DNA of 64,000 nucleotides. Origin: Mobula birostris. Taxonomy: Eukaryota. Below the pieces are notes generated by a model that saw nothing but the letters and a program-made list of their open reading frames with translations, was not told the origin of the DNA and did not search any database. Both the position numbers and the translations under genes were made by a program. This document shows, in pieces, positions 1-64,000 of the stretch; within the stretch, counting starts at the first letter, position 1; each line of letters begins with the position of its first letter. The stretch is from positions 222,810,005 to 222,874,004 of the forward strand of contig NC_092370.1 in the NCBI RefSeq assembly GCF_030028105.1, given 5' to 3'.

Positions 1-490
1 AAGACCGCACTTGGAATACTGTGTTCTGTGCTGTTTGCCTCATTATAGGAAAGATGTGGAAGCTTTAGAGAGGTTGCAGAGATTTACCAGGATGCTAACT
101 GGTTTAGAGAGCGTGTCTTATGAGGATAGGTTGAGTGAGCTAGGGCTTTTCTCCTTGGAGTGAAGGAGGATAAGCTTGATAGAGGTGTATAAGAGGCTTT
201 GATAGAATGGACAGCCAGAGACATTTACCCCAGAGCAGCACTTGCTAATACAAGAGGGCATAATTTTGAAGTGATTGGAGGAAAATAAAGGGATGAATTC
301 AAAGGTAAGTTTTTTTTTACACAGAGAATGATGGGTGTGTGGAACGTGCCACGGGACTTGGTGGTAAAGGCATATACATTAAGGACATTTAAGGGACTCT
401 TACATGGAAGACAGAAAAATAAAGGGCTATGTTAGAGCGAAGTGTTAGACTGATCTAAGAGTGGGCTGAGGGGCCTGTAACGTGCTAACA
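1..490 (+). mobile_element. CR1 (HER1-like) LINE 3' fragment
   Basis: Degenerate RPHLEYCV..W.PHYRKDVEALER.QR.FTRML motif typical of the CR1 ORF2 C-terminus, followed by a CR1-type 3' UTR. Confidence 0.85.
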
Positions 491-699
491 GAGAAGCTGG
501 AACATCACGAGGGAGGTCAGGGAGAACACTCTGATGCACTAAAGCACAACTGCACCTTGCTGCAAAAGCAGACCGGGGATTATGTGGGATGTGTAGCCCA
601 GAAACAAGCCTCCAGCCCAATCACTTCACGCTACCTTTTGTGATCCAAATGAGTCTTTTCCCATCTTCAGTCTTTCAAAACTATCAACCTATCTCAATC

Positions 700-1280
700 A
701 ACCATTTCAACTCGACTTCCCATTCCCATTCTGACACTTTGGTCCACGGCCTCCTCTCCTATCATGATGAGTTCACACTCAGAGCAACATCTCATATTCT
801 TTCTGGGTGGACCCCAGCCTGAGCATGAACATTGATTTCTCTAACTTCCAGTAAATCCCCCCGCCCCCCGCTTTTCCATTCCCCATTCTGCTCCCCTCCC
901 TCTGGTTCCTCTCCTCCTTCCCTTTCTCCTATGGTCCACTGTCCTCTCCAATCAGATTCCTTCTTCTACAGAACTTTAGCTGTTCTTCCTATCACCTCCT
1001 TTACCTCTTTCACCGATTACCTCCTGGTACTATTGTTTGATAGACAATGACCTGGATGACTGAGAAACCGCACAGACATCTCCCAGCTTCTCACACCATC
1101 CCCACCTATCACCTGCCAGTTCGCGCTCCTCCCCTTCCCCCGCCTTCTTGTCCCCCCCCCCACCCACCCCGTTCCTTTCTCGTCCTGAGGAGAGTCTCGG
1201 CTGGTAACGCCGTCTATCCATTCCTTTCCATAGATGCTGCCTGGATTGCTGAGACCCTGCAGATTTTGTGCATTGTTTTA
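700..1280 (+). mobile_element. Penelope-like element 3' fragment (endonuclease C-terminus and terminal repeat)
   Basis: HFNSTSHSHSDTLVHGLLSYHDE motif, pyrimidine-rich tail and decayed hammerhead-like motif near 1183; same family recurs many times in the window. Confidence 0.7.
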
Positions 1281-1499
1281 CAGTCTTTTTGTTTATATAA
1301 AACTTCAGCATGCTGTATGATTTTTGCCCCGCGTGTTGCTCTGAACGTACGTGCATACGATGCTGCTGCGAGCAAGTTGTTCATTGTACCTGTAGCTCAC
1401 CGTACGTGTGCGCACGATAATAACTCGGCTCGTCCGGGCCTGCCGACAGTGTGGCCACTCTGTGCAACCTCTGCGAGTTCGTGCGGTACATTTCCCCTT

Positions 1500-1644
1500 T
1501 AAGGAGGAGAGACAGCAGCGCATTTCCTGTGATGTATTGAGTCGAGTCCTGGCCCGAGGAAAGGTTGCTCCTGGCCCGGGAGAGGTGCCTTGCTCGGCGG
1601 TAGCTCAGCTACCGAACCAAGGTCGGCCGCACTTCAGTGCTCAG
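1500..1644 (+). other. ZBTB1: Putative non-coding exon 1 of ZBTB1-like gene (start approximate)
   Basis: Donor CAG|GTAAGG in a CpG island; the ZBTB1 coding exon opens with an acceptor (tttgcag|, 17107/17108) 47 nt before the ATG, which requires an upstream exon. Confidence 0.5.
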
Positions 1645-1842
1645 GTAAGGGGTGGGTGGGCGCGGCTGGTGAGCTGGAATCGGGGCCGGACTAACGGGGA
1701 GAGGTAGCGCTGTTGGTCCCGGGGAACCGAGGCCGAGCTGGAAACGGCTACCCCCGGTACCGAGACAACGTGAGCTGGGGCTGGGGCTGTGTTACCGGCT
1801 GAGGATGTTGCGGCTGCCCGCGGGAACTGGAGTTTAGCAAAC

Positions 1843-2081
1843 CGGGAACAGGACTCGTACAAACGGGACGGGTGTATTGCGTCGGCCCCGGGAACAGGAC
1901 TAATGCATACGGGACGGGTGTATTGCATCGGCCCCGGGAACAGGACTAATGCATACGGGACGGGTGTGTTGCATCGGCCCCGGGAACAGGACTAATGCAT
2001 ACGGGACGGGTGTATTGCATCGGCCCCGGGAACAGGACTAATGCATACGGGACGGGTGTGTTGCATCGGCCCTGGGAACAG
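1843..2081. repeat. 46-bp minisatellite, 5 copies plus a partial
   Basis: Unit CGGGAACAGGACTAATGCATACGGGACGGGTGT(A/G)TTGCATCGGCCC starts at 1843, 1889, 1935, 1981 and 2027; partial at 2073; first copy more diverged. Confidence 0.95.
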
Positions 2082-2154
2082 AAATACTATGAAGTAACAC
2101 AAAAAATGCAGGAGGAACGCAGCAAGTGAGACAGCGTCTATGGAAAGGAATAAC

Positions 2155-2190
2155 AGTCGACGTTTCGGGCCAAGCCTCTTCGTCAGAACA
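2155..2190 (-). ncRNA. Minimal type I hammerhead ribozyme motif (Penelope-derived)
   Basis: Minus strand reads GTT-CTGACGA-AGAGGCTTGGCCC-GAAA-CGTC-GAC; core intact, stem II imperfect. Confidence 0.6.
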
Positions 2191-3259
2191 GGCGTTTTTT
2201 CACACCGATTGGGTGTGATTGCACTGTCCCCAGGAACTGGAGGCAGTGAGGGGCGGGTGTAGAGTGGGGCTAGGCTGAAGGAGACGAGGTCGTTCGATCG
2301 ACACCTCTACCTGCGTTTATCAGGCTCTCCTAACGCGGCAGCCAAAGGTGCCAGGCGCTGAAAGGCTTGAGGGCTGAAACTTGGTTCCTGCCTCCGGAGC
2401 TGGTCAGAAACACAATTACCTCTCCCCACACCCTTCCCCCTCCCCCACCCTGCGTGAGAGACAGGAAGAGGCCGCTCGGCCCCTCCAGTGAGCTCACTGT
2501 GACTGTAATCCCCACTCCTCGTTGCTGTCTGTCCTCAAATATTTCAACCCAGTTTTTGTTTATCAAGAATTGAGCTGCCTCTACCTTGACCAAAAAAAAT
2601 CAGAGAATCTGCTTTCATCAAACTCCCCCGAGGTAGGAAAGGTTTAGATGGATACCGGCAAATGGGACCAGCTGTTGTAAGTAATTTAGTTGGCATGGTG
2701 ACTTATGAGCTGTAAGGTAAAATTGGACAAACTTGTGTGGATTTCTCTGGAGCACCGGAGGCTGGGTGGAGACGAATAAGGTCATGAGGGGCTTGGGTAG
2801 GGTAGACAGTCTCTTCTGAAGCATGGAAATGTGAAATACCAGAAGCCATACATTTAGCTTGGGGGGGGGGAGGAGAGAGACTTTAAAAGAGATGTACAGG
2901 CTACATTTTAGACCATAAGACATAGGTGCAGAATTAGCCATTCAGCCCATCAGATATAGTTGGCCTTATTCCTGTAACCTTTAATGCTCTTACTCATCAA
3001 AAACCTATCATCTTCTGCTATAAGTATACCCAATGAGTTGGCCTCCTCCACCATCTATGGTAGCGAATTTGACAGATTCACTACCCTCTGGCTAAATAAA
3101 TTCCTCCTCATTTCTGTGTCAAGGGACGTCCTTGTATACCAAAGCTGTGCCCCCTGGCTCCAGACTCTCCCACAGCCCTCTGCATTCACTTCATCCATTC
3201 TGACTAGGTCTTTCAATATTTGGTAGGCTCCTTTGCCCCTGTTGCTCCTGTCCTTCTGG

Positions 3260-3680
3260 CAGGGGTGCAGTGCTAGCTGGAGCGCGTCCGGCACCTCTTT
3301 AAGAAAAAAGCCGAAATAAACAAGCTAATTAATTAGGTGTCGCCCAGGGTGATTTGAGTATCTCAGAAACTGCTGATCTCCTGGGATTTTTACACACAAC
3401 AGACTTTGGAGTTTACAAAGAATGGTGCCAAAAACAAAAAAGATCCAGCGAGTGGATTTAATAAGATGTTTTCGCTCACAGAACAGCCACTCGCTGGATT
3501 TTTTTCGTTTTTGGCACCATTCTTTGTAAACTCCAGAGTCTATTGTGTGTAAAAATCCCAGGAGATCAGCAGTTTCTGAGATGCTCAAATCACCCTGGGC
3601 GGCACCTAATTAATTAGCTTGTTTATTTCGGCTTTTTTCTTAGAGGTTCCCGACGCACTCCAGCTAGCACTGCACCCCTG
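3260..3680. mobile_element. Foldback MITE with hAT-type ends and Tc1-derived inner arms
   Basis: Inverted arms 3260-3455 and 3487-3680; termini CAGGGGTG...CACCCCTG; 8-bp TSD CCTTCTGG at 3252-3259 and 3681-3688; inner arms encode SISETADLLGF (Tc1-like). Confidence 0.9.
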
Positions 3681-3819
3681 CCTTCTGGCTATGGGTAACC
3701 CTAGGTAATTTTTAAAGTAAGTACATGTCTGGCACAGCATTGTGGGCCGAAGGGCCTGTATTGTGCTGTAGGTTTTCTGAGTTCTAAATTACAAAATAAA
3801 TAGAGCAAAATAAGTCAGC

Positions 3820-4030
3820 ATAGAGTGACACTTCACAGTGCCAGCAAACTGGGTTCAATTCTGCTGTTGTCTGTCAGGAGTTTGTACATTCTCCCCATGA
3901 CTGTGTGAGCTTTGTCCGGGTGCTCTGTTTTTCTGCCATATACCAAGGACGTTCGGGTTAGTAGGTTGTTTGGTCACGTGGGTGTAATTGGGCTTGTTGG
4001 GTTGGAAGGGCCCGTTTTCGTGCTGCGTTG
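3820..4030 (+). mobile_element. tRNA-derived V-SINE (HE1-like)
   Basis: B-box-like GGGTTCAATTC followed by the V-domain GGAGTTTGTACATTCTCCCC...CCGGGTGCTC. Confidence 0.75.
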
Positions 4031-4139
4031 AATGATGCCGGTGACTCTGGTCTTTATGACTGCAATCGTTCCTGGCAAATTTTTCTGTGGAAGTGGTTCT
4101 TCTGAATAGTGTCTTTATAAGACAGGTGATCCCAGCCAC

Positions 4140-4680
4140 AATCAGAATCAGGTTTATTATCACCGGCATGTGACGGTGAAATTTGTTAACTTGGCAGCAG
4201 CAGTTCAATGCAATACATAATCTAGCAGAGAGAAAAAATAATAATAAATGAACAAGTAAATCAATTAAGTGTATTGAATAGATTTTTTAAAAAGTGCAAA
4301 AACAGAAATACTGTATTTTTTTTTAAAAAGTGAGGGGGTGTCCAAAGATTCAATGTCCATTTAGGAATTGGATGGCAGATGGGAAGAAGCTGTTCCTGAG
4401 TTGTTGAGTGTGTGCCTTCAAGGCTTCTGTATCTCCTACCTGATGGTAACAGTGAGAAAAGGGCATGCCCTGGGTGCTGGAGGTCCTTAATAATGGACGC
4501 TGCCTTTCTGAGACACCGCTCCCTAAAGATGTCCTGGGTACTTTGTAGGCTAGTACCCAAGATGGAGCTGATTAGATTTACAACCTTCTGTAGCTTTTGG
4601 TCCTGTGCAGTAGTCCCTCCATACCAGACAGTGATGCAGCCTGTCATAATGTTCTCCACGGTATAACTATAGAAGTTTTT
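4140..4680 (-). mobile_element. Rex1/Babar LINE 3' fragment
   Basis: FYSYTVENIMTGCITVWYG...KAASIIKD.QHPGHALFSLLPSGRRYRSL C-terminal motif and (GATTCT)-like tail at 4140. Confidence 0.8.
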
Positions 4681-6129
4681 GAATGTATTGAGCTTATCAA
4701 TACTTTTCAGAGATTGCCTGGCATCGGTGGTCACATACCCAGGACTTGTGATACGCACCGGCTGTTCATACGACCATCCACCGTTTGCTCCTATCGTTTC
4801 ATGTGACACTGAAGATGTAGCAGGTACTGCAGCTTGCTCAAGCAGGATCTGCAGGCTAACAGAGGCAACGAGCGCCTTGCACCTCCTTTGGTAGAGATGT
4901 ATCTCCACCCCACCACCCAGTATCTCTAATGAACATTTAAAAAAAAAAAGAAATAATAAGGTAGTGTTCATTAACATCAGAAACCTGATGGTGGAAGGGA
5001 AGAAGCTGCTCCAGTATTGTTGAATGTGGTTTGTTGGCCTCCTGTAGCTCCTCCCTGATGGTTGTACCACGAAGGCGTGTCCTGGATGGTGAGGGTCCTT
5101 AATGATGGATGCTGCCTCCTGAACAACACACAGACAGAAAATGCTGGCAAAACTCCAGGCAGCATTAATGGGGGGAAATAAGCAGTTAACGTTTTGGGCC
5201 GAGGCCCTTCATCGGTACGGGGAAAGGAGGTGGCAGAAGTCAGATTGTGGTGGTGGAGGGGAAGGAATACAAGCTGATAGGTGAGACCAGGGGAGGGGGA
5301 AGGTGGGTGGGGAAGGGGTTAGGTAAAGAGGTAAAGGGCTGAAGAAGGAGGAATCTAATAGAAGACAGTCAATAGAAGACTATCAAATCAAATATGTTTA
5401 ATTATCATTCAACCAGACAGGAATATAGCTGAATGAAACCGTGTTCTTCTAAGGCCAAGGAGCAAAGCATACACAGCACATTCAAAATAGCAAGCCAAAC
5501 AAAAACAGTCATGCTCATTTATACACACACTATCTATCCCAAGTCCCTGAGCGACATGTCCCGCAATTTGATGGTGCACTTCTCGGCGGTGCACAAACAC
5601 TCAGTCTAGCCTGCCATTCCACCAGTCGAACACTGGAGGACAGCACTGATGGGAGAGGCCAGCCCCCATCCAAGCTCGGAAGCCATAGTACACAGTCTCT
5701 GGCGTCTCCTTGCCTGGACTGCAACAGTAGGCAAACCTGCAGCTTGAGGCCTGATCCTCATTACAACTGAGGCCGTGCAACTCCCCCACTGTCTGTCACA
5801 CCACCATACAAGAGAAACAGGCCTGTGGCATATTACATTGTCAATATTGCAATCCAAGACAGTCACCCATGGTTACACTGCACAACACCTTTGTGCACCA
5901 ACTCCGATGCCCTCCTGCAGCAGGTAGAAACATGGTCTACACCCAGCACCTCTGCCAATGAGCAGCTCACTGATGGCATAGACCTGCAGTGCCCAAAGCT
6001 CTTGGGAGCCCAGCAGCATTGTCTTGCAATCATTAAAAAAAAAAGCATTTAAACCAAGAAAAAAAAAACACCTTTGGTTGGCCCCCGAGAGGCCAGTGCA
6101 TCCAAGTGCACAGCCATCTTACCAGAAGG

Positions 6130-6960
6130 AGCCATGGGAGAAAGGGAAGGAGGAGGGGAACGAGAGGGAGGGGATGAGTAGGTTATGAAGGCAGGGGAAG
6201 AGAAGGGGTAATAGGAGCAGAGGAGAGTAGGTACTGGAGGGTAGAGAAATTGAACTTCGGGTTGGAAGTAACCTAGAAAGAATATGAGATGTTGATCCTC
6301 TAACTTGAGATTAATCTCATCATGGCAGTAGAGGAGGCTATCGACCGCCATGTTGGAAAGGGAAGTCAAATTGAAATGGATAGCCACCGGGAGATCCTAT
6401 CTTTTCTGGAGGACAGTATGAAGGTGCTTGACGAAGCAGTTTCCCAATCCACATTGTGTTTCACCAATGTAGAGGAGGCTACACCATGAACATTGATGCT
6501 GTATATGATTCAGACAGAGTTGCAGGTGCCGTGTTGCCTCAGCTGGAAAATCATTTGGGGCTCAATATAGTGGTAAGGGTGGAGGTGTATGGGCAACTAC
6601 ACTTCAAACTTGCACACAAACGTACTTATTCCTGCAGACTTTGTCATGCTTGCAAGAATAAGTGTCGGGGGAGATCAGTGGGAGAGAGGGGTGGACAAGG
6701 AAATTGCAGAGTGAGCGATCCCTGGGGAAAGGAGAGAAGTGGGGGGGAGGGGAGGTGAGGGAAAGATGTGGTTGGTGGGAGGATTCTGTTGGAAGTGGTG
6801 GAAATTGCACAGAATGATGTGGAGGTGTATGGAGTGGTAGGTGAGGAAAGGGGTAGGTGAGACCCCTGTCATGTTGAGGGGTGGAAATGCGGTAAGGGCA
6901 GATGTTCGGGAAGTGGTGATGCAAGTGAGAGCAGCATCAATAATTGTGGAAGGGAAGCCC
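6130..6960 (-). mobile_element. Penelope-like element fragment
   Basis: LTYHSIHLHIILCNFHHFQQNPPTNHIFPSPPL, RDRSLCNFLVH and HFNLTSLS..LKLEDQHLIF motifs, with frameshifts. Confidence 0.75.
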
Positions 6961-7075
6961 CCATTTCAGCCTCCTGAAGATGTCATCAGTTGTAGGGAGG
7001 GTTGTGTGTGTGTGATGGATCTGACTGGCAGCAGTACAGTGCAATATATTAAAATTACTAACAGTAAGGTTATGT

Positions 7076-7620
7076 ACTCAATGGCCATTTTATTGGTACA
7101 GGAGGTACCTAATAAAGTGGCCACTGAATGCATTTTGGTCTTCTGCTGCTATAGTCCATCCATATTTAGGTACGACACGTTGTGCATTCAGAGATGCTCT
7201 TCTGGACACTGCTGTTGTAAGTGTGGTTATTTGAGTTACTACACCTTCCTGTCAGCTTGAACCAGCCTGGCCATTCTGCTCTGAATCTTCTCCTCTCTCA
7301 TTAACATTTTCACCCACTGAACTGCCGCTCACTGAATTTTTTTGTTTTGTTTTTGGCACCACACTCTGTAAACTCTAGACACTGTGTTTGAAAATCCCAG
7401 GAAATCAGCAGTTTCCGAGATACTCAAATCACCTCGTCTGGCACCAACAATCATTCCACTGTCAGAGTCACTTAGATCACATTTATCCTTCGTTCTGATG
7501 TTTGGTCTGAACAACAACTGCTTTTAGAACGCTTTTATGCATTGAGTTGCTGCCACATGATTGGCGGATTAGATATTTGCATTATCAAGCAGGTGTACCT
7601 AATAAAGTGGCCACTGAGTG
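7076..7620 (-). mobile_element. Non-autonomous Tc1-like DNA transposon
   Basis: Terminal inverted repeats resembling CACTCAGTGGCCACTTTATTAGGTACA; internal remnant DLSD.DSGMIVGARR.DLSISETADFLGFS. Confidence 0.75.
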
Positions 7621-7847
7621 TGTATGAAAAAATAATGGTAAATGGATTGCACCCCAGAGTTCTGAAAGAGGTAGCTGAAGAGACATCAGTCATGATCTTT
7701 TAAGAATTACTCATTCTCACTCCACTCTTTAAGAAGGGAGGGAGGCAAAAGACAGGGAAGTATAGGCCAGGTAGCCTGACTTCAGTGGTTGGGAAGATAT
7801 GGAGTCCATTATTAAAGATGAGGTCTCAGGTTACAAAGAAACAAATG

Positions 7848-9209
7848 CAGTGCCTTGAAAAAGTGTTTTCACATTTTACTGTCTCATTTTCTAAATGTAG
7901 AATATATTTAAGTGGTGATTTTTTTTGAGCTAATTTACAAAACATTGTGCATCATGTCAAATCAGAAGAAAAATTCCAAAACCTGTCAACAATTTATTTA
8001 AAAATTGAAAACCAAAATTGTGAGGGTGAAAAAGTATTTATCACCTTTGTGATTACTATGCTAACTTTTTTCTGGAGCATTATTGTTTATTACCTTATCA
8101 ACTCACCCAATTTGTCGATGTAGAAAATTGGAGGATCACCTATTTTCAATGAATTCGTTGAATAAATACCCCCTTTCTCTGTAAGGTCTGACATTATGGT
8201 AGATTTTTAACAAACTAAACCAAAATGAAGACAAAAGAGCATTCAAGGCAAGTCAGGGAAGTGATAATAGAGAAGCACAAATCTGGGGAAGGGTACAAAG
8301 CCTTCTCAAAGGCACTGAATATACCACAGAGCTCAGTGCAGTCTACCTTGGAAAAAGTGGAAAAATATGACACCACACCCACACTGCCTTGGTCAGACCA
8401 CCCCTCTAAATTAGGTCACCAAAGAAAAATGTCATTTGTAAGAGAGGCTACTGTGATGCCAACAGTTACTCTAAGTGAGCTGCAGAAGTCAGTGGCTGCA
8501 ACTGGAGATGAAGTTCTTGGCCTGACAATCCTTCAGGCCTTGCATAAAAAATGGGTATTTATGGAAGAGTGGTGGGGAAGAAGCCCTGAGTTTTTTTTTT
8601 AAAAAAAAAAGGATTTCCTTGCCCATGAAGACTTTGCAAAGTGTCACTTACAAAATACTGTAAAGATGTAGAAGGTCTTCTGGTTGGAACTTTCAGCAGA
8701 ACAGTGACTCAAAGCACACTGCCAGAGCACCATGGAGTGGCTTCAAATGAACAAAATTGATGCCCAGTCAGAGTCCTGACCTTAACTCGATTGAATGTCT
8801 CTGTCAAGACCTCAAGATTGCTCCCCAACTAACCTGGCACAGCTTGAGCAATTTTTGCGAGGAGGAGTGGACAAATCTTGCTCTATCATGTTGTGGAAAG
8901 CCAATAGAGACTTGTCCAAAAAGACTGCTGGCAGTAATAGCTCAAAGAGGTGGTTCAACTAAGTACTGAGCGAAGGGGATGAGTACTGTTGAAATGCTAA
9001 TATTTCAGGTTTTGAATTTTTAGTTTTTCATGCTTTATAATTTTCCCTGTTTTTAGGACTCTACTGTGGATGGGGTGGGGGTGGGGGGAAGGAACATAGG
9101 AACATATGATTCAGAAGTAAAAATTCTCAGTTAAATTGATAAAAGGGCCATGGTTGTAATAGTCACATGAAAACAAAGGGTCGGTGGTCAAATACTTCCT
9201 CACACACTG
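7848..9209 (+). mobile_element. Tc1/mariner transposon with decayed transposase, inserted into a CR1
   Basis: Ends CAGTGCCTTGAAAAAGT...ATACTTCCTCACACACTG-TA; ORF pieces MKTKEHSRQVREVIIEKHKSGEGYK (HTH, 8225) and PSQSPDLNSIE...GGSTKY; CR1 RT sequence continues on both flanks. Confidence 0.9.
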
Positions 9210-9419
9210 TATAAAATAGGTAGAAATCAGCATGGTTTCCTTATGAGGAGATATTGTCTAACAAATCTGTTGGAATTCTTTGAGGGAATAACAGGCAGGA
9301 GAGACAAAGGAGAGTCCGTGGATGTTGTTTACTTAGAATTTTGGAAGACCTTTGACGAAGTGCTGTACACCAGGCTGCTGAACAAGATAAGAGACCTTTG
9401 AATTATAGGAAAGATACTA

Positions 9420-11095
9420 GCAGTGTGCCAGATGTTGTATGAAGGAAAAGAAGTGGGTGCAGTTACTATTACAAGAGAAAATGTGCTGAAGAAGCTGAAA
9501 GACCTAAAGGTACATAAGTCACCCGGACCAGATGAACTGCACCCTATGGTTTGAAAGAGGTAGTGTTAGAGATTGTGGAGGCATTAGCAATGATCTTTCA
9601 AAAATCATTGGCCTCTGGCATGGTGCCAGAGGACTGGAAAATTGCAAATGTCACTCCACTTTTTAAGAAAGGAGGAAGGCAGCAGAAAGGAAATTATTGA
9701 CTAGTTAGCCTGACCTCAGTGTTTGGGAAGATGTTAGAGTCAATTGTTAAGGATTATGTGCTGCAATACTTGGTGACACAGACCAAGATAGGACAAAGTC
9801 GGCATGGTTTCCTTTAGGGAAAATATTGCCTGACAAACCTGCTGCAATTCTTTGAGGAAATTACAAATAGGATAGATAAAAGGGGATGCAGTGGATGTTG
9901 TATATTTGGATTTTCAAAAGGCCTTTGAGAAGGTGCTACACATGAGGCTACTTACCAAGTTAAGAGCCTGTAGTATTACAGGAATGTTACTAACATGGTT
10001 AGAGCATTGGCTGATTCTGATTGGTAGGAGGCAGCGAGTGGGAATAAAAGGATCCTTTTCTGGTTGGCTGTCAGTGACTAGTGTTCCGCTGGGGTCGGTG
10101 TTGGGACCACTTCTTTTTATGCTGTATATCAATGAATTAGATGATGAAATAGATGGCTTTGTTGCCAAGTTTGTAGGTGATACAAAGATTGGTGGAGGGG
10201 CAGGTAGTGTTGAGGAAACGAGTAGGATGAAGAAGAACTTGGACAGATTAGGAGAATGGTCAAGAAGGTGGCAAATGAAATATAATGTTGGAAAATGCAT
10301 GGTCATGCACTTGGGTAGTAGAAATAAATAGGGAGAAAATCCAAAAATCTGAGATGCAAAGAGACTTGGGAGTCCTTGTGCAGAGCACCCTAAAGGTTAA
10401 CTTGCAGATTGAGTCAGTGGTGAGGAAGGCAAATGCAATGTTAACATTCATTTCAAGAGGTCTAGAATACTAGAGCAGGGATGTGATGCTGAGGCTTTAT
10501 AAGGCACTGGTGAGGCCTCACCTTGAGTATTGTGAACAGTTTTGGGTGCTTCATCTTAGAAAAGATGTGCTAGCATCAAAGAGGGTCCAGAGGACGTTCA
10601 CAAGGATGATTCCAGGAATGAAAGGGTTATCATATGAGGAACATTTGATGGCTCTGGATCTGTACTCACTGGAATTTAGAAGTATGGGGGGGAGGGGGTG
10701 GATCTCATTGATACCTTTAGAATGTTGAAAGGCCTAGACAGAGTAGATGTGGAAAGGATGTTTCCCATGGTGGGAGAGTCTAGGACAAGAGGGCACAGCC
10801 TCAGGATAGAGGGGCATCTGTTCAAAACAGAGATGCAGGGAAATTTCTTTAGCCAGAGGGTGGTGAATTTTGGAATTTGTTGCCACGTAGCTGTGGAGGC
10901 CAGATCATTGGGTGTATTTAAGTATTTAAGGCAGAGATTAATAGGTTTTTGATTGGACATGGCATCAAAGGTTACGGGGAGAAGGCCGGGAAATGGGGTT
11001 GAAGAGGAGAGAAAAAAAGGATCAGCCATGAGTGAATGATGGAGCAGACCTGATGGGCTAAATGGCCTAATTTCTGCTCCTATGTCTTGTGGTCT
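9420..11095 (+). mobile_element. CR1 LINE, 5'-truncated, decayed RT
   Basis: KSPGPD, MDVVYLDFQKAF, GSVLGPLLF, LYKALVRPHLEYC and NFFSQRVVN motifs with stops and frameshifts. Confidence 0.9.
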
Positions 11096-11099
11096 AAGA

Positions 11100-12080
11100 T
11101 GGGCTGATTGGCAGGAGGCAAAAAGTAGGAATAAAGGGGGGGCTTTCCTGTCTGGATGCCAGTGACTTGTGATGTTCTGCAGGGGTCGGTGTTGGGACTG
11201 CTTCGTTTCACATTATATATGTATCGATGATGGAATTGATGGCTTTGTGGCCGAGTTTTTGGACAATACAAAGATAAAGAGAGGGGCAGATAGTGTTGAG
11301 GAAGCAGGGAGTATGCAGAAGAACTTGGACCGATTGGGAGAATGAGCAAAGAAGTGGCAGATGGAATACAGTATAGGGAAGCGTATGGTCATGCATTTTG
11401 GTAGATTGAATTAAAGCACAGTCTATTTTCTAAATGGAGAACAAATTCAGAAATCAGAGGTGCAAAGAATACTTGGGAGCCCTCGTGCAGGATTCCCTAA
11501 AGGTTAGCGCAGATTGAGTCGGCAGTGAGGAAGGCAACTTCAATGTTGGCATTCATTTCGTGAGGACTAGAATACAAAACAAGGATGTAATGTTGGGGCC
11601 ATGTAAGGCAATGGTCAGACTGCACTTGGAGTATTGTGAGTTCTGCAGATAAAAGGGTTAACATGGAGAGTATTTGATGTCTCTGGGCCTGTACACTCTG
11701 CAGTTTAGACGAATGAGGGGTGATCTCATTGGAACTTTGGAGTATTGAAAGGCCCACATTGAGTGCGGCTGGAGGGGATATTTCCTTGTAGTTGGAGAGT
11801 CTAGGATCAGAATAGAAGGATGCTGCTTTTACAACAGAGATGAGGAGGAATTTCTTTAGCCAGAGGGTGGTGAATCTGTGGAATTCATTGCCACAGATAG
11901 CTGTGGAGGCCAAGTCATTGGGTGTATTTAAAGTGAAGGTTAATAGGTTGTTGATTAGTTTGGAGGTCAAAAGTTACAGAGAGGAAGGCAGGAGAATGGG
12001 GTTGAGAGGGGTAATAAATCTGCCATGGTGGAGCAGAGACAATGGGCCGAATGGCCTAATTCTGCTCCTGTGTCTCATGG
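11100..12080 (+). mobile_element. CR1 LINE 3' fragment
   Basis: QGSVLGLL and MRRNFFSQRVVNLWNSLPQ motifs plus CR1 3' UTR. Confidence 0.8.
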
Positions 12081-12461
12081 TGTCCTCACTGAAAAGAGAG
12101 CAGAGTAATGAGGTAGTGTTCAAGGTTTTATGGTCTGTTCGAAGATCTGATTGCGGAGGGTAAGAAACTGTTCCTAAAGCGTTGAATGTGTGTCTTCAGG
12201 CTCCTGTACCTCCTCCCTGATGGTAGCAATGAGAACAAAGCATACCCTGGATGGTGAGGGACTTTATTGATGGATGTCACTTTCTTGAGGTGCTGCCTTT
12301 TGATATCCTTGATGGTGGGAAGGCTAATGCTCATGATGTTGCTGGCTGAGTTTACAACCTCTGCAACCTCCTTCTGATCCTGTGCGAAGGTCACAGTGAT
12401 GCAGCCAGTCAGAATCCTCTCCACGGTACTTTCAAATCCCTTACTCACTCTTCCTTCAGTT

Positions 12462-12497
12462 AGTCCTGACGAAGGGTCTTGGCCTGAAACGTCGACT
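12462..12497 (+). ncRNA. Minimal type I hammerhead ribozyme in a young Penelope terminal fragment (about 12432-12595)
   Basis: AGTC-CTGACGA-AGG[GTCTTGG]CCT-GAAA-CGTC-GACT: stem I AGTC/GACT, stem II AGG/CCT, intact core, GUC cleavage triplet ending at 12493. Confidence 0.75.
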
Positions 12498-13008
12498 GCA
12501 CCTCTTCCTACAGATGCTGCCTGGCCTGCTGCGTTCACCAGCAACTTTGATGTGTGTTGCTTGAATTTCCAGCATCTGCAGAATTCCTGTTGTTTGCTGA
12601 TTTATTTATTACTTTTATTTGGCATTTGCACAGTCTGTTTTTTTTTTGGCCCATGGTTGTTTGTTGTCCTGTTGGGTGTGGTCTTTCATTGATTCTATTG
12701 TTTCTTGGATTTCTATGCTTTCTAATGTACCTCTGTAAAAATTCATCAGTGTCAAAGTGGACACGCCATATTTCTTTAATCCCCTGAGGAAGTAGAGATG
12801 CTGGTGAGCTTCCTTGGCTGTAGTGTCCACGTGGGCAGACCAGGACAAGTTGGTGAATTTACCATTACTTAAGAGTATTTATTCCAGCTGTACTTAACTA
12901 ATTGGATTTAAGTTCTCCAGTTGCTGCTTTATTGAATTGTAAAGCAGAGAAACCATTCAGCCCAGCTTGTCCATGTTGACCAATCTGAGCTAGTTCCATT
13001 GGTGTGTG

Positions 13009-13798
13009 CAGTGGATTCCCGTCAACTTCGCAATCATTTAATGTTTGGGACAAAGCTTAAAGAGCAAAACCTAATCAAGAGAATAGCTGGGATTCCCTTC
13101 CTTTATTTGGGACACTTTGCTACTTAATTGGGACAGGAGACTGTTCCCGAGCAGGTGTATGCACTTGTGTGGCTGTTAGACACTGCACCATGCTTAGAGC
13201 AGACAGTTTAGATAGTATCAGTTGCATGCGCTTGTGTTTTTTTTTTAAAAAAAAGCAGCGACTTTTGTTGCTGATCAATGGCAAGAAATAAAGCAATGAG
13301 ACAATTTAGAATTGTTCTGCTCACTGCGGTTTCAAGCATTCAGCTTGGAGATGCCAGAAACAGTCATCAGTGAAAATGAAATAATTTCAGTACTTCAAGT
13401 TAGAAACTGTGAAGAGTTTGAAGGTATTGACAGTCATCTTGAATGTTACAATGAAAATGAAGTCATTGGCACTGTATGAAGCAGCAGTCCATTATCTACA
13501 CTAGTTGTCTGTACTGATTTTGTTCATCAAAGGAACATGGCAGCGTACAGACACTGGATGAATTCCTCCGTCAATAACTATTAGAAAGTAGTACAGTTTT
13601 ATAATACTCTAGTATTGATAGTGTTCTAACTTGTTCTGTACTTCATTTAAATACATGATTTGTTCTTGTTAAATGGTAGTTTGTCTTTTTTTTTTGCCTT
13701 TTTAACGATTTCCATGAAACTTCGGCTAATTGGGGCATCCGCTTAATTGGGCCAAAACATACTGGTGCCGATGTGTCCCAAATAACTGGAATCCACTA
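13009..13798 (+). mobile_element. Tigger/pogo-like non-autonomous DNA transposon
   Basis: Inverted ends CAGTGGATTCC...GGAATCCACT; internal TI*NCSAHCGFKHS resembles the Tigger transposase C-terminus. Confidence 0.65.
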
Positions 13799-13809
13799 TA
13801 TTTCACCAT

Positions 13810-14505
13810 AAGACCACAAAAGATTGGAGTAATGTTGGGCCATTCGGCCCATTAAGTCTGTTCCACCATTCTGTTGTGGTTGATGTATTCTCTCTGTCAA
13901 AGCCATTCTTCTCAAACTTTGACACCCTTGCTGTCAACCTCTGCTTTAAATATACTCAGTAATTTGACCTTCACAGCCGTCTGTGGCAATGAATTCCACA
14001 GATTCGCAAACCTCTGGCTAAAGAAACTTCTCCTCATCTCTGTTCTACAGGGGCATCTTTCCATTTGGAAGCTGTGCCCTCCCCTTCTGGATTCTCCCAC
14101 TACTGGGAACATCCTCTCCTCGTTCATTCTATCCAGGCCTTTCAATATACGGTAGGTTTCAATGAGATCTCTCCTCATTCTTCCTAATTCCTGTGAGTAC
14201 AAGCCCAGAGCCATCAAATGCTCTTCATACATTAACTCCCTTATTCCCGGGATCATTCCTGTGAACCTCTTCTGTGGAGATATGGGGTCCGAAACTTCTC
14301 TCAATACTCCAAATGTGGTCTGAGCAATGTCTTATATACCCTTAGCATTACAGCCTTGATTGTACTGTTTATTCTAGTCCTCTCAAAATGAATGCTAACA
14401 TTGCATTTGCCTTCCTTACCACCAGCACAACCTGCAAGTTAACTTTGAGGGAATCTTGCACGAGGACTCCCGTTTTCCCCTTGCACCTCTGAGTTTTGAA
14501 TTTTC
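13810..14505 (-). mobile_element. CR1 LINE 3' fragment
   Basis: RFTGMIPG..LMYEEHLMALGLYS..DLIETYRIL..FFSQRFANLWNSLP. Confidence 0.85.
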
Positions 14506-16019
14506 AGTAATCCCAGTTATTGTAGGACTCTTTCTTCCTCTCACCGCCCATGTGTGTAGTCCATTTGGCTGAATTGGCTTAACCAATTTCCCCCGGGATT
14601 AATAAAGTATGACTATGACTACTATGACTATGAATGGCGAATGTCAGTCACAGGGCTGTACAGCACAGAGAATGGCCCTTCAGCCCTATGTGGCCACACT
14701 GACCTGGAGCTGTATCTACACTGACCTCCATTTCCCAATGTTAAGCCCACACCCATCCTGTCGTCCCACGTTACAGGAGCTGTCCAAGTGCCAAGCTGTC
14801 TGGGGGTCCGCATCCTTGGTGCTGCTTTTCAAGTGTAAGTGACTGTACTTGGTTTACTGTGTACAGTCTTGGTCACCTTGTTAATAGGAAAAAATGTCAT
14901 TAAACTGGAACGTCTTAATAGTTCTATAGTCATACAACAAGAAACAGGCCCTTCAGCCTGACCATGCCATGCTGACCACAGCATCTTCCCTGCTAGTCCC
15001 ATTTGCCCCTGTAAGCCTTTAGCCCTTCAAGCCACTCCCCTCTGTGTATCTATCCAAATGTCTTTTAAATGTTACAATTGTACTTGCCTCAACCACTTCC
15101 TCCGGCAGCTCATTTGAGGTGCTCACTACCCTCTGAGTAAAGGAGTTACCTCTTGGGTCTCGTTTAAATCTTTTCCTTTTTATCTTGTATCTGTGCCCTC
15201 CAGTTTTGGACTCCCCAATCCTGAAGAAAACACTATGACCATCCACCTTATCCACACTCCTCACAATTTTATAAACTTCCGTGAGGTCACCCCTCATTCC
15301 CCTGCACTCCAGGGAATAAAGATCCAGTGTGGCCAGCCCCTCCTTATTGCTCAAGCCCCTCTGGTCCAGTCAGTATCCTCATAAATGTCTTCTGCACCCC
15401 CTCCAGCTTGATAATGTCAAAGTGTGTGCAAAGGAGATTTACATGCAGCTTTAAATTCCTTGGTAACGTATTGGACAACCAGTCCTGGGCCAGCTTCTTT
15501 ACTTTCTTAGAAGGAAGGGGAGGGTTGGCTTATCACCAGACTCTCCACAAGTGTACTGTTGAATGTATCCTGACTGGTTTCAAGATCGAAAAGGTCGTAA
15601 ACCTGGCGGTGTAGGACTTCAGGCTTCTGTGCCATCTGCCCAACAGTAGCTGCAAGAAGATGGCATTGCCCGGATGTTGCCTCCTTGAGCCAGCGGCCTC
15701 TGTAGGTACTTCCGATGGTGGGGAGGGATGAGTGCGTGATGTATTGGACAGCTACTCTCTGCAGCTTCTTGTCTTCCTGAACTTTTGATTTGCTGTACCA
15801 GACCATGATGCTGCTGGTCAGGATACTTCCAAAAGTGCTCCTGTAGAAGTTTGTTAGAATGTTCGGTGACAAGTGAACCTCTTTAACCTCCTCAGAAACA
15901 AAAGACGCTAACGCGCCTTCCTTGCGATTTGCATCTGTGTGCTGGGCCCAGTACAGGTCGCCTGATCTCTGCCAGTGAGTCATGCACTGCCCCTGTGCAT
16001 CTGACCACCAAACACAAAA

Positions 16020-17050
16020 TGAAGTGGTAGTGTAGCGATCCGCGATCAGGGTTCAATTCCTGCAGCTGTCTGTAAAGAGTTTGCACATTCTCCCCGTGCC
16101 CCTGTGTGCTTCCTCCGTGTGCTCCCATTTCCTCCCACATTCCAAAGATGTAAGGGTTCGGGCAAATGATTTGTGGAAGTTCTGTGTTGGTGTTGGAAGC
16201 AGCTTGTGTCTGGTGTGTGAGAGGGTGGACGGGTGGGCAAGGAGCTTGTTTTTGCTGCTGTTGTCTTTATTGCTAAGCATGGCTGGCACGTTGTGTCGGT
16301 GATAGAATGTCTGGTGACACTGAAGGGCTTCCCCCAGCAAATCCTTGGTTATTGATGCTAAATGACACATTTCAATCGGTTTTGATGCAAAGCGACAAAT
16401 AAACTCATGTAGAAATAAAAATAAGGCGGCACAATGGTGGCTAGCATAACAGTTTGCAGCACCGGTGACCGGGCTTCATCCCGGCTGCCGTCTCTAAGAG
16501 TTTGTATATTCTCCCTGAATCGCCAGGGTGCTCCGCTTTCCTCCCCCATTCCACAGACGTACGAGTGGAGGTTTGTGAATTGCGGGCAAGCTGTGTTGGT
16601 GCTGGAAACATGATAACATGCATGGGCTGATTAAAAATGAGACTAGATTTACTTGTCACGTGTACAGTACATCGAAACAAACAGTGGAATAGATGGTTTG
16701 TGCTGACGATGTGCCGGGGGCTGCCCGCAAGTGTTGCCCTGCTTCCAGCGCCAACGTAGCGCGCTCGCAGCTTACCGACCCTGACTCGCGTGCGTTGGAA
16801 TGTGGGAGCACACCAGGGTAATCTGAGGAAGCCCACAGTCGTCACAGGAGAACATACAAACTCCTCAAAGACAGTGGTGGGAATTGAGGCCCGATCGCGG
16901 TCTGGCGTTGTGAAGTGTTATACTAACCCTTGTGCTACTGTGCCGTCCCTAACGGCGGGCTGGCTGCTGCACATCCTCGGACCGCTGTGTTAGTTGTGGG
17001 TGCACAATGACGTATTTCACTGTACATTTCAATGTAGCTGTGTCAAAGAA
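16020..17050. mobile_element. Cluster of V-SINEs (HE1-like) in both orientations
   Basis: tRNA-like heads and V-domain cores at about 16020-16400 (+), 16425-16620 (+) and 16780-16950 (-). Confidence 0.7.
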
Positions 17051-17154
17051 GTCTGATGTTGAAATAAAATACCTCTCGAGCTGATGCTGAGCTTTTGCTC
17101 TTTGCAGGAAGCCCTGGCGGGAGGAGGCGGGCCGTGGGGGGACACGTCCCGAGG

Positions 17155-19053
17155 ATGGCGCGGCCCAGCCACAGCGAATACGTCCTTCAGCAGCTGAACA
17201 ACCAGCGGGAGTGGGGCTTCCTCTGCGACTGCTGCATCATCATCGGCGACATCTACTTCCGCGCCCACCGTGCCGTGCTGACGGCCTGCAGCTCCTACTT
17301 CCGCATGCTGTTCATCGGTCAGCAGCAGCTGACGGGCGACCTCAGCCTGAGTCAGGCTCCCGTCACCGCCGAGTGCTTCGACCTCATTCTGCAACTCATG
17401 TACCTGGGCCGGCTGGTGGGCGTCCCCTCTGACTTCGAAGAACTTCGCTCGGCCATGACCTTCCTGCAGCTCTACTACGTCCCCCGGAGTCTGGAGGAGG
17501 TGCGGGAGGACAGTGCCCCCTCCCCGCCCTTCGGCCCGCCTAGAGGCTCCATGCTGTTCGGCGTCCGAATGCACGGCCTGCTGCCGGGTGATGGCAAGGT
17601 GCCCAGGGCCGGGCCCAAAGATCAGGCTGGTGATTCGGAGCTGAACGGGATGAGAGAGGCAGCGGCGGTGGCCGACACCAGCCCCGACAGGCCCAGCCGC
17701 AAGCCAAGCCGGGGCAATGGGCTGAAAGGGGGCCGGCTGCACCGGCGGTTTGGCCGCCGCTATACCTGTGACCGCTGTGGTTTTGTCTTCAGCTGCGAGC
17801 GGCTGCTGGACGAGCACTCGCTGACCTGTGACAGCCGCCGGGCCCTGCCCCAGCCCGGGGATCCACCGCTGGCCCGCGGCGGGGGGACGCTCACCCTGGA
17901 CACCATGGCAACAGCCGGGGAAGGAGGAGGCGAGGGAGAGGCGGACTGCACGCGGCCTGAGGTCAAAACAGAGCCCGAGGACACAGCGGCCACCAACCTT
18001 GGTGATCTGACGGTTGTGCAAGTGGCGGCTGAGGGCGAGCTGACTCCTGGCCTGGAGGAAGACCTGTCACCACCTTACAGCCACTTCGGCCAGCCGCCCC
18101 CTCCAGAGCGGGACCCGGGCAGCTGGACGGATGAGGAGGAGGAGGACGAGGAGGAGGACGGGGGCCTAAAGGAGGAGGACGAGGGGGCGGGGGCAGGTGG
18201 CAGCCCGCTGGGCCCGGCCTGTGAGCTGTGCGGCGTGGCGCTGCCCGAGAGTGAGCGGGCTGAGCACTATGTGGCCCACCACCGGGAGAGCGTGTGCGCC
18301 TGCGGCAAGTGCGGCCGCGTCCTGGTGAAAGGCGGCCGCCTGCAGGAGCACGCCGAGCGATGCCTGGGTACCGGCGATCAGGGCCTGGGCCTGGAACAGC
18401 CGCCGGAGGAGGCCTGCGCCTGCCCAGTGTGTGGGCAGGCCTTCCCCGCCTCGTGGCAGCTGGAGGAACACATGCAAGAGCATCAGGTGGCCGAGGAGAC
18501 GGTGGGGGTGACCCCTGACGCCACCTACCGCTGCCCTCACTGTCCGCTGGCCTTCGAGGAGGAGCGGCCATGGGCCGAGCACATGGCGCGATGCGGGCCG
18601 AGCCCGCCTGGGCCAGAGGGGGGGTCGTCGCCCCGCCGCCGGCATGTCTGCCAGCTGTGCGGCCGGGGCTTCTACCAGCGCTGCCACCTGCGAGAACACC
18701 AGGCCACGCACACCCGGGAGCGCGAGTTTACCTGCCCGCTCTGCGGCAAGAGCTTCCTGCGCGAGCGGCTGCTGCGGCTGCACCTGGACATGCACAGGGG
18801 CGAGGCCCGCTACGTGTGCCCGTGCTGCGGCCAGGGCAGTTACCGCAAGCAGGAGCACCTGCGGCACCTGGCCTCGCACCTGGTCGCCGGGCAGGCCCTC
18901 TGCGAAGTCTGCTTCCAGGTGCAGGCCGATGGCCGCATGCTGGAGCGCCACATGCAACTGCACATGCACACCTGCCCGCAGTGCGGTGACCGCTTCAAGC
19001 TCAAGAAGGACCTGAGCACCCACCAGCTCACCAGCCACACCAAGAGGGCATGA
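17155..19053 (+). CDS. ZBTB1: ZBTB1-like BTB/POZ zinc-finger transcription factor, 632 aa, single coding exon
   Basis: MARPSHSEYVLQQLNNQREWGFLCDCC, AECFDLILQ.MYLG, MLFGVRM, RRFGR.YTCD.CGF.FSCE.LLDEH.LTC and GFYQRCHLREH...FLRER.LRLH.DMH all match ZBTB1 as recalled; acceptor at 17107/17108; good Kozak context (AGGATGG). Confidence 0.92.
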   Translation: MARPSHSEYVLQQLNNQREWGFLCDCCIIIGDIYFRAHRAVLTACSSYFRMLFIGQQQLTGDLSLSQAPVTAECFDLILQLMYLGRLVGVPSDFEELRSAMTFLQLYYVPRSLEEVREDSAPSPPFGPPRGSMLFGVRMHGLLPGDGKVPRAGPKDQAGDSELNGMREAAAVADTSPDRPSRKPSRGNGLKGGRLHRRFGRRYTCDRCGFVFSCERLLDEHSLTCDSRRALPQPGDPPLARGGGTLTLDTMATAGEGGGEGEADCTRPEVKTEPEDTAATNLGDLTVVQVAAEGELTPGLEEDLSPPYSHFGQPPPPERDPGSWTDEEEEDEEEDGGLKEEDEGAGAGGSPLGPACELCGVALPESERAEHYVAHHRESVCACGKCGRVLVKGGRLQEHAERCLGTGDQGLGLEQPPEEACACPVCGQAFPASWQLEEHMQEHQVAEETVGVTPDATYRCPHCPLAFEEERPWAEHMARCGPSPPGPEGGSSPRRRHVCQLCGRGFYQRCHLREHQATHTREREFTCPLCGKSFLRERLLRLHLDMHRGEARYVCPCCGQGSYRKQEHLRHLASHLVAGQALCEVCFQVQADGRMLERHMQLHMHTCPQCGDRFKLKKDLSTHQLTSHTKRA

Positions 19054-20038
19054 CACGGGGGGCAGAGGTAGGAAGGAGATGCCTGCCTCTGGCAACCCCA
19101 TACTCCCACCCCCCAGGGGCAACCTTGCTTGTCGTGATTGGGTCTGGCCTCTGATATGTTTCAAGGGATTTCTCCCCCTGCCTGTCCTCTTTCCCCTCCA
19201 TGCTCCCTGCCAAACCCTCCCTCCTCCCTCCCCTCCCTGCTCCCCGCCGTCCCCTCCCTCCTCCCTCCCTTCCCTGCTCCCCGCCGTTCCCTCCTCCCTC
19301 TCCTCCCTCCCCTCCCTCCTCTCTCTCACCCTGCCGAAAGGGATTGGGTAAACTCTGGAGCTCAGAGTCCAGCACGCGGAGTCAGTTTACCTGACCCCGA
19401 GGCCGAGCAAACATGCCCTTCAACATAACCATTGGCTTTGCCAGTAATGGCCAAGTAGTGGGAGTGATTATTTAAAAAAAAAGGTGGAGTGTGGGAAGAG
19501 AAGGAAGAGGTTGGGTTGTCTACACTGGGCCAAAGACAAACGATGGAGGGAGGACTGAGGGAGTGTAAGAGTGCAAGGTGTTCTGACAGATCTAGGTGTA
19601 GCAGGGTCAGATGGACTTGAAGCATTCTCAGGGCAGCTCCTTGGCCGGCGTGGGTGGGTGGGGAGGTGTAGTGGTTGGGGGGGGGGGGGGGTAGTCCTGC
19701 AAGACGAAACAGAAGAACGGTGGGTTTATCATCTAGGTGCTCCTGAAGTCCTTTGGTCAGGAGACTTTCTCCCTTTCTGCCCCCCCCCCCCCCGGGTTCA
19801 GTTCTCTGAAGTCTTTACCTCCGGGCAGTTGTCCAGCGTCATTACTGATGCTGGGGGAGCCAGTACACCTCTGTCGTCTGGCTACAGAGAATGTTTTGCT
19901 TATTGGTTATTACTTTTTATCTTGGGCCTCCTTAAAGCCTTACAAAAGCAATACATAAAATGAACTGTAAATCATTGTACTGTTTTTTCAGAGCCTCGGT
20001 AGAATGTTTAAATCCTATTTCATTTCTTATTCCATTTT

Positions 20039-20044
20039 AATAAA
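20039..20044 (+). terminator. Probable polyadenylation signal of ZBTB1-like gene
   Basis: AATAAA about 1 kb after the stop in an AT-rich UTR end, followed by a GT/T-rich tract. Confidence 0.65.
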
Positions 20045-23000
20045 GTTCTGTATGTAAACGGTGACATTAACATTGTGTTTCCTGTTCATGTCTCTCCCGC
20101 ACAGCCTTGGTTATAGAATGTTGAACAGTATAGCACTGTACAGACTGTCTGGCCCGTTGTGTTGTGCTGATTGACACGGGGGTGTCATGGTAGCGTAACA
20201 CTTGCAGCAACAGCTGTAAGATCAGGGTTCGGTTCCTGCAGCTGTCTGTACTGTGACCATGGGGGTTTCCTCTGGGTGCTCTGGTTTCCTCCCACACTCC
20301 AAAAATGTACAGTTTAGGGTTAGTAAGCTGTGGGCATGCTATGGAGACATGGTGGCACCCAGCACAATTCTCACTGGTTTGATTTGATGCGAATGATCCA
20401 TTTCACTGTATGCTTCAATGTACATGTGACATATAAAGCTAAACTTTATATGTCCTCCACCTCCTTATCATCCGTATCCCTCCATTCCCTTCATGTGTCT
20501 GTCTGAGCCTTCTAAACTCCACCAATCTCCCTGTTCCCATTGTTACCCTGGCACCTACCACTCTCTGCATCATCATACCACGTTTCACCCTTGGTCCCCT
20601 ATATCAAAGTTCAAAGTGCGTTTATTATCAAATTATGTATACTATACACAACCTTGAGGCTCATTTTCTTGCAGATGCCCACAAAAAAACAGAAATACAA
20701 AGAATCTACACAAAAAGCATAGAAAACCTACAGCACAATACGGGCCCCTCAGCCCACAAAGTTGTCCCTATCTTAGAAATTACCTCAGGTTACCTATAGC
20801 TCTCTATTTTTCTAAGCTCCATGTACCTATCCAGGAGTCAATGAAAAGACCCTATTGTATCCACCTCCACCACCGTTGCCGGCAGCCCATTTCACACACT
20901 CACCACTCTCGAGTTAAAAAAAACTTAGCCCTGACATCTCCTCTGTACCTACTCCCCAGCACCTTAAAACTGCCCTCTCGTGGCAGCCATTTCAGCCCTG
21001 GGAAAAAGCCTCTGACTATCCACACGATCAATGCCTCTCATCATCTTATACACCTCTTAAAACAACATCCAATGTGTAAAAGGGGGCAAATTGTGCAAAT
21101 AATAATTTAAAAAAATGAAGTAACTCCTCGAGCATGAGCTGTGGACCCTCCGAGGTGAGTCCGCAGGCTCTGAGGTCAGTTCAGTGCTGAGGGGCGTGAA
21201 GCCGGTCCGGGAGCCCAATGGCTACAGGGCAACAACTGCTCCTGAACCTGGTGGCGGAGAGCCAAGGCTCCTGCCTGATGGTAATAGTGAGAAGAGGGTG
21301 AGACGGGCAGACGGAATGGGCTCAGGTGGGGCATTTTGGCTGGCACGGACTGAACACCAGCCTGTTTTCCGCCCTTGGGCCTTGTGCTTTAATCTGGCGT
21401 GACCTCCACCCAGGCAATGGCTGTCCCAGGTGCTGTACCTGCATTTTGCTGAATCCTTCCTGTCCTCTAGTAAAAATAAAATATGTTCTCTAGTGCTGAG
21501 AAAAGATTCCACCTGTCTGTGTCCCAATTTTAAAAGCTCCTGGCAGGTTTCCCCTCTGCCTCTGCTACTGCAGAGAAAACAACCCAACTTTGTCCAGCCT
21601 TGCCTTCTATCTCATACCCTCTAATCCAGGCAGCATCCTGGTGAACCTCTTAGAGACCTTCTCCGAAGCCTCCACATCCTTCCTGCAATAGGGTGACCAG
21701 AAATGCTGAGACATGCAGGATGGAAACGGGCACTATGGCCCCACTGGCCAATACCAGCTAAGCTAGTGCCATTTCCCCATGTTTGGCCCTTATTCCATAG
21801 CGATAAACCTTTCGGATCCATGTGCCTGTCCAAGTCTCTTCTAATGTACCTGCCTCTAGTTTCCCCTGCAGTTTCTTCTGTATTCTGGCCAATCTCTGGT
21901 TTTTAAAGTTTTCCTCAGCCTATTAAATCTTAAGAGTTTCTGCAGATGCTGGAAATCCTGAGCAACACACACAAAATGCAAGGGAAATTCAGCAAGTCAG
22001 GTAGTATCTATGGAGGATGTTTCAGACAGACTCGTCATGAGTACCTATTGAATCTTTCTCCTCACCTTAAACCTTTAATTAATTAAATTAATTAATTAAG
22101 CCTTTAATTCTCGATTCCCTAAACATGGGGAAACAGATTGTACATTTACCCTACCTAACCCTAATGATTTTATACACCTCTCTAAAATCACCCCTGGTAC
22201 TCCTGTCTTCCGAGGAGTGATGTATCAACTTGTTCATATCTCAGCCCCTCGAATCTTGGCAACATCTTTGTAAATCTCTGCACTCTTTCCAACTTAATGC
22301 CATTTTTTAAAACAAAATTATAAAAGTTTATCTACAACACATATACACAAATGTACAGACAATCAATATTTACAAAGATAGTAAGTATATTCAAATTAAA
22401 ATATGGTTACTACCGTCTATAAAACAGTCTATACCACGGGGGAACCGCTGCTCAATGCAATCCTTCCTACAGCAGGGTGAATCAAGACGGAGCACAGTAT
22501 TAGAAATGGCAACGTTGTGTACAACTGAACCCTCGAGAGGGCCCGTCACCCAGCCCAAGGAGCTATTTAACTGTGGGGGAAATTGTTGAGATGGATGCAA
22601 GCTGTGACACTGAAGGAACTAGGCAACACACATCAAACTGGGCAGTGGTTTGAGGATGGAGCAGGTGTCTAGGAAGTACAATGCAGAACCTATGTTACTG
22701 GTTTATCAGGTAGGAGTATTGCTCTTTCTATGCAGCCTCGAGCACATTTTATATATGAATACTGAGAGGCCTAGATGGAGCGGATGGGGAAAGGCTGTTT
22801 CCTATAGCGGACAGTCTAGCTCAGAATTGAAGGCTGTCCCTTTGGAACACCAGTGAGCAGAACTTTAGGCAGAGAGTGGTGAATTTGTGGAATTCGTTGC
22901 CTCAGACGGCTGTAGGAACCAAGTCATCGGGGAATTTAAGCCAGAAATTGATAGGTTCTTGATTACTAAATGGGTTAAAGGGTATGATGGTGGCGTAGAC

Positions 23001-23079
23001 TAGAAGAGTCGAATGACCTGAAGTTTTTAGGCACTGTAGCTGTCCACTTGAAACAATCTAGAAACAAAGTGTGCACTTC

Positions 23080-23370
23080 AGCCCCGAACGGTGCTCACCG
23101 GTCTGAGAGGGTCTTCCGAGTCCTATGGGACCTGGAGTACCCTCTCTCCGGGGACATCTGGGCTCAGAAGCGGAAGTCAGTCAGCCTGCTGCCGGGTCCT
23201 GTGAGTGACCACCCCGGCCAGGCCGATGAGGAGGTCCTCCGAGGGAGCAGGAGTGTGGCTGAGGTGTCTCAAAAGCTCCTTAAGAAATTCAAATCAGGGC
23301 CCTGCAACTCTTCACACCCCGTACTTGTGTGGAACACGAACCCCTCCAGGGGCCAGCAGAGGCAGTTGAC
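23080..23370 (-). mobile_element. Tx1-clade (L1) LINE ORF2 C-terminal fragment
   Basis: Minus strand CLC..LEGFVFH...CEELQ / EFLKELL..EDLLIGLA.VV.HRTRQQA / DR*APFG resembles the Tx1 ORF2 zinc-finger tail; frameshifted. Confidence 0.65.
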
Positions 23371-25299
23371 TGAGCTATACTAAAAACCCGTCACGCAGCA
23401 CCGCTCCGTGCAACACCCCGGCCCAGATTCTGAATGTAAATACCACAACACGCACTGTAGACCATTTGCCCACTGAGTCTGCTCCGCCATTCGATCATGG
23501 TTGATTTACTAACCCTCTCAAGTTTCAATGTTCCCTCTATTTCTCTACAGCTACGCAGCATTGCTCCGAGCGGAAACTTTACACGGGCCTGAAAACTGCG
23601 CGGCACTTAAAACGTTTTGTTTGTAATGTGCATACTATGAATAGTTAGAAAGAAAATTGAAAAATCACATACTTTTGATTTTATTTCTTAATTGGAAGGC
23701 ATGAAATACAGTACAACAAAGAAATTCGTTCAAATTTCGTAAACTTAGACTTAGATGGCGTCGACAGCGGTCTGGTGGGTTTATTAATGAGCTACCGACT
23801 TCCACTGTGTTTATTGATACAATTAGCAAGTGTTATAACTTGAAACAGTGAGAATGTAAATACGTTGAATCGCTATGTAAAGGTGATACATTTATTATTT
23901 AGAAAGTTTGGGGATTATATTCATTTACACATAATTACAGGGTATTTCAAAATCATGTTAGCAATATACAAAAGAAAATTCCAACTGCACGGCCGCGGAC
24001 CCACGCGGTTTGGGTGGGGGAAACAATGGAGTCTCAACCCCATTCTCCAACATTCGGCCCCATAACCTTTAACGCCCATACTAATCAAAAATCTACCAAA
24101 CTCCACTTTAAATATACCCAATGACCTGTCCCCTACCGCCATCTGTGGCAATGAATTCTGGATCCACCACCCTCCAGCTAAAGAAATCCCTCCTCATCCC
24201 TTCTAAAGGGACACTCTTGTATTCTGAGGCTGTGCCTTCTCGTGCTAGACTCCCCCATTATAGGAAACATCCTTACCACATCCATTCTATGAAGATTTTT
24301 CAATATTCGACAGATTTCAATGAGATCCTCTTCATTGTGCCTCTACTTGGGAGTTTGCAAAGATTCAGCACGGCATCTAAAACTTTGACGAAGTTCTTAC
24401 AGATGTGTGGTGGAAAGCACATTGACTGGTTGCATCGCAGCCTGGTGTGTAAACATCAATGTGCTTGAATGAAAGATGCTACAAAGTGTAGTGGATACAG
24501 CCCATTCCATCACAGGTACAGCTCTCCCCAAAGTTGAGCACATCTACATGGAGTGTTGTTGCAGGAAAGCATCATCCATCGTCGGGGCGGGGGGAACATA
24601 TTCTCTTCTCACTGCTGCCATCAGGAAAGGGTACAGAAGCCTCAGGATTCACACCACCAGGTTCAGGAACTGTTATTACCTCTCAACCATTGGCCCTTGA
24701 ACCAAGGGGGATAACTTCACTCACCCCATCACTGAAACGTTCCCACAGCCTATCGACTCACTTTCAAGGTCTCTTCTACTGTTGTCAACTTTTATTGCCC
24801 ATTTCAAGATTCAAAGTACATTTATTATCAAGGAATGTATAAATTATACAACCTTGAGATTTGTTTGCTCACAGGTAGCCACAAAGCAAGAAACCCTAAA
24901 GAAACCAATTAAAGAGAAAAAATAAAGACCAATACCAGAAGCACAAGAAATCATGCAAGTAATTGAAGCGAAGAACAACATTCTGAACCAAAATTTAGTC
25001 CTCAGAGCGGCCCAAAGCCTCTCCAATACCAGCACATGCTTTCTTATTGTAGATAACAGGCCTAAAACTGACCACAATACAGTACTCTTAAGTACTCTAA
25101 ATGGGGTCTGACCAGTGCCTTATAAAGTCTCAGCAATACATTCTTGCTTTTATATTCCAGTCTCTTGAAATAAAGGCCAATATTGCATTTGCCTTCCTTA
25201 TTACTGACTTAACCTGCAAGTACCCCCCCCCCCCCCCACCCACTGTTAGATAGCAGAATCGATCACCCAATTTCCCTCGGGATCAATAAAGTATCTATC

Positions 25300-26150
25300 A
25301 CCGAGGTGTATCCAGACGGCAGACGTGGGCAAGCCAGTGGAGTGTGTGCAGGATTGGCCTATACAAGAAACACTCGACGCGATGAACTTGAACTTGCTAT
25401 TCTAGTCTCTCAAAACGAATGCTAACATTGCATTTGCCTTCCTTACTACCGACTCGACCTGAAAGTTAACCTTTATGGACTCCTGTATTAGGACACTCTG
25501 CACCTCCGATTTCTGAATTTGCTCCCTGTGTAGAAAATAGTCTGTGGTTGCAGTTTCCTTCTACCACTGTGCATGGCCATACATTTCCCTACACTGTATT
25601 CCATCTGGAGAAAGTGGGAGAACACCCGTGTTCCATTGGACTTCCATTGGAGACCCCCCCCCACCCCCACCACCACCACCACATACATACTCTCTCTCTC
25701 CCCCTACTGCTGGACGGCAGCCGTGGGGAGTGTACAAGATCGGCCCGTACAGGAAACACCTCGTCGCGCTGCGGAACGGGATTGGCGCCATGGTAGAGTA
25801 GTGGAGTTCAATTCCGGCATCCTCCATAAGAAAATCTGTAAATTCTCCCCATGATAATGTGGGTTTCTTCTGGGTGTTTCGGTTGGTAGGTTAATCAGTC
25901 ACTGCAAATTGTCCCATGATTAGGCTAGGATTAAATTGGGGGTTGCTGGGCGGTACAGCGCGTTGGGATGCAAGGCCTGTTTTGCACTGTGTCTCAAAAT
26001 AAACAAAAAGGTAAGTACATTTCCAAGAAACGTCTGGTGTTACGTAGGACCGTCCCCCGAGGAGCGTGTCGAGTCCTGGGCATAAGGAGCCGAATGTGGC
26101 CAGCTCTCCAGGTGTCCGCAGTGGCCGGAAGCGTTGACTCCGAGACATGT
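25300..26150 (-). mobile_element. Additional Tx1-like ORF2 fragments interleaved with CR1/SINE pieces
   Basis: CFLYRPILHTLHWLAHVCRLDTP (25300-25385) and PIPFRSATRCFLYGPILYTPH...GGGG...TGVLPL (25600-25800) resemble Tx1 ORF2; 26040-26150 is a weaker candidate. Confidence 0.55.
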
Positions 26151-26519
26151 TACAGGCGTGATAGAGGAGAGGGGATTGTGGTTTTGATTAGAGACAACAT
26201 CGCGGTGCCCAGAGATGATATTCTCGGGGAATTGTCCATTGAGGCCATGGGACTGTATTATACAGCCATCGCCATAATTTCCGTGCTGTAAGGTCTATGG
26301 CGCGCTGACAGCGATGATTCAAAAATATACTGACTACCCACTTCTCAAAGACAAATTGGGGTGGGCGTTAAAATGTCAGTAATATCCAAAACCCTTAATT
26401 CTGGAGGAAACACGTCTAACTATTCTCACTTAGGTGAAATATTGGTGAGTGGGTGCGTTTAAGGAGGTGTAGAAATCAATGACCTCCGTATTAAGACCAG
26501 GAACAGATGCAGCTCCTCT

Positions 26520-26590
26520 GCTCTGATTGGCTCTCGCCCGTTTCCAATCAAAATATTGACCCCGCCCCATTCGGGTTTCCACGTGCTGTT
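26520..26590. promoter_or_regulatory. Distal promoter-like cluster
   Basis: ATTGG 26526, CCAAT 26544, GC box CCCCGCCCC 26560, E-box CACGTG 26580, all within about 60 bp. Confidence 0.5.
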
Positions 26591-26599
26591 GGCGGTTCG

Positions 26600-27530
26600 G
26601 AATCAGTTTTAATATCACCGGCATATACCGTGAAATGTGTTGTCTTTGCGGCAGCAGCGCAATGCAATACATAATAATAGAGAGAACAAAACTTGGATTT
26701 CAGTAAATGTTTATAAAATAAGTAGTGCAAAAATAAAAACGTAATGAAGTAAACCTGTAATGCCCATTCAGAAATCTAATGGCAGAGAGGAAGAAGCTGT
26801 TCTTGAATCTGAGTGTATGCCTTCAGGCTTCTGTACCTCCTCGCTGATGGAAGCAACGAGAAGGGGGCATGTCCTGGATGATAGGTGTCCTTAATGATAA
26901 ATGCCGCCTTTTTGAGGAATCACTTCTTGAAGGTGTCCTGGATGCTAGTGCCCGTGATGAAGCTGACTAAGTTTACAAGTCTCTGCAGCTTATTTCGATC
27001 CTGTGCAGTAGCCGCCTGGCCCACCCCCTTTCCAGACGATGATGCAGCCAGTTAAAATGCTCTCCACAGTACATTAGTCGAAATTTGCAATTGTCTTTGG
27101 TGACATAGCAAATCTCCTCAAACTCCTAATGAAATATAGCCACTGTCGTGCCATCTTTGTAGCTACATTGATATGTCAGGTCCAGGGTAAATCCTCAAAG
27201 ATATTGGCACGGGCTAACTTGAAATTATTCACTCTTTCTCCTTCTGCGAGGTCTGGTGTGTGTGTTCTCTCATCTTGCCCTTTCTGAAATGTACAATCAG
27301 CTCTTTGGTCTTACTGACTTTGGGTGCGAGGTTGTTGCTGGATACACCACTCAACCAGCTGATATATCTCACTCCTATACGCCCTCTCGTCACCATCTGA
27401 CATTCTGCTTACAACAATTGTATCGTCAGCTAATATGTGATGGCATTTGAGTTGTGCCTAGCCACACAGTCATGGGTGTGGAGCAGAGGACCGAGCACAC
27501 ATCCGTGAGGTGCACCGGCGTTGACCGTCA
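26600..27530 (-). mobile_element. Rex1/Babar LINE, 5'-truncated
   Basis: Family 3' tail at 26600; truncation within RT (minus strand LTVNAGAPHGCVLGPLLHT) near 27530. Confidence 0.8.
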
Positions 27531-27755
27531 GCTGTTTTCATTGGCCAGAGATCGCCGGTTTGTAATTGGTCCGTGTGCCGGGATGCGACCAATGATGTGA
27601 CCCTGTTACCCCGCTGACAGCAGGGGGTAGTGGACAATTGCCGCTTGGTGATTGGCTGACAGAGCGAGGCGGGACAAAGGCCGCGACGTGATTGGCCGCG
27701 CTCGGGGTGAGTGGGAAACGGGCGGCGACCCTCAGCCCCCGCACGCACGCTCGCG
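27531..27755 (+). promoter_or_regulatory. Hsp70 proximal promoter/5' UTR in a CpG island with five CCAAT boxes
   Basis: ATTGG at 27540, 27565, 27651, 27691; CCAAT at 27589; GC-box-like GAGGCGGGAC near 27666; no TATA box or nGAAnnTTCn array seen. Confidence 0.7.
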
Positions 27756-28038
27756 ATGTCGGTCCGCTCGCCGGCTGTCGGCATCGACTTGGGCACCACC
27801 TACTCCTGCGTCGGCGTCTTCCAGCATGGCAAGGTGGAGATAATCACCAACGATCAGGGCAACCGCACGACGCCCAGCTACGTGGCCTTTACCGACACCG
27901 AGCGCCTGATCGGCGATCCGGCCAAGAACCAGGTAGCCATCAATCCCACCAACACCGTCTTCGACACCAAGCGCCTGATAGGCCGGAGGTTCGACGACCC
28001 GACGGTGCAAAGCGACATCAAGCTTTGGCCTTTCACCG
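27756..28038 (+). CDS. HSPA2: HSPA2-like Hsp70, coding exon 1 (94 codons + 1 nt)
   Basis: [30 protein letters not shown]...WPFT; donor ACCG|GTGAGC at 28038/28039. Confidence 0.93.
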
Positions 28039-29470
28039 GTGAGCGGGAAAGCGATGGGCTCAGGGGTATCTAGAAGGGAGCGATGGGATGGAGTGCAGGT
28101 GTGAAGGGATAGGTTTGGGTGGGAGGGTGGGGAGGTGGTGTGGTGGTGGAGAGGTGGGATGGGTTGTTGAGGGTGGTGTGGTGGGGAGACTCAGCCATGC
28201 GGCCTCTCTGCCGTATGCTGGCAGCTGGAATGGTGTTGTACACCGCCCTCTAGATGTGGTGTACCCTAGGCTCTGCATCTAGAGAGCACCGTGCTCGTTC
28301 ACAGTTACGGAGCACGGGAAGAGGCCCTTTGGCCTAATCAATCCAGGCTGACCAAGATGCCATCTAAGCTAGTTGCAATTTGCACAAAATGTTGGGGGAA
28401 TTCAGCAGGTCAGGCAGCATTCATGCAAAAAAAGTACAGTTGATGTTTCAGGCCGAAACCCTTCAACGTGTGTGTGTTGCTTGGATTTCCAGCATCTGCA
28501 GGGGTTTTTTTTTCTTGTTTGTATTTACAATTTACTTCTGTTTGGCCCTTATTGCGATAAGCCACTTCCTCTGGCAATTCATTCCATACACTTACCACCC
28601 ACTGCATTTCAAATAAAGTTCCCATTAAATTTCTCCCCTCTTAACTTAAATATATGCCCTTTGGTTCTTGATTCCCCAACCCTGCGTAAAAGGCTGGGTG
28701 CATTCACCTCATCTACGTATACTATTTTATACAAAACCGCTTTTCATACAGATTTGGGTTAGTAACTGGTTGGTATGCTATGTTGCCATCAGAAACATGG
28801 CAATACTTGTGGACTGTCCCCAGCACATCCTCTGATTGTGGTCATTGACACAAACAATGCTTTTCACTGTAAGTTTCTATGTACACGTGAGAAGGTAATT
28901 ATTAAGCAGCCCTAGCCTGTCTAGCCTCTCCCTTTCACTTGGTCTCTGGGAAAACTGGCAGTATCCTTATAAATGTATTCTGCACTCTTTCCAGTTTAAT
29001 AACATCTTTCCTACAGCAGGGTAACCAAAACTGGACACAATACTCCAGCTGTGGCCTCACCAGAATCTTGTGTGACAGGAACATAAACCTTCTTGCTGTT
29101 CTATGACTCAGTTATTCAATCCAATAAGTAGTTCTTTAGCAATACGGATCTACACTTGGTTGCCATTTCATTCGGAAACTCCTTCATGATCTTCCGCTGT
29201 AGCCTATCCACTTCAAGGTTTGATTTGCTGTGCATTCAGAGATGCTCTTCTGCACACTACTGTTGTAAAGCGTGGTTATTTGGATTACTGTCAGCATGAA
29301 CCAGTCTGGCCATTCTCCTCTGACCAGGTTTTTGCCCACAAAACAGCTGTCACTGGATTTTTAAAATTTACTTTTTGCACCATTCAGTAAACTCTGGAGA
29401 CAGAGTGAAAATCCCAGGAGATAGCAGTTTCTGAGGTACTCAAACCACCCATCTCACATCAATAATCATT

Positions 29471-30188
29471 AATGACTAGACTCTTGGCAGTGTGGAGGAT
29501 CAGAGGGATCTTGGAGTCCGAGTCCATAGACACTCAAAGCTGCTACACAGGTTGACTGTGTGGTTAAGAAGGCGTACTGTGCATTGGCCTTCAATCGTGG
29601 GATTGAGTTTAAGAGCCGAGAGGTAATATTGCAGCCATATAGGACCCTGGTCAGACTTCACTTGGAGTACTGTGCTCAGTTCTGGTTGCCTCTCTATAGG
29701 AAGGACGTGGAAACCATAGAAAGGGTGCAGAGGAGATTTACAAGGACGTTGCCTGGATTGGGGAGCATTCCTTATGAGAATAAGTTGAGTGAACTTGGCC
29801 TTTTCTCCTTGGAGTGACAGAGGATGAGAGGTGACCTGACAGAAGTGTATAAGATGTTGAGAGGTATTGATCATGTGGATAGTCAGAGGCTTTTTCCCAA
29901 GGCTGAAATGGCTAGCATGAGAGGGCGTAGTTTTAAGGTGCTTGGAAGCAGGTACAGAGGAGATGTCAGGGGTAAGTTTTTTTTACGCAGAGCGTGGTGG
30001 GTGCGCGGAAGGGCTGCCGGTGGAGGCAGAAATGATAGGGTCTTTTAAGAGATTCCTGGATGGATACATGGAGCTTAGAAAAATAGAGGGCTATGAGTAA
30101 ACCTAGATAGTTCTAAGGTAAGGACATGTTCGGCACAGGTTTGTGGGCCGAAGGGCCTGTATTGTGCTACAAGGTTTTCTGTGTTTCT
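29471..30188 (+). mobile_element. CR1 3' fragment inserted into a Tc1-like element
   Basis: LVRLHLEYCAQFW and MRGDLTEVYKML motifs; near-perfect TSD AATAATCATT (29461-29470) / AACAATCATT (30189-30198). Confidence 0.8.
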
Positions 30189-30274
30189 AACAATCATTCA
30201 ATGGTTAAACCACTTGGATCACATTTCCTCCCCATTCTGATGTTTGGTCTGAACAACAATGAACCTCTTAATAC

Positions 30275-33045
30275 AACAAGATGGTGCTGCATACGGCGGC
30301 CCTGTTGTGAGCTCTGTTCCAACTTTACAGTATACTGCTAATTTTTGCGATTTCCTTCACATTTCTTGTTCAATTCGCTGATGGTCACATTAGATATGAT
30401 GGACTGACTCTCCTGAACGTCAGGAAGACGACATTTACCCACTACACGCTGCCTTTTCTACACTGGAAACCCCAACTTGAGCGATCAGTGGGAGGTTCAT
30501 CTACTACACTGCTGCTACCTCGGAGGTGAGGGAAAAGGACCGGCGTTCTCTTGAGGTTGAGACGGTGTACTAATCAGCCGCAACTGCTAGCACACTCCTG
30601 GCTAACGTTCAATCCCTGGACAATAAGCTGTGCGAACTGAGAGCCAGAATTTCCTACCAGTGGGAAACAAAGGAGTGTGACATTTTGTGCTTGGTGGAGA
30701 CCTGGCTGACGGGTGAGATACTGGATCATGCCATCGAGCCCTCTGGGTTCTCCCTGTACTGGGTGGACAGATCAAAAAAGCCTCTCTGGGAAGAGTAAAG
30801 GAGATGGGGTATGCTTCATGATCAACAGTGCTCGGTGTGGCCCCCGGAACGTGCATGCCCTCAAATCCTTTTGTTCCCTGGATCTGGAGTACCTTGTGGT
30901 GCTGTGTTGACCTTTCTGGTTGCTTAGGGAGTTCACAGCTATTATTATCACAGCTGTGTATATTCCGCCATAGGCTGATACTGACCTGGCTGTCAAGGAA
31001 CTGTAGAAGACCATCAGCACACTGGAGACTGCACAACCGGGGGCTGCCTTCATCGTTGCCAGTGATTTTAATAGAGCACGTTGATGGAAGTTTCTCTGGA
31101 GTTTTGTCAACATATCCATGTGAGCACACGGGGATATAGCATACTAGATCACTGCTACTGTCCCTTCTGCAACGCTAACAAAGCGCTCCTTCGCCAAACA
31201 TTTGGAAAATCTGATCACTCCTTCATCCTGCTTTTGCTGAAGTACAGGCAGAAGCTGAAACAAGAGGCAGCCAGAGTTAAAGCCATCCACTGTTGGTCTG
31301 ACCAGTGGGCCTCCATGCTACAGGACTGCCTTGATGACGTCGACTGGAATGTTTTCCATGATGAGGACGTTGTCGCCCAGAAATCACTCAGGGTCTATCC
31401 AAACCAGAAACCCTGGATCAACAGTTCTGTGCGAGCAGCACTTACTGCGCAACACAGAGCTTACGTTGCCAGTGACCAATAGGAACTCAAGAAATGCAGC
31501 TACGGTCTGTGCAAAGCCATCAGGGCAGCAAAACAACAATAACAGGACAAGATTCAGACACAGTTCTCCATCAACAACTCTCGCAGCTTGTGGCAAGGTC
31601 TGCACACTATCGCAGACTTCAAAGCTAAACGCAGTGGGGTTTCCAACATTGCTGCTTCTCCCCCAGATGAGCTAAGTATTTTTCACTCTCGATTTGATGT
31701 TGCCAATACTGAGCCCCTGAGGAGAGCTGCTGAGGCTGAAGTACGCAAGTGTTTCCAACGAGTGGACAGTCGCAAGGCTACAGGACAAGACGGCATCGCA
31801 GGGTGGGTACAGAGTGTGCACGGCACAGCTGGCAGCTGTGTTTACAGGCATTTTTAACCTCTCTCCCAGTGTAGAGTGCAGCACATTGACTCTCCGTAAC
31901 TGCTTTTGACAAGTTAAGGTTGAGACACCTTCTTGAATTGTCACTGGCATACAGGCATGATTGGGCAAGGAGTTCTAGGATATTGACTCAGTGATGATGA
32001 AGGAACACCAATATATTTCCAATTTAGGACACTGAGAGAACCGTTCAGGTGGTGGTGTTCCCAGGCATGAGCTCTTGTCCTGCCTGGTGGGTAGTGGTCA
32101 CTGGTTTGGAATGTGGTGTCAGAGTGATCTGCTTGATTAGCTTCAGTGCATTTCGTAGAGTGTTCACACTGCATCCACCATGTGGATGGAATTGAAGCTT
32201 AGAGTGGTGTCTGACATGCTGGTCATGATCAGTACTTTCTGGATAATCTTGAGTTTCTTGATATGTTCTGCAACTGTACTCTTTCAAGCAAGTAGAGGGT
32301 ATACCATTACCTTCCTAATTTATGGTGGTGCAATATCTTTGGAACGTCAAGAGGTGCTGTCAAATAACTTGCATGTCTGGCACTTTTATAAAGGGAGCAT
32401 TGATTGAGGAATCAATGTTAATAAAGCATTGGGAGAATCCACGATCATCTTAAGTGCAATGCTGTAAGGTCTTTTGTACCAGGATGAAAAAGGGGCCTCC
32501 TCATATTCTGCCTGAGTCATCTACAACAAGTTGGCATGAAAGCTGAATTGCCCAATTGTACATAATTTATACCCACTGTGTCCCTTTTTTCTCTCTCCTT
32601 ATCTACCTACTTCATCTTAAGTAAACCCCAACACCTCCTAACTAGCTGCATCACTGCCTGGTATTGGAAATGTACTTCCCTCAATCACAAGACTCTACAG
32701 AGAGTGGTGTGGACAGCCCAGTGCATCTGTAGATGTGAACATCTCACTATTCAGGACATTTACAGAGCCAGGTGTGTACCACAAACTGTTCCAGCTGCTA
32801 CCATCTGGGAAATGGTACTGCAGCATAAAAGCCAGGACCAACAGGCTCCGGGACAGCTGCTTCCCCCAGGCCGTTAGACTGATTAATTCACACTGATACA
32901 ATTGTATTTCTATGTTATGTTGACTGTCCTGTTGGATATACTATTTTTATAAATTACACATTGCACACTTAGACAGAGACAAAACGGAAAGATCTTTACT
33001 CCTCATTTATATGAAAGACGTAAGTAATAAAGTCAGTTCAATTCA
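30275..33045 (+). mobile_element. Rex1/Babar LINE, decayed, internally deleted and interrupted
   Basis: APE start LANVQSLDNKLCELRARISYQ..CLVETWL at 30598, LDHCY..FGKSDH, PNQKPWINS, WQGLHTIADFK; 3' part LTSCITAWY at 32640. Confidence 0.8.
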
Positions 33046-33439
33046 TCTATGTCTGCATGCTTTTAGGCATTGAGTTGCTGCTACATGATTTGCAGACTAG
33101 GTCTTTTGACTTCTAGAATCTGCACTTATGTTTTAATTATTATCTGTTTCCCCTTAAACTTAAAAGCTCTTCTGATCTTAAAAGCTCTTGTAGATTTATC
33201 AAACATAAGTGCTATACATAAAACCATATTTGCTCTATGTAATCCTGATTTTTATCTTTGAATCTTTATACAATGTCTAATATGGACATACACAATTCAC
33301 CTAACAATGTTAGGCTATCTTGCACTGTAGCAATTTAATTTTCTGTACCCTCATTCTTAATTAGGGAAATTGTTTTGTTTCTTCCTAATTTAACGTAAAC
33401 ATTGTTGTTTGTCATCTATATTAACAATATGGAATACAA

Positions 33440-36400
33440 CCTCATTCTCCTGCCTTCTCCGTGTAACATTTCATGGCCTGACTTGTCAAGTATCTATCAA
33501 CCTCTTCTTAAGTACATCCAATGACCTGGCCTCCACAGCTGCCTGTGGCAATGAATTCCACAGATTTGCCACCCTCTGACTAAAGAAATTCCTACTAATC
33601 TCTGTTCTAAAAGGAATTCCTTCTATTCTGATGCTGTGCCCTTTAGTCCTAAACTACCCCACTATAGGAAACATCCTCTCCACATCCACTCTATCTAGGC
33701 CTTTCAACATTCAATAGATTTCAATAAGATCCTCCCTCATTCTTCTAAATTCCAGCAAGTACAGGCCAAGAACCATCAGGTGCTTCTCATATGATAAGCT
33801 TTTCATTCCCAGAATAATTTTTGTGAACCTCCTTTGAACCCTCTCCAGTTTCAACACATCCTTTTTAAGATGAGGGACCCAAAACTGCTTATAGTACTCT
33901 TAAGTGAGGCCTCACCAGTGCCTTATAAAGCCTCAGAATTAGATCCTTGTTTTTATATTCTCATCCTGAAATGAATGCTAATGTTCATTTACTTTCCTTA
34001 CCACCAACTCAACCTGCAAGTTAACTTCTAGGGAATCCTGCATGAGGACTCCCAAGTCCCTTTGCACCTCAGATTTTTGAATTCTCTCCCTGTTTAGAAA
34101 ATAATCTGTGCTTTTATTTCTTCTACTAAAGTGCATAACCATATATTTCCCGACACTGTATTCCATCTGCCACTTCTTTGCCCATTCCCCTAATCTAAGT
34201 CCTTCTGTAACTTCTCTGCTTCCTCAAAACTACATGCCTCACCACCTTCCTTTGTATTGTCCTCAAAGTTGGCCGTAAAACCATCAATTCCATCATCCAA
34301 ATCATTGATGTTTGACATAAAAAGAAGTGGTCCCAGCACCACTAGCTAATCAGAAAAGGTTACCTTTATTTCCACTCTGTGCCTCCTGCCAGTCAGCCAA
34401 TGTTCTATTCAAGTTAGTAACTTTCCTATAACAACCTGGGCTATTATCTTTCTAAGCAGCCTTGTAAGCAGCACTTCATAAAAGCCCTTCTGAAAATTCG
34501 AGTATACAACATCCATCCTCCTTTGTTTATCCTGCTTGTTATTTATTCAAAGAATTCCAATAGATTTGTCAGGCAAGATTTTCCCTTAAGGAAAATAGAG
34601 ATAGAGTGGATAGCCAGCGCCTCTTCCCCAGGGCACCACTGCTCAATACAAGAGGACATGGCTTTAAGGTAAGGGGTGGGAAGTTCAAGGGGTATATTAG
34701 ATGAAGGTTTTTTACTCAGGGAGTGGTTCGTGCGTGGAATGCACTGCCTGAGTCAGTGGTGGAGGCAGATACACTAGTGAAGTTTAAGAGACTACTAGAC
34801 AGGTATATGGAGGAATCTAAGGTGGGGGTTTATATGGGAGGCAAGGTTTGAGGGTCGGCACAACATTGTGGGCCAAAGGGCCTATACAGTGCTGTACTAT
34901 TCTATGTTCTATGAAACCACGCTGACTTTGGCCTATCTTACCAGGTGCCTCCAAGTATTTCTAAACCCCACAATTGACTCCAACATCTTCCCAATCACTG
35001 AGGTCAGGCCAATTGATCTTTAATTTCCTTTCTTCTGCCTCCCTCCCTTCTTGGAGAGTGGAGTGACATTGCAGTTTTCCAATCCTCTGGATCCATGCCA
35101 GAATGTAGTGATCCTTGATCATTACTAATGCCTTGACAGCATCTTCAGCTATCTCTTTAAAACCCTGGGTTGTCGTCCATCTGGTCCAGGTGACGTATCA
35201 ACCTTCAGACCTTCCAGCTTCCCAAGCACTTTTCCCTAGTTATGGCAACTGAACTCACTTCTGATCCCTGACTCTCTTGAGCTTCTGGCATACTGTTCAT
35301 GACTTCCACAGTGAAGACTGGTGCAAAGTGCTTATTTTGTCCATCCTCCATTTCCCTCTTTCCTCATTACCACTTCTTTAGTGTCATTTTCCTGTGGTCT
35401 GATGTCTGCTCTTGCCTCTCTTTTGTTCATTATATATCTTTAAAAAACTTTTGTAATCTGCTTTGATATTAGTCTGCTTAACTTCATATTTCATCTTTTC
35501 CCTCCCTATGGTTTTTTAGTTGCCTTCTGTTGGTTTTTACATTTGGCAATCCTCTAACTTCACACTAATTTTTGCTTTATTAAATGCTCTTTTTAGCTTT
35601 TATGTTGACTTTGGCTTCCCTTGTCAGCCACAGTTATGTCATCCCATCTTTAGACTATCTCTTATTTGGGATGTATCTATCTGAGCTTTCCAAATTGCTC
35701 CCAGAAACTCCAGCCATTGCTGCTCTGCCATCAACCCTGGTAGTGTCCCCTTCCAATCAACTCTGGCCAGCTCCTCTCATGCCTCTGTAATTCCCTTTAC
35801 TCCATGATACATCTGACTTCAGCTTCTCCTTTTCAAATTGCAAGATGGAGTCTATCATATTATCACTGCATCCTAAGGGTTCCTTTACCTTTAGCTCCTT
35901 AATCAAATCCAGTTCATTACACAACATCCATTCCAGAATAGCTGATCTCCTAGTGGGCTCAGCCACAAGCTGTTCTAAAGAGCCATCTCATCGGCATTCT
36001 ACAAATTCTCTCTTGGGGTCCATAATCAGCACCAAACTGATTTTCCTAATCTACCTGCATATTGGAATCCCTCATGATGATCGTAACATTACCCTTTTGA
36101 CATCTATTTTCTTCTACCTGTTGTAATTTGTAGCCCACATCCTGTCCACGTTTCGGATGCCTGTAAATAACTCCCATCAGGAACCCTTGCAATTCCTCAA
36201 CTCTACCCACAAGGATTCTACATCTTCTGATCCTATACCACCTCTAAGGATTTGATTTCATTCTTTACCAACAGAGCATGCCACCCCTTCTGCCTTTCTG
36301 CCTGTCCTTTTGATACGTCGAGCATCCTTGGATGTTAAGCTCCCAAACATAATCTTCTTTCAGCCACAATTGAATGATGCCCATGTCATACCTACCAATC

Positions 36401-37640
36401 TAACTGCACTACAAGATTATCTGCCTTGTTCCATATACCGTGTGCCTTTAAATATATGTCAGTCCTGTATTCATCACTCGTTGATTTTGTCCCCCGTTAC
36501 ACTGCAACTCATCCCACTGACTGCAATTTTGCCCTATCATCAACCTCTCCTTGCTCAAGCAGAGCAGTCTCATTACACACTGCCTCTGCTTGTATACCAA
36601 CTGTGCCATCCTCAGCCCTATCACTGGCTTTCCTGTCAAAACCTGCCCACAAGGCTTTTGGCACCCCCCCCTGGTTCAGGTGTAACCTGCCCCTTTTGTA
36701 CAGGTCATACCTTCCCCAGAAGAGAAAGGTATTCTGCCCCCTGCACCAGTTCCTCACCCATGCATTCATCTGCCAAATCGCCCTATTCTTACCCTCACTA
36801 GGTGTGGCATGGGCAGCAATCCAGAGGTTACTACCCTGATGGTCCTGCTTTTCAGCTTTCCACCTAGCTCCCTAAATTCTCTCTTCGGGGCCTGCTCCCT
36901 TTTCCTATCTTTGTCTTTGGTGCCAATATGTACCAAACTTCAGGCTGCACCCCCTTCCCCTTTAGAATGCCGTGGGTTCGATCCGAAATGTCTATGATCC
37001 TGGCATCTGGAAGGCAACGTACAATCTGGTGTCTCTATGGTGTCCACAGAATCTCGTGTTTACTCTTAACTACCAGATCCAGTCATTGCGGCTCCCACCG
37101 GTAAGTCATCAACCCCCCACCCTCATCCCCTCACCAAACAGTGTCTAAAGTGGTATACTTATTATTGATGGGAATGGCCACAGGAGTATTCTGCACTGAC
37201 TGCCCATTTTCTTTCCCTCTCCTGACAGTCACCCAGGAACCTGCCTCCTGCAAGTTGGGGGTGACTACCTCATGTAGCTCCTACCCATCACCTCCTCAGT
37301 TTTCCATATGAAGCGAAGGTCATCGAGCTGCAGCTCTGGTTCCTTGACATGTCGTGTCCTCTGAAGAACTGAACTTGGTGCACCTGGTGTAGATATAGTT
37401 ATCCAGGAGGCTAGAGGTCTCCCAGAATTCCCACATCTCACAAAGAACACAACACAGCTCCTGGAGCCATCGTCACTGCTCTACGTATGTACTAACAAAG
37501 AATGAAGAAGAAACTTGCTGGATACTTGCCTTGCTTAAGTTTGTTGAGCCAAAGTTTCCCCACTCTTTAACACTGGTCCACTCACACAATGGCCACTCCG
37601 CTTGTCCCTACCTTATTTTTATTTACCCATGCTGATAAAT
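33440..37640 (-). mobile_element. Near full-length decayed CR1 (ORF1 esterase + ORF2) with a nested CR1 3' end at about 34595-34912
   Basis: ORF1-like MNAWVRNWC...FWGRYDLYKR.RLHLN; endonuclease EPTRRSAILEWMLCNE..EPLGCSD; RT and 3' UTR remnants. Confidence 0.8.
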
Positions 37641-38112
37641 CATCAGAAAATGGCAAAAACCCATGAATGCTCCCTTTTTTTTAAAAACCCCTAACTTGTG
37701 GACCTGTGAGCTGCCTCCTCTCTTGCTCCTGATACGATTGTGCTGCTGGAAAAATGCTGACAAGTGTGAGGTGTTTCACTTTGGGAGGAGAAACTGAGGT
37801 AGTACTTTAAAAAGAGTGAACAGTAGGGCATTAAAGGATGTGTTGAACAGGGGGATCTGGGAACACAAATCCCTAGTTCCTTGAAAGTAGCATCACGGGT
37901 TTAAAAGGTCTTCAGTCTTCCCAGCATCGAGGACATCTTCAAAAGGTTATACCTCAAAAAGGCTCCATCCATCATTAAGGACACCCGTCACCTGGGACAT
38001 GCCCTCTTCTCATTCCTACCATCAAGTAGGAGGTACAGGAGCCTGAAGACATGCTCAATATTTTAGAAACAGCTTCTTCCACTCTGCCCCCAGATTTCTG
38101 AATGGACAATGA

Positions 38113-40255
38113 CCATAAGACCATAAAACAAAGGAGCAGAAGTCAGCCATTCAGCCCATCGAGTCTGCTTCGCCATTTTATCATGAGCTGATCCATTCTC
38201 CCATTTAGTCCCACTCCCCTGCCTTCTCACCATAACCTTTGATGCCCTGGCTACTCAGATACCTATCAATCTCTGCCAATGACTTGGCCTCCACTGCTGC
38301 CCATGGCAACAAATTCCATAGATTCACCACCCTCTGACTAAAAAAATTTCTTCACATCTCTGTTCTGAATGGGCGCCCTTCAATCCTGAAGTCATGCCCT
38401 CTCGTACTAGACTCCCCGATCATGGGAAACAACTTTGCCACATCCACTCTGTCTATGCCTTTCAACATTCGAAATGTTTCTATGAGGTCTCCCCTCATTC
38501 TTCTAAACTCCAAAGAATACAGTCCAAGAGCGGACAAATGTTCCTCATATGTTAACCCTCTCATTCCGGGAATCATTCTAGTGAATCTTCTCTGTACCCT
38601 CTCCAACGTCAGCATATCCTTTCTTAAATAAGGAGACCAAAACTGCCCACAGTACTCCAAGTGAGGTCTCACCAGCGCCTTATAGAGCCTCAACATCACA
38701 TCCCTGCTCCTTTACTCTATTCCTCTAGAAATGAATGCCAACATTGCATTCGCCTTCACTACTGACTCAACCTGGAGGTTAACCTTAAGGGTATCTTGTA
38801 TGAGGACTCCCAAGTCCCGTTGCATCTCAGAGCTTTGAATTCTTTCCCTATTTAAATAATAGTCTGCCCGTTTATTTCTTCTGCCAAAGTGCATAACCAT
38901 ACACTTTGCAACATTGTATTTCATTTGCCACTTCTTTGCCCATTCTTACAATCTATCCAAGTCTCTCTGCAGACTCTCCATTTCCTCAGCACTACCGGCC
39001 CCTCCTCCTATCTTCATATCATCAGCAAACTTAGCCACAAAGCTATCTATTCCATAATCCAGATCATTGATGTACAATGTAAAAAGAAGCGGTCCCAACA
39101 TGGACCCCTGTGGAACACCACTGGTAACCGGCAGCCAACCAGAATAGGATCCCTTTATTCCCACTCTCTGTTTCCTGCCAATCAGCCAACGCTCCATCCA
39201 TGTATGTAACTTTCTCATAATTCCATGGGCTCTTATCTTGTTAAGTAGCCTAATGTGTGGCACCTTGTCAAAGGCCTTCTGAAAATCCAAATATACAACA
39301 TCCACTGCATCTCCCTTGTCTAGCCTACTGGTAATTTCCTCAAAAAGTTGTAATAGGTTTGTCAGGCAGGATTTTCCTTTAAGGAATCCATGCTGAGTTC
39401 TGCCTATCTTGTCATATGCCTCCAGGTACTCCGTATCCTCATCCTTGACAATCCACTCCAACAACTTCCCAACCACCGATGTCAAGCTAACAGGTCTATA
39501 ATTTCCTTTTTGCTTCCTTGCCCCCTTCTTGAATAGCGGAGTGACATTTGCAATCTTCCAGTCCTCCGGAACCATGCCAGAATCTATCGACTTTTGAAAG
39601 ATCATCGCTAATGCCTCCACAATCTCCACAGCTACTTCCTTCAGAACACGAGGGTGCATTCCATCTGGTCCAGGAGATTTATCTACCTTTAGACTATTCA
39701 GCTTCCTGAGTACTTTCTCTGTCGTAATTGTGACTGCGCACACTTCTCTCCCCTGCCACCCTTGAGTGTCTGGTATACTGCTGATGTCTTCCTCAGTGAA
39801 GACTGATGCAAAATACTTGTTCAGTTCCTCTGCCATCTCCTCATCTTCCATTACAATTTCTCCAGCATCATTTTCTATCAGTCCTTTACTTACTCTCACC
39901 TGTCTTTTACTCTTTATATACTTGAAAAAGCTTTTAGTATCCTCTTTGATATTATTTGCTAGCTTCCCTTCATAGTTAATCTTTTCCCTCTTAATGACCT
40001 TCTTAGTTTCCTTTTGTAAGGTTTTAAAAACTTCCCAATCCTCTGTCTTCCCACTATTTTTTGCTTCCTTGTATGCCCTCTCCTTTGCTTTGACTTCTCT
40101 TGTCAACCACGGTTGCATCCTTTTTCCATTCGAAAATTCTTCTTTTTTGGAATATACCTGTCTTGCACCTTCCTCACTTCTCGCATAAACTCCAGCCACT
40201 GCTGCTCTGCTGTCTTTCCCGCCAGTGTCTCTTTTCCGTCAACTTTGGCCAGTTT
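38113..40255 (-). mobile_element. Young 5'-truncated CR1 LINE with a long open RT segment
   Basis: 417-aa ORF (KSPGPDGMHPRVLKE, YRPVSLTS, YLDFQKAFDKVPH, GVPQGS.LGPLLF, FADD); 8-bp TSD GACAATGA at 38105-38112 and 40256-40263. Confidence 0.92.
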
Positions 40256-40991
40256 GACAATGAATCCTCGATATTTTTCTTTTTTGTTCTCTTTTTGCAC
40301 TGCTTACTTACCTGTATGTTTTCTTTTTGTAATTCAAAGTGTATTGTTATGTATTATATCTACTACCTCTGTTTATAGAAAAAAAACATATTTCACAACA
40401 TTTGCCAGTGATATTAAATCTGATTCTGATAATGAGAGCTTTTGGCACATTGGCCTTCGTAAATTAAAGGAGTTGGGATGTTGTGTTGACAGTGCATTGG
40501 TGAGACCAAATTTTAAGTAAAATCTGCAGTTTTTGTCACCTACTTACAAAGAAGATATCAATGAGTTTGAAAGAGTATGGAAAAAATTTACGAGGATGTT
40601 GCCAGAACTTGAGGACCTAAGTTACAGGAAAAGGTTGAATAGGTTCATTCCCTAAGTGTCACTTCCAACAGAAGTGTTCATTCTGTAGGAGAATGAGGGG
40701 AGATTTTGCAGAGCTATACAAAAATTTGAGTGGTATAGCTAGGGTAAATGTAAGCAGGTTTTTTTTTACTATTTGGGGAGACTAGAACAAGAGTTCATAT
40801 GTTAAGGGTGAAATATTGAAGGTGAACCTGGGAGTGGGGGGAACTTTGATCAGAGTGTGGAATGAGCTGCCAGCTAAAGTGGTGGATTGCATTTCAATTG
40901 CAATGTTTAAGAGAAATTTGGGTAAGTACATGGGTGGGAGGGCTATGTTCCAGCTGCAGGTTGATGGGCCTAGGTAGAGTAACAGTTCCAC

Positions 40992-41597
40992 ATTGGCCTT
41001 TATTAATCAAAGTATTGAGTATAAGAGCTGGAATGTTATGATGAGGTTGTATAAGGCATTGGTGAGGCCGAATCTGGAGTATTGTGTTCAGTTTTGGTCA
41101 CCAAATTACAGGAAGGATATAAATAAGGTTGAAAGAGTGCAGAGAAGGTTTACAAGGATGTTGCCGGGACTTAGAAACTCAGTTACAGAGAAAAGTTGAA
41201 TAGGTTAGGACTTTATTCCCTGGAGCGTAGAAGAATGAGGGGAGATTTGATAAGAAGTATATAAAATTATGATGGGTATAGATAGAGTGAATGCAAGCAG
41301 GCTTTTTCCACTGAGGCAAGGGGAGAAATAAAGCGGAGGACATGGGTTAAGGGTGAGGGGGGAAAAGTTTAAAGGGAACATTGGGGGGGCTTCTTCATAC
41401 AGAGAGTGGTGGGAGTATGGAATGAGCTACCAGACGAGGTGGTAAATGCGGGTTCTTTTTTAACATTTAAGAATAAATTGGACAGATAAATGGATGGGAG
41501 GTGTATGGAGGGATATGGTCCGTGTGCAGGTCAGTGGGACTAGGCAGAAAATGGTTCGGCACAGCCAAGAAGGGCCAAAAGGCCTGTTTCTGTGCTG
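40992..41597 (+). mobile_element. CR1 LINE 3' fragment
   Basis: LYKALVRPNLEYCVQFWSPNYRKDINKVERVQRRFTRMLPGL and (TTTCTATG)n-like tail. Confidence 0.85.
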
Positions 41598-41929
41598 TAG
41601 TTTCTATGGTTTCTATGAATTAGATGGGCTGAAGGACCTATTTCCTTGATGTAGTACTCTGACTTTGTTATAGAATCTAGAAGATTTTGGAAGGTGACCA
41701 GTTTGTCTGTGGACCAATTTGCTCAAATAGGAGAAAGTTATTTCCACCATCTCACCATTTTTGGAGTTTATAGGTTAATCTATGTAAATGATCTCTGGAA
41801 GGGACAAGTTTCTGTTGGGGAAAGTACTTGGTTGCTAGGGGCAGGTGGGGTGGAGAAACTGCTTCTTTAACTAAGAAATGGTGTTCATTCAACATTTAAC
41901 AATATATTTCTTCGTTCTTCATCTCCCAG

Positions 41930-43569
41930 TGATCAATGATGGAGGGAAACCCAAAGTCCAAGTGGAGTACAAAGGGGAAAATAAGACATTCTTTGCTGAG
42001 GAGATTTCCTCTATGGTGCTAACAAAAATGAAAGAGATAGCAGAAGCGTACCTAGGCAGTCAAGTCACCAATGTCGTCGTCACAGTGCCAGCTTACTTTA
42101 ATGATAGTCAAAGACAAGCTACCAAAGATGCTGGAACCATTGCTGCTTTAAATGTGATGAGAATAATCAATGAACCAACAGCAGCTGCTATCGCTTATGG
42201 ACTAGACAAAGCAGGACCTGGTGAGCGTAATGTTCTCATCTTTGACCTGGGAGGCGGAACTTTTGATGTTTCGATCCTTACCATCGAAGATGGCATCTTT
42301 GAGGTAAAGTCCACTTCTGGAGATACTCACCTGGGGGGAGAGGATTTTGACAGTCGCATGGTGAACCACTTTATTGAGGAATTCAAACGGAAATTTCAGA
42401 AGGACATCTCCCAGAACAAGCGGGCAGTGAGACGTTTGCGCACAGCTTGTGAGCATGCCAAAAGGACTCTGTCCTCGAGTACACAGGCCAGTGTTGAGAT
42501 TGACTCCTTGCATGACGGTGTAGACTTCTACACATCAATCACCAGGGCCAGGTTTGAAGAATTGAACAGTGATCTCTTCAGAGCTACACTGGAGCCCATT
42601 GAGAAAGCCCTTCACGATGCCAAGATTGACAAATCTCGGATTCAAGATGTTGTCCTTGTGGGAGGCTCCACAAGAATCCCTAAAATCCAGAATATACTTC
42701 AAGACTTTTTCAATGGGAAGGAACTGAACAAAAGCATCAATCCCGATGAGGCAGTAGCTTATGGTGCCGCAGTGCAGGCAGCCATTTTAACAGGTGACAA
42801 GTCTGAAAATGTACAGGACCTGTTGCTCCTGGATGTCGCTCCCCTGTCTCTTGGTATTGAGACAGCTGGTGGGATCATGACTCCCCTCATTAAACGAAAC
42901 ACCACCATCCCTACCAAACAGACACAGGTCTTCACCACTTACTCAGACAACCAAACTAGTGTCCTTATTCAAGTCTATGAAGGGGAAAGAGCAATGACCA
43001 AAGACAACAACCTGCTTGGTACATTCAGCCTGGTCGACATCCCACCAGCTCCACGTGGACTGCCACAGATAGAGGTGATCTTTGATATAGATGCCAATGG
43101 CATCCTGAATGTTTCAGCAGTTGACAAGAGCACAGGACACACAAACAAAATCACCATTACCAACAACAAGGGCCGGCTGAACAAAGATGACATTGAGCGT
43201 ATGGTGCAGGAGGCAGAGCACTATAAGGCAGAGGACAACCTGAACAGGGAGAAGGTGACTGCCAAGAACATGCTTGAGTCCTATGCATACAACATGAAGC
43301 AGGCCGTACAGGATGAGAACCTGAAAGGGAAAATCAGTGAGGAGGATGGGAAGGCTATCCTGGCAAAATGTCAGGAAGTCCTCAGCTGGTTAGAAAGAAA
43401 CCAGACAGCAGAGAAGGAGGAGTTGGATTATCAGCAGAAAGAGCTAGAGAAAGTCTGTAAACCACTTCTCAAGTTCTTCAGATGTCCCTGCAGTGGGATA
43501 CGTCCAGGAGCCAGCAGTTCCTCGGTGCCCAGCAGCCCAACTGGACCCACAATTGAAGAGGTTGACTGA
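41930..43569 (+). CDS. HSPA2: HSPA2-like Hsp70, coding exon 2 (full protein 640 aa, ends GPTIEEVD)
   Basis: Hsp70 signatures [46 protein letters not shown]; HSPA2-like residues [31 protein letters not shown]; lies between ZBTB1 and PPP1R36. Confidence 0.93.
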
Positions 43570-45067
43570 GTGAGATGGCTAAGGGCATTGGAAGAACTAC
43601 TTCTTTTTCTTGTTCCCTCAGCATTAATGGGGCGAGGAGGGAGGGAACACTTAACTATGTATTATCGATAACAAGCCGTTCAGATAATACAAAGGACTCA
43701 ACTGCTTATTTCTCTATCTTACTGTAGATTAATTATCAGAGTCCAATTACACATTATCACATACATATACTTTGTTAAAATTTAGAGATACAGCAGGGTA
43801 ACAGGCCTTTCTGACCCAACTAGCCCATGCTGCCCAGTTACACTTGTGCAACAAATTAACCTATTAATCTGTACATCTTTGGAATGTGGGAGGAAACCAG
43901 AGAGTCCAGAGAAGAGCCACACAGTCACGAGGAGAACCTTAAGCTCCTTACAGACAGTGGCAGGAATTGAACTTGGGTCACTGCACTGGCCCTGTAATGG
44001 TGTTATGCTAACTGCTGTGCTACCTTGCTTCCTGTTATTGCTGTCCCTAAATCATTGCCTTTAAAAATTATCACCAGGTACTCTGAATTCACAAACAGCA
44101 TGCATGATCTTTACCGTCATAGAGCAATGCAGAACGAATGCAGGCCCTTTGATCCAGAGTCCATGCTGACCATGGAGCCATCCCAGCTAATCCCAACTTC
44201 CCATATCACTCTAATCTAAGCCTACCCTTCCATGTACCTATCCAAGTGCTTCTAAAATGATACCATTGTAACAGCCTCAACCCCTCTGCTAGCAGCTAGT
44301 TATATGCACCACCTTTTTATATGGGAAAAAGTTGCACCTTGGTTTCCTTTTAAATATTTCCAAAACTATGCCCCTAGTTTTGGTCTGTCCTATCCTGCAG
44401 CACAGACTGTTGCCTTCCACCTTATCTATGCCTTTCATAATTTTAAACATTACTATAAGGTTGCCCCTTTTTCTCATATCTTCCGGAGAATAAAAACCTA
44501 GCCTAATCTTTAGCAACTTCATACGTTGGTAAAGGTTGTGCTGTTGATTTAATCTGGAGTAGAAATAACTAATAAAATGAAAAATAATTTTTTCATTCTT
44601 AATGCGATAGCTATTTGAAACTTGCTGCTTTAAGGTTCTTTCCATGCTAAAGCAGTTAATGGGGAAGAGATCTACCGCACAGCAACAGGTCCTTCGGTCC
44701 ACAATGTTGTGCTGAACCTATTAAATTAGTAATCAAATGGCTAGCTAAACTAGTCTCATTGGCCTACACAGTGTCCATATCCTTCCATCTCCCTCACATT
44801 TATGTGCCTATCTTAATGCCTCTTAAAAGCATCTAAATAAATAAATAAATATATATATAATATAAAAAAAATTTCCCCTCACATCTCATTTTAAAATTAA
44901 GATGAGTACCCCTCTGGTATTAGACATTTTCTATCTTTGCCCCTCGTAGCCTTATAAACCTCAATCAGATGTTCCTTCACCCTCTGCTGCTGCAGGGCAA
45001 ACACCACAAGTTTGTCCAACCTCTCAGTATAGCACACACCTTCTAATCCTGACGGCATCCTGGTAAA

Positions 45068-45680
45068 CACGAGGAAATCTGCAGATGCTGGAATTTCAAG
45101 CAACACACATAAAATTTGCTGGTGAGCACAGCAGGCCAGGCAGCATCTATAGGAAGAGAAACAGTCGACATTTTGGGCTGAGACCCTTCGTCAGGACTAA
45201 CTGAAAGAAGAGATAATAAGAGATTTGGGGTGGGGGGAGATCCGAAATGATAGGAGAAGACAGGAATGGGAGGGATGGAGCCAAGAGCTGGGAAGTTGAT
45301 TGGCAAAAGGGATATGAGAGGATCATGGGACGGAAGGCCTAGGGAGAAAGAAAGGTGGGGGGAGCCCAGAGGATGGGCAAGGAGCATAGTGAGAGAGAGA
45401 GAGAGAGAGAGAGAAAATAAACAAATAAATAATGGATGGGGTACGAAGGGGAGTTGGGGCATTAACGGAAGTTAGAGAAGTCAATGTTCATGCCATCAGG
45501 TTGGAGGCTACCCAGATGGGATATAAGGTGGTGTTCCCCCAACCTGAGTGTGGCTTACAGTAGAGGAGGCCGTGGACAGACATATCTGAATGGGAATGGG
45601 ATGTGGAATTGTGGCTGCTGGGAGACCCTGCTTTCTCTGGCGGACAGAGTGTAGATGTTTACTGAAACGGTCTCCCATCC
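45068..45680 (-). mobile_element. Penelope-like 3' fragment with decayed hammerhead motif
   Basis: MGDRFSKHLHSVRQ endonuclease-region motif; hammerhead-like sequence at about 45163-45200 with mutated GAAA. Confidence 0.7.
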
Positions 45681-48600
45681 TGATAAGCCTCTTCTGCGCC
45701 CTCTCCAAAGCCTCAAAGTTCTTCCTGTAATGGGACAACTGGAAGTGAATGCAATAATACTCCAGAGGCAGCCTAATTTGAGCTTTATAAAGTTGCTAGC
45801 TAAATCTACCCTTTTTATTGGAGAATCAGAAACCATCAATTATTTGTGGGAGGAAAGGAATTGTCGATGTTACGAGTTGAATTGAATTGACTATTTCTTG
45901 CATCCTTCACATACATGAGGAGTAAATATCTTTGTTTCACCTCCATTAAATGTGCAATTTATAGAGATTTATAATATATAGTATGTACAACAAGACAATC
46001 AATATAGTGTAGAAATACAATTGTATCAGTGTAAATTAATCAGTCTGATGGCCTGGTGGAAGAAGCTGTCCTGGAGCCTGTTGGTCCTGGCTTTTATGCT
46101 GCAGTACCATTTCCCAGATGGTAGCAGCTGGCACAGTTTGTGGTTCGGACCTGGCTCTGTAAATTTCCTGAATAGTGGGAAGTTCAGATCTACAGATGCA
46201 CTGGGCTGTTCGCACCACTCTCTGCAGAGTCCTGCGATTGAGGGAGGTACAGTTGCTATACCAGGTAGTGATGAAGCCAGTTAGGATGCTCTCAATTGTG
46301 CCCCTGTAGAAAGTCCTTAAGATTTGGGGACATGCCAGACTTCTTCAACTGGCTGAGGTGAAAGAGGTGCGGTTGTGCTTTTTTTCACCACCCAGCTAGT
46401 ATGCGCAGACCATGTGAGATCCTCAGTGATGTGTATGCTGAGGAACTTAAAGCTGTACACCCTCTCAATCTTGCATCTAGTCCTGATGCAGTTTCTAACC
46501 CAAAACGACCCTGTCTATTTCCTTCCACAGATGTTGCTTGATCTGAGAAGATCCTCCAGCAGACTGCCTGTTTTTTTGCTCCAGGTTTCAGTACTTACAG
46601 CTTCTTTTGTCACCCTCCATTTTTTTATTGGAAAAAGGAATACAATCTCTGACACAGGGAGGAGGAGCTACACACCTTTATTGGGCTCCTGGGAAAAAGG
46701 AAACTACACAATTTCTTTGACTGTGAAGAAAGTCTTTCATTTCTTGGCACTGTTAGGAGAGATTATAAGTTCTGTGTATTGCAGTTGGACAACTCCTCAG
46801 CGTTCCTCTGAGAGATAAGTTTGCAGAAACCAAACATGCCTTTACAACTGTTGTGTATCAGATTAAAATACAACAGCTGCAAAATACTTGTCTCCATTCA
46901 AGGATGTGGTAGATCAACATGAATACTACATTTGGTCTATTATCTTCAAAGGTTGCTGTGTACCTTATTTGTTAAATTGCATTGTTTGTGTTTTAATTCA
47001 TCGCAGATGTGAAATGTTGAAAATTAAACATGTTAGACCAATAGGGTTAGAGTTTTTAACAGTAAATGTGGGGGAAAACTGAAGAAATTATTTTTCAAAA
47101 ATCCTGTTCTAAGCTGAATTAACCTAAACAAAGGCAACACAGGACCAAGATAATCTTGAGTTTTTGACTTTACTATCCAGTGAATGAAACATGAACACCC
47201 TTCATTTAACTCTGATCCTGCCATGTACATAACCTCTTGTGATCCAGAACTTGCCATCACCTCCATATATATATATTTTTAAAAGGTTTTGGAAAATTGA
47301 CAGTGCTCAGTAATATCTGTGATTGAATTGAGCAATCTTGAGAACAAAGTGCCCTTTTAGTGTAAAAGATATGAAAAACTGATTAATTTATTTACCTGCA
47401 GAGGTTAGAGACTCCATGTTGCTGTCTCTGCTGCCCACTGGAAGGTAATCTCCATGAAACCATATTTCTGTGTTACCATTGGCTCATCTTATTTACTGGC
47501 CGACACCATCACTTCTTTGGTTCTGCACTTTTTTGAAGTGCAAATCTATTATCAAGGTATGTATATGTTACCATATCCTAACTTAACATTCATTTTTTTG
47601 CAGGCATTTCAAATCAAATGTTTCCATTTGTTATCAGAGAATGTATACAACCAGGAATATTTAGTCTCACAAAATGAATGACAGAAAAACATTAGAACCC
47701 CAAGGCCCCCTCTGACACTTCCTGTGCAAGCATCAATGCATCAACCTCTCCCCTCCACCCACCCACTTCAGCAAAAAAAAGCATTTACAAGAAAATAAAT
47801 ATAATTGAATTTATGAAAAAGTAAACATAAATGAAGTCTGCCAACCAAGGTGTAAAACAAGACAAATTCTGCAAAAAAAAAATTGATGTATACTGTAGAT
47901 ATAGATAGAAGGATAGATAAAATTCTGAGAACATGACTTGGTAAGATCTCTTAAATGTGACTCACACACAAACTGCTGGAGGAACTCAGCAGGTCTGTAG
48001 GAGTTAAAAGTGAGTCTACAGGTTGTGGGATCAGTTCAGAGTTAAGGTGAGTGAAGTTATCCATGGTCATTCAGGGACCTGATGATTGAAGGGCAATTAT
48101 TGTTCTTGAACCTTATGGTGTGTGACCTAAGTCTTCTGTGCCTCCTGGCCAGTGGCAGCAGTGAGAAGAGAACATGGCCTGGATGGTGAGGATCTTTGAC
48201 GGATGCTGCTTTCTTGTGGCAGTGCTCCTTGTAACTGTGCTCAATGTTGGGGAGGGTTTTGCCTGTGATGGACAGGGCTGTATCCACCAGTTTCTCAAAC
48301 ACGAGAAAATCTGCAGATGCTGGAAATCCAAAGCAACACACAAAATGCTGAGAGGCCGGTGACGAAGGGTCTCTGGCCAAAACATCAGCTGTTTATTCTT
48401 TTCCACAGATGCTGCCTCACCTGCTAAGTTCCTTCAGCATTTCCACCAGTTTCTGTAGTCTTTCCAGTTCTGGGCATTTCCTCGCCACCATTTCCCCAGC
48501 TTTAATACCTCCTTTGACATTGCAGCTGTATTAGTGAACGGTTTTTTTATATCAAGGATCAACTTTATTCACCATATACATTTAAATGTATGAGAAATTT

Positions 48601-49195
48601 ATGTGTTGGTCAGGGTGCAACATTCGCTAAATTTAGTGGTTAAGTAACAAACATGGAATAAAATGTGCCTAAATACATAAATATTAACTATAAAAGTGTT
48701 TTAAAGTGTCTGCAGTGCAGTGCAATGCTCAATCAGATTAACTTCCTGAGGAAGAAATTTAAGATGATGTGAAGTTTTTGTTTTGGCAACCCTATAGTAC
48801 CAAACTGAAACTCTAATTCTAATCCTGACATGAGGTTTTAGTTCTACCGCACGCTGGAGCTCCACCACGAGATTCCAGCTGATAATGCATTCTGAATGGT
48901 ACCATATTTCAGATGAAGGAAACAGAAGACACATCTGACCTCTTAATTAGTCCTTATTCATTAAGATTATTTTAACTTTGGAGCGAAGGAGGATGAGAAG
49001 TGACTTGATGTAGGTGTACAAGATGATAAAGGGATAGCCGGAGACTTTTACTCAGGGCAGAAATGACTAATGCGAGGGGCATAATTTAAGGAGGAATGTA
49101 AGAGGGAGGGGTGCCGTTTACAGTACAATACATAAAAATTACTACAAGTTACAATAAATGGTGCAAATGAGAAATAGCGAGGTAGCGCTCATGGG

Positions 49196-49329
49196 CTAGT
49201 CCTGACGAAGGGTCTCGGCCTGAAACGTCGACTGTACCTCTTCCTACAGATGCTGCTTGGCCTGCTGCGTTCACCAGCAACTTTGATGTGGGTTGCTTGA
49301 ATTTCCAGCATCTGCAGAATTCCTGTTGT
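49196..49329 (+). mobile_element. 134-bp Penelope-derived insertion starting with a hammerhead ribozyme
   Basis: 13-bp TSD TAGCGCTCATGGG at 49183-49195 and 49330-49342; almost identical to 12461-12594. Confidence 0.85.
49198..49233 (+). ncRNA. Minimal type I hammerhead ribozyme
   Basis: AGTC-CTGACGA-AGG[GTCTCGG]CCT-GAAA-CGTC-GACT; intact core and stems I and II. Confidence 0.75.
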
Positions 49330-49399
49330 TAGCGCTCATGGGTCCGTGGACCCTTTAAATAATCTGATGACCAAAGGGAAGTTTACTTTCTCCACAATT

Positions 49400-49688
49400 C
49401 ATTGCCCCCGTGGAAAGGGATGCTCGGCTGCCATTGGAGATATTTAGTGCCTATTGGTTACTCTCCCACCCCCGTAAAGCTCTAGCGATCGGTACCTGAC
49501 TCCTATTGGGTACTCTTCCAATGGGTGGGACTATAGGTGGAAATGTTTGCACCCATTGGATACTACCTCTGGGTGGAACACCAGTCGAGGATCTTGACTG
49601 CTATTGGTTACTTCCGCCGCTGCCGTTTGTACTTGTTGCAGTGTAGAACGGTTGCCGGGAGACCATCAGCAGGGTGATCGCATTCCTG
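49400..49688 (+). promoter_or_regulatory. PPP1R36-like promoter: CCAAT array, ETS site, RFX X-box
   Basis: ATTGG at 49433, 49453, 49505, 49555, 49603; CCAAT 49518; ACTTCCG at 49610; X-box-like GTTGCCGGGAGAC 49651-49663. Confidence 0.7.
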
Positions 49689-49718
49689 ATGATGGATGGT
49701 TATCTCAGTTTGGAGCAG
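49689..49718 (+). CDS. PPP1R36: PPP1R36-like coding exon 1 (MMDGYLSLEQ)
   Basis: ATG downstream of the promoter; donor CAG|GTGAG in phase 0, compatible with the next exon. No homology evidence for this short exon itself. Confidence 0.6.
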
Positions 49719-50499
49719 GTGAGATCCCCGGAAGGGAGAGGGAGGATGGGGTATCCGGGTGTCTCCCCTCTCAGCAGTGTCCAGTAACCGTCTCCACCTG
49801 GGGACACCGACCGACTCCAGATCCTTTTTCACGATCGCTGTCCTAAAACCAACACTAATCCGGAAACAGTCATTCAACCCTAACTCTAAAACGAACCTTA
49901 ACCATTTACACGATATAGCCTTAAAATCAACCCCAAGTAATCCTTAACCACTAGCCTACAGTAATCATAAATGTAATTACTAATTATAAAGTTTTGCCCA
50001 AAACAACCCTCAACCCCTCAACTTTTATTGGTTGTAGAATTAGAAACGGTTTTATTAAAATTTTACATATGCCGTCAAATTTGCTGTTTTGTGGCAGCCA
50101 TATGGAACAATATATGCAATTATAAATTAGAATAAGAAATATTAAAAGTAAATGAGTAGTGCAAAAAGTGAACAAAGTAGTGTGATGGTGATCATGGACC
50201 ATCCAGAATTATGATGGTGGAGGGGAAGAAGGTTTTCCTAATTGGTATATTATTCTCACAAGTACCAAACAGCTTTTGCTTGCACACCTTCCAGGCAGAT
50301 CATTCCATGCTTAAGTACTGTATATCGAGTTAATAAAAACAAAAGAGAGTAACAGTGCAGAATAGAGTGCTGGAGTTACAGGGAAAGTGCAGTGCAGGCA
50401 GACAATAAGGTGCAAGAGTAATTCAAACATTGACCAGTGACCAGTCTGCATTTGCCATTAACAAGAGCAAATTAAAGGCCATCGTTTGAGTGGGCAGAA

Positions 50500-53400
50500 T
50501 CAGAATGATGATTCGGAGGCTTTAGCTCTTCAAGGCTTCAGTTAGAGAAAGCAAAAGAAAAGAAAAGCTCACATTTTTCCCTTCCCTTCTCTATATCTCT
50601 GCAGTTAGGATAGTAGAGATGCCAGGCAGGATAGTGGAACGCTCCTCTTGCTGGATGTGGGAAGGCAGGGAGACCTCCCAGTGTCCCTGACAACTACAAG
50701 TGCCAGAAGTGCATCCAGCTGCAGCATCTAACAGTCCGCGTTAAGGAGCTGGAACTGGATGAGCTCTGGATCATTCAAGAGGCTGAGGGTGTGTAGGTAG
50801 GACATATAGAGAGGTAGTTACGCCCAAGGTGCAGGATACAGGAAACTGGGTGAATGATAGGAAGGGGAAAGGGGTTAAGGAGCCAGTGCAGAGTACTCTT
50901 TTGGCCTTACACCTGTTGTTGAGGGGAATCACCTTGCTACTGTTGGGGAAGCGGGTGTGGGTTGAGCTAACAGAGGAAAGTCACAGTGGTCAGGTCTCTG
51001 GCACTGATTCTGCCTCTGTGACTTAGAAAGGAGGGGGGAGAAGAGGCACACTATGGTGATAGGAGATTTGTTAATTAGGAGAATGGACAGGAGGTTTTGT
51101 GGGCGAGAACAAGATGTCTCCTCCCGGATGCCAGGGTCTGGGATATCTTGGATCGAGTCTTCAGCATTCTTAAGTGGGAGGGTGAACAGCCAGAGGTCAT
51201 GGTCCAATGACATGGGAGGGTGAGTGACGAGGTTCTGCATAGGGAGTTAGGTGCTAAGTTAAAGGGCAGGACCTCCGTGGTTGTGATCTCAGGTTTGCTA
51301 CCCATGCCACTTGCTAGTAAGGCCAGAACTAGGAAGGTTATACAGTTTAATACGTGGTGAAGGAGTTGGTGTAGGAGGGAGAGCATAAGATTTATGGATC
51401 ATTGGGCTCTCTTCCAGGGAAGGTGGGACCTGTACAGAAGGGACAGTTTACAACTGAACTGGAAGGGGCCTCGTATCCTAGCAGGAAGGTTTGTTAATGC
51501 TGCACAGTGGGGTTTAAACTAGAGTTGCAGGGGATGGGAACCAGAGTGTCAGAATAGTTCGCGGAGAGGTTGTGAAGGCAGATGTTGGCAGGACCTCAGA
51601 CAGAGTTAGGAATCAAAAGGCTGAACATGGTGTGCATAGTGTCCTGAGCAGCGTTTATTTCAATGTAAGAAGTATCGTAGGAAAGGTGGATAATAGTGCT
51701 GAAGATGAGGTTGCTGGTTTACAAAAAGAGGCAATGTGTAGTGGGGAGAGGCTGTTGATAGGGCAAGATTGCAGTCAACAGGATGAAATGCAATGTAAAA
51801 GGTGAACAAAATTGAAAAGGGTGAATACAGGATTGAAGATGTTCTATTTGAATGTGTACAGTATATGGAATAAGGTAGATGAACGTAGCACAGTTACAGA
51901 TTGGCAGGTATGATGTTGTAGGCATCACTGAATCATGGCTGAAAGAACATTATAGCTGTGAGCTTAATGTCCAAGGATACACATTGCATCGAAAGGTCAG
52001 GCAGGAAGGCAGAGGGGGTGGCATTGCTGAGTTGGTAAAAAAAAAATCAAATCATTAGAAAGTGGTGACATAGGGCCAGAAGGCACTGTATCATTGTGGA
52101 TAGAGCTAAGGAACTGCAAGGGTTAAAAAGATGGGATTGTATACAGACCCCCAAACAGTAGTAAGGGTGTGGTCTACAAATTATAACAGGAGACAGAAAA
52201 TGCATTGCCAAAAAGGCAATGTTACAATAGTCGTGGGAGACTTCATATTGAAGGTGGATTGGGAAAATCAGGTTGGTGCTGAATTCCAAGAGGGGAAATT
52301 TCTAGAGTGCCTATGAGATGGCATTTTAGAGCAGCTCGTGGTTGAGCCTCCTAGGGGATCAGCTATTCTAGATCGGGTGTTGTGCAATGAACCAGAACTG
52401 ATTAGGGAATTCAAAGTAAAAGAACCCTTAGGGGAAAGTGATCATAATATGGTTGAATTCAGCCAGAAATTTGAAAAGAAGCTATGGAGTAAAGGGGAAA
52501 ACAGAGAGAGGAGTTGGCCAGAACTGATTGGAAAAGAACACTGGCAGAGATGACGGCAGAGCAGCAATGTCTGGAATTTCTGGAAGCAATTTGGAAGACA
52601 CAGGATATATACATTCCAAACAGGAAGAAGTATTCTAAAGGCTAGATGACACAACTATGACTAACAAAAGAAGTCAAGGCCAACATAAAAGCCAAAGAGA
52701 AAGCATATATACTTATATAGATAGATAGATAGAGAGAGAGAGAAAGTGTGCAGAAATTAATGGAAAGTTAGAGGGTTAGGAAGCTTTTAAAAACTAACAG
52801 AAGGCAACTAAAAAGTCATTAAGAAGGTAAAGATGGAATACAAAGATGGAATATTGGCAAGCTAGCCAATAAAATTAAAGAGGATACCAAAAGTTTATTC
52901 AGATACATAAAGTATAAAAAAGAGGTGAGAGTGGATATTGGACCACTGGAAAACTAAGCTGGAGGTGTAGTAATGGGGACAATGAAATGGCAGATGAACT
53001 GAATAAGTATTTTGCATCAGTCTTCACTGTGAAAGACACTAGCAGTATGCTGGAATTTCCAGGTGTCAAGGGTCATAAAGTGTGTGAAGTTACCATAACT
53101 AGAGAGAAGGTTCTTGGGAAACTGAAAGGTCTGAAGGTAGATAAGTCACCTGGACCAGATGGTCTACACCCCAGGGTTCTGAAAGTGGTAGCTGAAGAGA
53201 TTGTGGAGGCATTAGCAATGATCTTTCAAAAATCACTAGATTCTGGAATGGTTCTGGAAGACTGGAAAATTGCAAATGTTACTCCACTCTTCAAGAAGGG
53301 AGAGAGGCAGAGGAAGGAAAACTATAGGCTAGTTACTCAGACCTCAGTGGTTGGGAAGATGTTGGAGTCGATTGTAAAGGATGAAGTCTCAGGATACCTG

Positions 53401-54790
53401 GAGACACATGATAAAATAGGCTGTAGGCAGCATGGTTTTCTTAAAGGAAAATCTTGCCGACAAATCTGTTGGAATTCTTTTGAAGAAATAACAAGCAGGA
53501 TAGACAAAGGAGAATAGGTTGATGTTGTGTACTTGGATTTTCAGAAGACCTTTGATAAGGTGCCACACATGAGGCTGCTTAACAAGCTACAAGTCCATGG
53601 TATTACAGGAAAGATTCTAGCTGGATAACGCAGTGGCTGATTGGCAAGAGACAAAGACTGGGAATAAATTGAGCCTTTTCTGCTTGGCTGCCAGTGACTA
53701 GTGGTGTTCCACAGGGGTCTATGTTGGGACTGATTCTTTTCATGTTATAGGTCAATGATCTGGGTGATGGAATTGGTGGTTTTGTTGCACAGTTTGCAGA
53801 CAATGAGAAGATAGGTGGAGGTATTTTTGAGGAAGTAGAGAGGCTTAAATAATTGCAAGTATGGAGGAAGAACTACAAAACTGAATTGATATAATTGTTG
53901 AAGAAAGTGCAAAAATGGGTCTATCTATCAATTGCAAAAAGACAGAATATATGGTGATATCCAAAAAGAAGGAGAATCCTATCTGCAGGCTGACAATAAA
54001 CAGGGAAGACAGAAAACAAGTGCAGAACTTTTGCTACTTTGGAAGCTGGGTGATATCAGATGGCAGGTGCAACTTGGACATGAAAAGAAGAATAGGGATG
54101 GCAAAAGACACGTTTATGGGAATGAAGAGTATACTGACCAAAACTAAACTAGGCATGACAACCCGCCTCAGAGTACTGAAATGTTACTTTTATCCAGTTA
54201 TGTTGTATGGCTCAGAATGTTGGACAATATCTAGTAACATGAGGAAACAAATTGTAGCAGCAGAGATGTGGTTTTTGAGGAGGATGCAAAGAATATCATG
54301 GACAAAACGAATATGTTACGAGGATATCATGAACAAAGCAAATGCAAAAAGAGAATGTATGAGATCATGAAAAGGCAACATAACTTCATTGGACATGTGA
54401 TTAGGAAAGAGGAGTTAGAATGCATGGTAATTATAGGAAAGATTGAAGGGAAGAAAGCAAGAAGAAGACAAAGACAAATGATGATGGAAACAGCAGCCAG
54501 AGAACTGGAAATGGATACCAATGAATTGATCCACTTGACCCAAAACAGGAGTGTGTGGGCCATGGCAGTCAAAGCTCAAACTGGGCATAGCATCTGTTGA
54601 TGATGATGAGAGAGGCTACAGAAGGATTTAGACAGATTAGGAGAATGGACAAAGAAATGGCAGATAAAATACAGTGTCAGGAATTGTACGGTCATGCACT
54701 GTGGAGAAGAACTTGAAAGGGAGGAATTTCTTTAGCCTGAGAGTGGTGAATCTGTGGAATTTCTTGCCACAGGCAACTGTGCAGGCCAGG
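50500..54790 (+). mobile_element. Near full-length decayed CR1 (ORF1 + ORF2) interrupted by an RTE
   Basis: ORF1 zinc-finger and esterase remnants (VIGDL, LKWEGEQPEV); endonuclease VGITESWL, EPLGESDHN; RT KSPGPDGLHPRVLK; resumes after 54617. Confidence 0.85.
53846..54608 (+). mobile_element. RTE-clade LINE 3' fragment
   Basis: MGLSINCKKTEYMV...RRIGMAK..F...LYGSECW...EMWFLRRM.RISW...FIGHVIRK...GKIEGK; (TGA)n tail; 9-bp TSD AGAGAGGCT at 53837-53845 and 54609-54617. Confidence 0.88.
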
Positions 54791-55329
54791 TCGTTCCCTT
54801 GAGCAGAAGATACAAAACCTTGAAAATATGCATTGCCAGGTTCAAGGACAGCTCTTATCCTGCTGTTGTATGTTTTGTACAATAAATTTATTCTGCTATG
54901 AGACTGTATTCTGTTACTGTATTACTTTTTCTCTGTGCTACCTTGATGCACTGATGTGATGAAATGATCTGTATGAATGGTATGCAAATTTCATTGTAAC
55001 TCAGTACAAGTGACAAGAACAAACCTAGTACTGTACCACTCCATATATGGATTTCATAATGTATTGGGCATGTTGCTTTGGTATAAGTGAAAGCATGGGA
55101 ATGGAATTGCAGCACGAAGGAGATGGGAGAACCATTCACATCATGATGGAAGGGCAGAAGAGACTCTGGGCTGAATGGCCTAATTCTGCTCCTGTGTCTT
55201 AAATGATCTGTCTGTCAGAATGAGTTAGGGGGTATTTTTGAATGTTCTGTGATTGAATAAGCCATTCAATAATGAATCTCACACTCTGATATATCCTGGA
55301 TTTATTTCTGGAATTCTATTGCTCTGCAG

Positions 55330-55394
55330 CTGTTTGCAGCTCTTCCCGCCCAGTGGATCTGGAAGGAGGGCACAAACAGGCTCGAGCTGGTCAG
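55330..55394 (+). CDS. PPP1R36: PPP1R36-like coding exon 2 (LFAALPAQWIWKEGTNRLELV)
   Basis: ctctgcag|...AG|GTACGT; WIWKEGTNRLE matches recalled human WYWKDETRTLE; phase 0 to 2. Confidence 0.8.
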
Positions 55395-56099
55395 GTACGT
55401 GAGTTAACCCTTTCAGATTCAGATTTACATTCACATTCATTTATCATGTGTACATTAAAACTTACAGTGAAATGTGTCATTGTGTTTACAACTAATACTG
55501 GGAGCAGCCCACAAGTGTCACCACACATTCAGGTGCCAACATAGAATGCCCACAATGTTTGACACAAGAGAGTAGAACACACAATACAGGCACTTCGGTC
55601 CACAATGTTGTACCAACCTATTAACCTATTCCAAGATCAACCTAACTCATCCCTCTTTCATAACCCTCCATTTTTCTATCATTCTTGTGCATATTTAGGA
55701 GTTTCTTAAATGCCCCAATGTATCCGTATTAACATAGAACACAGCAACAAAACCAAACACAACAAGGAACAAAATAACAACAGCAAAACAAGCCTCTTTC
55801 CTCCCTCCCACACACATCGACACATACAGACAGACCTGCAATCCCCAGTCTCCAGACTTCAGACATGGGGCATCGACCTCCAGACTTCCAATCGACCCTG
55901 GACTAGCGGACAATGGGTCCCCAGATTCCAGATTTTTCATCGCTAGACCTCCACCTCTCAGCCAGTGTTTTGGGGAACATTGAGCAGAACTGAAACAGGC
56001 CCACAAAATTTTTATATATATGCACTTGTAGGTTGTGTCCTGAAGTATTGTACGAGGAGTTCTGGAGGATGATCCTAGGAATAAAAGAGTTAACATATG

Positions 56100-56650
56100 A
56101 CATACAAAATATTGAAGGAACTCAACAGGTCAGGCGGCATCTATGGAAAGGAGTAAATAGTCAAAGTTTCAGGCCAAAACCCTTCATCATGACTGAAAAG
56201 GAAGAGGGAGAAGAAATCAGATTAAGAAGGTGGTGGGGAGAGGGAGGATTACAAGATGACAGGTGATAGGTGAGAACAGGCGAGGGGGGTTGGTGGGTTG
56301 AGGAGGGGTGATTATGTAAGAAGCTGGGAGGTGATAGGTGGGAGCAGTAAAGAGCTAAAGAAGGAATCTGATAGGAGAGGGGAATGGAACATGGGAAAAA
56401 GGAGGCGGGAACCAGTGGAAGGTATTATCAAGTGAGAAGAAGAGGAGTGAGAAGGGAGCCATAATGGGGAATTGGAAAAAGAGAAAGGGGCAGCAGAGAA
56501 TTTACCTGAAGTTAGAAAAATTGATGTCATCTTCATGTCATCAGGTTGGAGGCTACACAGGTGGAGTGTAAAGTGCTGCTCCATCAGTCAGAGTGGCCTC
56601 ATCATGGCAATAGAGGAAGCCATGGACTGAGCTGTCACAATGGGAATGAA
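56100..56650 (-). mobile_element. Penelope-like 3' fragment
   Basis: MEQHFTLHLCSLQPDD motif, purine-rich tail, decayed hammerhead near 56160. Confidence 0.65.
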
Positions 56651-58658
56651 CTCTTTGCCTCACAATCTACCTTGTTATGATCTTGCACTTGATCATTTAC
56701 CTGAAATGGTCATTTTTGGTAGCCGTTATGCCTTAATCTACTTTGTTATTGTTTTAACTTTTTCTACCTCAATGCACTGAATAATTGCCCCACTTGACCC
56801 CATTCTCTTTCCTTCTCCCTATAACCTTTGACACCTTTGCTAATTAATAACCTTTTAACCTCCACTTTCAAATGTACCCAGTAACTTGGCCTTCGCAGCT
56901 GTCTGTGGCAATGAATTCCACAGATTCACCACCCTGTGGCTAAAAAAATTCCTCCTTATCTCTGTTCTAATGTCTTTGTTTTCTGAGGCAGTGCCTGTGG
57001 TTCTTGACTCTCCCACTATTGGAAACATCCTCTCCAGACCTTGCACCTTATTGTTTCCCTTCACTGCACTTTCTCTGTAACTGTTATACTTTACTCTGCA
57101 CTCTGTTATTGTTTCATCTTGTTCTACCTCAATGCACTGTGTAATGATCTGAGTTGTGTGGAGTGTGTGATACAAGCTTTTCACTGTACCTTGGTACATG
57201 TGACAGTAAAAATAAACCAAGCTAATAGATGCTATGAGGTATCTTGTTGTTAGGAGGATGTTAAAGCATTAGAAGCAGTTTAGAGAGATTTTATACCTCA
57301 CATGGGCAACACGGTGCCAAGCTGCTTCCTCACAGTTGCGGCTTCAAACCTAACCTCGGGAGCTGTCTGTTTGCACGTTCTCCCTGTGACTGTGTGGGTT
57401 TCCTCCCACAGCCCAAAGAAGTGAGGATCGGCTAATATAAATTGCCCCCAGTGTCGAGGTGGGTGGTAAAATCTGACCGGTGTTGATGGAAATGTGGGGA
57501 GAATAAAATGTGTTCATGTAAAAGGAGTAGGACTGGGTGAGCTGAAGGATCTGTTTCCGTGCTGTATCTCTCTATGTGACTCTGTAATAAATATACATTG
57601 TCAAAGTCGAGCTCGTTTTCATATACCCAAGTTCATTTGTGCACAGGTGCAATGAAAATCTTACTGGCAGCAGCACCACAGGCACAGAGCATCAGATAAG
57701 GAACATTCACAAGAAAAACATAAACATAAATTATGTGAATTTTAGAAGGAATACAATTAGGATTTTAAAAACACAGTCCATTTTAGTTCAATGTGGTCAA
57801 GGTGGTCATGGCATTGCTAAGCTATAGTGGTTAGGGTAGTGCTGGTTGGTTCAAGAGACAAATGGTTGAACCGAATGGTTGTTCTGAACCTGGTGCTGTG
57901 GGACTTAAGGCTTCTGTACCTCCTGCCCAATGGTAGCAGTGAAAAGATGGCATGGCCTGGGTGGTGGGATTCTTTGATGATGGATGTTCAAAGTTCAAGG
58001 TAGGTTTGTTATCAAAGTACATACATGTCACCATATACAACCTTGAGATCCATTTTCTTGCTGGCATTCACAGAAAATCCGCGGAACACAATAGAATCAA
58101 TGAAAGACCACATCCAACAGGAAGGGCAAACGACCAATGTTTAAGATACGTAAACCGTACAAAAAGTCACACAAAAGAAAGAAAAATCAACAAGCCATGT
58201 GGAGAACGTAAGATGAAGAGTCTTTGGAAGTAACTCAATAGGTTGTAGGAACAGTTCGGGAAAGAGGCAAGTGAAGTTATCCCCACTGGTTCAAGAGCTT
58301 AACTGTTGAGAGGTAATAACTGTTTCTGAACCTAGTAGTGTGGGTCCTGAGACTTCTGTACCTTCTTCCTGATGGCAGCAGTAAGAAGGGAGCATTGCCC
58401 ATGTGGTCCTTCTTGAGCAGTGCGTCCTGTAGATACTACCAATGGTGGGGAGGGATGTACTGGGCTGAATCCACGACTCTCTGCAGCTTCTTACATGCCG
58501 GTGAGTTTCTGTATTATTGTACAGCTTTATGAAGTTTGGGCCGATTTGTCAGGGTGATAACACTATACACATCACACCGTAAAAGTTGGAACTCCAGTCT
58601 CTAGGCATCTCCCACCTCGCCCTTTCACTCTTAACACTTCTTCTGATTTTCCCTTCAG

Positions 58659-58745
58659 CTTGCATTCGACAGCAGAAAGCAAAGGAAAGAAGTCACTTGC
58701 CAGAGTTCGAGCCATCCTGGACCCGGTGAACGAAGCTCTGGAAAA
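58659..58745 (+). CDS. PPP1R36: PPP1R36-like coding exon 3 (SLHSTAESKGKKSLARVRAILDPVNEALE)
   Basis: ttttcccttcag|...AA|GTGAGT; 87 nt, phase 2 to 2, open frame; AESKGKK resembles human AEVKEKGKK. Confidence 0.7.
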
Positions 58746-60029
58746 GTGAGTGAGATCAAGGAAATTGCAGAGCAAAGCCTCGGCAAAATTCTGCTGATCC
58801 ACTGCCCATCTGTGTCTGCCCACTGTCCTGCCGGTACCAACCACTCCAAGTTAACGATAACGATTACCTTTATTTCTCACATGTACGTTGAAACATACAG
58901 TGAAATTTGTTGCTTGCATCAACGGTCAACACAGTTGAAGAATGTGCTGGGGCAGCCCGCAAATGGCGCTAGACTTCTAGCACTAAAATAACATGTCTAC
59001 AATTTACTCACCCTTACTATCCCATATGTCAGTAAAATGTGTGAGGAAACCAGAGTACAGTACCTGGAGGAAGCCCGCGGAGTCACGAGGAGAATGCATG
59101 AACACCTTACAGACAATGGTGGGAATTGAACCCAAATCACTGGTGCTGTAATAGCATTATGATAGAATTGAAATCAGATTTAATATCACTGGCATATGTC
59201 ATGAAATTTGTTTACTTTACGGCAGCAGTACAATGAAATATATGATAAATAAATATTGAGGTAAAAAACTGAGTTACATTTGTCGCTCTGTCACCGTGCC
59301 ACCCCGAGTTAACATCAGGCGTAGCTCTGAACATCAGACAAAAAGCTGGAGTGACTCAGTGGGTCAGGCAGCACCTGTGGAGGGACAGGAGCAGTTGATG
59401 TTTTGGGTCGAGACCCTTCATCTGGACTGCGTTATTGAGGAGGAAAGCCTCTTTAAAGTGGGTGTACATCGCAATGGAACGAAGAGGTGGAGGCACAAGA
59501 TACCAGAACCTGTGGCAACACATTGCCAGTCAGGCAGCAAGAAGGGTTTAGGACAGAAACATCAACTCCCCATTTCCCTCCATAGATGCTGCCTGACTTG
59601 CCGATTGTCCTCCAGCGTTTTGTGTGTGTTGCTTTGGATTTCCAGCATCTGTAGCATCTCTTGTGCCTGCAGTCGGCTCTGAACACACTTCATCAAAAGT
59701 GTGATCCCATAACACTCTGACAGAAGAAAGTTCTTCCTACCTCTCAGTCCCTGTCCATGAGACTCTGCCTGCCAGCCTTGAGATTTCCCCCTCTCCACCC
59801 CTTTCCCACCCCTACCTTCTGCCCATCTCCCCACTGCCTCACCTAGTTCCTGTCATCACACATTGGAACAAAGGCCATCAGGAGGTGTCAGCTCTTAGTT
59901 CAAGCAAGACAAACTCTGCACTGTTGGAGGACACAGCCCTTCAGATGAGGCTACAGAGAGGAGTTGTTTCTCCTGTCTGTGAATGTGAAAGTGAGGAACA
60001 ACTGACCTGGACAGAACCTTACTCCATCT

Positions 60030-60660
60030 GCGACGACAGACAGGGTTTCCTGGTGGCCACCCATTTCAATTCTACTTCCCATTCCCATTCCAACATGTTG
60101 GTCCATGGCCTTCCCTACTCCTATGATGAAGCCACTGTGGTTGGAGGAGCAACATCTCGTATTCTGTCTGAGTAGTCTCCAAGCTAATAGCACGATCATT
60201 TATTTCTCCAACTTCTTGTAATTTCTCCCCCTCCAACTTCTCTCTGTTTTCATTCAGCATTCTTGTTCTCCTCTCACCCCTTTTCATAAACTGCCAATCA
60301 GTTCCCTCTGGTTTCTCTCCTCCTTCCCTTTCTCCAATGGTCCGCTCTTCTCTCCATTCAGATTCCTTCTTCTTCAGCCATTCAGCTCTTCCATCTATCA
60401 CCTCCCAGCTTCTCACTTCATATCCCTTTCCCCTACTCACCCATCTTCCCCTCGCCTGGTCTCACTTATCACCTGCCAGCTTGTATTCCTCCCGCCCCTC
60501 CATCTTCTTTTTCTGCCTTCTGCCCCCTTCCTTTCCGGTCCTGATGAATGTTCTTGGCCTGAAATGTCGATTGTTTACTCCTCTCCATAAACACTGCCTG
60601 ATCTGCTGAGTTCCCCCAGCATTTTGTGTAAGTTGCTCAAGGTTTACAGCATCTGCAGTA
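60030..60660 (+). mobile_element. Penelope-like 3' fragment with hammerhead motif at 60537-60572
   Basis: VATHFNSTSHSHSNMLVHGL motif; GGTC-CTGATGA-ATGTTCTTGGCCT-GAAA-TGTC-GATT. Confidence 0.7.
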
Positions 60661-60707
60661 TGTCTTGTATTTGCGATATACAGAACTGTGCTTTGTTTCA
60701 CATACAG

Positions 60708-60847
60708 ATCGAAGTATGGCATTTCCAGACGCAGTTTTTCCATAATGACCAAGTCGGGAAGTGTCGGACAGGTCCTGGCAAAGCTGTCGGAATCCCATAA
60801 ACTGGAGCTTCGCCAGAACCAATTTGTGACTCTTGAGGATGTCAAAA
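60708..60847 (+). CDS. PPP1R36: PPP1R36-like coding exon 4 (…RQNQFVTLEDVK); gene continues beyond the window
   Basis: catacag|...A|GTGAGT; 140 nt, phase 2 to 1; VTLEDVK matches recalled human ITLDDVK. Confidence 0.8.
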
Positions 60848-62669
60848 GTGAGTCATTGAGTCAGAGAGCACTACAGTATGGAAACAGGCCCTTCAGCCCA
60901 TCTTATCCATGTTGAACAACTATTCTGCCTAGTCCATTTGACCTGCACCTGAACCACTGACCTCCATACCCCTCCTATCATGTACTTACTCAAATTTCTC
61001 TCAAATGTTGAAATTGAACTGGCTTGCACCACTCCACTGGCAGCCCACTCCACACTCTGAGTGAAGAACCTCTCTCTCCGGTTCCCCTTAAATATTTCAC
61101 CTTTTGTTAGCCAGAGAGTGATGAATCTGTAGAATTCATTGCCACAGGCAGCTGCGGTGGCTAAGTCTTTATGTATGTTTGAAGTAGAGGTTAATAGATT
61201 CTTGACTGGTCAGGGTATGAAGGGATATGGGCGGGGGGAAGGCAGGAGATTGGGCTGAGAGGGAAAATGGATCAGCCATGATGAAATGGTGGAGCAGACT
61301 TGATGGTCCAAATGGCCTGATTCTGCTCCTATATCTTATGGTCTTTTACTTTTAACTTATAATCTTTAGTTCTACTCTCACCCAATGTCAACTGATAAAG
61401 CTTGCTTGCAGTTTGTATTGACCCTAACTGTATGTTATTTTGTATACCTCTATCAAATCCCCCTCATTTTCTTACACTCTAGGGAACAAAATCCTAACCT
61501 ATTCAACTCTTCCCTATAACTCAAGTCCTAAAGTTCTAGCAACATCTTTGTAAATTTTCCCTGTACTCTTTCAATCTTTTTGATATCTCCCCAGTAGGTA
61601 AATGACCACTGTTCAGAGGGAACTATTCTACCTGTCCCGGAGCCTCCCCTGAGACAGCAGAAGAGTTCCCGAGTTGTAAAATTAGATGCCTCTTTCTTTA
61701 AACTTCTGAACAACTCCAAAGGCCTCAATGTTTATTCGTCCCCCATCATGAAGTGCATGGAATGTACTGCCAGGGCTGGTGGCCGAGACAGATACATTGG
61801 GGACACTTAGATAGGCAAATTGTTGATTTGTGGGAGAGAAAGGTTTGTTTGATCTTGGAACAGGTTAAACGTGGAAGTTGTTGCAAGGCAAGGGTTAAGT
61901 GCAGATAGTGTCTAACCAACCAGGCACGAAGGGACAGAGCCATTTGGCGTACAGAGACAAGATAAAGATGTAACAGAAGGATGCAAACCACACACATTTT
62001 ACTAATGGACAATTACTTTATTAACTTCAAATATCATTGGTTGTTAACTTATAGATTCTATTGACTTTTAGTTTCTGCATTGTGAATGGCTATCGACCTT
62101 ACAAATAAAGAGTTTAAGCATACACAGTTTACCAAATGGTCATTTCTGTAACTGCTGGTTAATAACATTTTTAAAGGATATTTCTCTGTTCAAACTTCGG
62201 AACTGTGTGGTGAGAGGGGCCATTGTGTTCTTCTTGAGCACAAGTAAGTAAAGTGTAATTGCGGAATGAGTGTGAGTTTTCAGAGTTTGGTTAATCATCA
62301 ATGACATAAATGGCTGGTGCAACATAATGGGTTGAAAGGCCTCTACTGGGCTGGAGCATAATGAGCTAACGGACCTCTATGTTCTATGTTGAGAGTTTCT
62401 TGTATAAGTTACATTTTCACTCCAGTCTGCATTTTTTCATATAAATTCCTGCACGATTATACAAACCTAGATGGTTCTTTTGATCCTGCACCTTATTATC
62501 TACCTGTGTTGCACTTTTCTGTAACTATAACACTTTATTCTGCATTCTGTTATTGTTTTATCTTGTACTACATCAGTTCGCTGTTGTAATGAATTGATAA
62601 ATAGTATGCAAGACAAGTTTTTCACTGTATATATGACAATAATAAACCAGTTTATCATAGCTTTAAAAT

Positions 62670-63175
62670 AAATCAGAATCAGGTTTAATACCACTAGCAT
62701 AGGTTGTGAAATTTGTTAACTTTACGACAGCAGTACAATGCAATACATATAGAAAAAAAAACAAATGACAGTAAATATATATAAATAGTTAAATTAAATA
62801 AGTAATGCAAAAAAAAGTGAGATATTGTTCATGGGTCCAATGTCTAATCAGAAATTGGATGGCAGCGGGGAAGAAGCTATTCCTGAATCATTGAGTGGAT
62901 GCCTTCAGGCTTCTGTACCTCCTTCCTGATGGTAGCAATGAGAAGACAGCATGTCATGGGTGGTGGGGGTCCTTAATGACGGACGTCACTTTTCTGAGGC
63001 ACTGCTCCCTGAAGATGTCCTGGATACTACGGAGGCTAGTACCCATGATGGAGCTGACTAATTTTACAATTTTGTGCAGCTTATTTTGATCCTGTGCAGT
63101 AGACCCCTGCCCTCCATACTAGATGGTGATGCAGCCAGTCAGAATCCTCTTCACAGTACATCTGTAGAAATTGGT
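62670..63175 (-). mobile_element. Rex1/Babar LINE 3' fragment
   Basis: Same tail (AATCAGAATCAGGTTTAATA) and LLPSGRRYRSL C-terminus as the 4140-4680 copy. Confidence 0.75.
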
Positions 63176-64000
63176 AAATTGTTTTATCATTGTCACAAGT
63201 ATCAAGGTCCAGTGAAAATCTTTCCATGTTCAATGTACTCTTGGTAATGCCCTGTAACGGCATAATTTTGCTACTTTTAGAAAATGCAGTAGAGTAGCAG
63301 ACCCTTCAATCTCCAATGTCTCTGCTGATCACTATGTGAAATTGAACTAAACCTGTCTGTATGTTCACAATCCATTCCCTGCTTGTTCATCTGTATACTT
63401 CAAAGTCTCTTGAGTGCCTCTATTGCATCTGCCTCCACCAATACCCCTGGCAGCCCATTCCAGCCACCCACCACTCGCTGTGCTTTTTAAAAAAAGCTTT
63501 CTCATAACTTATCTTCTTTAAATTTTACCCCTCACCTGAAAGGCAGCATCTGTGGTAGGAAATGGGCAGTTAATATTTCAGGTTGACTCACTTCATACGG
63601 ACTGGAGAGAGGCTGCACAGGCTGGGATTGTTTTTTTCTGGAGCGAAGGAGGCTGAGCGGTGAATTTATATAGCTTTATAAAATCATGAGGTGTGTAGAT
63701 AAGCTGACAGTCTTTCCCCCCAAGGTATGGGAGTCTAAAACTAGAGGGTATGGGTTTAAAGTGAGAGGGGATAGACTTAAAAGGTCCTGAGGGGAAGCTT
63801 TTCCATGCAGAGGAATCTGGGTGTGTGGAACGAGCAGCCAGAGGATGTAGTTGAGGCAGGTAGATTTACAACATTTTAATGACGCTTACATAGATAGGAA
63901 AGGTTTCAAGCAGGAGTTCCCAACCCTTTTTATGCCATGGACCCCTACATACTTATGCTCAGCACACACAAAATGCCCCAGGAACTCAGCAGGTTGGTCC

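Follow-up and report, generated by a model that had tools for sequence, protein, structure and literature searches.

Coding regions of human cytosolic Hsp70 genes are, with one exception, uninterrupted. In the part of PMC2266713 that deals with their structure, HSPA2, HSPA1A/B/L and HSPA6 each have a single-exon coding region (HSPA2 a single coding exon of 1,917 nt, its only extra exon being 5' untranslated), and HSPA8 alone is multi-exonic, with eight coding exons and one break at 188/189; the same part derives HSPA2 and HSPA1 from HSPA8 by retrotransposition, i.e. from an intronless start. New coding introns in otherwise intronless or intron-poor vertebrate genes are known from teleost melanocortin receptors and slc26a1 (relevant portions of PMC3151243 and PMC12357937), and teleost intron turnover is high, with 603 gains on the stickleback lineage, the elephant shark displaying the fewest changes (PMC3964593).

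Here, I show that the HSPA2-type gene of the manta ray Mobula birostris, unlike its human counterpart, is split at codon 95: two coding exons of 283 and 1640 nt (1923 nt, i.e. 640 codons and a stop) flank a 13.9-kb intron that divides the codon of Val95 (G/TG). The features of the window, as the whole stretch of 64,000 nt analysed is called, are collected in Table 1. Exon 1 begins with its ATG and ends in ...TTCACCG, the intron runs from GTGAGC to ...CATCTCCCAG, and exon 2 opens with TGATCAAT and closes with the stop codon at 43567-43569. The acceptor tract (41907-41927) holds 19 pyrimidines out of 21, with the candidate branch point TTAAC about 30 nt upstream. The translations of exon 1 and exon 2 are identical to residues 1-94 (94/94) and 96-640 (545/545), respectively, of XP_072095660.1 (P0123), the 640-aa M. 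birostris RefSeq entry named "heat shock-related 70 kDa protein 2-like"; the spliced model is therefore already present in the automated annotation. When this protein was compared with the whole window by tblastn, two significant pieces only, both 100% identical, were found (residues 1-94 at 27756-28037, 95-640 at 41929-43566), and no further Hsp70 fragments. The Pfam HSP70 profile is matched at positions 1-87 by exon 1 and 93-594 by exon 2. In phmmer comparisons with PDB sequences, residues 3-93 of exon 1 align to human HSPA2 4-94 and exon 2 aligns to HSPA2 97-640 and HSPA1A 95-641, a placement from which it follows that no residue is missing or duplicated.

Table 1. Coordinates of the features discussed (window positions).
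Feature	Position	Strand	Remarks
ZBTB1 coding ORF, upstream neighbour and synteny anchor	17155..19053	+	632 aa from Met at 17155; BTB and C2H2 zinc fingers
CpG-island-like promoter region around exon 1	27500..28250	.	GC and CpG o/e
Exon 1, coding part	27756..28038	+	Met1-Thr94 and first base of Val95; 283 nt = 94 codons + 1 nt
Internal CAAG/GTGGAG, candidate alternative donor	27830..27839	+	inferred from skate isoform X2
Intron	28039..41929	+	13,891 nt, GT-AG, phase 1
G-run-rich stretch just past the donor	28100..28190	+	TRF array 28118-28157
LINE-like repeat block in intron	29548..30259	.	66-79% matches elsewhere in window
Old LINE copies in intron	33437..36550	.	1.2-1.7 kb matches, 72-73%, to 9.8-11.0 kb and 51.7-53.4 kb of window
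LINE copy with 417-aa reverse-transcriptase ORF (38946-40199)	37914..40252	-	RVT_1 E = 2.7e-25
Very-high-copy interspersed repeat, 3' part of intron	41400..41660	.	summed contig depth 1e4-5e5, all four runs
Branch-point candidate TTAAC, polypyrimidine tract and AG acceptor	41895..41929	+	sequence reading; RNA-like contigs begin at 41929
Exon 2, coding part	41930..43569	+	last two bases of Val95 to Asp640 and stop
Probable 3' UTR	43570..43706	+	2099-nt contig of X9 stops at 43706
Very-high-copy repeat directly beyond gene	43749..44000	.	depth climbs to 1e3-1.6e5

The preliminary description of the locus had proposed just such a GT-AG, phase-1 intron at Val95 with exact codon continuity, and this is borne out by the sequence, by the RefSeq identity and by RNA-like contigs starting at the acceptor. 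Its premise that HSPA2 and HSPA1 coding regions are uninterrupted agrees, for human, with the gene structures given in PMC2266713. The splitting or truncation that it thought possible in automated annotation did not occur in RefSeq, whose 640-aa model is exact, and did occur in an older whale-shark model that holds exon 1 only.

The manta gene lies directly downstream of ZBTB1 on the same strand. Among the 120 matches listed for the ZBTB1 ORF all family-named ones are ZBTB1, the others being unnamed or 'hypothetical/uncharacterized', and the best of those listed is ZBTB1 of Mobula hypostoma (99%). A zebra-shark read-through model (P0130), in which ZBTB1 is fused to the orthologous Hsp70, matches the N-terminal 313 aa of the ORF with 60% identity in its ZBTB1 portion. 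The human gene order, as listed in Table 2 of PMC4868023, is ZBTB25, ZBTB1, HSPA2, PPP1R36. In an Hsp70 tree of 36 rows and 639 columns, built without mammalian, coelacanth or amphibian HSPA2 rows, the chondrichthyan clade (100/100) is sister to six sauropsid HSPA2 (97/89), HSPA1 together with fish and amphibian hsp70 forms a separate clade (100/98), and HSPA8 falls outside the HSPA2 and HSPA1 group. By tree and by ZBTB1 synteny, the manta gene is the HSPA2 orthologue, a cytosolic Hsp70, as first supposed. Over exon 2 its protein is about 80-83% identical to tetrapod HSPA2 (human HSPA2; chicken 'HSP70'), with which it also shares the PTIEEVD end, whereas the cartilaginous-fish proteins are set apart by a long stem (branch length 0.13) and by carrying KP..KF[FL]RC[PG]C[SA]G near the C-terminus in place of NPII.KLYQ.

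Contigs from four sequencing runs bear on splicing. X9 and X17 are RNA-like (listed as 'RNA?', a guess of kind), X1 and X10 are DNA; X17 (115 M letters) is from the same organism as the window, X9 from a relative about 1.3% diverged, X10 from another organism. A 199-nt contig of X17 lies on 41929-42089 with 0 differences and has 38 further unlike letters upstream; a 2099-nt contig of X9 lies on 41929-43706, and its 319 further unlike letters upstream would, by length alone, accommodate the 282 nt of exon 1 and some 37 nt of 5' UTR. Over the unique intron stretch 41661-41921 the depth is 0-0.06 in X9 and X17 and 4.7-7.2 in X1 and X10, and exon 2 has a depth of 23.9 in X9. The acceptor boundary is continuous in the DNA of two species, being traversed by an unbroken 2302-nt contig of X1 (41593-43894, 0 differences) and by an 809-nt contig of X10, 553 nt of it aligned to 41615-42163 with 13 differences. 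Since the RNA-like contigs begin exactly at the acceptor, the best reading is that the intron is spliced normally to yield the 640-aa protein. That the gene is dead, broken up by insertions, or that the assembly is misjoined, the halves never being spliced together, is scarcely credible. The guessed RNA kind of X9 and X17 and the match to exon 1 by length only would leave room for it, but the frame is open in each half, the codons join exactly, the splice signals are canonical, and the contigs, at a depth of 24 in a run of only 170 M letters, are too deep for single-copy DNA from a genome of several gigabases and stop exactly at the acceptor. Moreover, the DNA of X10, an independent species, spans the acceptor, and at least 20 species of cartilaginous fish have full-length models of 640-641 aa (650 in the chimaera).

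HSPA8/Hsc70, likewise a cytosolic Hsp70, has a coding region interrupted by spliceosomal introns, among them those near codons 69 and 137; no break of HSPA8 type coincides with 94/95, however, and the manta exon 2, an undivided 1,640 nt, is devoid of the later HSPA8 introns. Among 120 N-terminal Hsp70 fragments, 22 break at about codon 137 (17 at reference residue 137 with a K+V read-through, 5 at 138-140), and the whale-shark orthologue alone breaks at 94. The preliminary description was thus right both in separating the position from those of HSPA8 and in finding the other HSPA8 coding introns absent. HSPA8 introns host SNORD14; no Rfam family reached the gathering score in the window, hence there is no snoRNA in the manta intron. 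The vicinity of codon 94 might also be a recurrent hot spot of intron insertion or cryptic donors in Hsp70 genes, the position then being common to unrelated Hsp70s through parallel events or an ancient intron. The Hsp70 match ends at reference residues 92-95 in 8 of the 120 fragments; P0352 (unknown organism) reads ...WPFT and then VSIM..., as would be seen if a GTAAGT donor following codon 94 were translated, and P0363 (Hucho hucho) breaks after ...WPFKV; both breaks lie within 1-3 nt of the manta site, so that events may tend to recur there. Yet none of these matches the manta break in nucleotide and phase, a frameshift underlies at least one of the 8 (P0356), two simply stop there, and a metagenome scan for WPFT plus G/GTRAG returned at least 119 loci, with no eukaryotic Hsp70 among the loci listed and one uninterrupted DnaK-like gene; such a hot spot is very unlikely.

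The same boundary is met with in other cartilaginous fishes. Isoform X2 of the skate Rhinoraja (P0126) parts from X1 exactly at V95, in the electric ray Narcine, isoform X2 (P0021) takes the first Met of exon 2 as its initial residue, and P0263, a whale-shark model from EukProt, has exactly 94 aa, the last residues being ...HWPFT. On these protein models the Val95 intron is common to skates and, from one shortened whale-shark gene model, probably occurs in sharks too. Because the boundary recurs in skate, electric ray and whale shark, the intron is older than the batoid crown, and probably than the ray-shark split; as the chimaera Callorhinchus (P0025) is uninformative, it may have been gained in elasmobranchs alone or earlier. 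At the level of protein isoforms, the skate, electric-ray and whale-shark models contradict a recent gain confined to manta or stingray relatives, with the inserted element still traceable; such a recent, narrow gain, a stronger form of the lineage-specific gain put forward in the preliminary description, is highly improbable. Its appeal lay in the richness of the intron in transposon copies and in DNA support for the intron 3' end from close relatives only (1-3% diverged).

The intron does consist mostly of interspersed repeats, as had been anticipated: 56% of it matches other places in the window, and one RVT_1 ORF lies inside. The LINE copy holding this ORF has 76% matches to 9.4-11.1 kb and 52.7-53.8 kb of the window; ORF 29560-29817 resembles, by eye, ORFs 38352-38699(-) and 44289-44702(-), and no Pfam match was found for the LINE-like block. 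With no more than 65-85% similarity, the repeat copies are old, which speaks against a recent gain, and the present intron content is later LINE debris. Nor do the intron borders, as read from the sequence, show a target-site duplication compatible with the reading frame, and the transposon origin that the preliminary description thought possible is conjectural. The exons, too, differ more strongly than a recent gain would suggest: exon 1 has a GC3 of 0.87 and a CpG o/e of 1.12, exon 2 of 0.51 and 0.31, a contrast that fits an old separation and a long stay in differing chromatin and methylation settings. The G-run stretch may act as an intronic splicing enhancer.

I consider it likely that the locus is a functional, expressed HSPA2 orthologue with a spliced U2-type Val95 intron, gained once before the ray-shark split and grown by repeats. 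Starting from a single-exon HSPA2, one insertion would most likely have taken place on the cartilaginous-fish lineage, after its split from bony vertebrates and before the ray-shark divergence; LINE and other repeat insertions would then have swollen the intron to 13.9 kb, ordinary U2-type GT-AG splicing removing it to give the 640-aa protein. From parsimony across paralogues I infer gain over ancestral retention; alternatively, a gain on the HSPA2 stem may have been followed by loss in bony vertebrates. An intron ancestral to gnathostome HSPA2 (or older), and lost in bony vertebrates, for instance via recombination with a reverse-transcribed mRNA or conversion by an intronless HSPA1 paralogue, is unlikely. 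In its favour, retro-recombination is well established as a route of intron loss, and, the chondrichthyan clade being sister to all sampled bony-vertebrate HSPA2, gain plus loss is only one step costlier. Against it stand the HSPA8-type breaks near residue 137 rather than 94, and, within what PMC2266713 reports for human, both the single-exon coding regions of the cytosolic group apart from HSPA8 and the retrotransposed origin of HSPA2. Bird HSPA2 proteins of 608-640 aa, complete or nearly so, sit on contigs of 2336-3094 nt (P0053, P0057, P0088, P0091, P0110, P0118), which leave no space for a sizeable intron.

In the CpG-island-like stretch around exon 1, positions 27500-27999 have a GC of 0.60-0.63 and a CpG o/e of 1.02-1.16 (0.09-0.5 in the flanks), and several ATTGG/CCAAT boxes are visible in the promoter region. 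No heat-shock element GAAnnTTCnnGAA (≤1 mismatch) occurs between 24056 and the ATG, in keeping with PMC4326386, where HSPA2 is reported to be non-inducible; together with the presence of the intron, this suggests that heat inducibility of manta HSPA2 may have been lost. The N-terminus of the skate isoform X2 reads MRRRLPAWQ/VINYDGKPK, RRRLPAWQ corresponding to the +2 frame of manta exon 1 (window ORF 27692-28042), and the internal CAAG/GTGGAG is the putative donor of that isoform. At the 3' end, the contig end at 43706 is preceded at about 15-20 nt by AATACA, a variant of the poly(A) signal.

Like the teleost cases, the manta gene would have received a new coding intron in an otherwise intronless setting; unlike them, the gain would be very old, would fall in cartilaginous fishes, and would affect a family whose intronlessness is usually tied to stress expression. 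Manta HSPA2 may be regarded as a tidy example of rare vertebrate intron gain, old and already annotated, and hence no surprise.

The two open reading frames that had been proposed to splice into an uninterrupted 640-aa Hsp70 indeed form one gene, for borders, phase, frame and tblastn all agree. The intron is 13,891 nt long, starts with GTGAGC in the donor context CCG/GTGAGC and ends in CCCAG (...TTCTTCATCTCCCAG at 41929); it lies in phase 1 and splits the codon of Val95 as G/TG. Pyrimidines make up 19 of the 21 bases ahead of its terminal CAG and a TTAAC branch-point candidate is found about 30 nt upstream. With its GT...AG borders, polypyrimidine tract, candidate branch point and exactly restored reading frame, this is an intron of the U2 spliceosomal type. 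When the full-length Mobula birostris "heat shock-related 70 kDa protein 2-like" (P0123, the reference for residue numbers) was searched against the whole window by tblastn, the two exon pieces alone were returned, each at 100%. Dense GGG and GGTGG runs begin about 60 nt past the donor (28100-28190) and include a TRF array at 28118-28157, the tandem-repeat scan having yielded a single weak G-rich array; G-triplets close to 5' splice sites are splicing enhancers.

The Pfam HSP70 profile (PF00012) is matched by exon 1 over profile positions 1-87 (E = 1.3e-39) and by exon 2 over 93-594 (E = 4.2e-208). On solved structures, residues 3-93 of exon 1 fall on human HSPA2 4-94 and exon 2 on HSPA2 97-640 and HSPA1A 95-641, and the two exons between them align with the human HSPA2 and HSPA1A chains over the full length, with no residue missing or doubled. 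The translation of exon 2 terminates in GPTIEEVD. The gene product is a full-length cytosolic Hsp70 of the HSPA1/2/8 group, comprising the nucleotide-binding and substrate-binding parts and the C-terminal EEVD.

The spliced gene model is already in RefSeq. The exon 2 translation matches a family of 640-aa proteins of rays, skates, sharks and a chimaera, and the best-match cluster contains XP_072095660.1 (P0123), identical over 94/94 residues of exon 1 and 545/545 of exon 2. The expectation that automated annotation might split or truncate the gene did not come true for the manta, of which RefSeq carries the exact spliced model, although a whale-shark model elsewhere does stop at exon 1.

Location of the Hsp70 gene parts and of associated features in the window
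Feature	Position	Strand	Remarks
ZBTB1	17155-19053	+	directly upstream of the Hsp70 gene, ends 8.7 kb before it; 99% to Mobula hypostoma ZBTB1
Exon 1, coding part	27756-28038	+	283 nt (94 codons + 1 base); start codon at 27756; followed by GTGAGC
Intron	28039-41929	+	
RVT_1 ORF in intron	38946-40199	-	417 aa (Pfam)
Exon 2, coding part	41930-43569	+	starts TGATCAAT; uninterrupted; stop codon 43567-43569
Two-cysteine motif region	43450-43566		tail of exon 2
ORF downstream of the gene	52987-53517		parallels the N-terminal part of the RT ORF in the intron

Contigs of two small sequencing runs that are presumably RNA and are here called RNA-like (X9 and X17) and of two large DNA-like runs (X1, from which the assembly may derive, and X10) were aligned to 41400-44000 at 90% likeness; the organism label of X17 is that of the window, X9 comes from a relative and X10 from a third organism. 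A 2099-nt contig of X9 lies on 41929-43706 with 23 differences and carries 319 extra upstream letters unlike the intron, while X17 provides a 199-nt contig on 41929-42089 with 0 differences and 38 extra upstream letters, together with two more exon 2 contigs with 0 differences each. Depth over the unique intron stretch 41661-41921 is 0-0.06 in X9 and X17; throughout exon 2 it is 23.9 in X9. On the DNA side, a 2302-nt contig of X1 runs unbroken across the acceptor (41593-43894, 0 differences), which is also spanned by an 809-nt contig of X10, with 553 nt on 41615-42163 (13 differences and 4 gaps). X9 comprises 170 million letters, and in a genome of presumably several gigabases single-copy DNA could not reach a contig depth of 24 in a run of that size. 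The run therefore behaves as RNA and shows the acceptor at 41930 to be in use. Thus, the intron is removed from RNA-like transcripts at acceptor 41930, and the splicing that the preliminary description had predicted is seen in RNA-like contigs that start at 41929 and leave the unique intron stretch at a depth of about zero. The splice partner of this acceptor is most probably exon 1, to judge by the RefSeq model, the frame and the length fit (the 319 letters of X9 would fit the 282 nt of exon 1 plus a leader of about 37 nt). Since the X9 contig stops at 43706, some 15-20 nt past an AATACA, the 3' UTR probably measures about 137 nt.

As to the identity of the gene, PDB scores are in a near tie, with 948.8 bits for HSPA1A vs 948.5 for HSPA2. 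A maximum-likelihood tree (LG+C20, 639 columns) was built on 36 rows chosen from 381 proteins, without a mammalian HSPA2 row and with plant, yeast, nematode and fluke sequences as outgroup. Eleven cartilaginous-fish proteins form one clade (100/100) in this tree, with a long stem branch of 0.13, and have six sauropsid HSPA2 as their sister group (97/89); a separate clade (100/98) unites mammalian HSPA1 with the hsp70 of amphibians and ray-finned fishes, HSPA8 being outside. The upstream neighbour is likewise consistent: ZBTB1 is the name of every family-named protein among the 120 matches listed, from chimaera to chicken and bat, and the human gene order in Table 2 of PMC4868023 reads AKAP5, ZBTB25, ZBTB1, HSPA2, PPP1R36, PLEKHG3. 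Tree and synteny together identify the gene, at the level of sequence and gene order, as the HSPA2 orthologue, in keeping with the HSPA2-type label it had first received. The manta HSPA2 orthologue thus contains a real, canonical and expressed intron.

The linkage of ZBTB1 and Hsp70 holds in a shark too, since RefSeq isoform X1 of Stegostoma tigrinum (zebra shark; P0130, 1005 aa) joins the two in a read-through fusion. The first ~360 aa of ZBTB1 pass there in frame into Hsp70 at about residue 8 (...GGTL/VGIDLG), which points to read-through transcription from ZBTB1 and to an acceptor inside exon 1. The shark isoforms starting at Met62 (P0128 and P0133) may have the same cause. Other isoforms differ within exon 2: an in-frame 57-nt skip takes 19 residues out of the lid region of carpet-shark P0132, P0138 and P0133 (...ERS/KKEEFEH...), and in Carcharodon X2 (P0128) a far longer C-terminal block is missing; such skips may reflect exitron-like splicing or may be artefacts of annotation. 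The cartilaginous-fish HSPA2-like proteins that were compared (P0007, P0012, P0017-P0020 and the chimaera P0025) all share the C-terminal motif KP[LIV].KF[FL]RC[PG]C[SA]G. Other cytosolic Hsp70s, in contrast, have NPII.KLYQ and then a Gly-rich stretch where cartilaginous-fish HSPA2 has this two-cysteine motif before the EEVD tail.

The Hsp70 family is famous for its intronless members, and intron gains are rare in vertebrates. According to the account of the human genes in PMC2266713, the 1,917 nt of coding sequence of HSPA2 lie in one exon, which is accompanied by an untranslated 5' exon; HSPA1A, HSPA1B and HSPA1L have no introns, and HSPA8 alone in the group has multiple coding exons (eight), codons 188 and 189 being separated by one of its splices. 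In birds, several HSPA2 proteins (608-640 aa) are found on contigs of 2336-3094 nt (P0053, P0057, P0088, P0091, P0110 and P0118), so short that there is no room for a sizeable intron. To map breaks more widely, the 120 listed N-terminal Hsp70 fragments (P0262-P0381) were aligned to P0123 and the point where the Hsp70 match stops was recorded. The match stops at residue 113 in 21 of the 120 (...KGERK/V...) and at 137-140 in 22, with smaller groups at 106-111; 17 fragments stopping at 137 continue with K and V, as read-through of a phase-0 donor would, at the HSPA8-type position. HSPA8 introns lie after nucleotides 205, 411, 564 and so on (codons 69, 137 and 188); of these positions, the one at codon 188 agrees with the 188/189 splice and the one at 137 with the fragment cluster. 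At residue 94, the whale shark stands alone among the listed fragments (1/120). The claim that the intron is not at an HSPA8 position therefore holds: the nearby break of HSPA8 is at about 137, whereas that of cartilaginous-fish HSPA2 is at 94/95. The clustered fragment breaks (113; 137-140) look like lineage-typical intron positions and might give a crude intron map.

Stops at 92-95 occur in eight of the 120 fragments. Of these, P0356 carries a frameshift, the sequences of P0366 and P0355 run out at this point, P0347 closes with five odd residues, and P0337, a mammal-like HSPA8 fragment, was set aside. P0363 (Hucho hucho, cluster of 50) reads ...WPFKV and then HFTCIIN, and P0352 (a 548-nt ENA contig) reads ...WPFT and then VSIM, the reading expected of a GTAAGT donor that follows codon 94. 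These two break within 1-3 nt of the manta site, none at the same nucleotide and phase, and could have an intron or a cryptic donor at nearly the same place. In a bolder variant of the argument, which appears improbable, unrelated eukaryotes would have had insertions into their Hsp70 genes at codons 94-95 time and again. A metagenome pattern scan with the end of exon 1 plus the donor returned at least 119 loci, with no eukaryotic Hsp70 and one uninterrupted DnaK-like gene among the matches listed, and is uninformative either way.

Among cartilaginous fishes, isoform X2 of the skate Rhinoraja longicauda (P0126, 555 aa) begins with MRRRLPAWQ followed by VINYDGKPK... and leaves isoform X1 exactly at Val95. 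In the window, RRRLPAWQ is encoded in the +2 frame of exon 1 (ORF 27692-28042), and this frame ends at an internal CAAG/GTGGAG (27833/27834), also in phase 1, so that P0126 is best read as the use of an alternative donor within exon 1 with the same acceptor. Isoform X2 of the electric ray Narcine bancroftii (P0021, 518 aa) begins with MVLTKMKE, the first Met of exon 2, as would be expected if another first exon joined the same acceptor. The whale-shark EukProt model P0263 (EP00061 g30489.t1) is exactly 94 aa long, matches shark orthologues and ends in ...DIKHWPFT; this is what a gene finder unable to bridge the intron after exon 1 would produce, a chance contig end at the codon of residue 94 being a coincidence of about 1 in 640. 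The shark isoforms P0128 and P0133 run through the Val95 site and are uninformative, as is the chimaera protein P0025 with regard to the intron. For two close relatives, the DNA evidence of the intron consists of the contig in X10 and of the DNA word share in further runs (X5-X8), the manta itself being covered by DNA. The boundary at Val95 is shown at the protein level in three batoid orders, and its intron is probably present in sharks as well.

The lineage-specific gain put forward in the preliminary description has accordingly to be widened: a narrow restriction is contradicted by the agreeing boundaries of skate, electric ray and whale shark, and a gain in the cartilaginous-fish lineage is most likely. 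Indeed, the sampled paralogues except HSPA8 and the bony-vertebrate HSPA2 are without coding introns, and HSPA8 has no intron here, which makes a single cartilaginous-fish gain the shortest account. The Val95 intron is, then, most likely one ancient gain. If the intron had arisen on the HSPA2 stem and bony vertebrates had then lost it, the same distribution would be explained at the cost of one more step; this course of events appears improbable. The age of a single cartilaginous-fish gain is presumably more than about 250 million years. No report of an Hsp70 intron in sharks or rays, including HSPA2 and Callorhinchus, was found in the open-access literature searched. The elephant-shark genome is described in PMC3964593 as having undergone fewer intron changes than any bony vertebrate.

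The intron has been expanded by insertions, as had been supposed: 56% of it matches elsewhere in the window at 65-85% identity, its RVT_1 ORF is the sole recognisable RT within it, and it harbours a very-high-copy element at 41400-41660. Very-high-copy short repeats are located on either side of exon 2 (41400-41660 and 43749-44000), with a summed contig depth of up to 5e5 in the DNA runs and high values in the RNA-like runs. Copies of one LINE family, 66-77% alike, are spread over the intron and both gene flanks (9.4-14.5, 33.4-36.6, 37.9-40.3 and 51.7-54.4 kb). Pfam searches on ten more ORFs of the intron and flanks gave 0 families, and Rfam yielded 0 matches over the whole window, the intron thus hosting no known RNA gene. 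When terminal repeats or a target-site duplication were sought at the intron borders, only GTGA was found (at the intron start, and as the last intron base plus TGA); it was rejected as a target-site duplication because the ancestor would be frame-shifted. Nor does the intron resemble an introner, for its inner repeats are ordinary LINE copies also present outside the gene, a comparison of little power after so long. The source of the original insert is beyond recovery.

Heat-shock elements (GAAnnTTCnnGAA, at most 1 mismatch, both strands) are absent from 24056 to the ATG, i.e. over 3.7 kb upstream; across the window, 18 matches vs 20.8 expected were counted, with 0 in the promoter. The promoter region forms a CpG island that contains several CCAAT boxes. 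An absent heat-shock element and a CpG-island promoter would fit a non-inducible gene, and transcripts of the gene are present in the RNA-like runs. The two exons differ in composition, exon 1 having a GC3 of 0.87 and a CpG o/e of 1.12, vs a GC3 of 0.51 (0.37 in the first 90 codons) and a CpG o/e of 0.31 in exon 2. By its base composition this contrast is that of a CpG-island first exon and a putatively methylated gene body, slow to build, and the time it takes argues for an old intron gain.

It has been proposed that Hsp70 genes stay intronless as splicing fails under heat stress, heat shock being an inhibitor of splicing. One rather unlikely reading is that the gain marks the departure of cartilaginous-fish HSPA2 from the stress-gene regime; the intron would then not be neutral, having become fixed with a function in a chaperone gene that has re-specialised. 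It draws on the long stem branch (0.13) and on the lineage-wide C-terminal motif KP..KF[FL]RC[PG]C[SA]G. Were it correct, the gain would coincide with that branch and with a new conserved Cys-bearing C-terminus; 14 kb would separate exon 1, within its CpG island, from a methylated gene body, and expression would depend on heat-inhibited splicing.

For annotation, Hsp70 models limited to exon 1 or to exon 2 are to be regarded as truncations where shark and ray assemblies are fragmented (the 94-aa whale-shark model; the 518- and 555-aa isoforms). Along with this, a clean, phase-defined gain is a candidate rare genomic character for chondrichthyan phylogeny, covering rays and probably sharks. The known workings of introns and of Hsp70 are unchanged by the finding, the relevance of which lies in the study of intron evolution and of the Hsp70 family: an intron-bearing HSPA2 is a natural test of the explanation that Hsp70 genes are intronless because splicing fails under heat.
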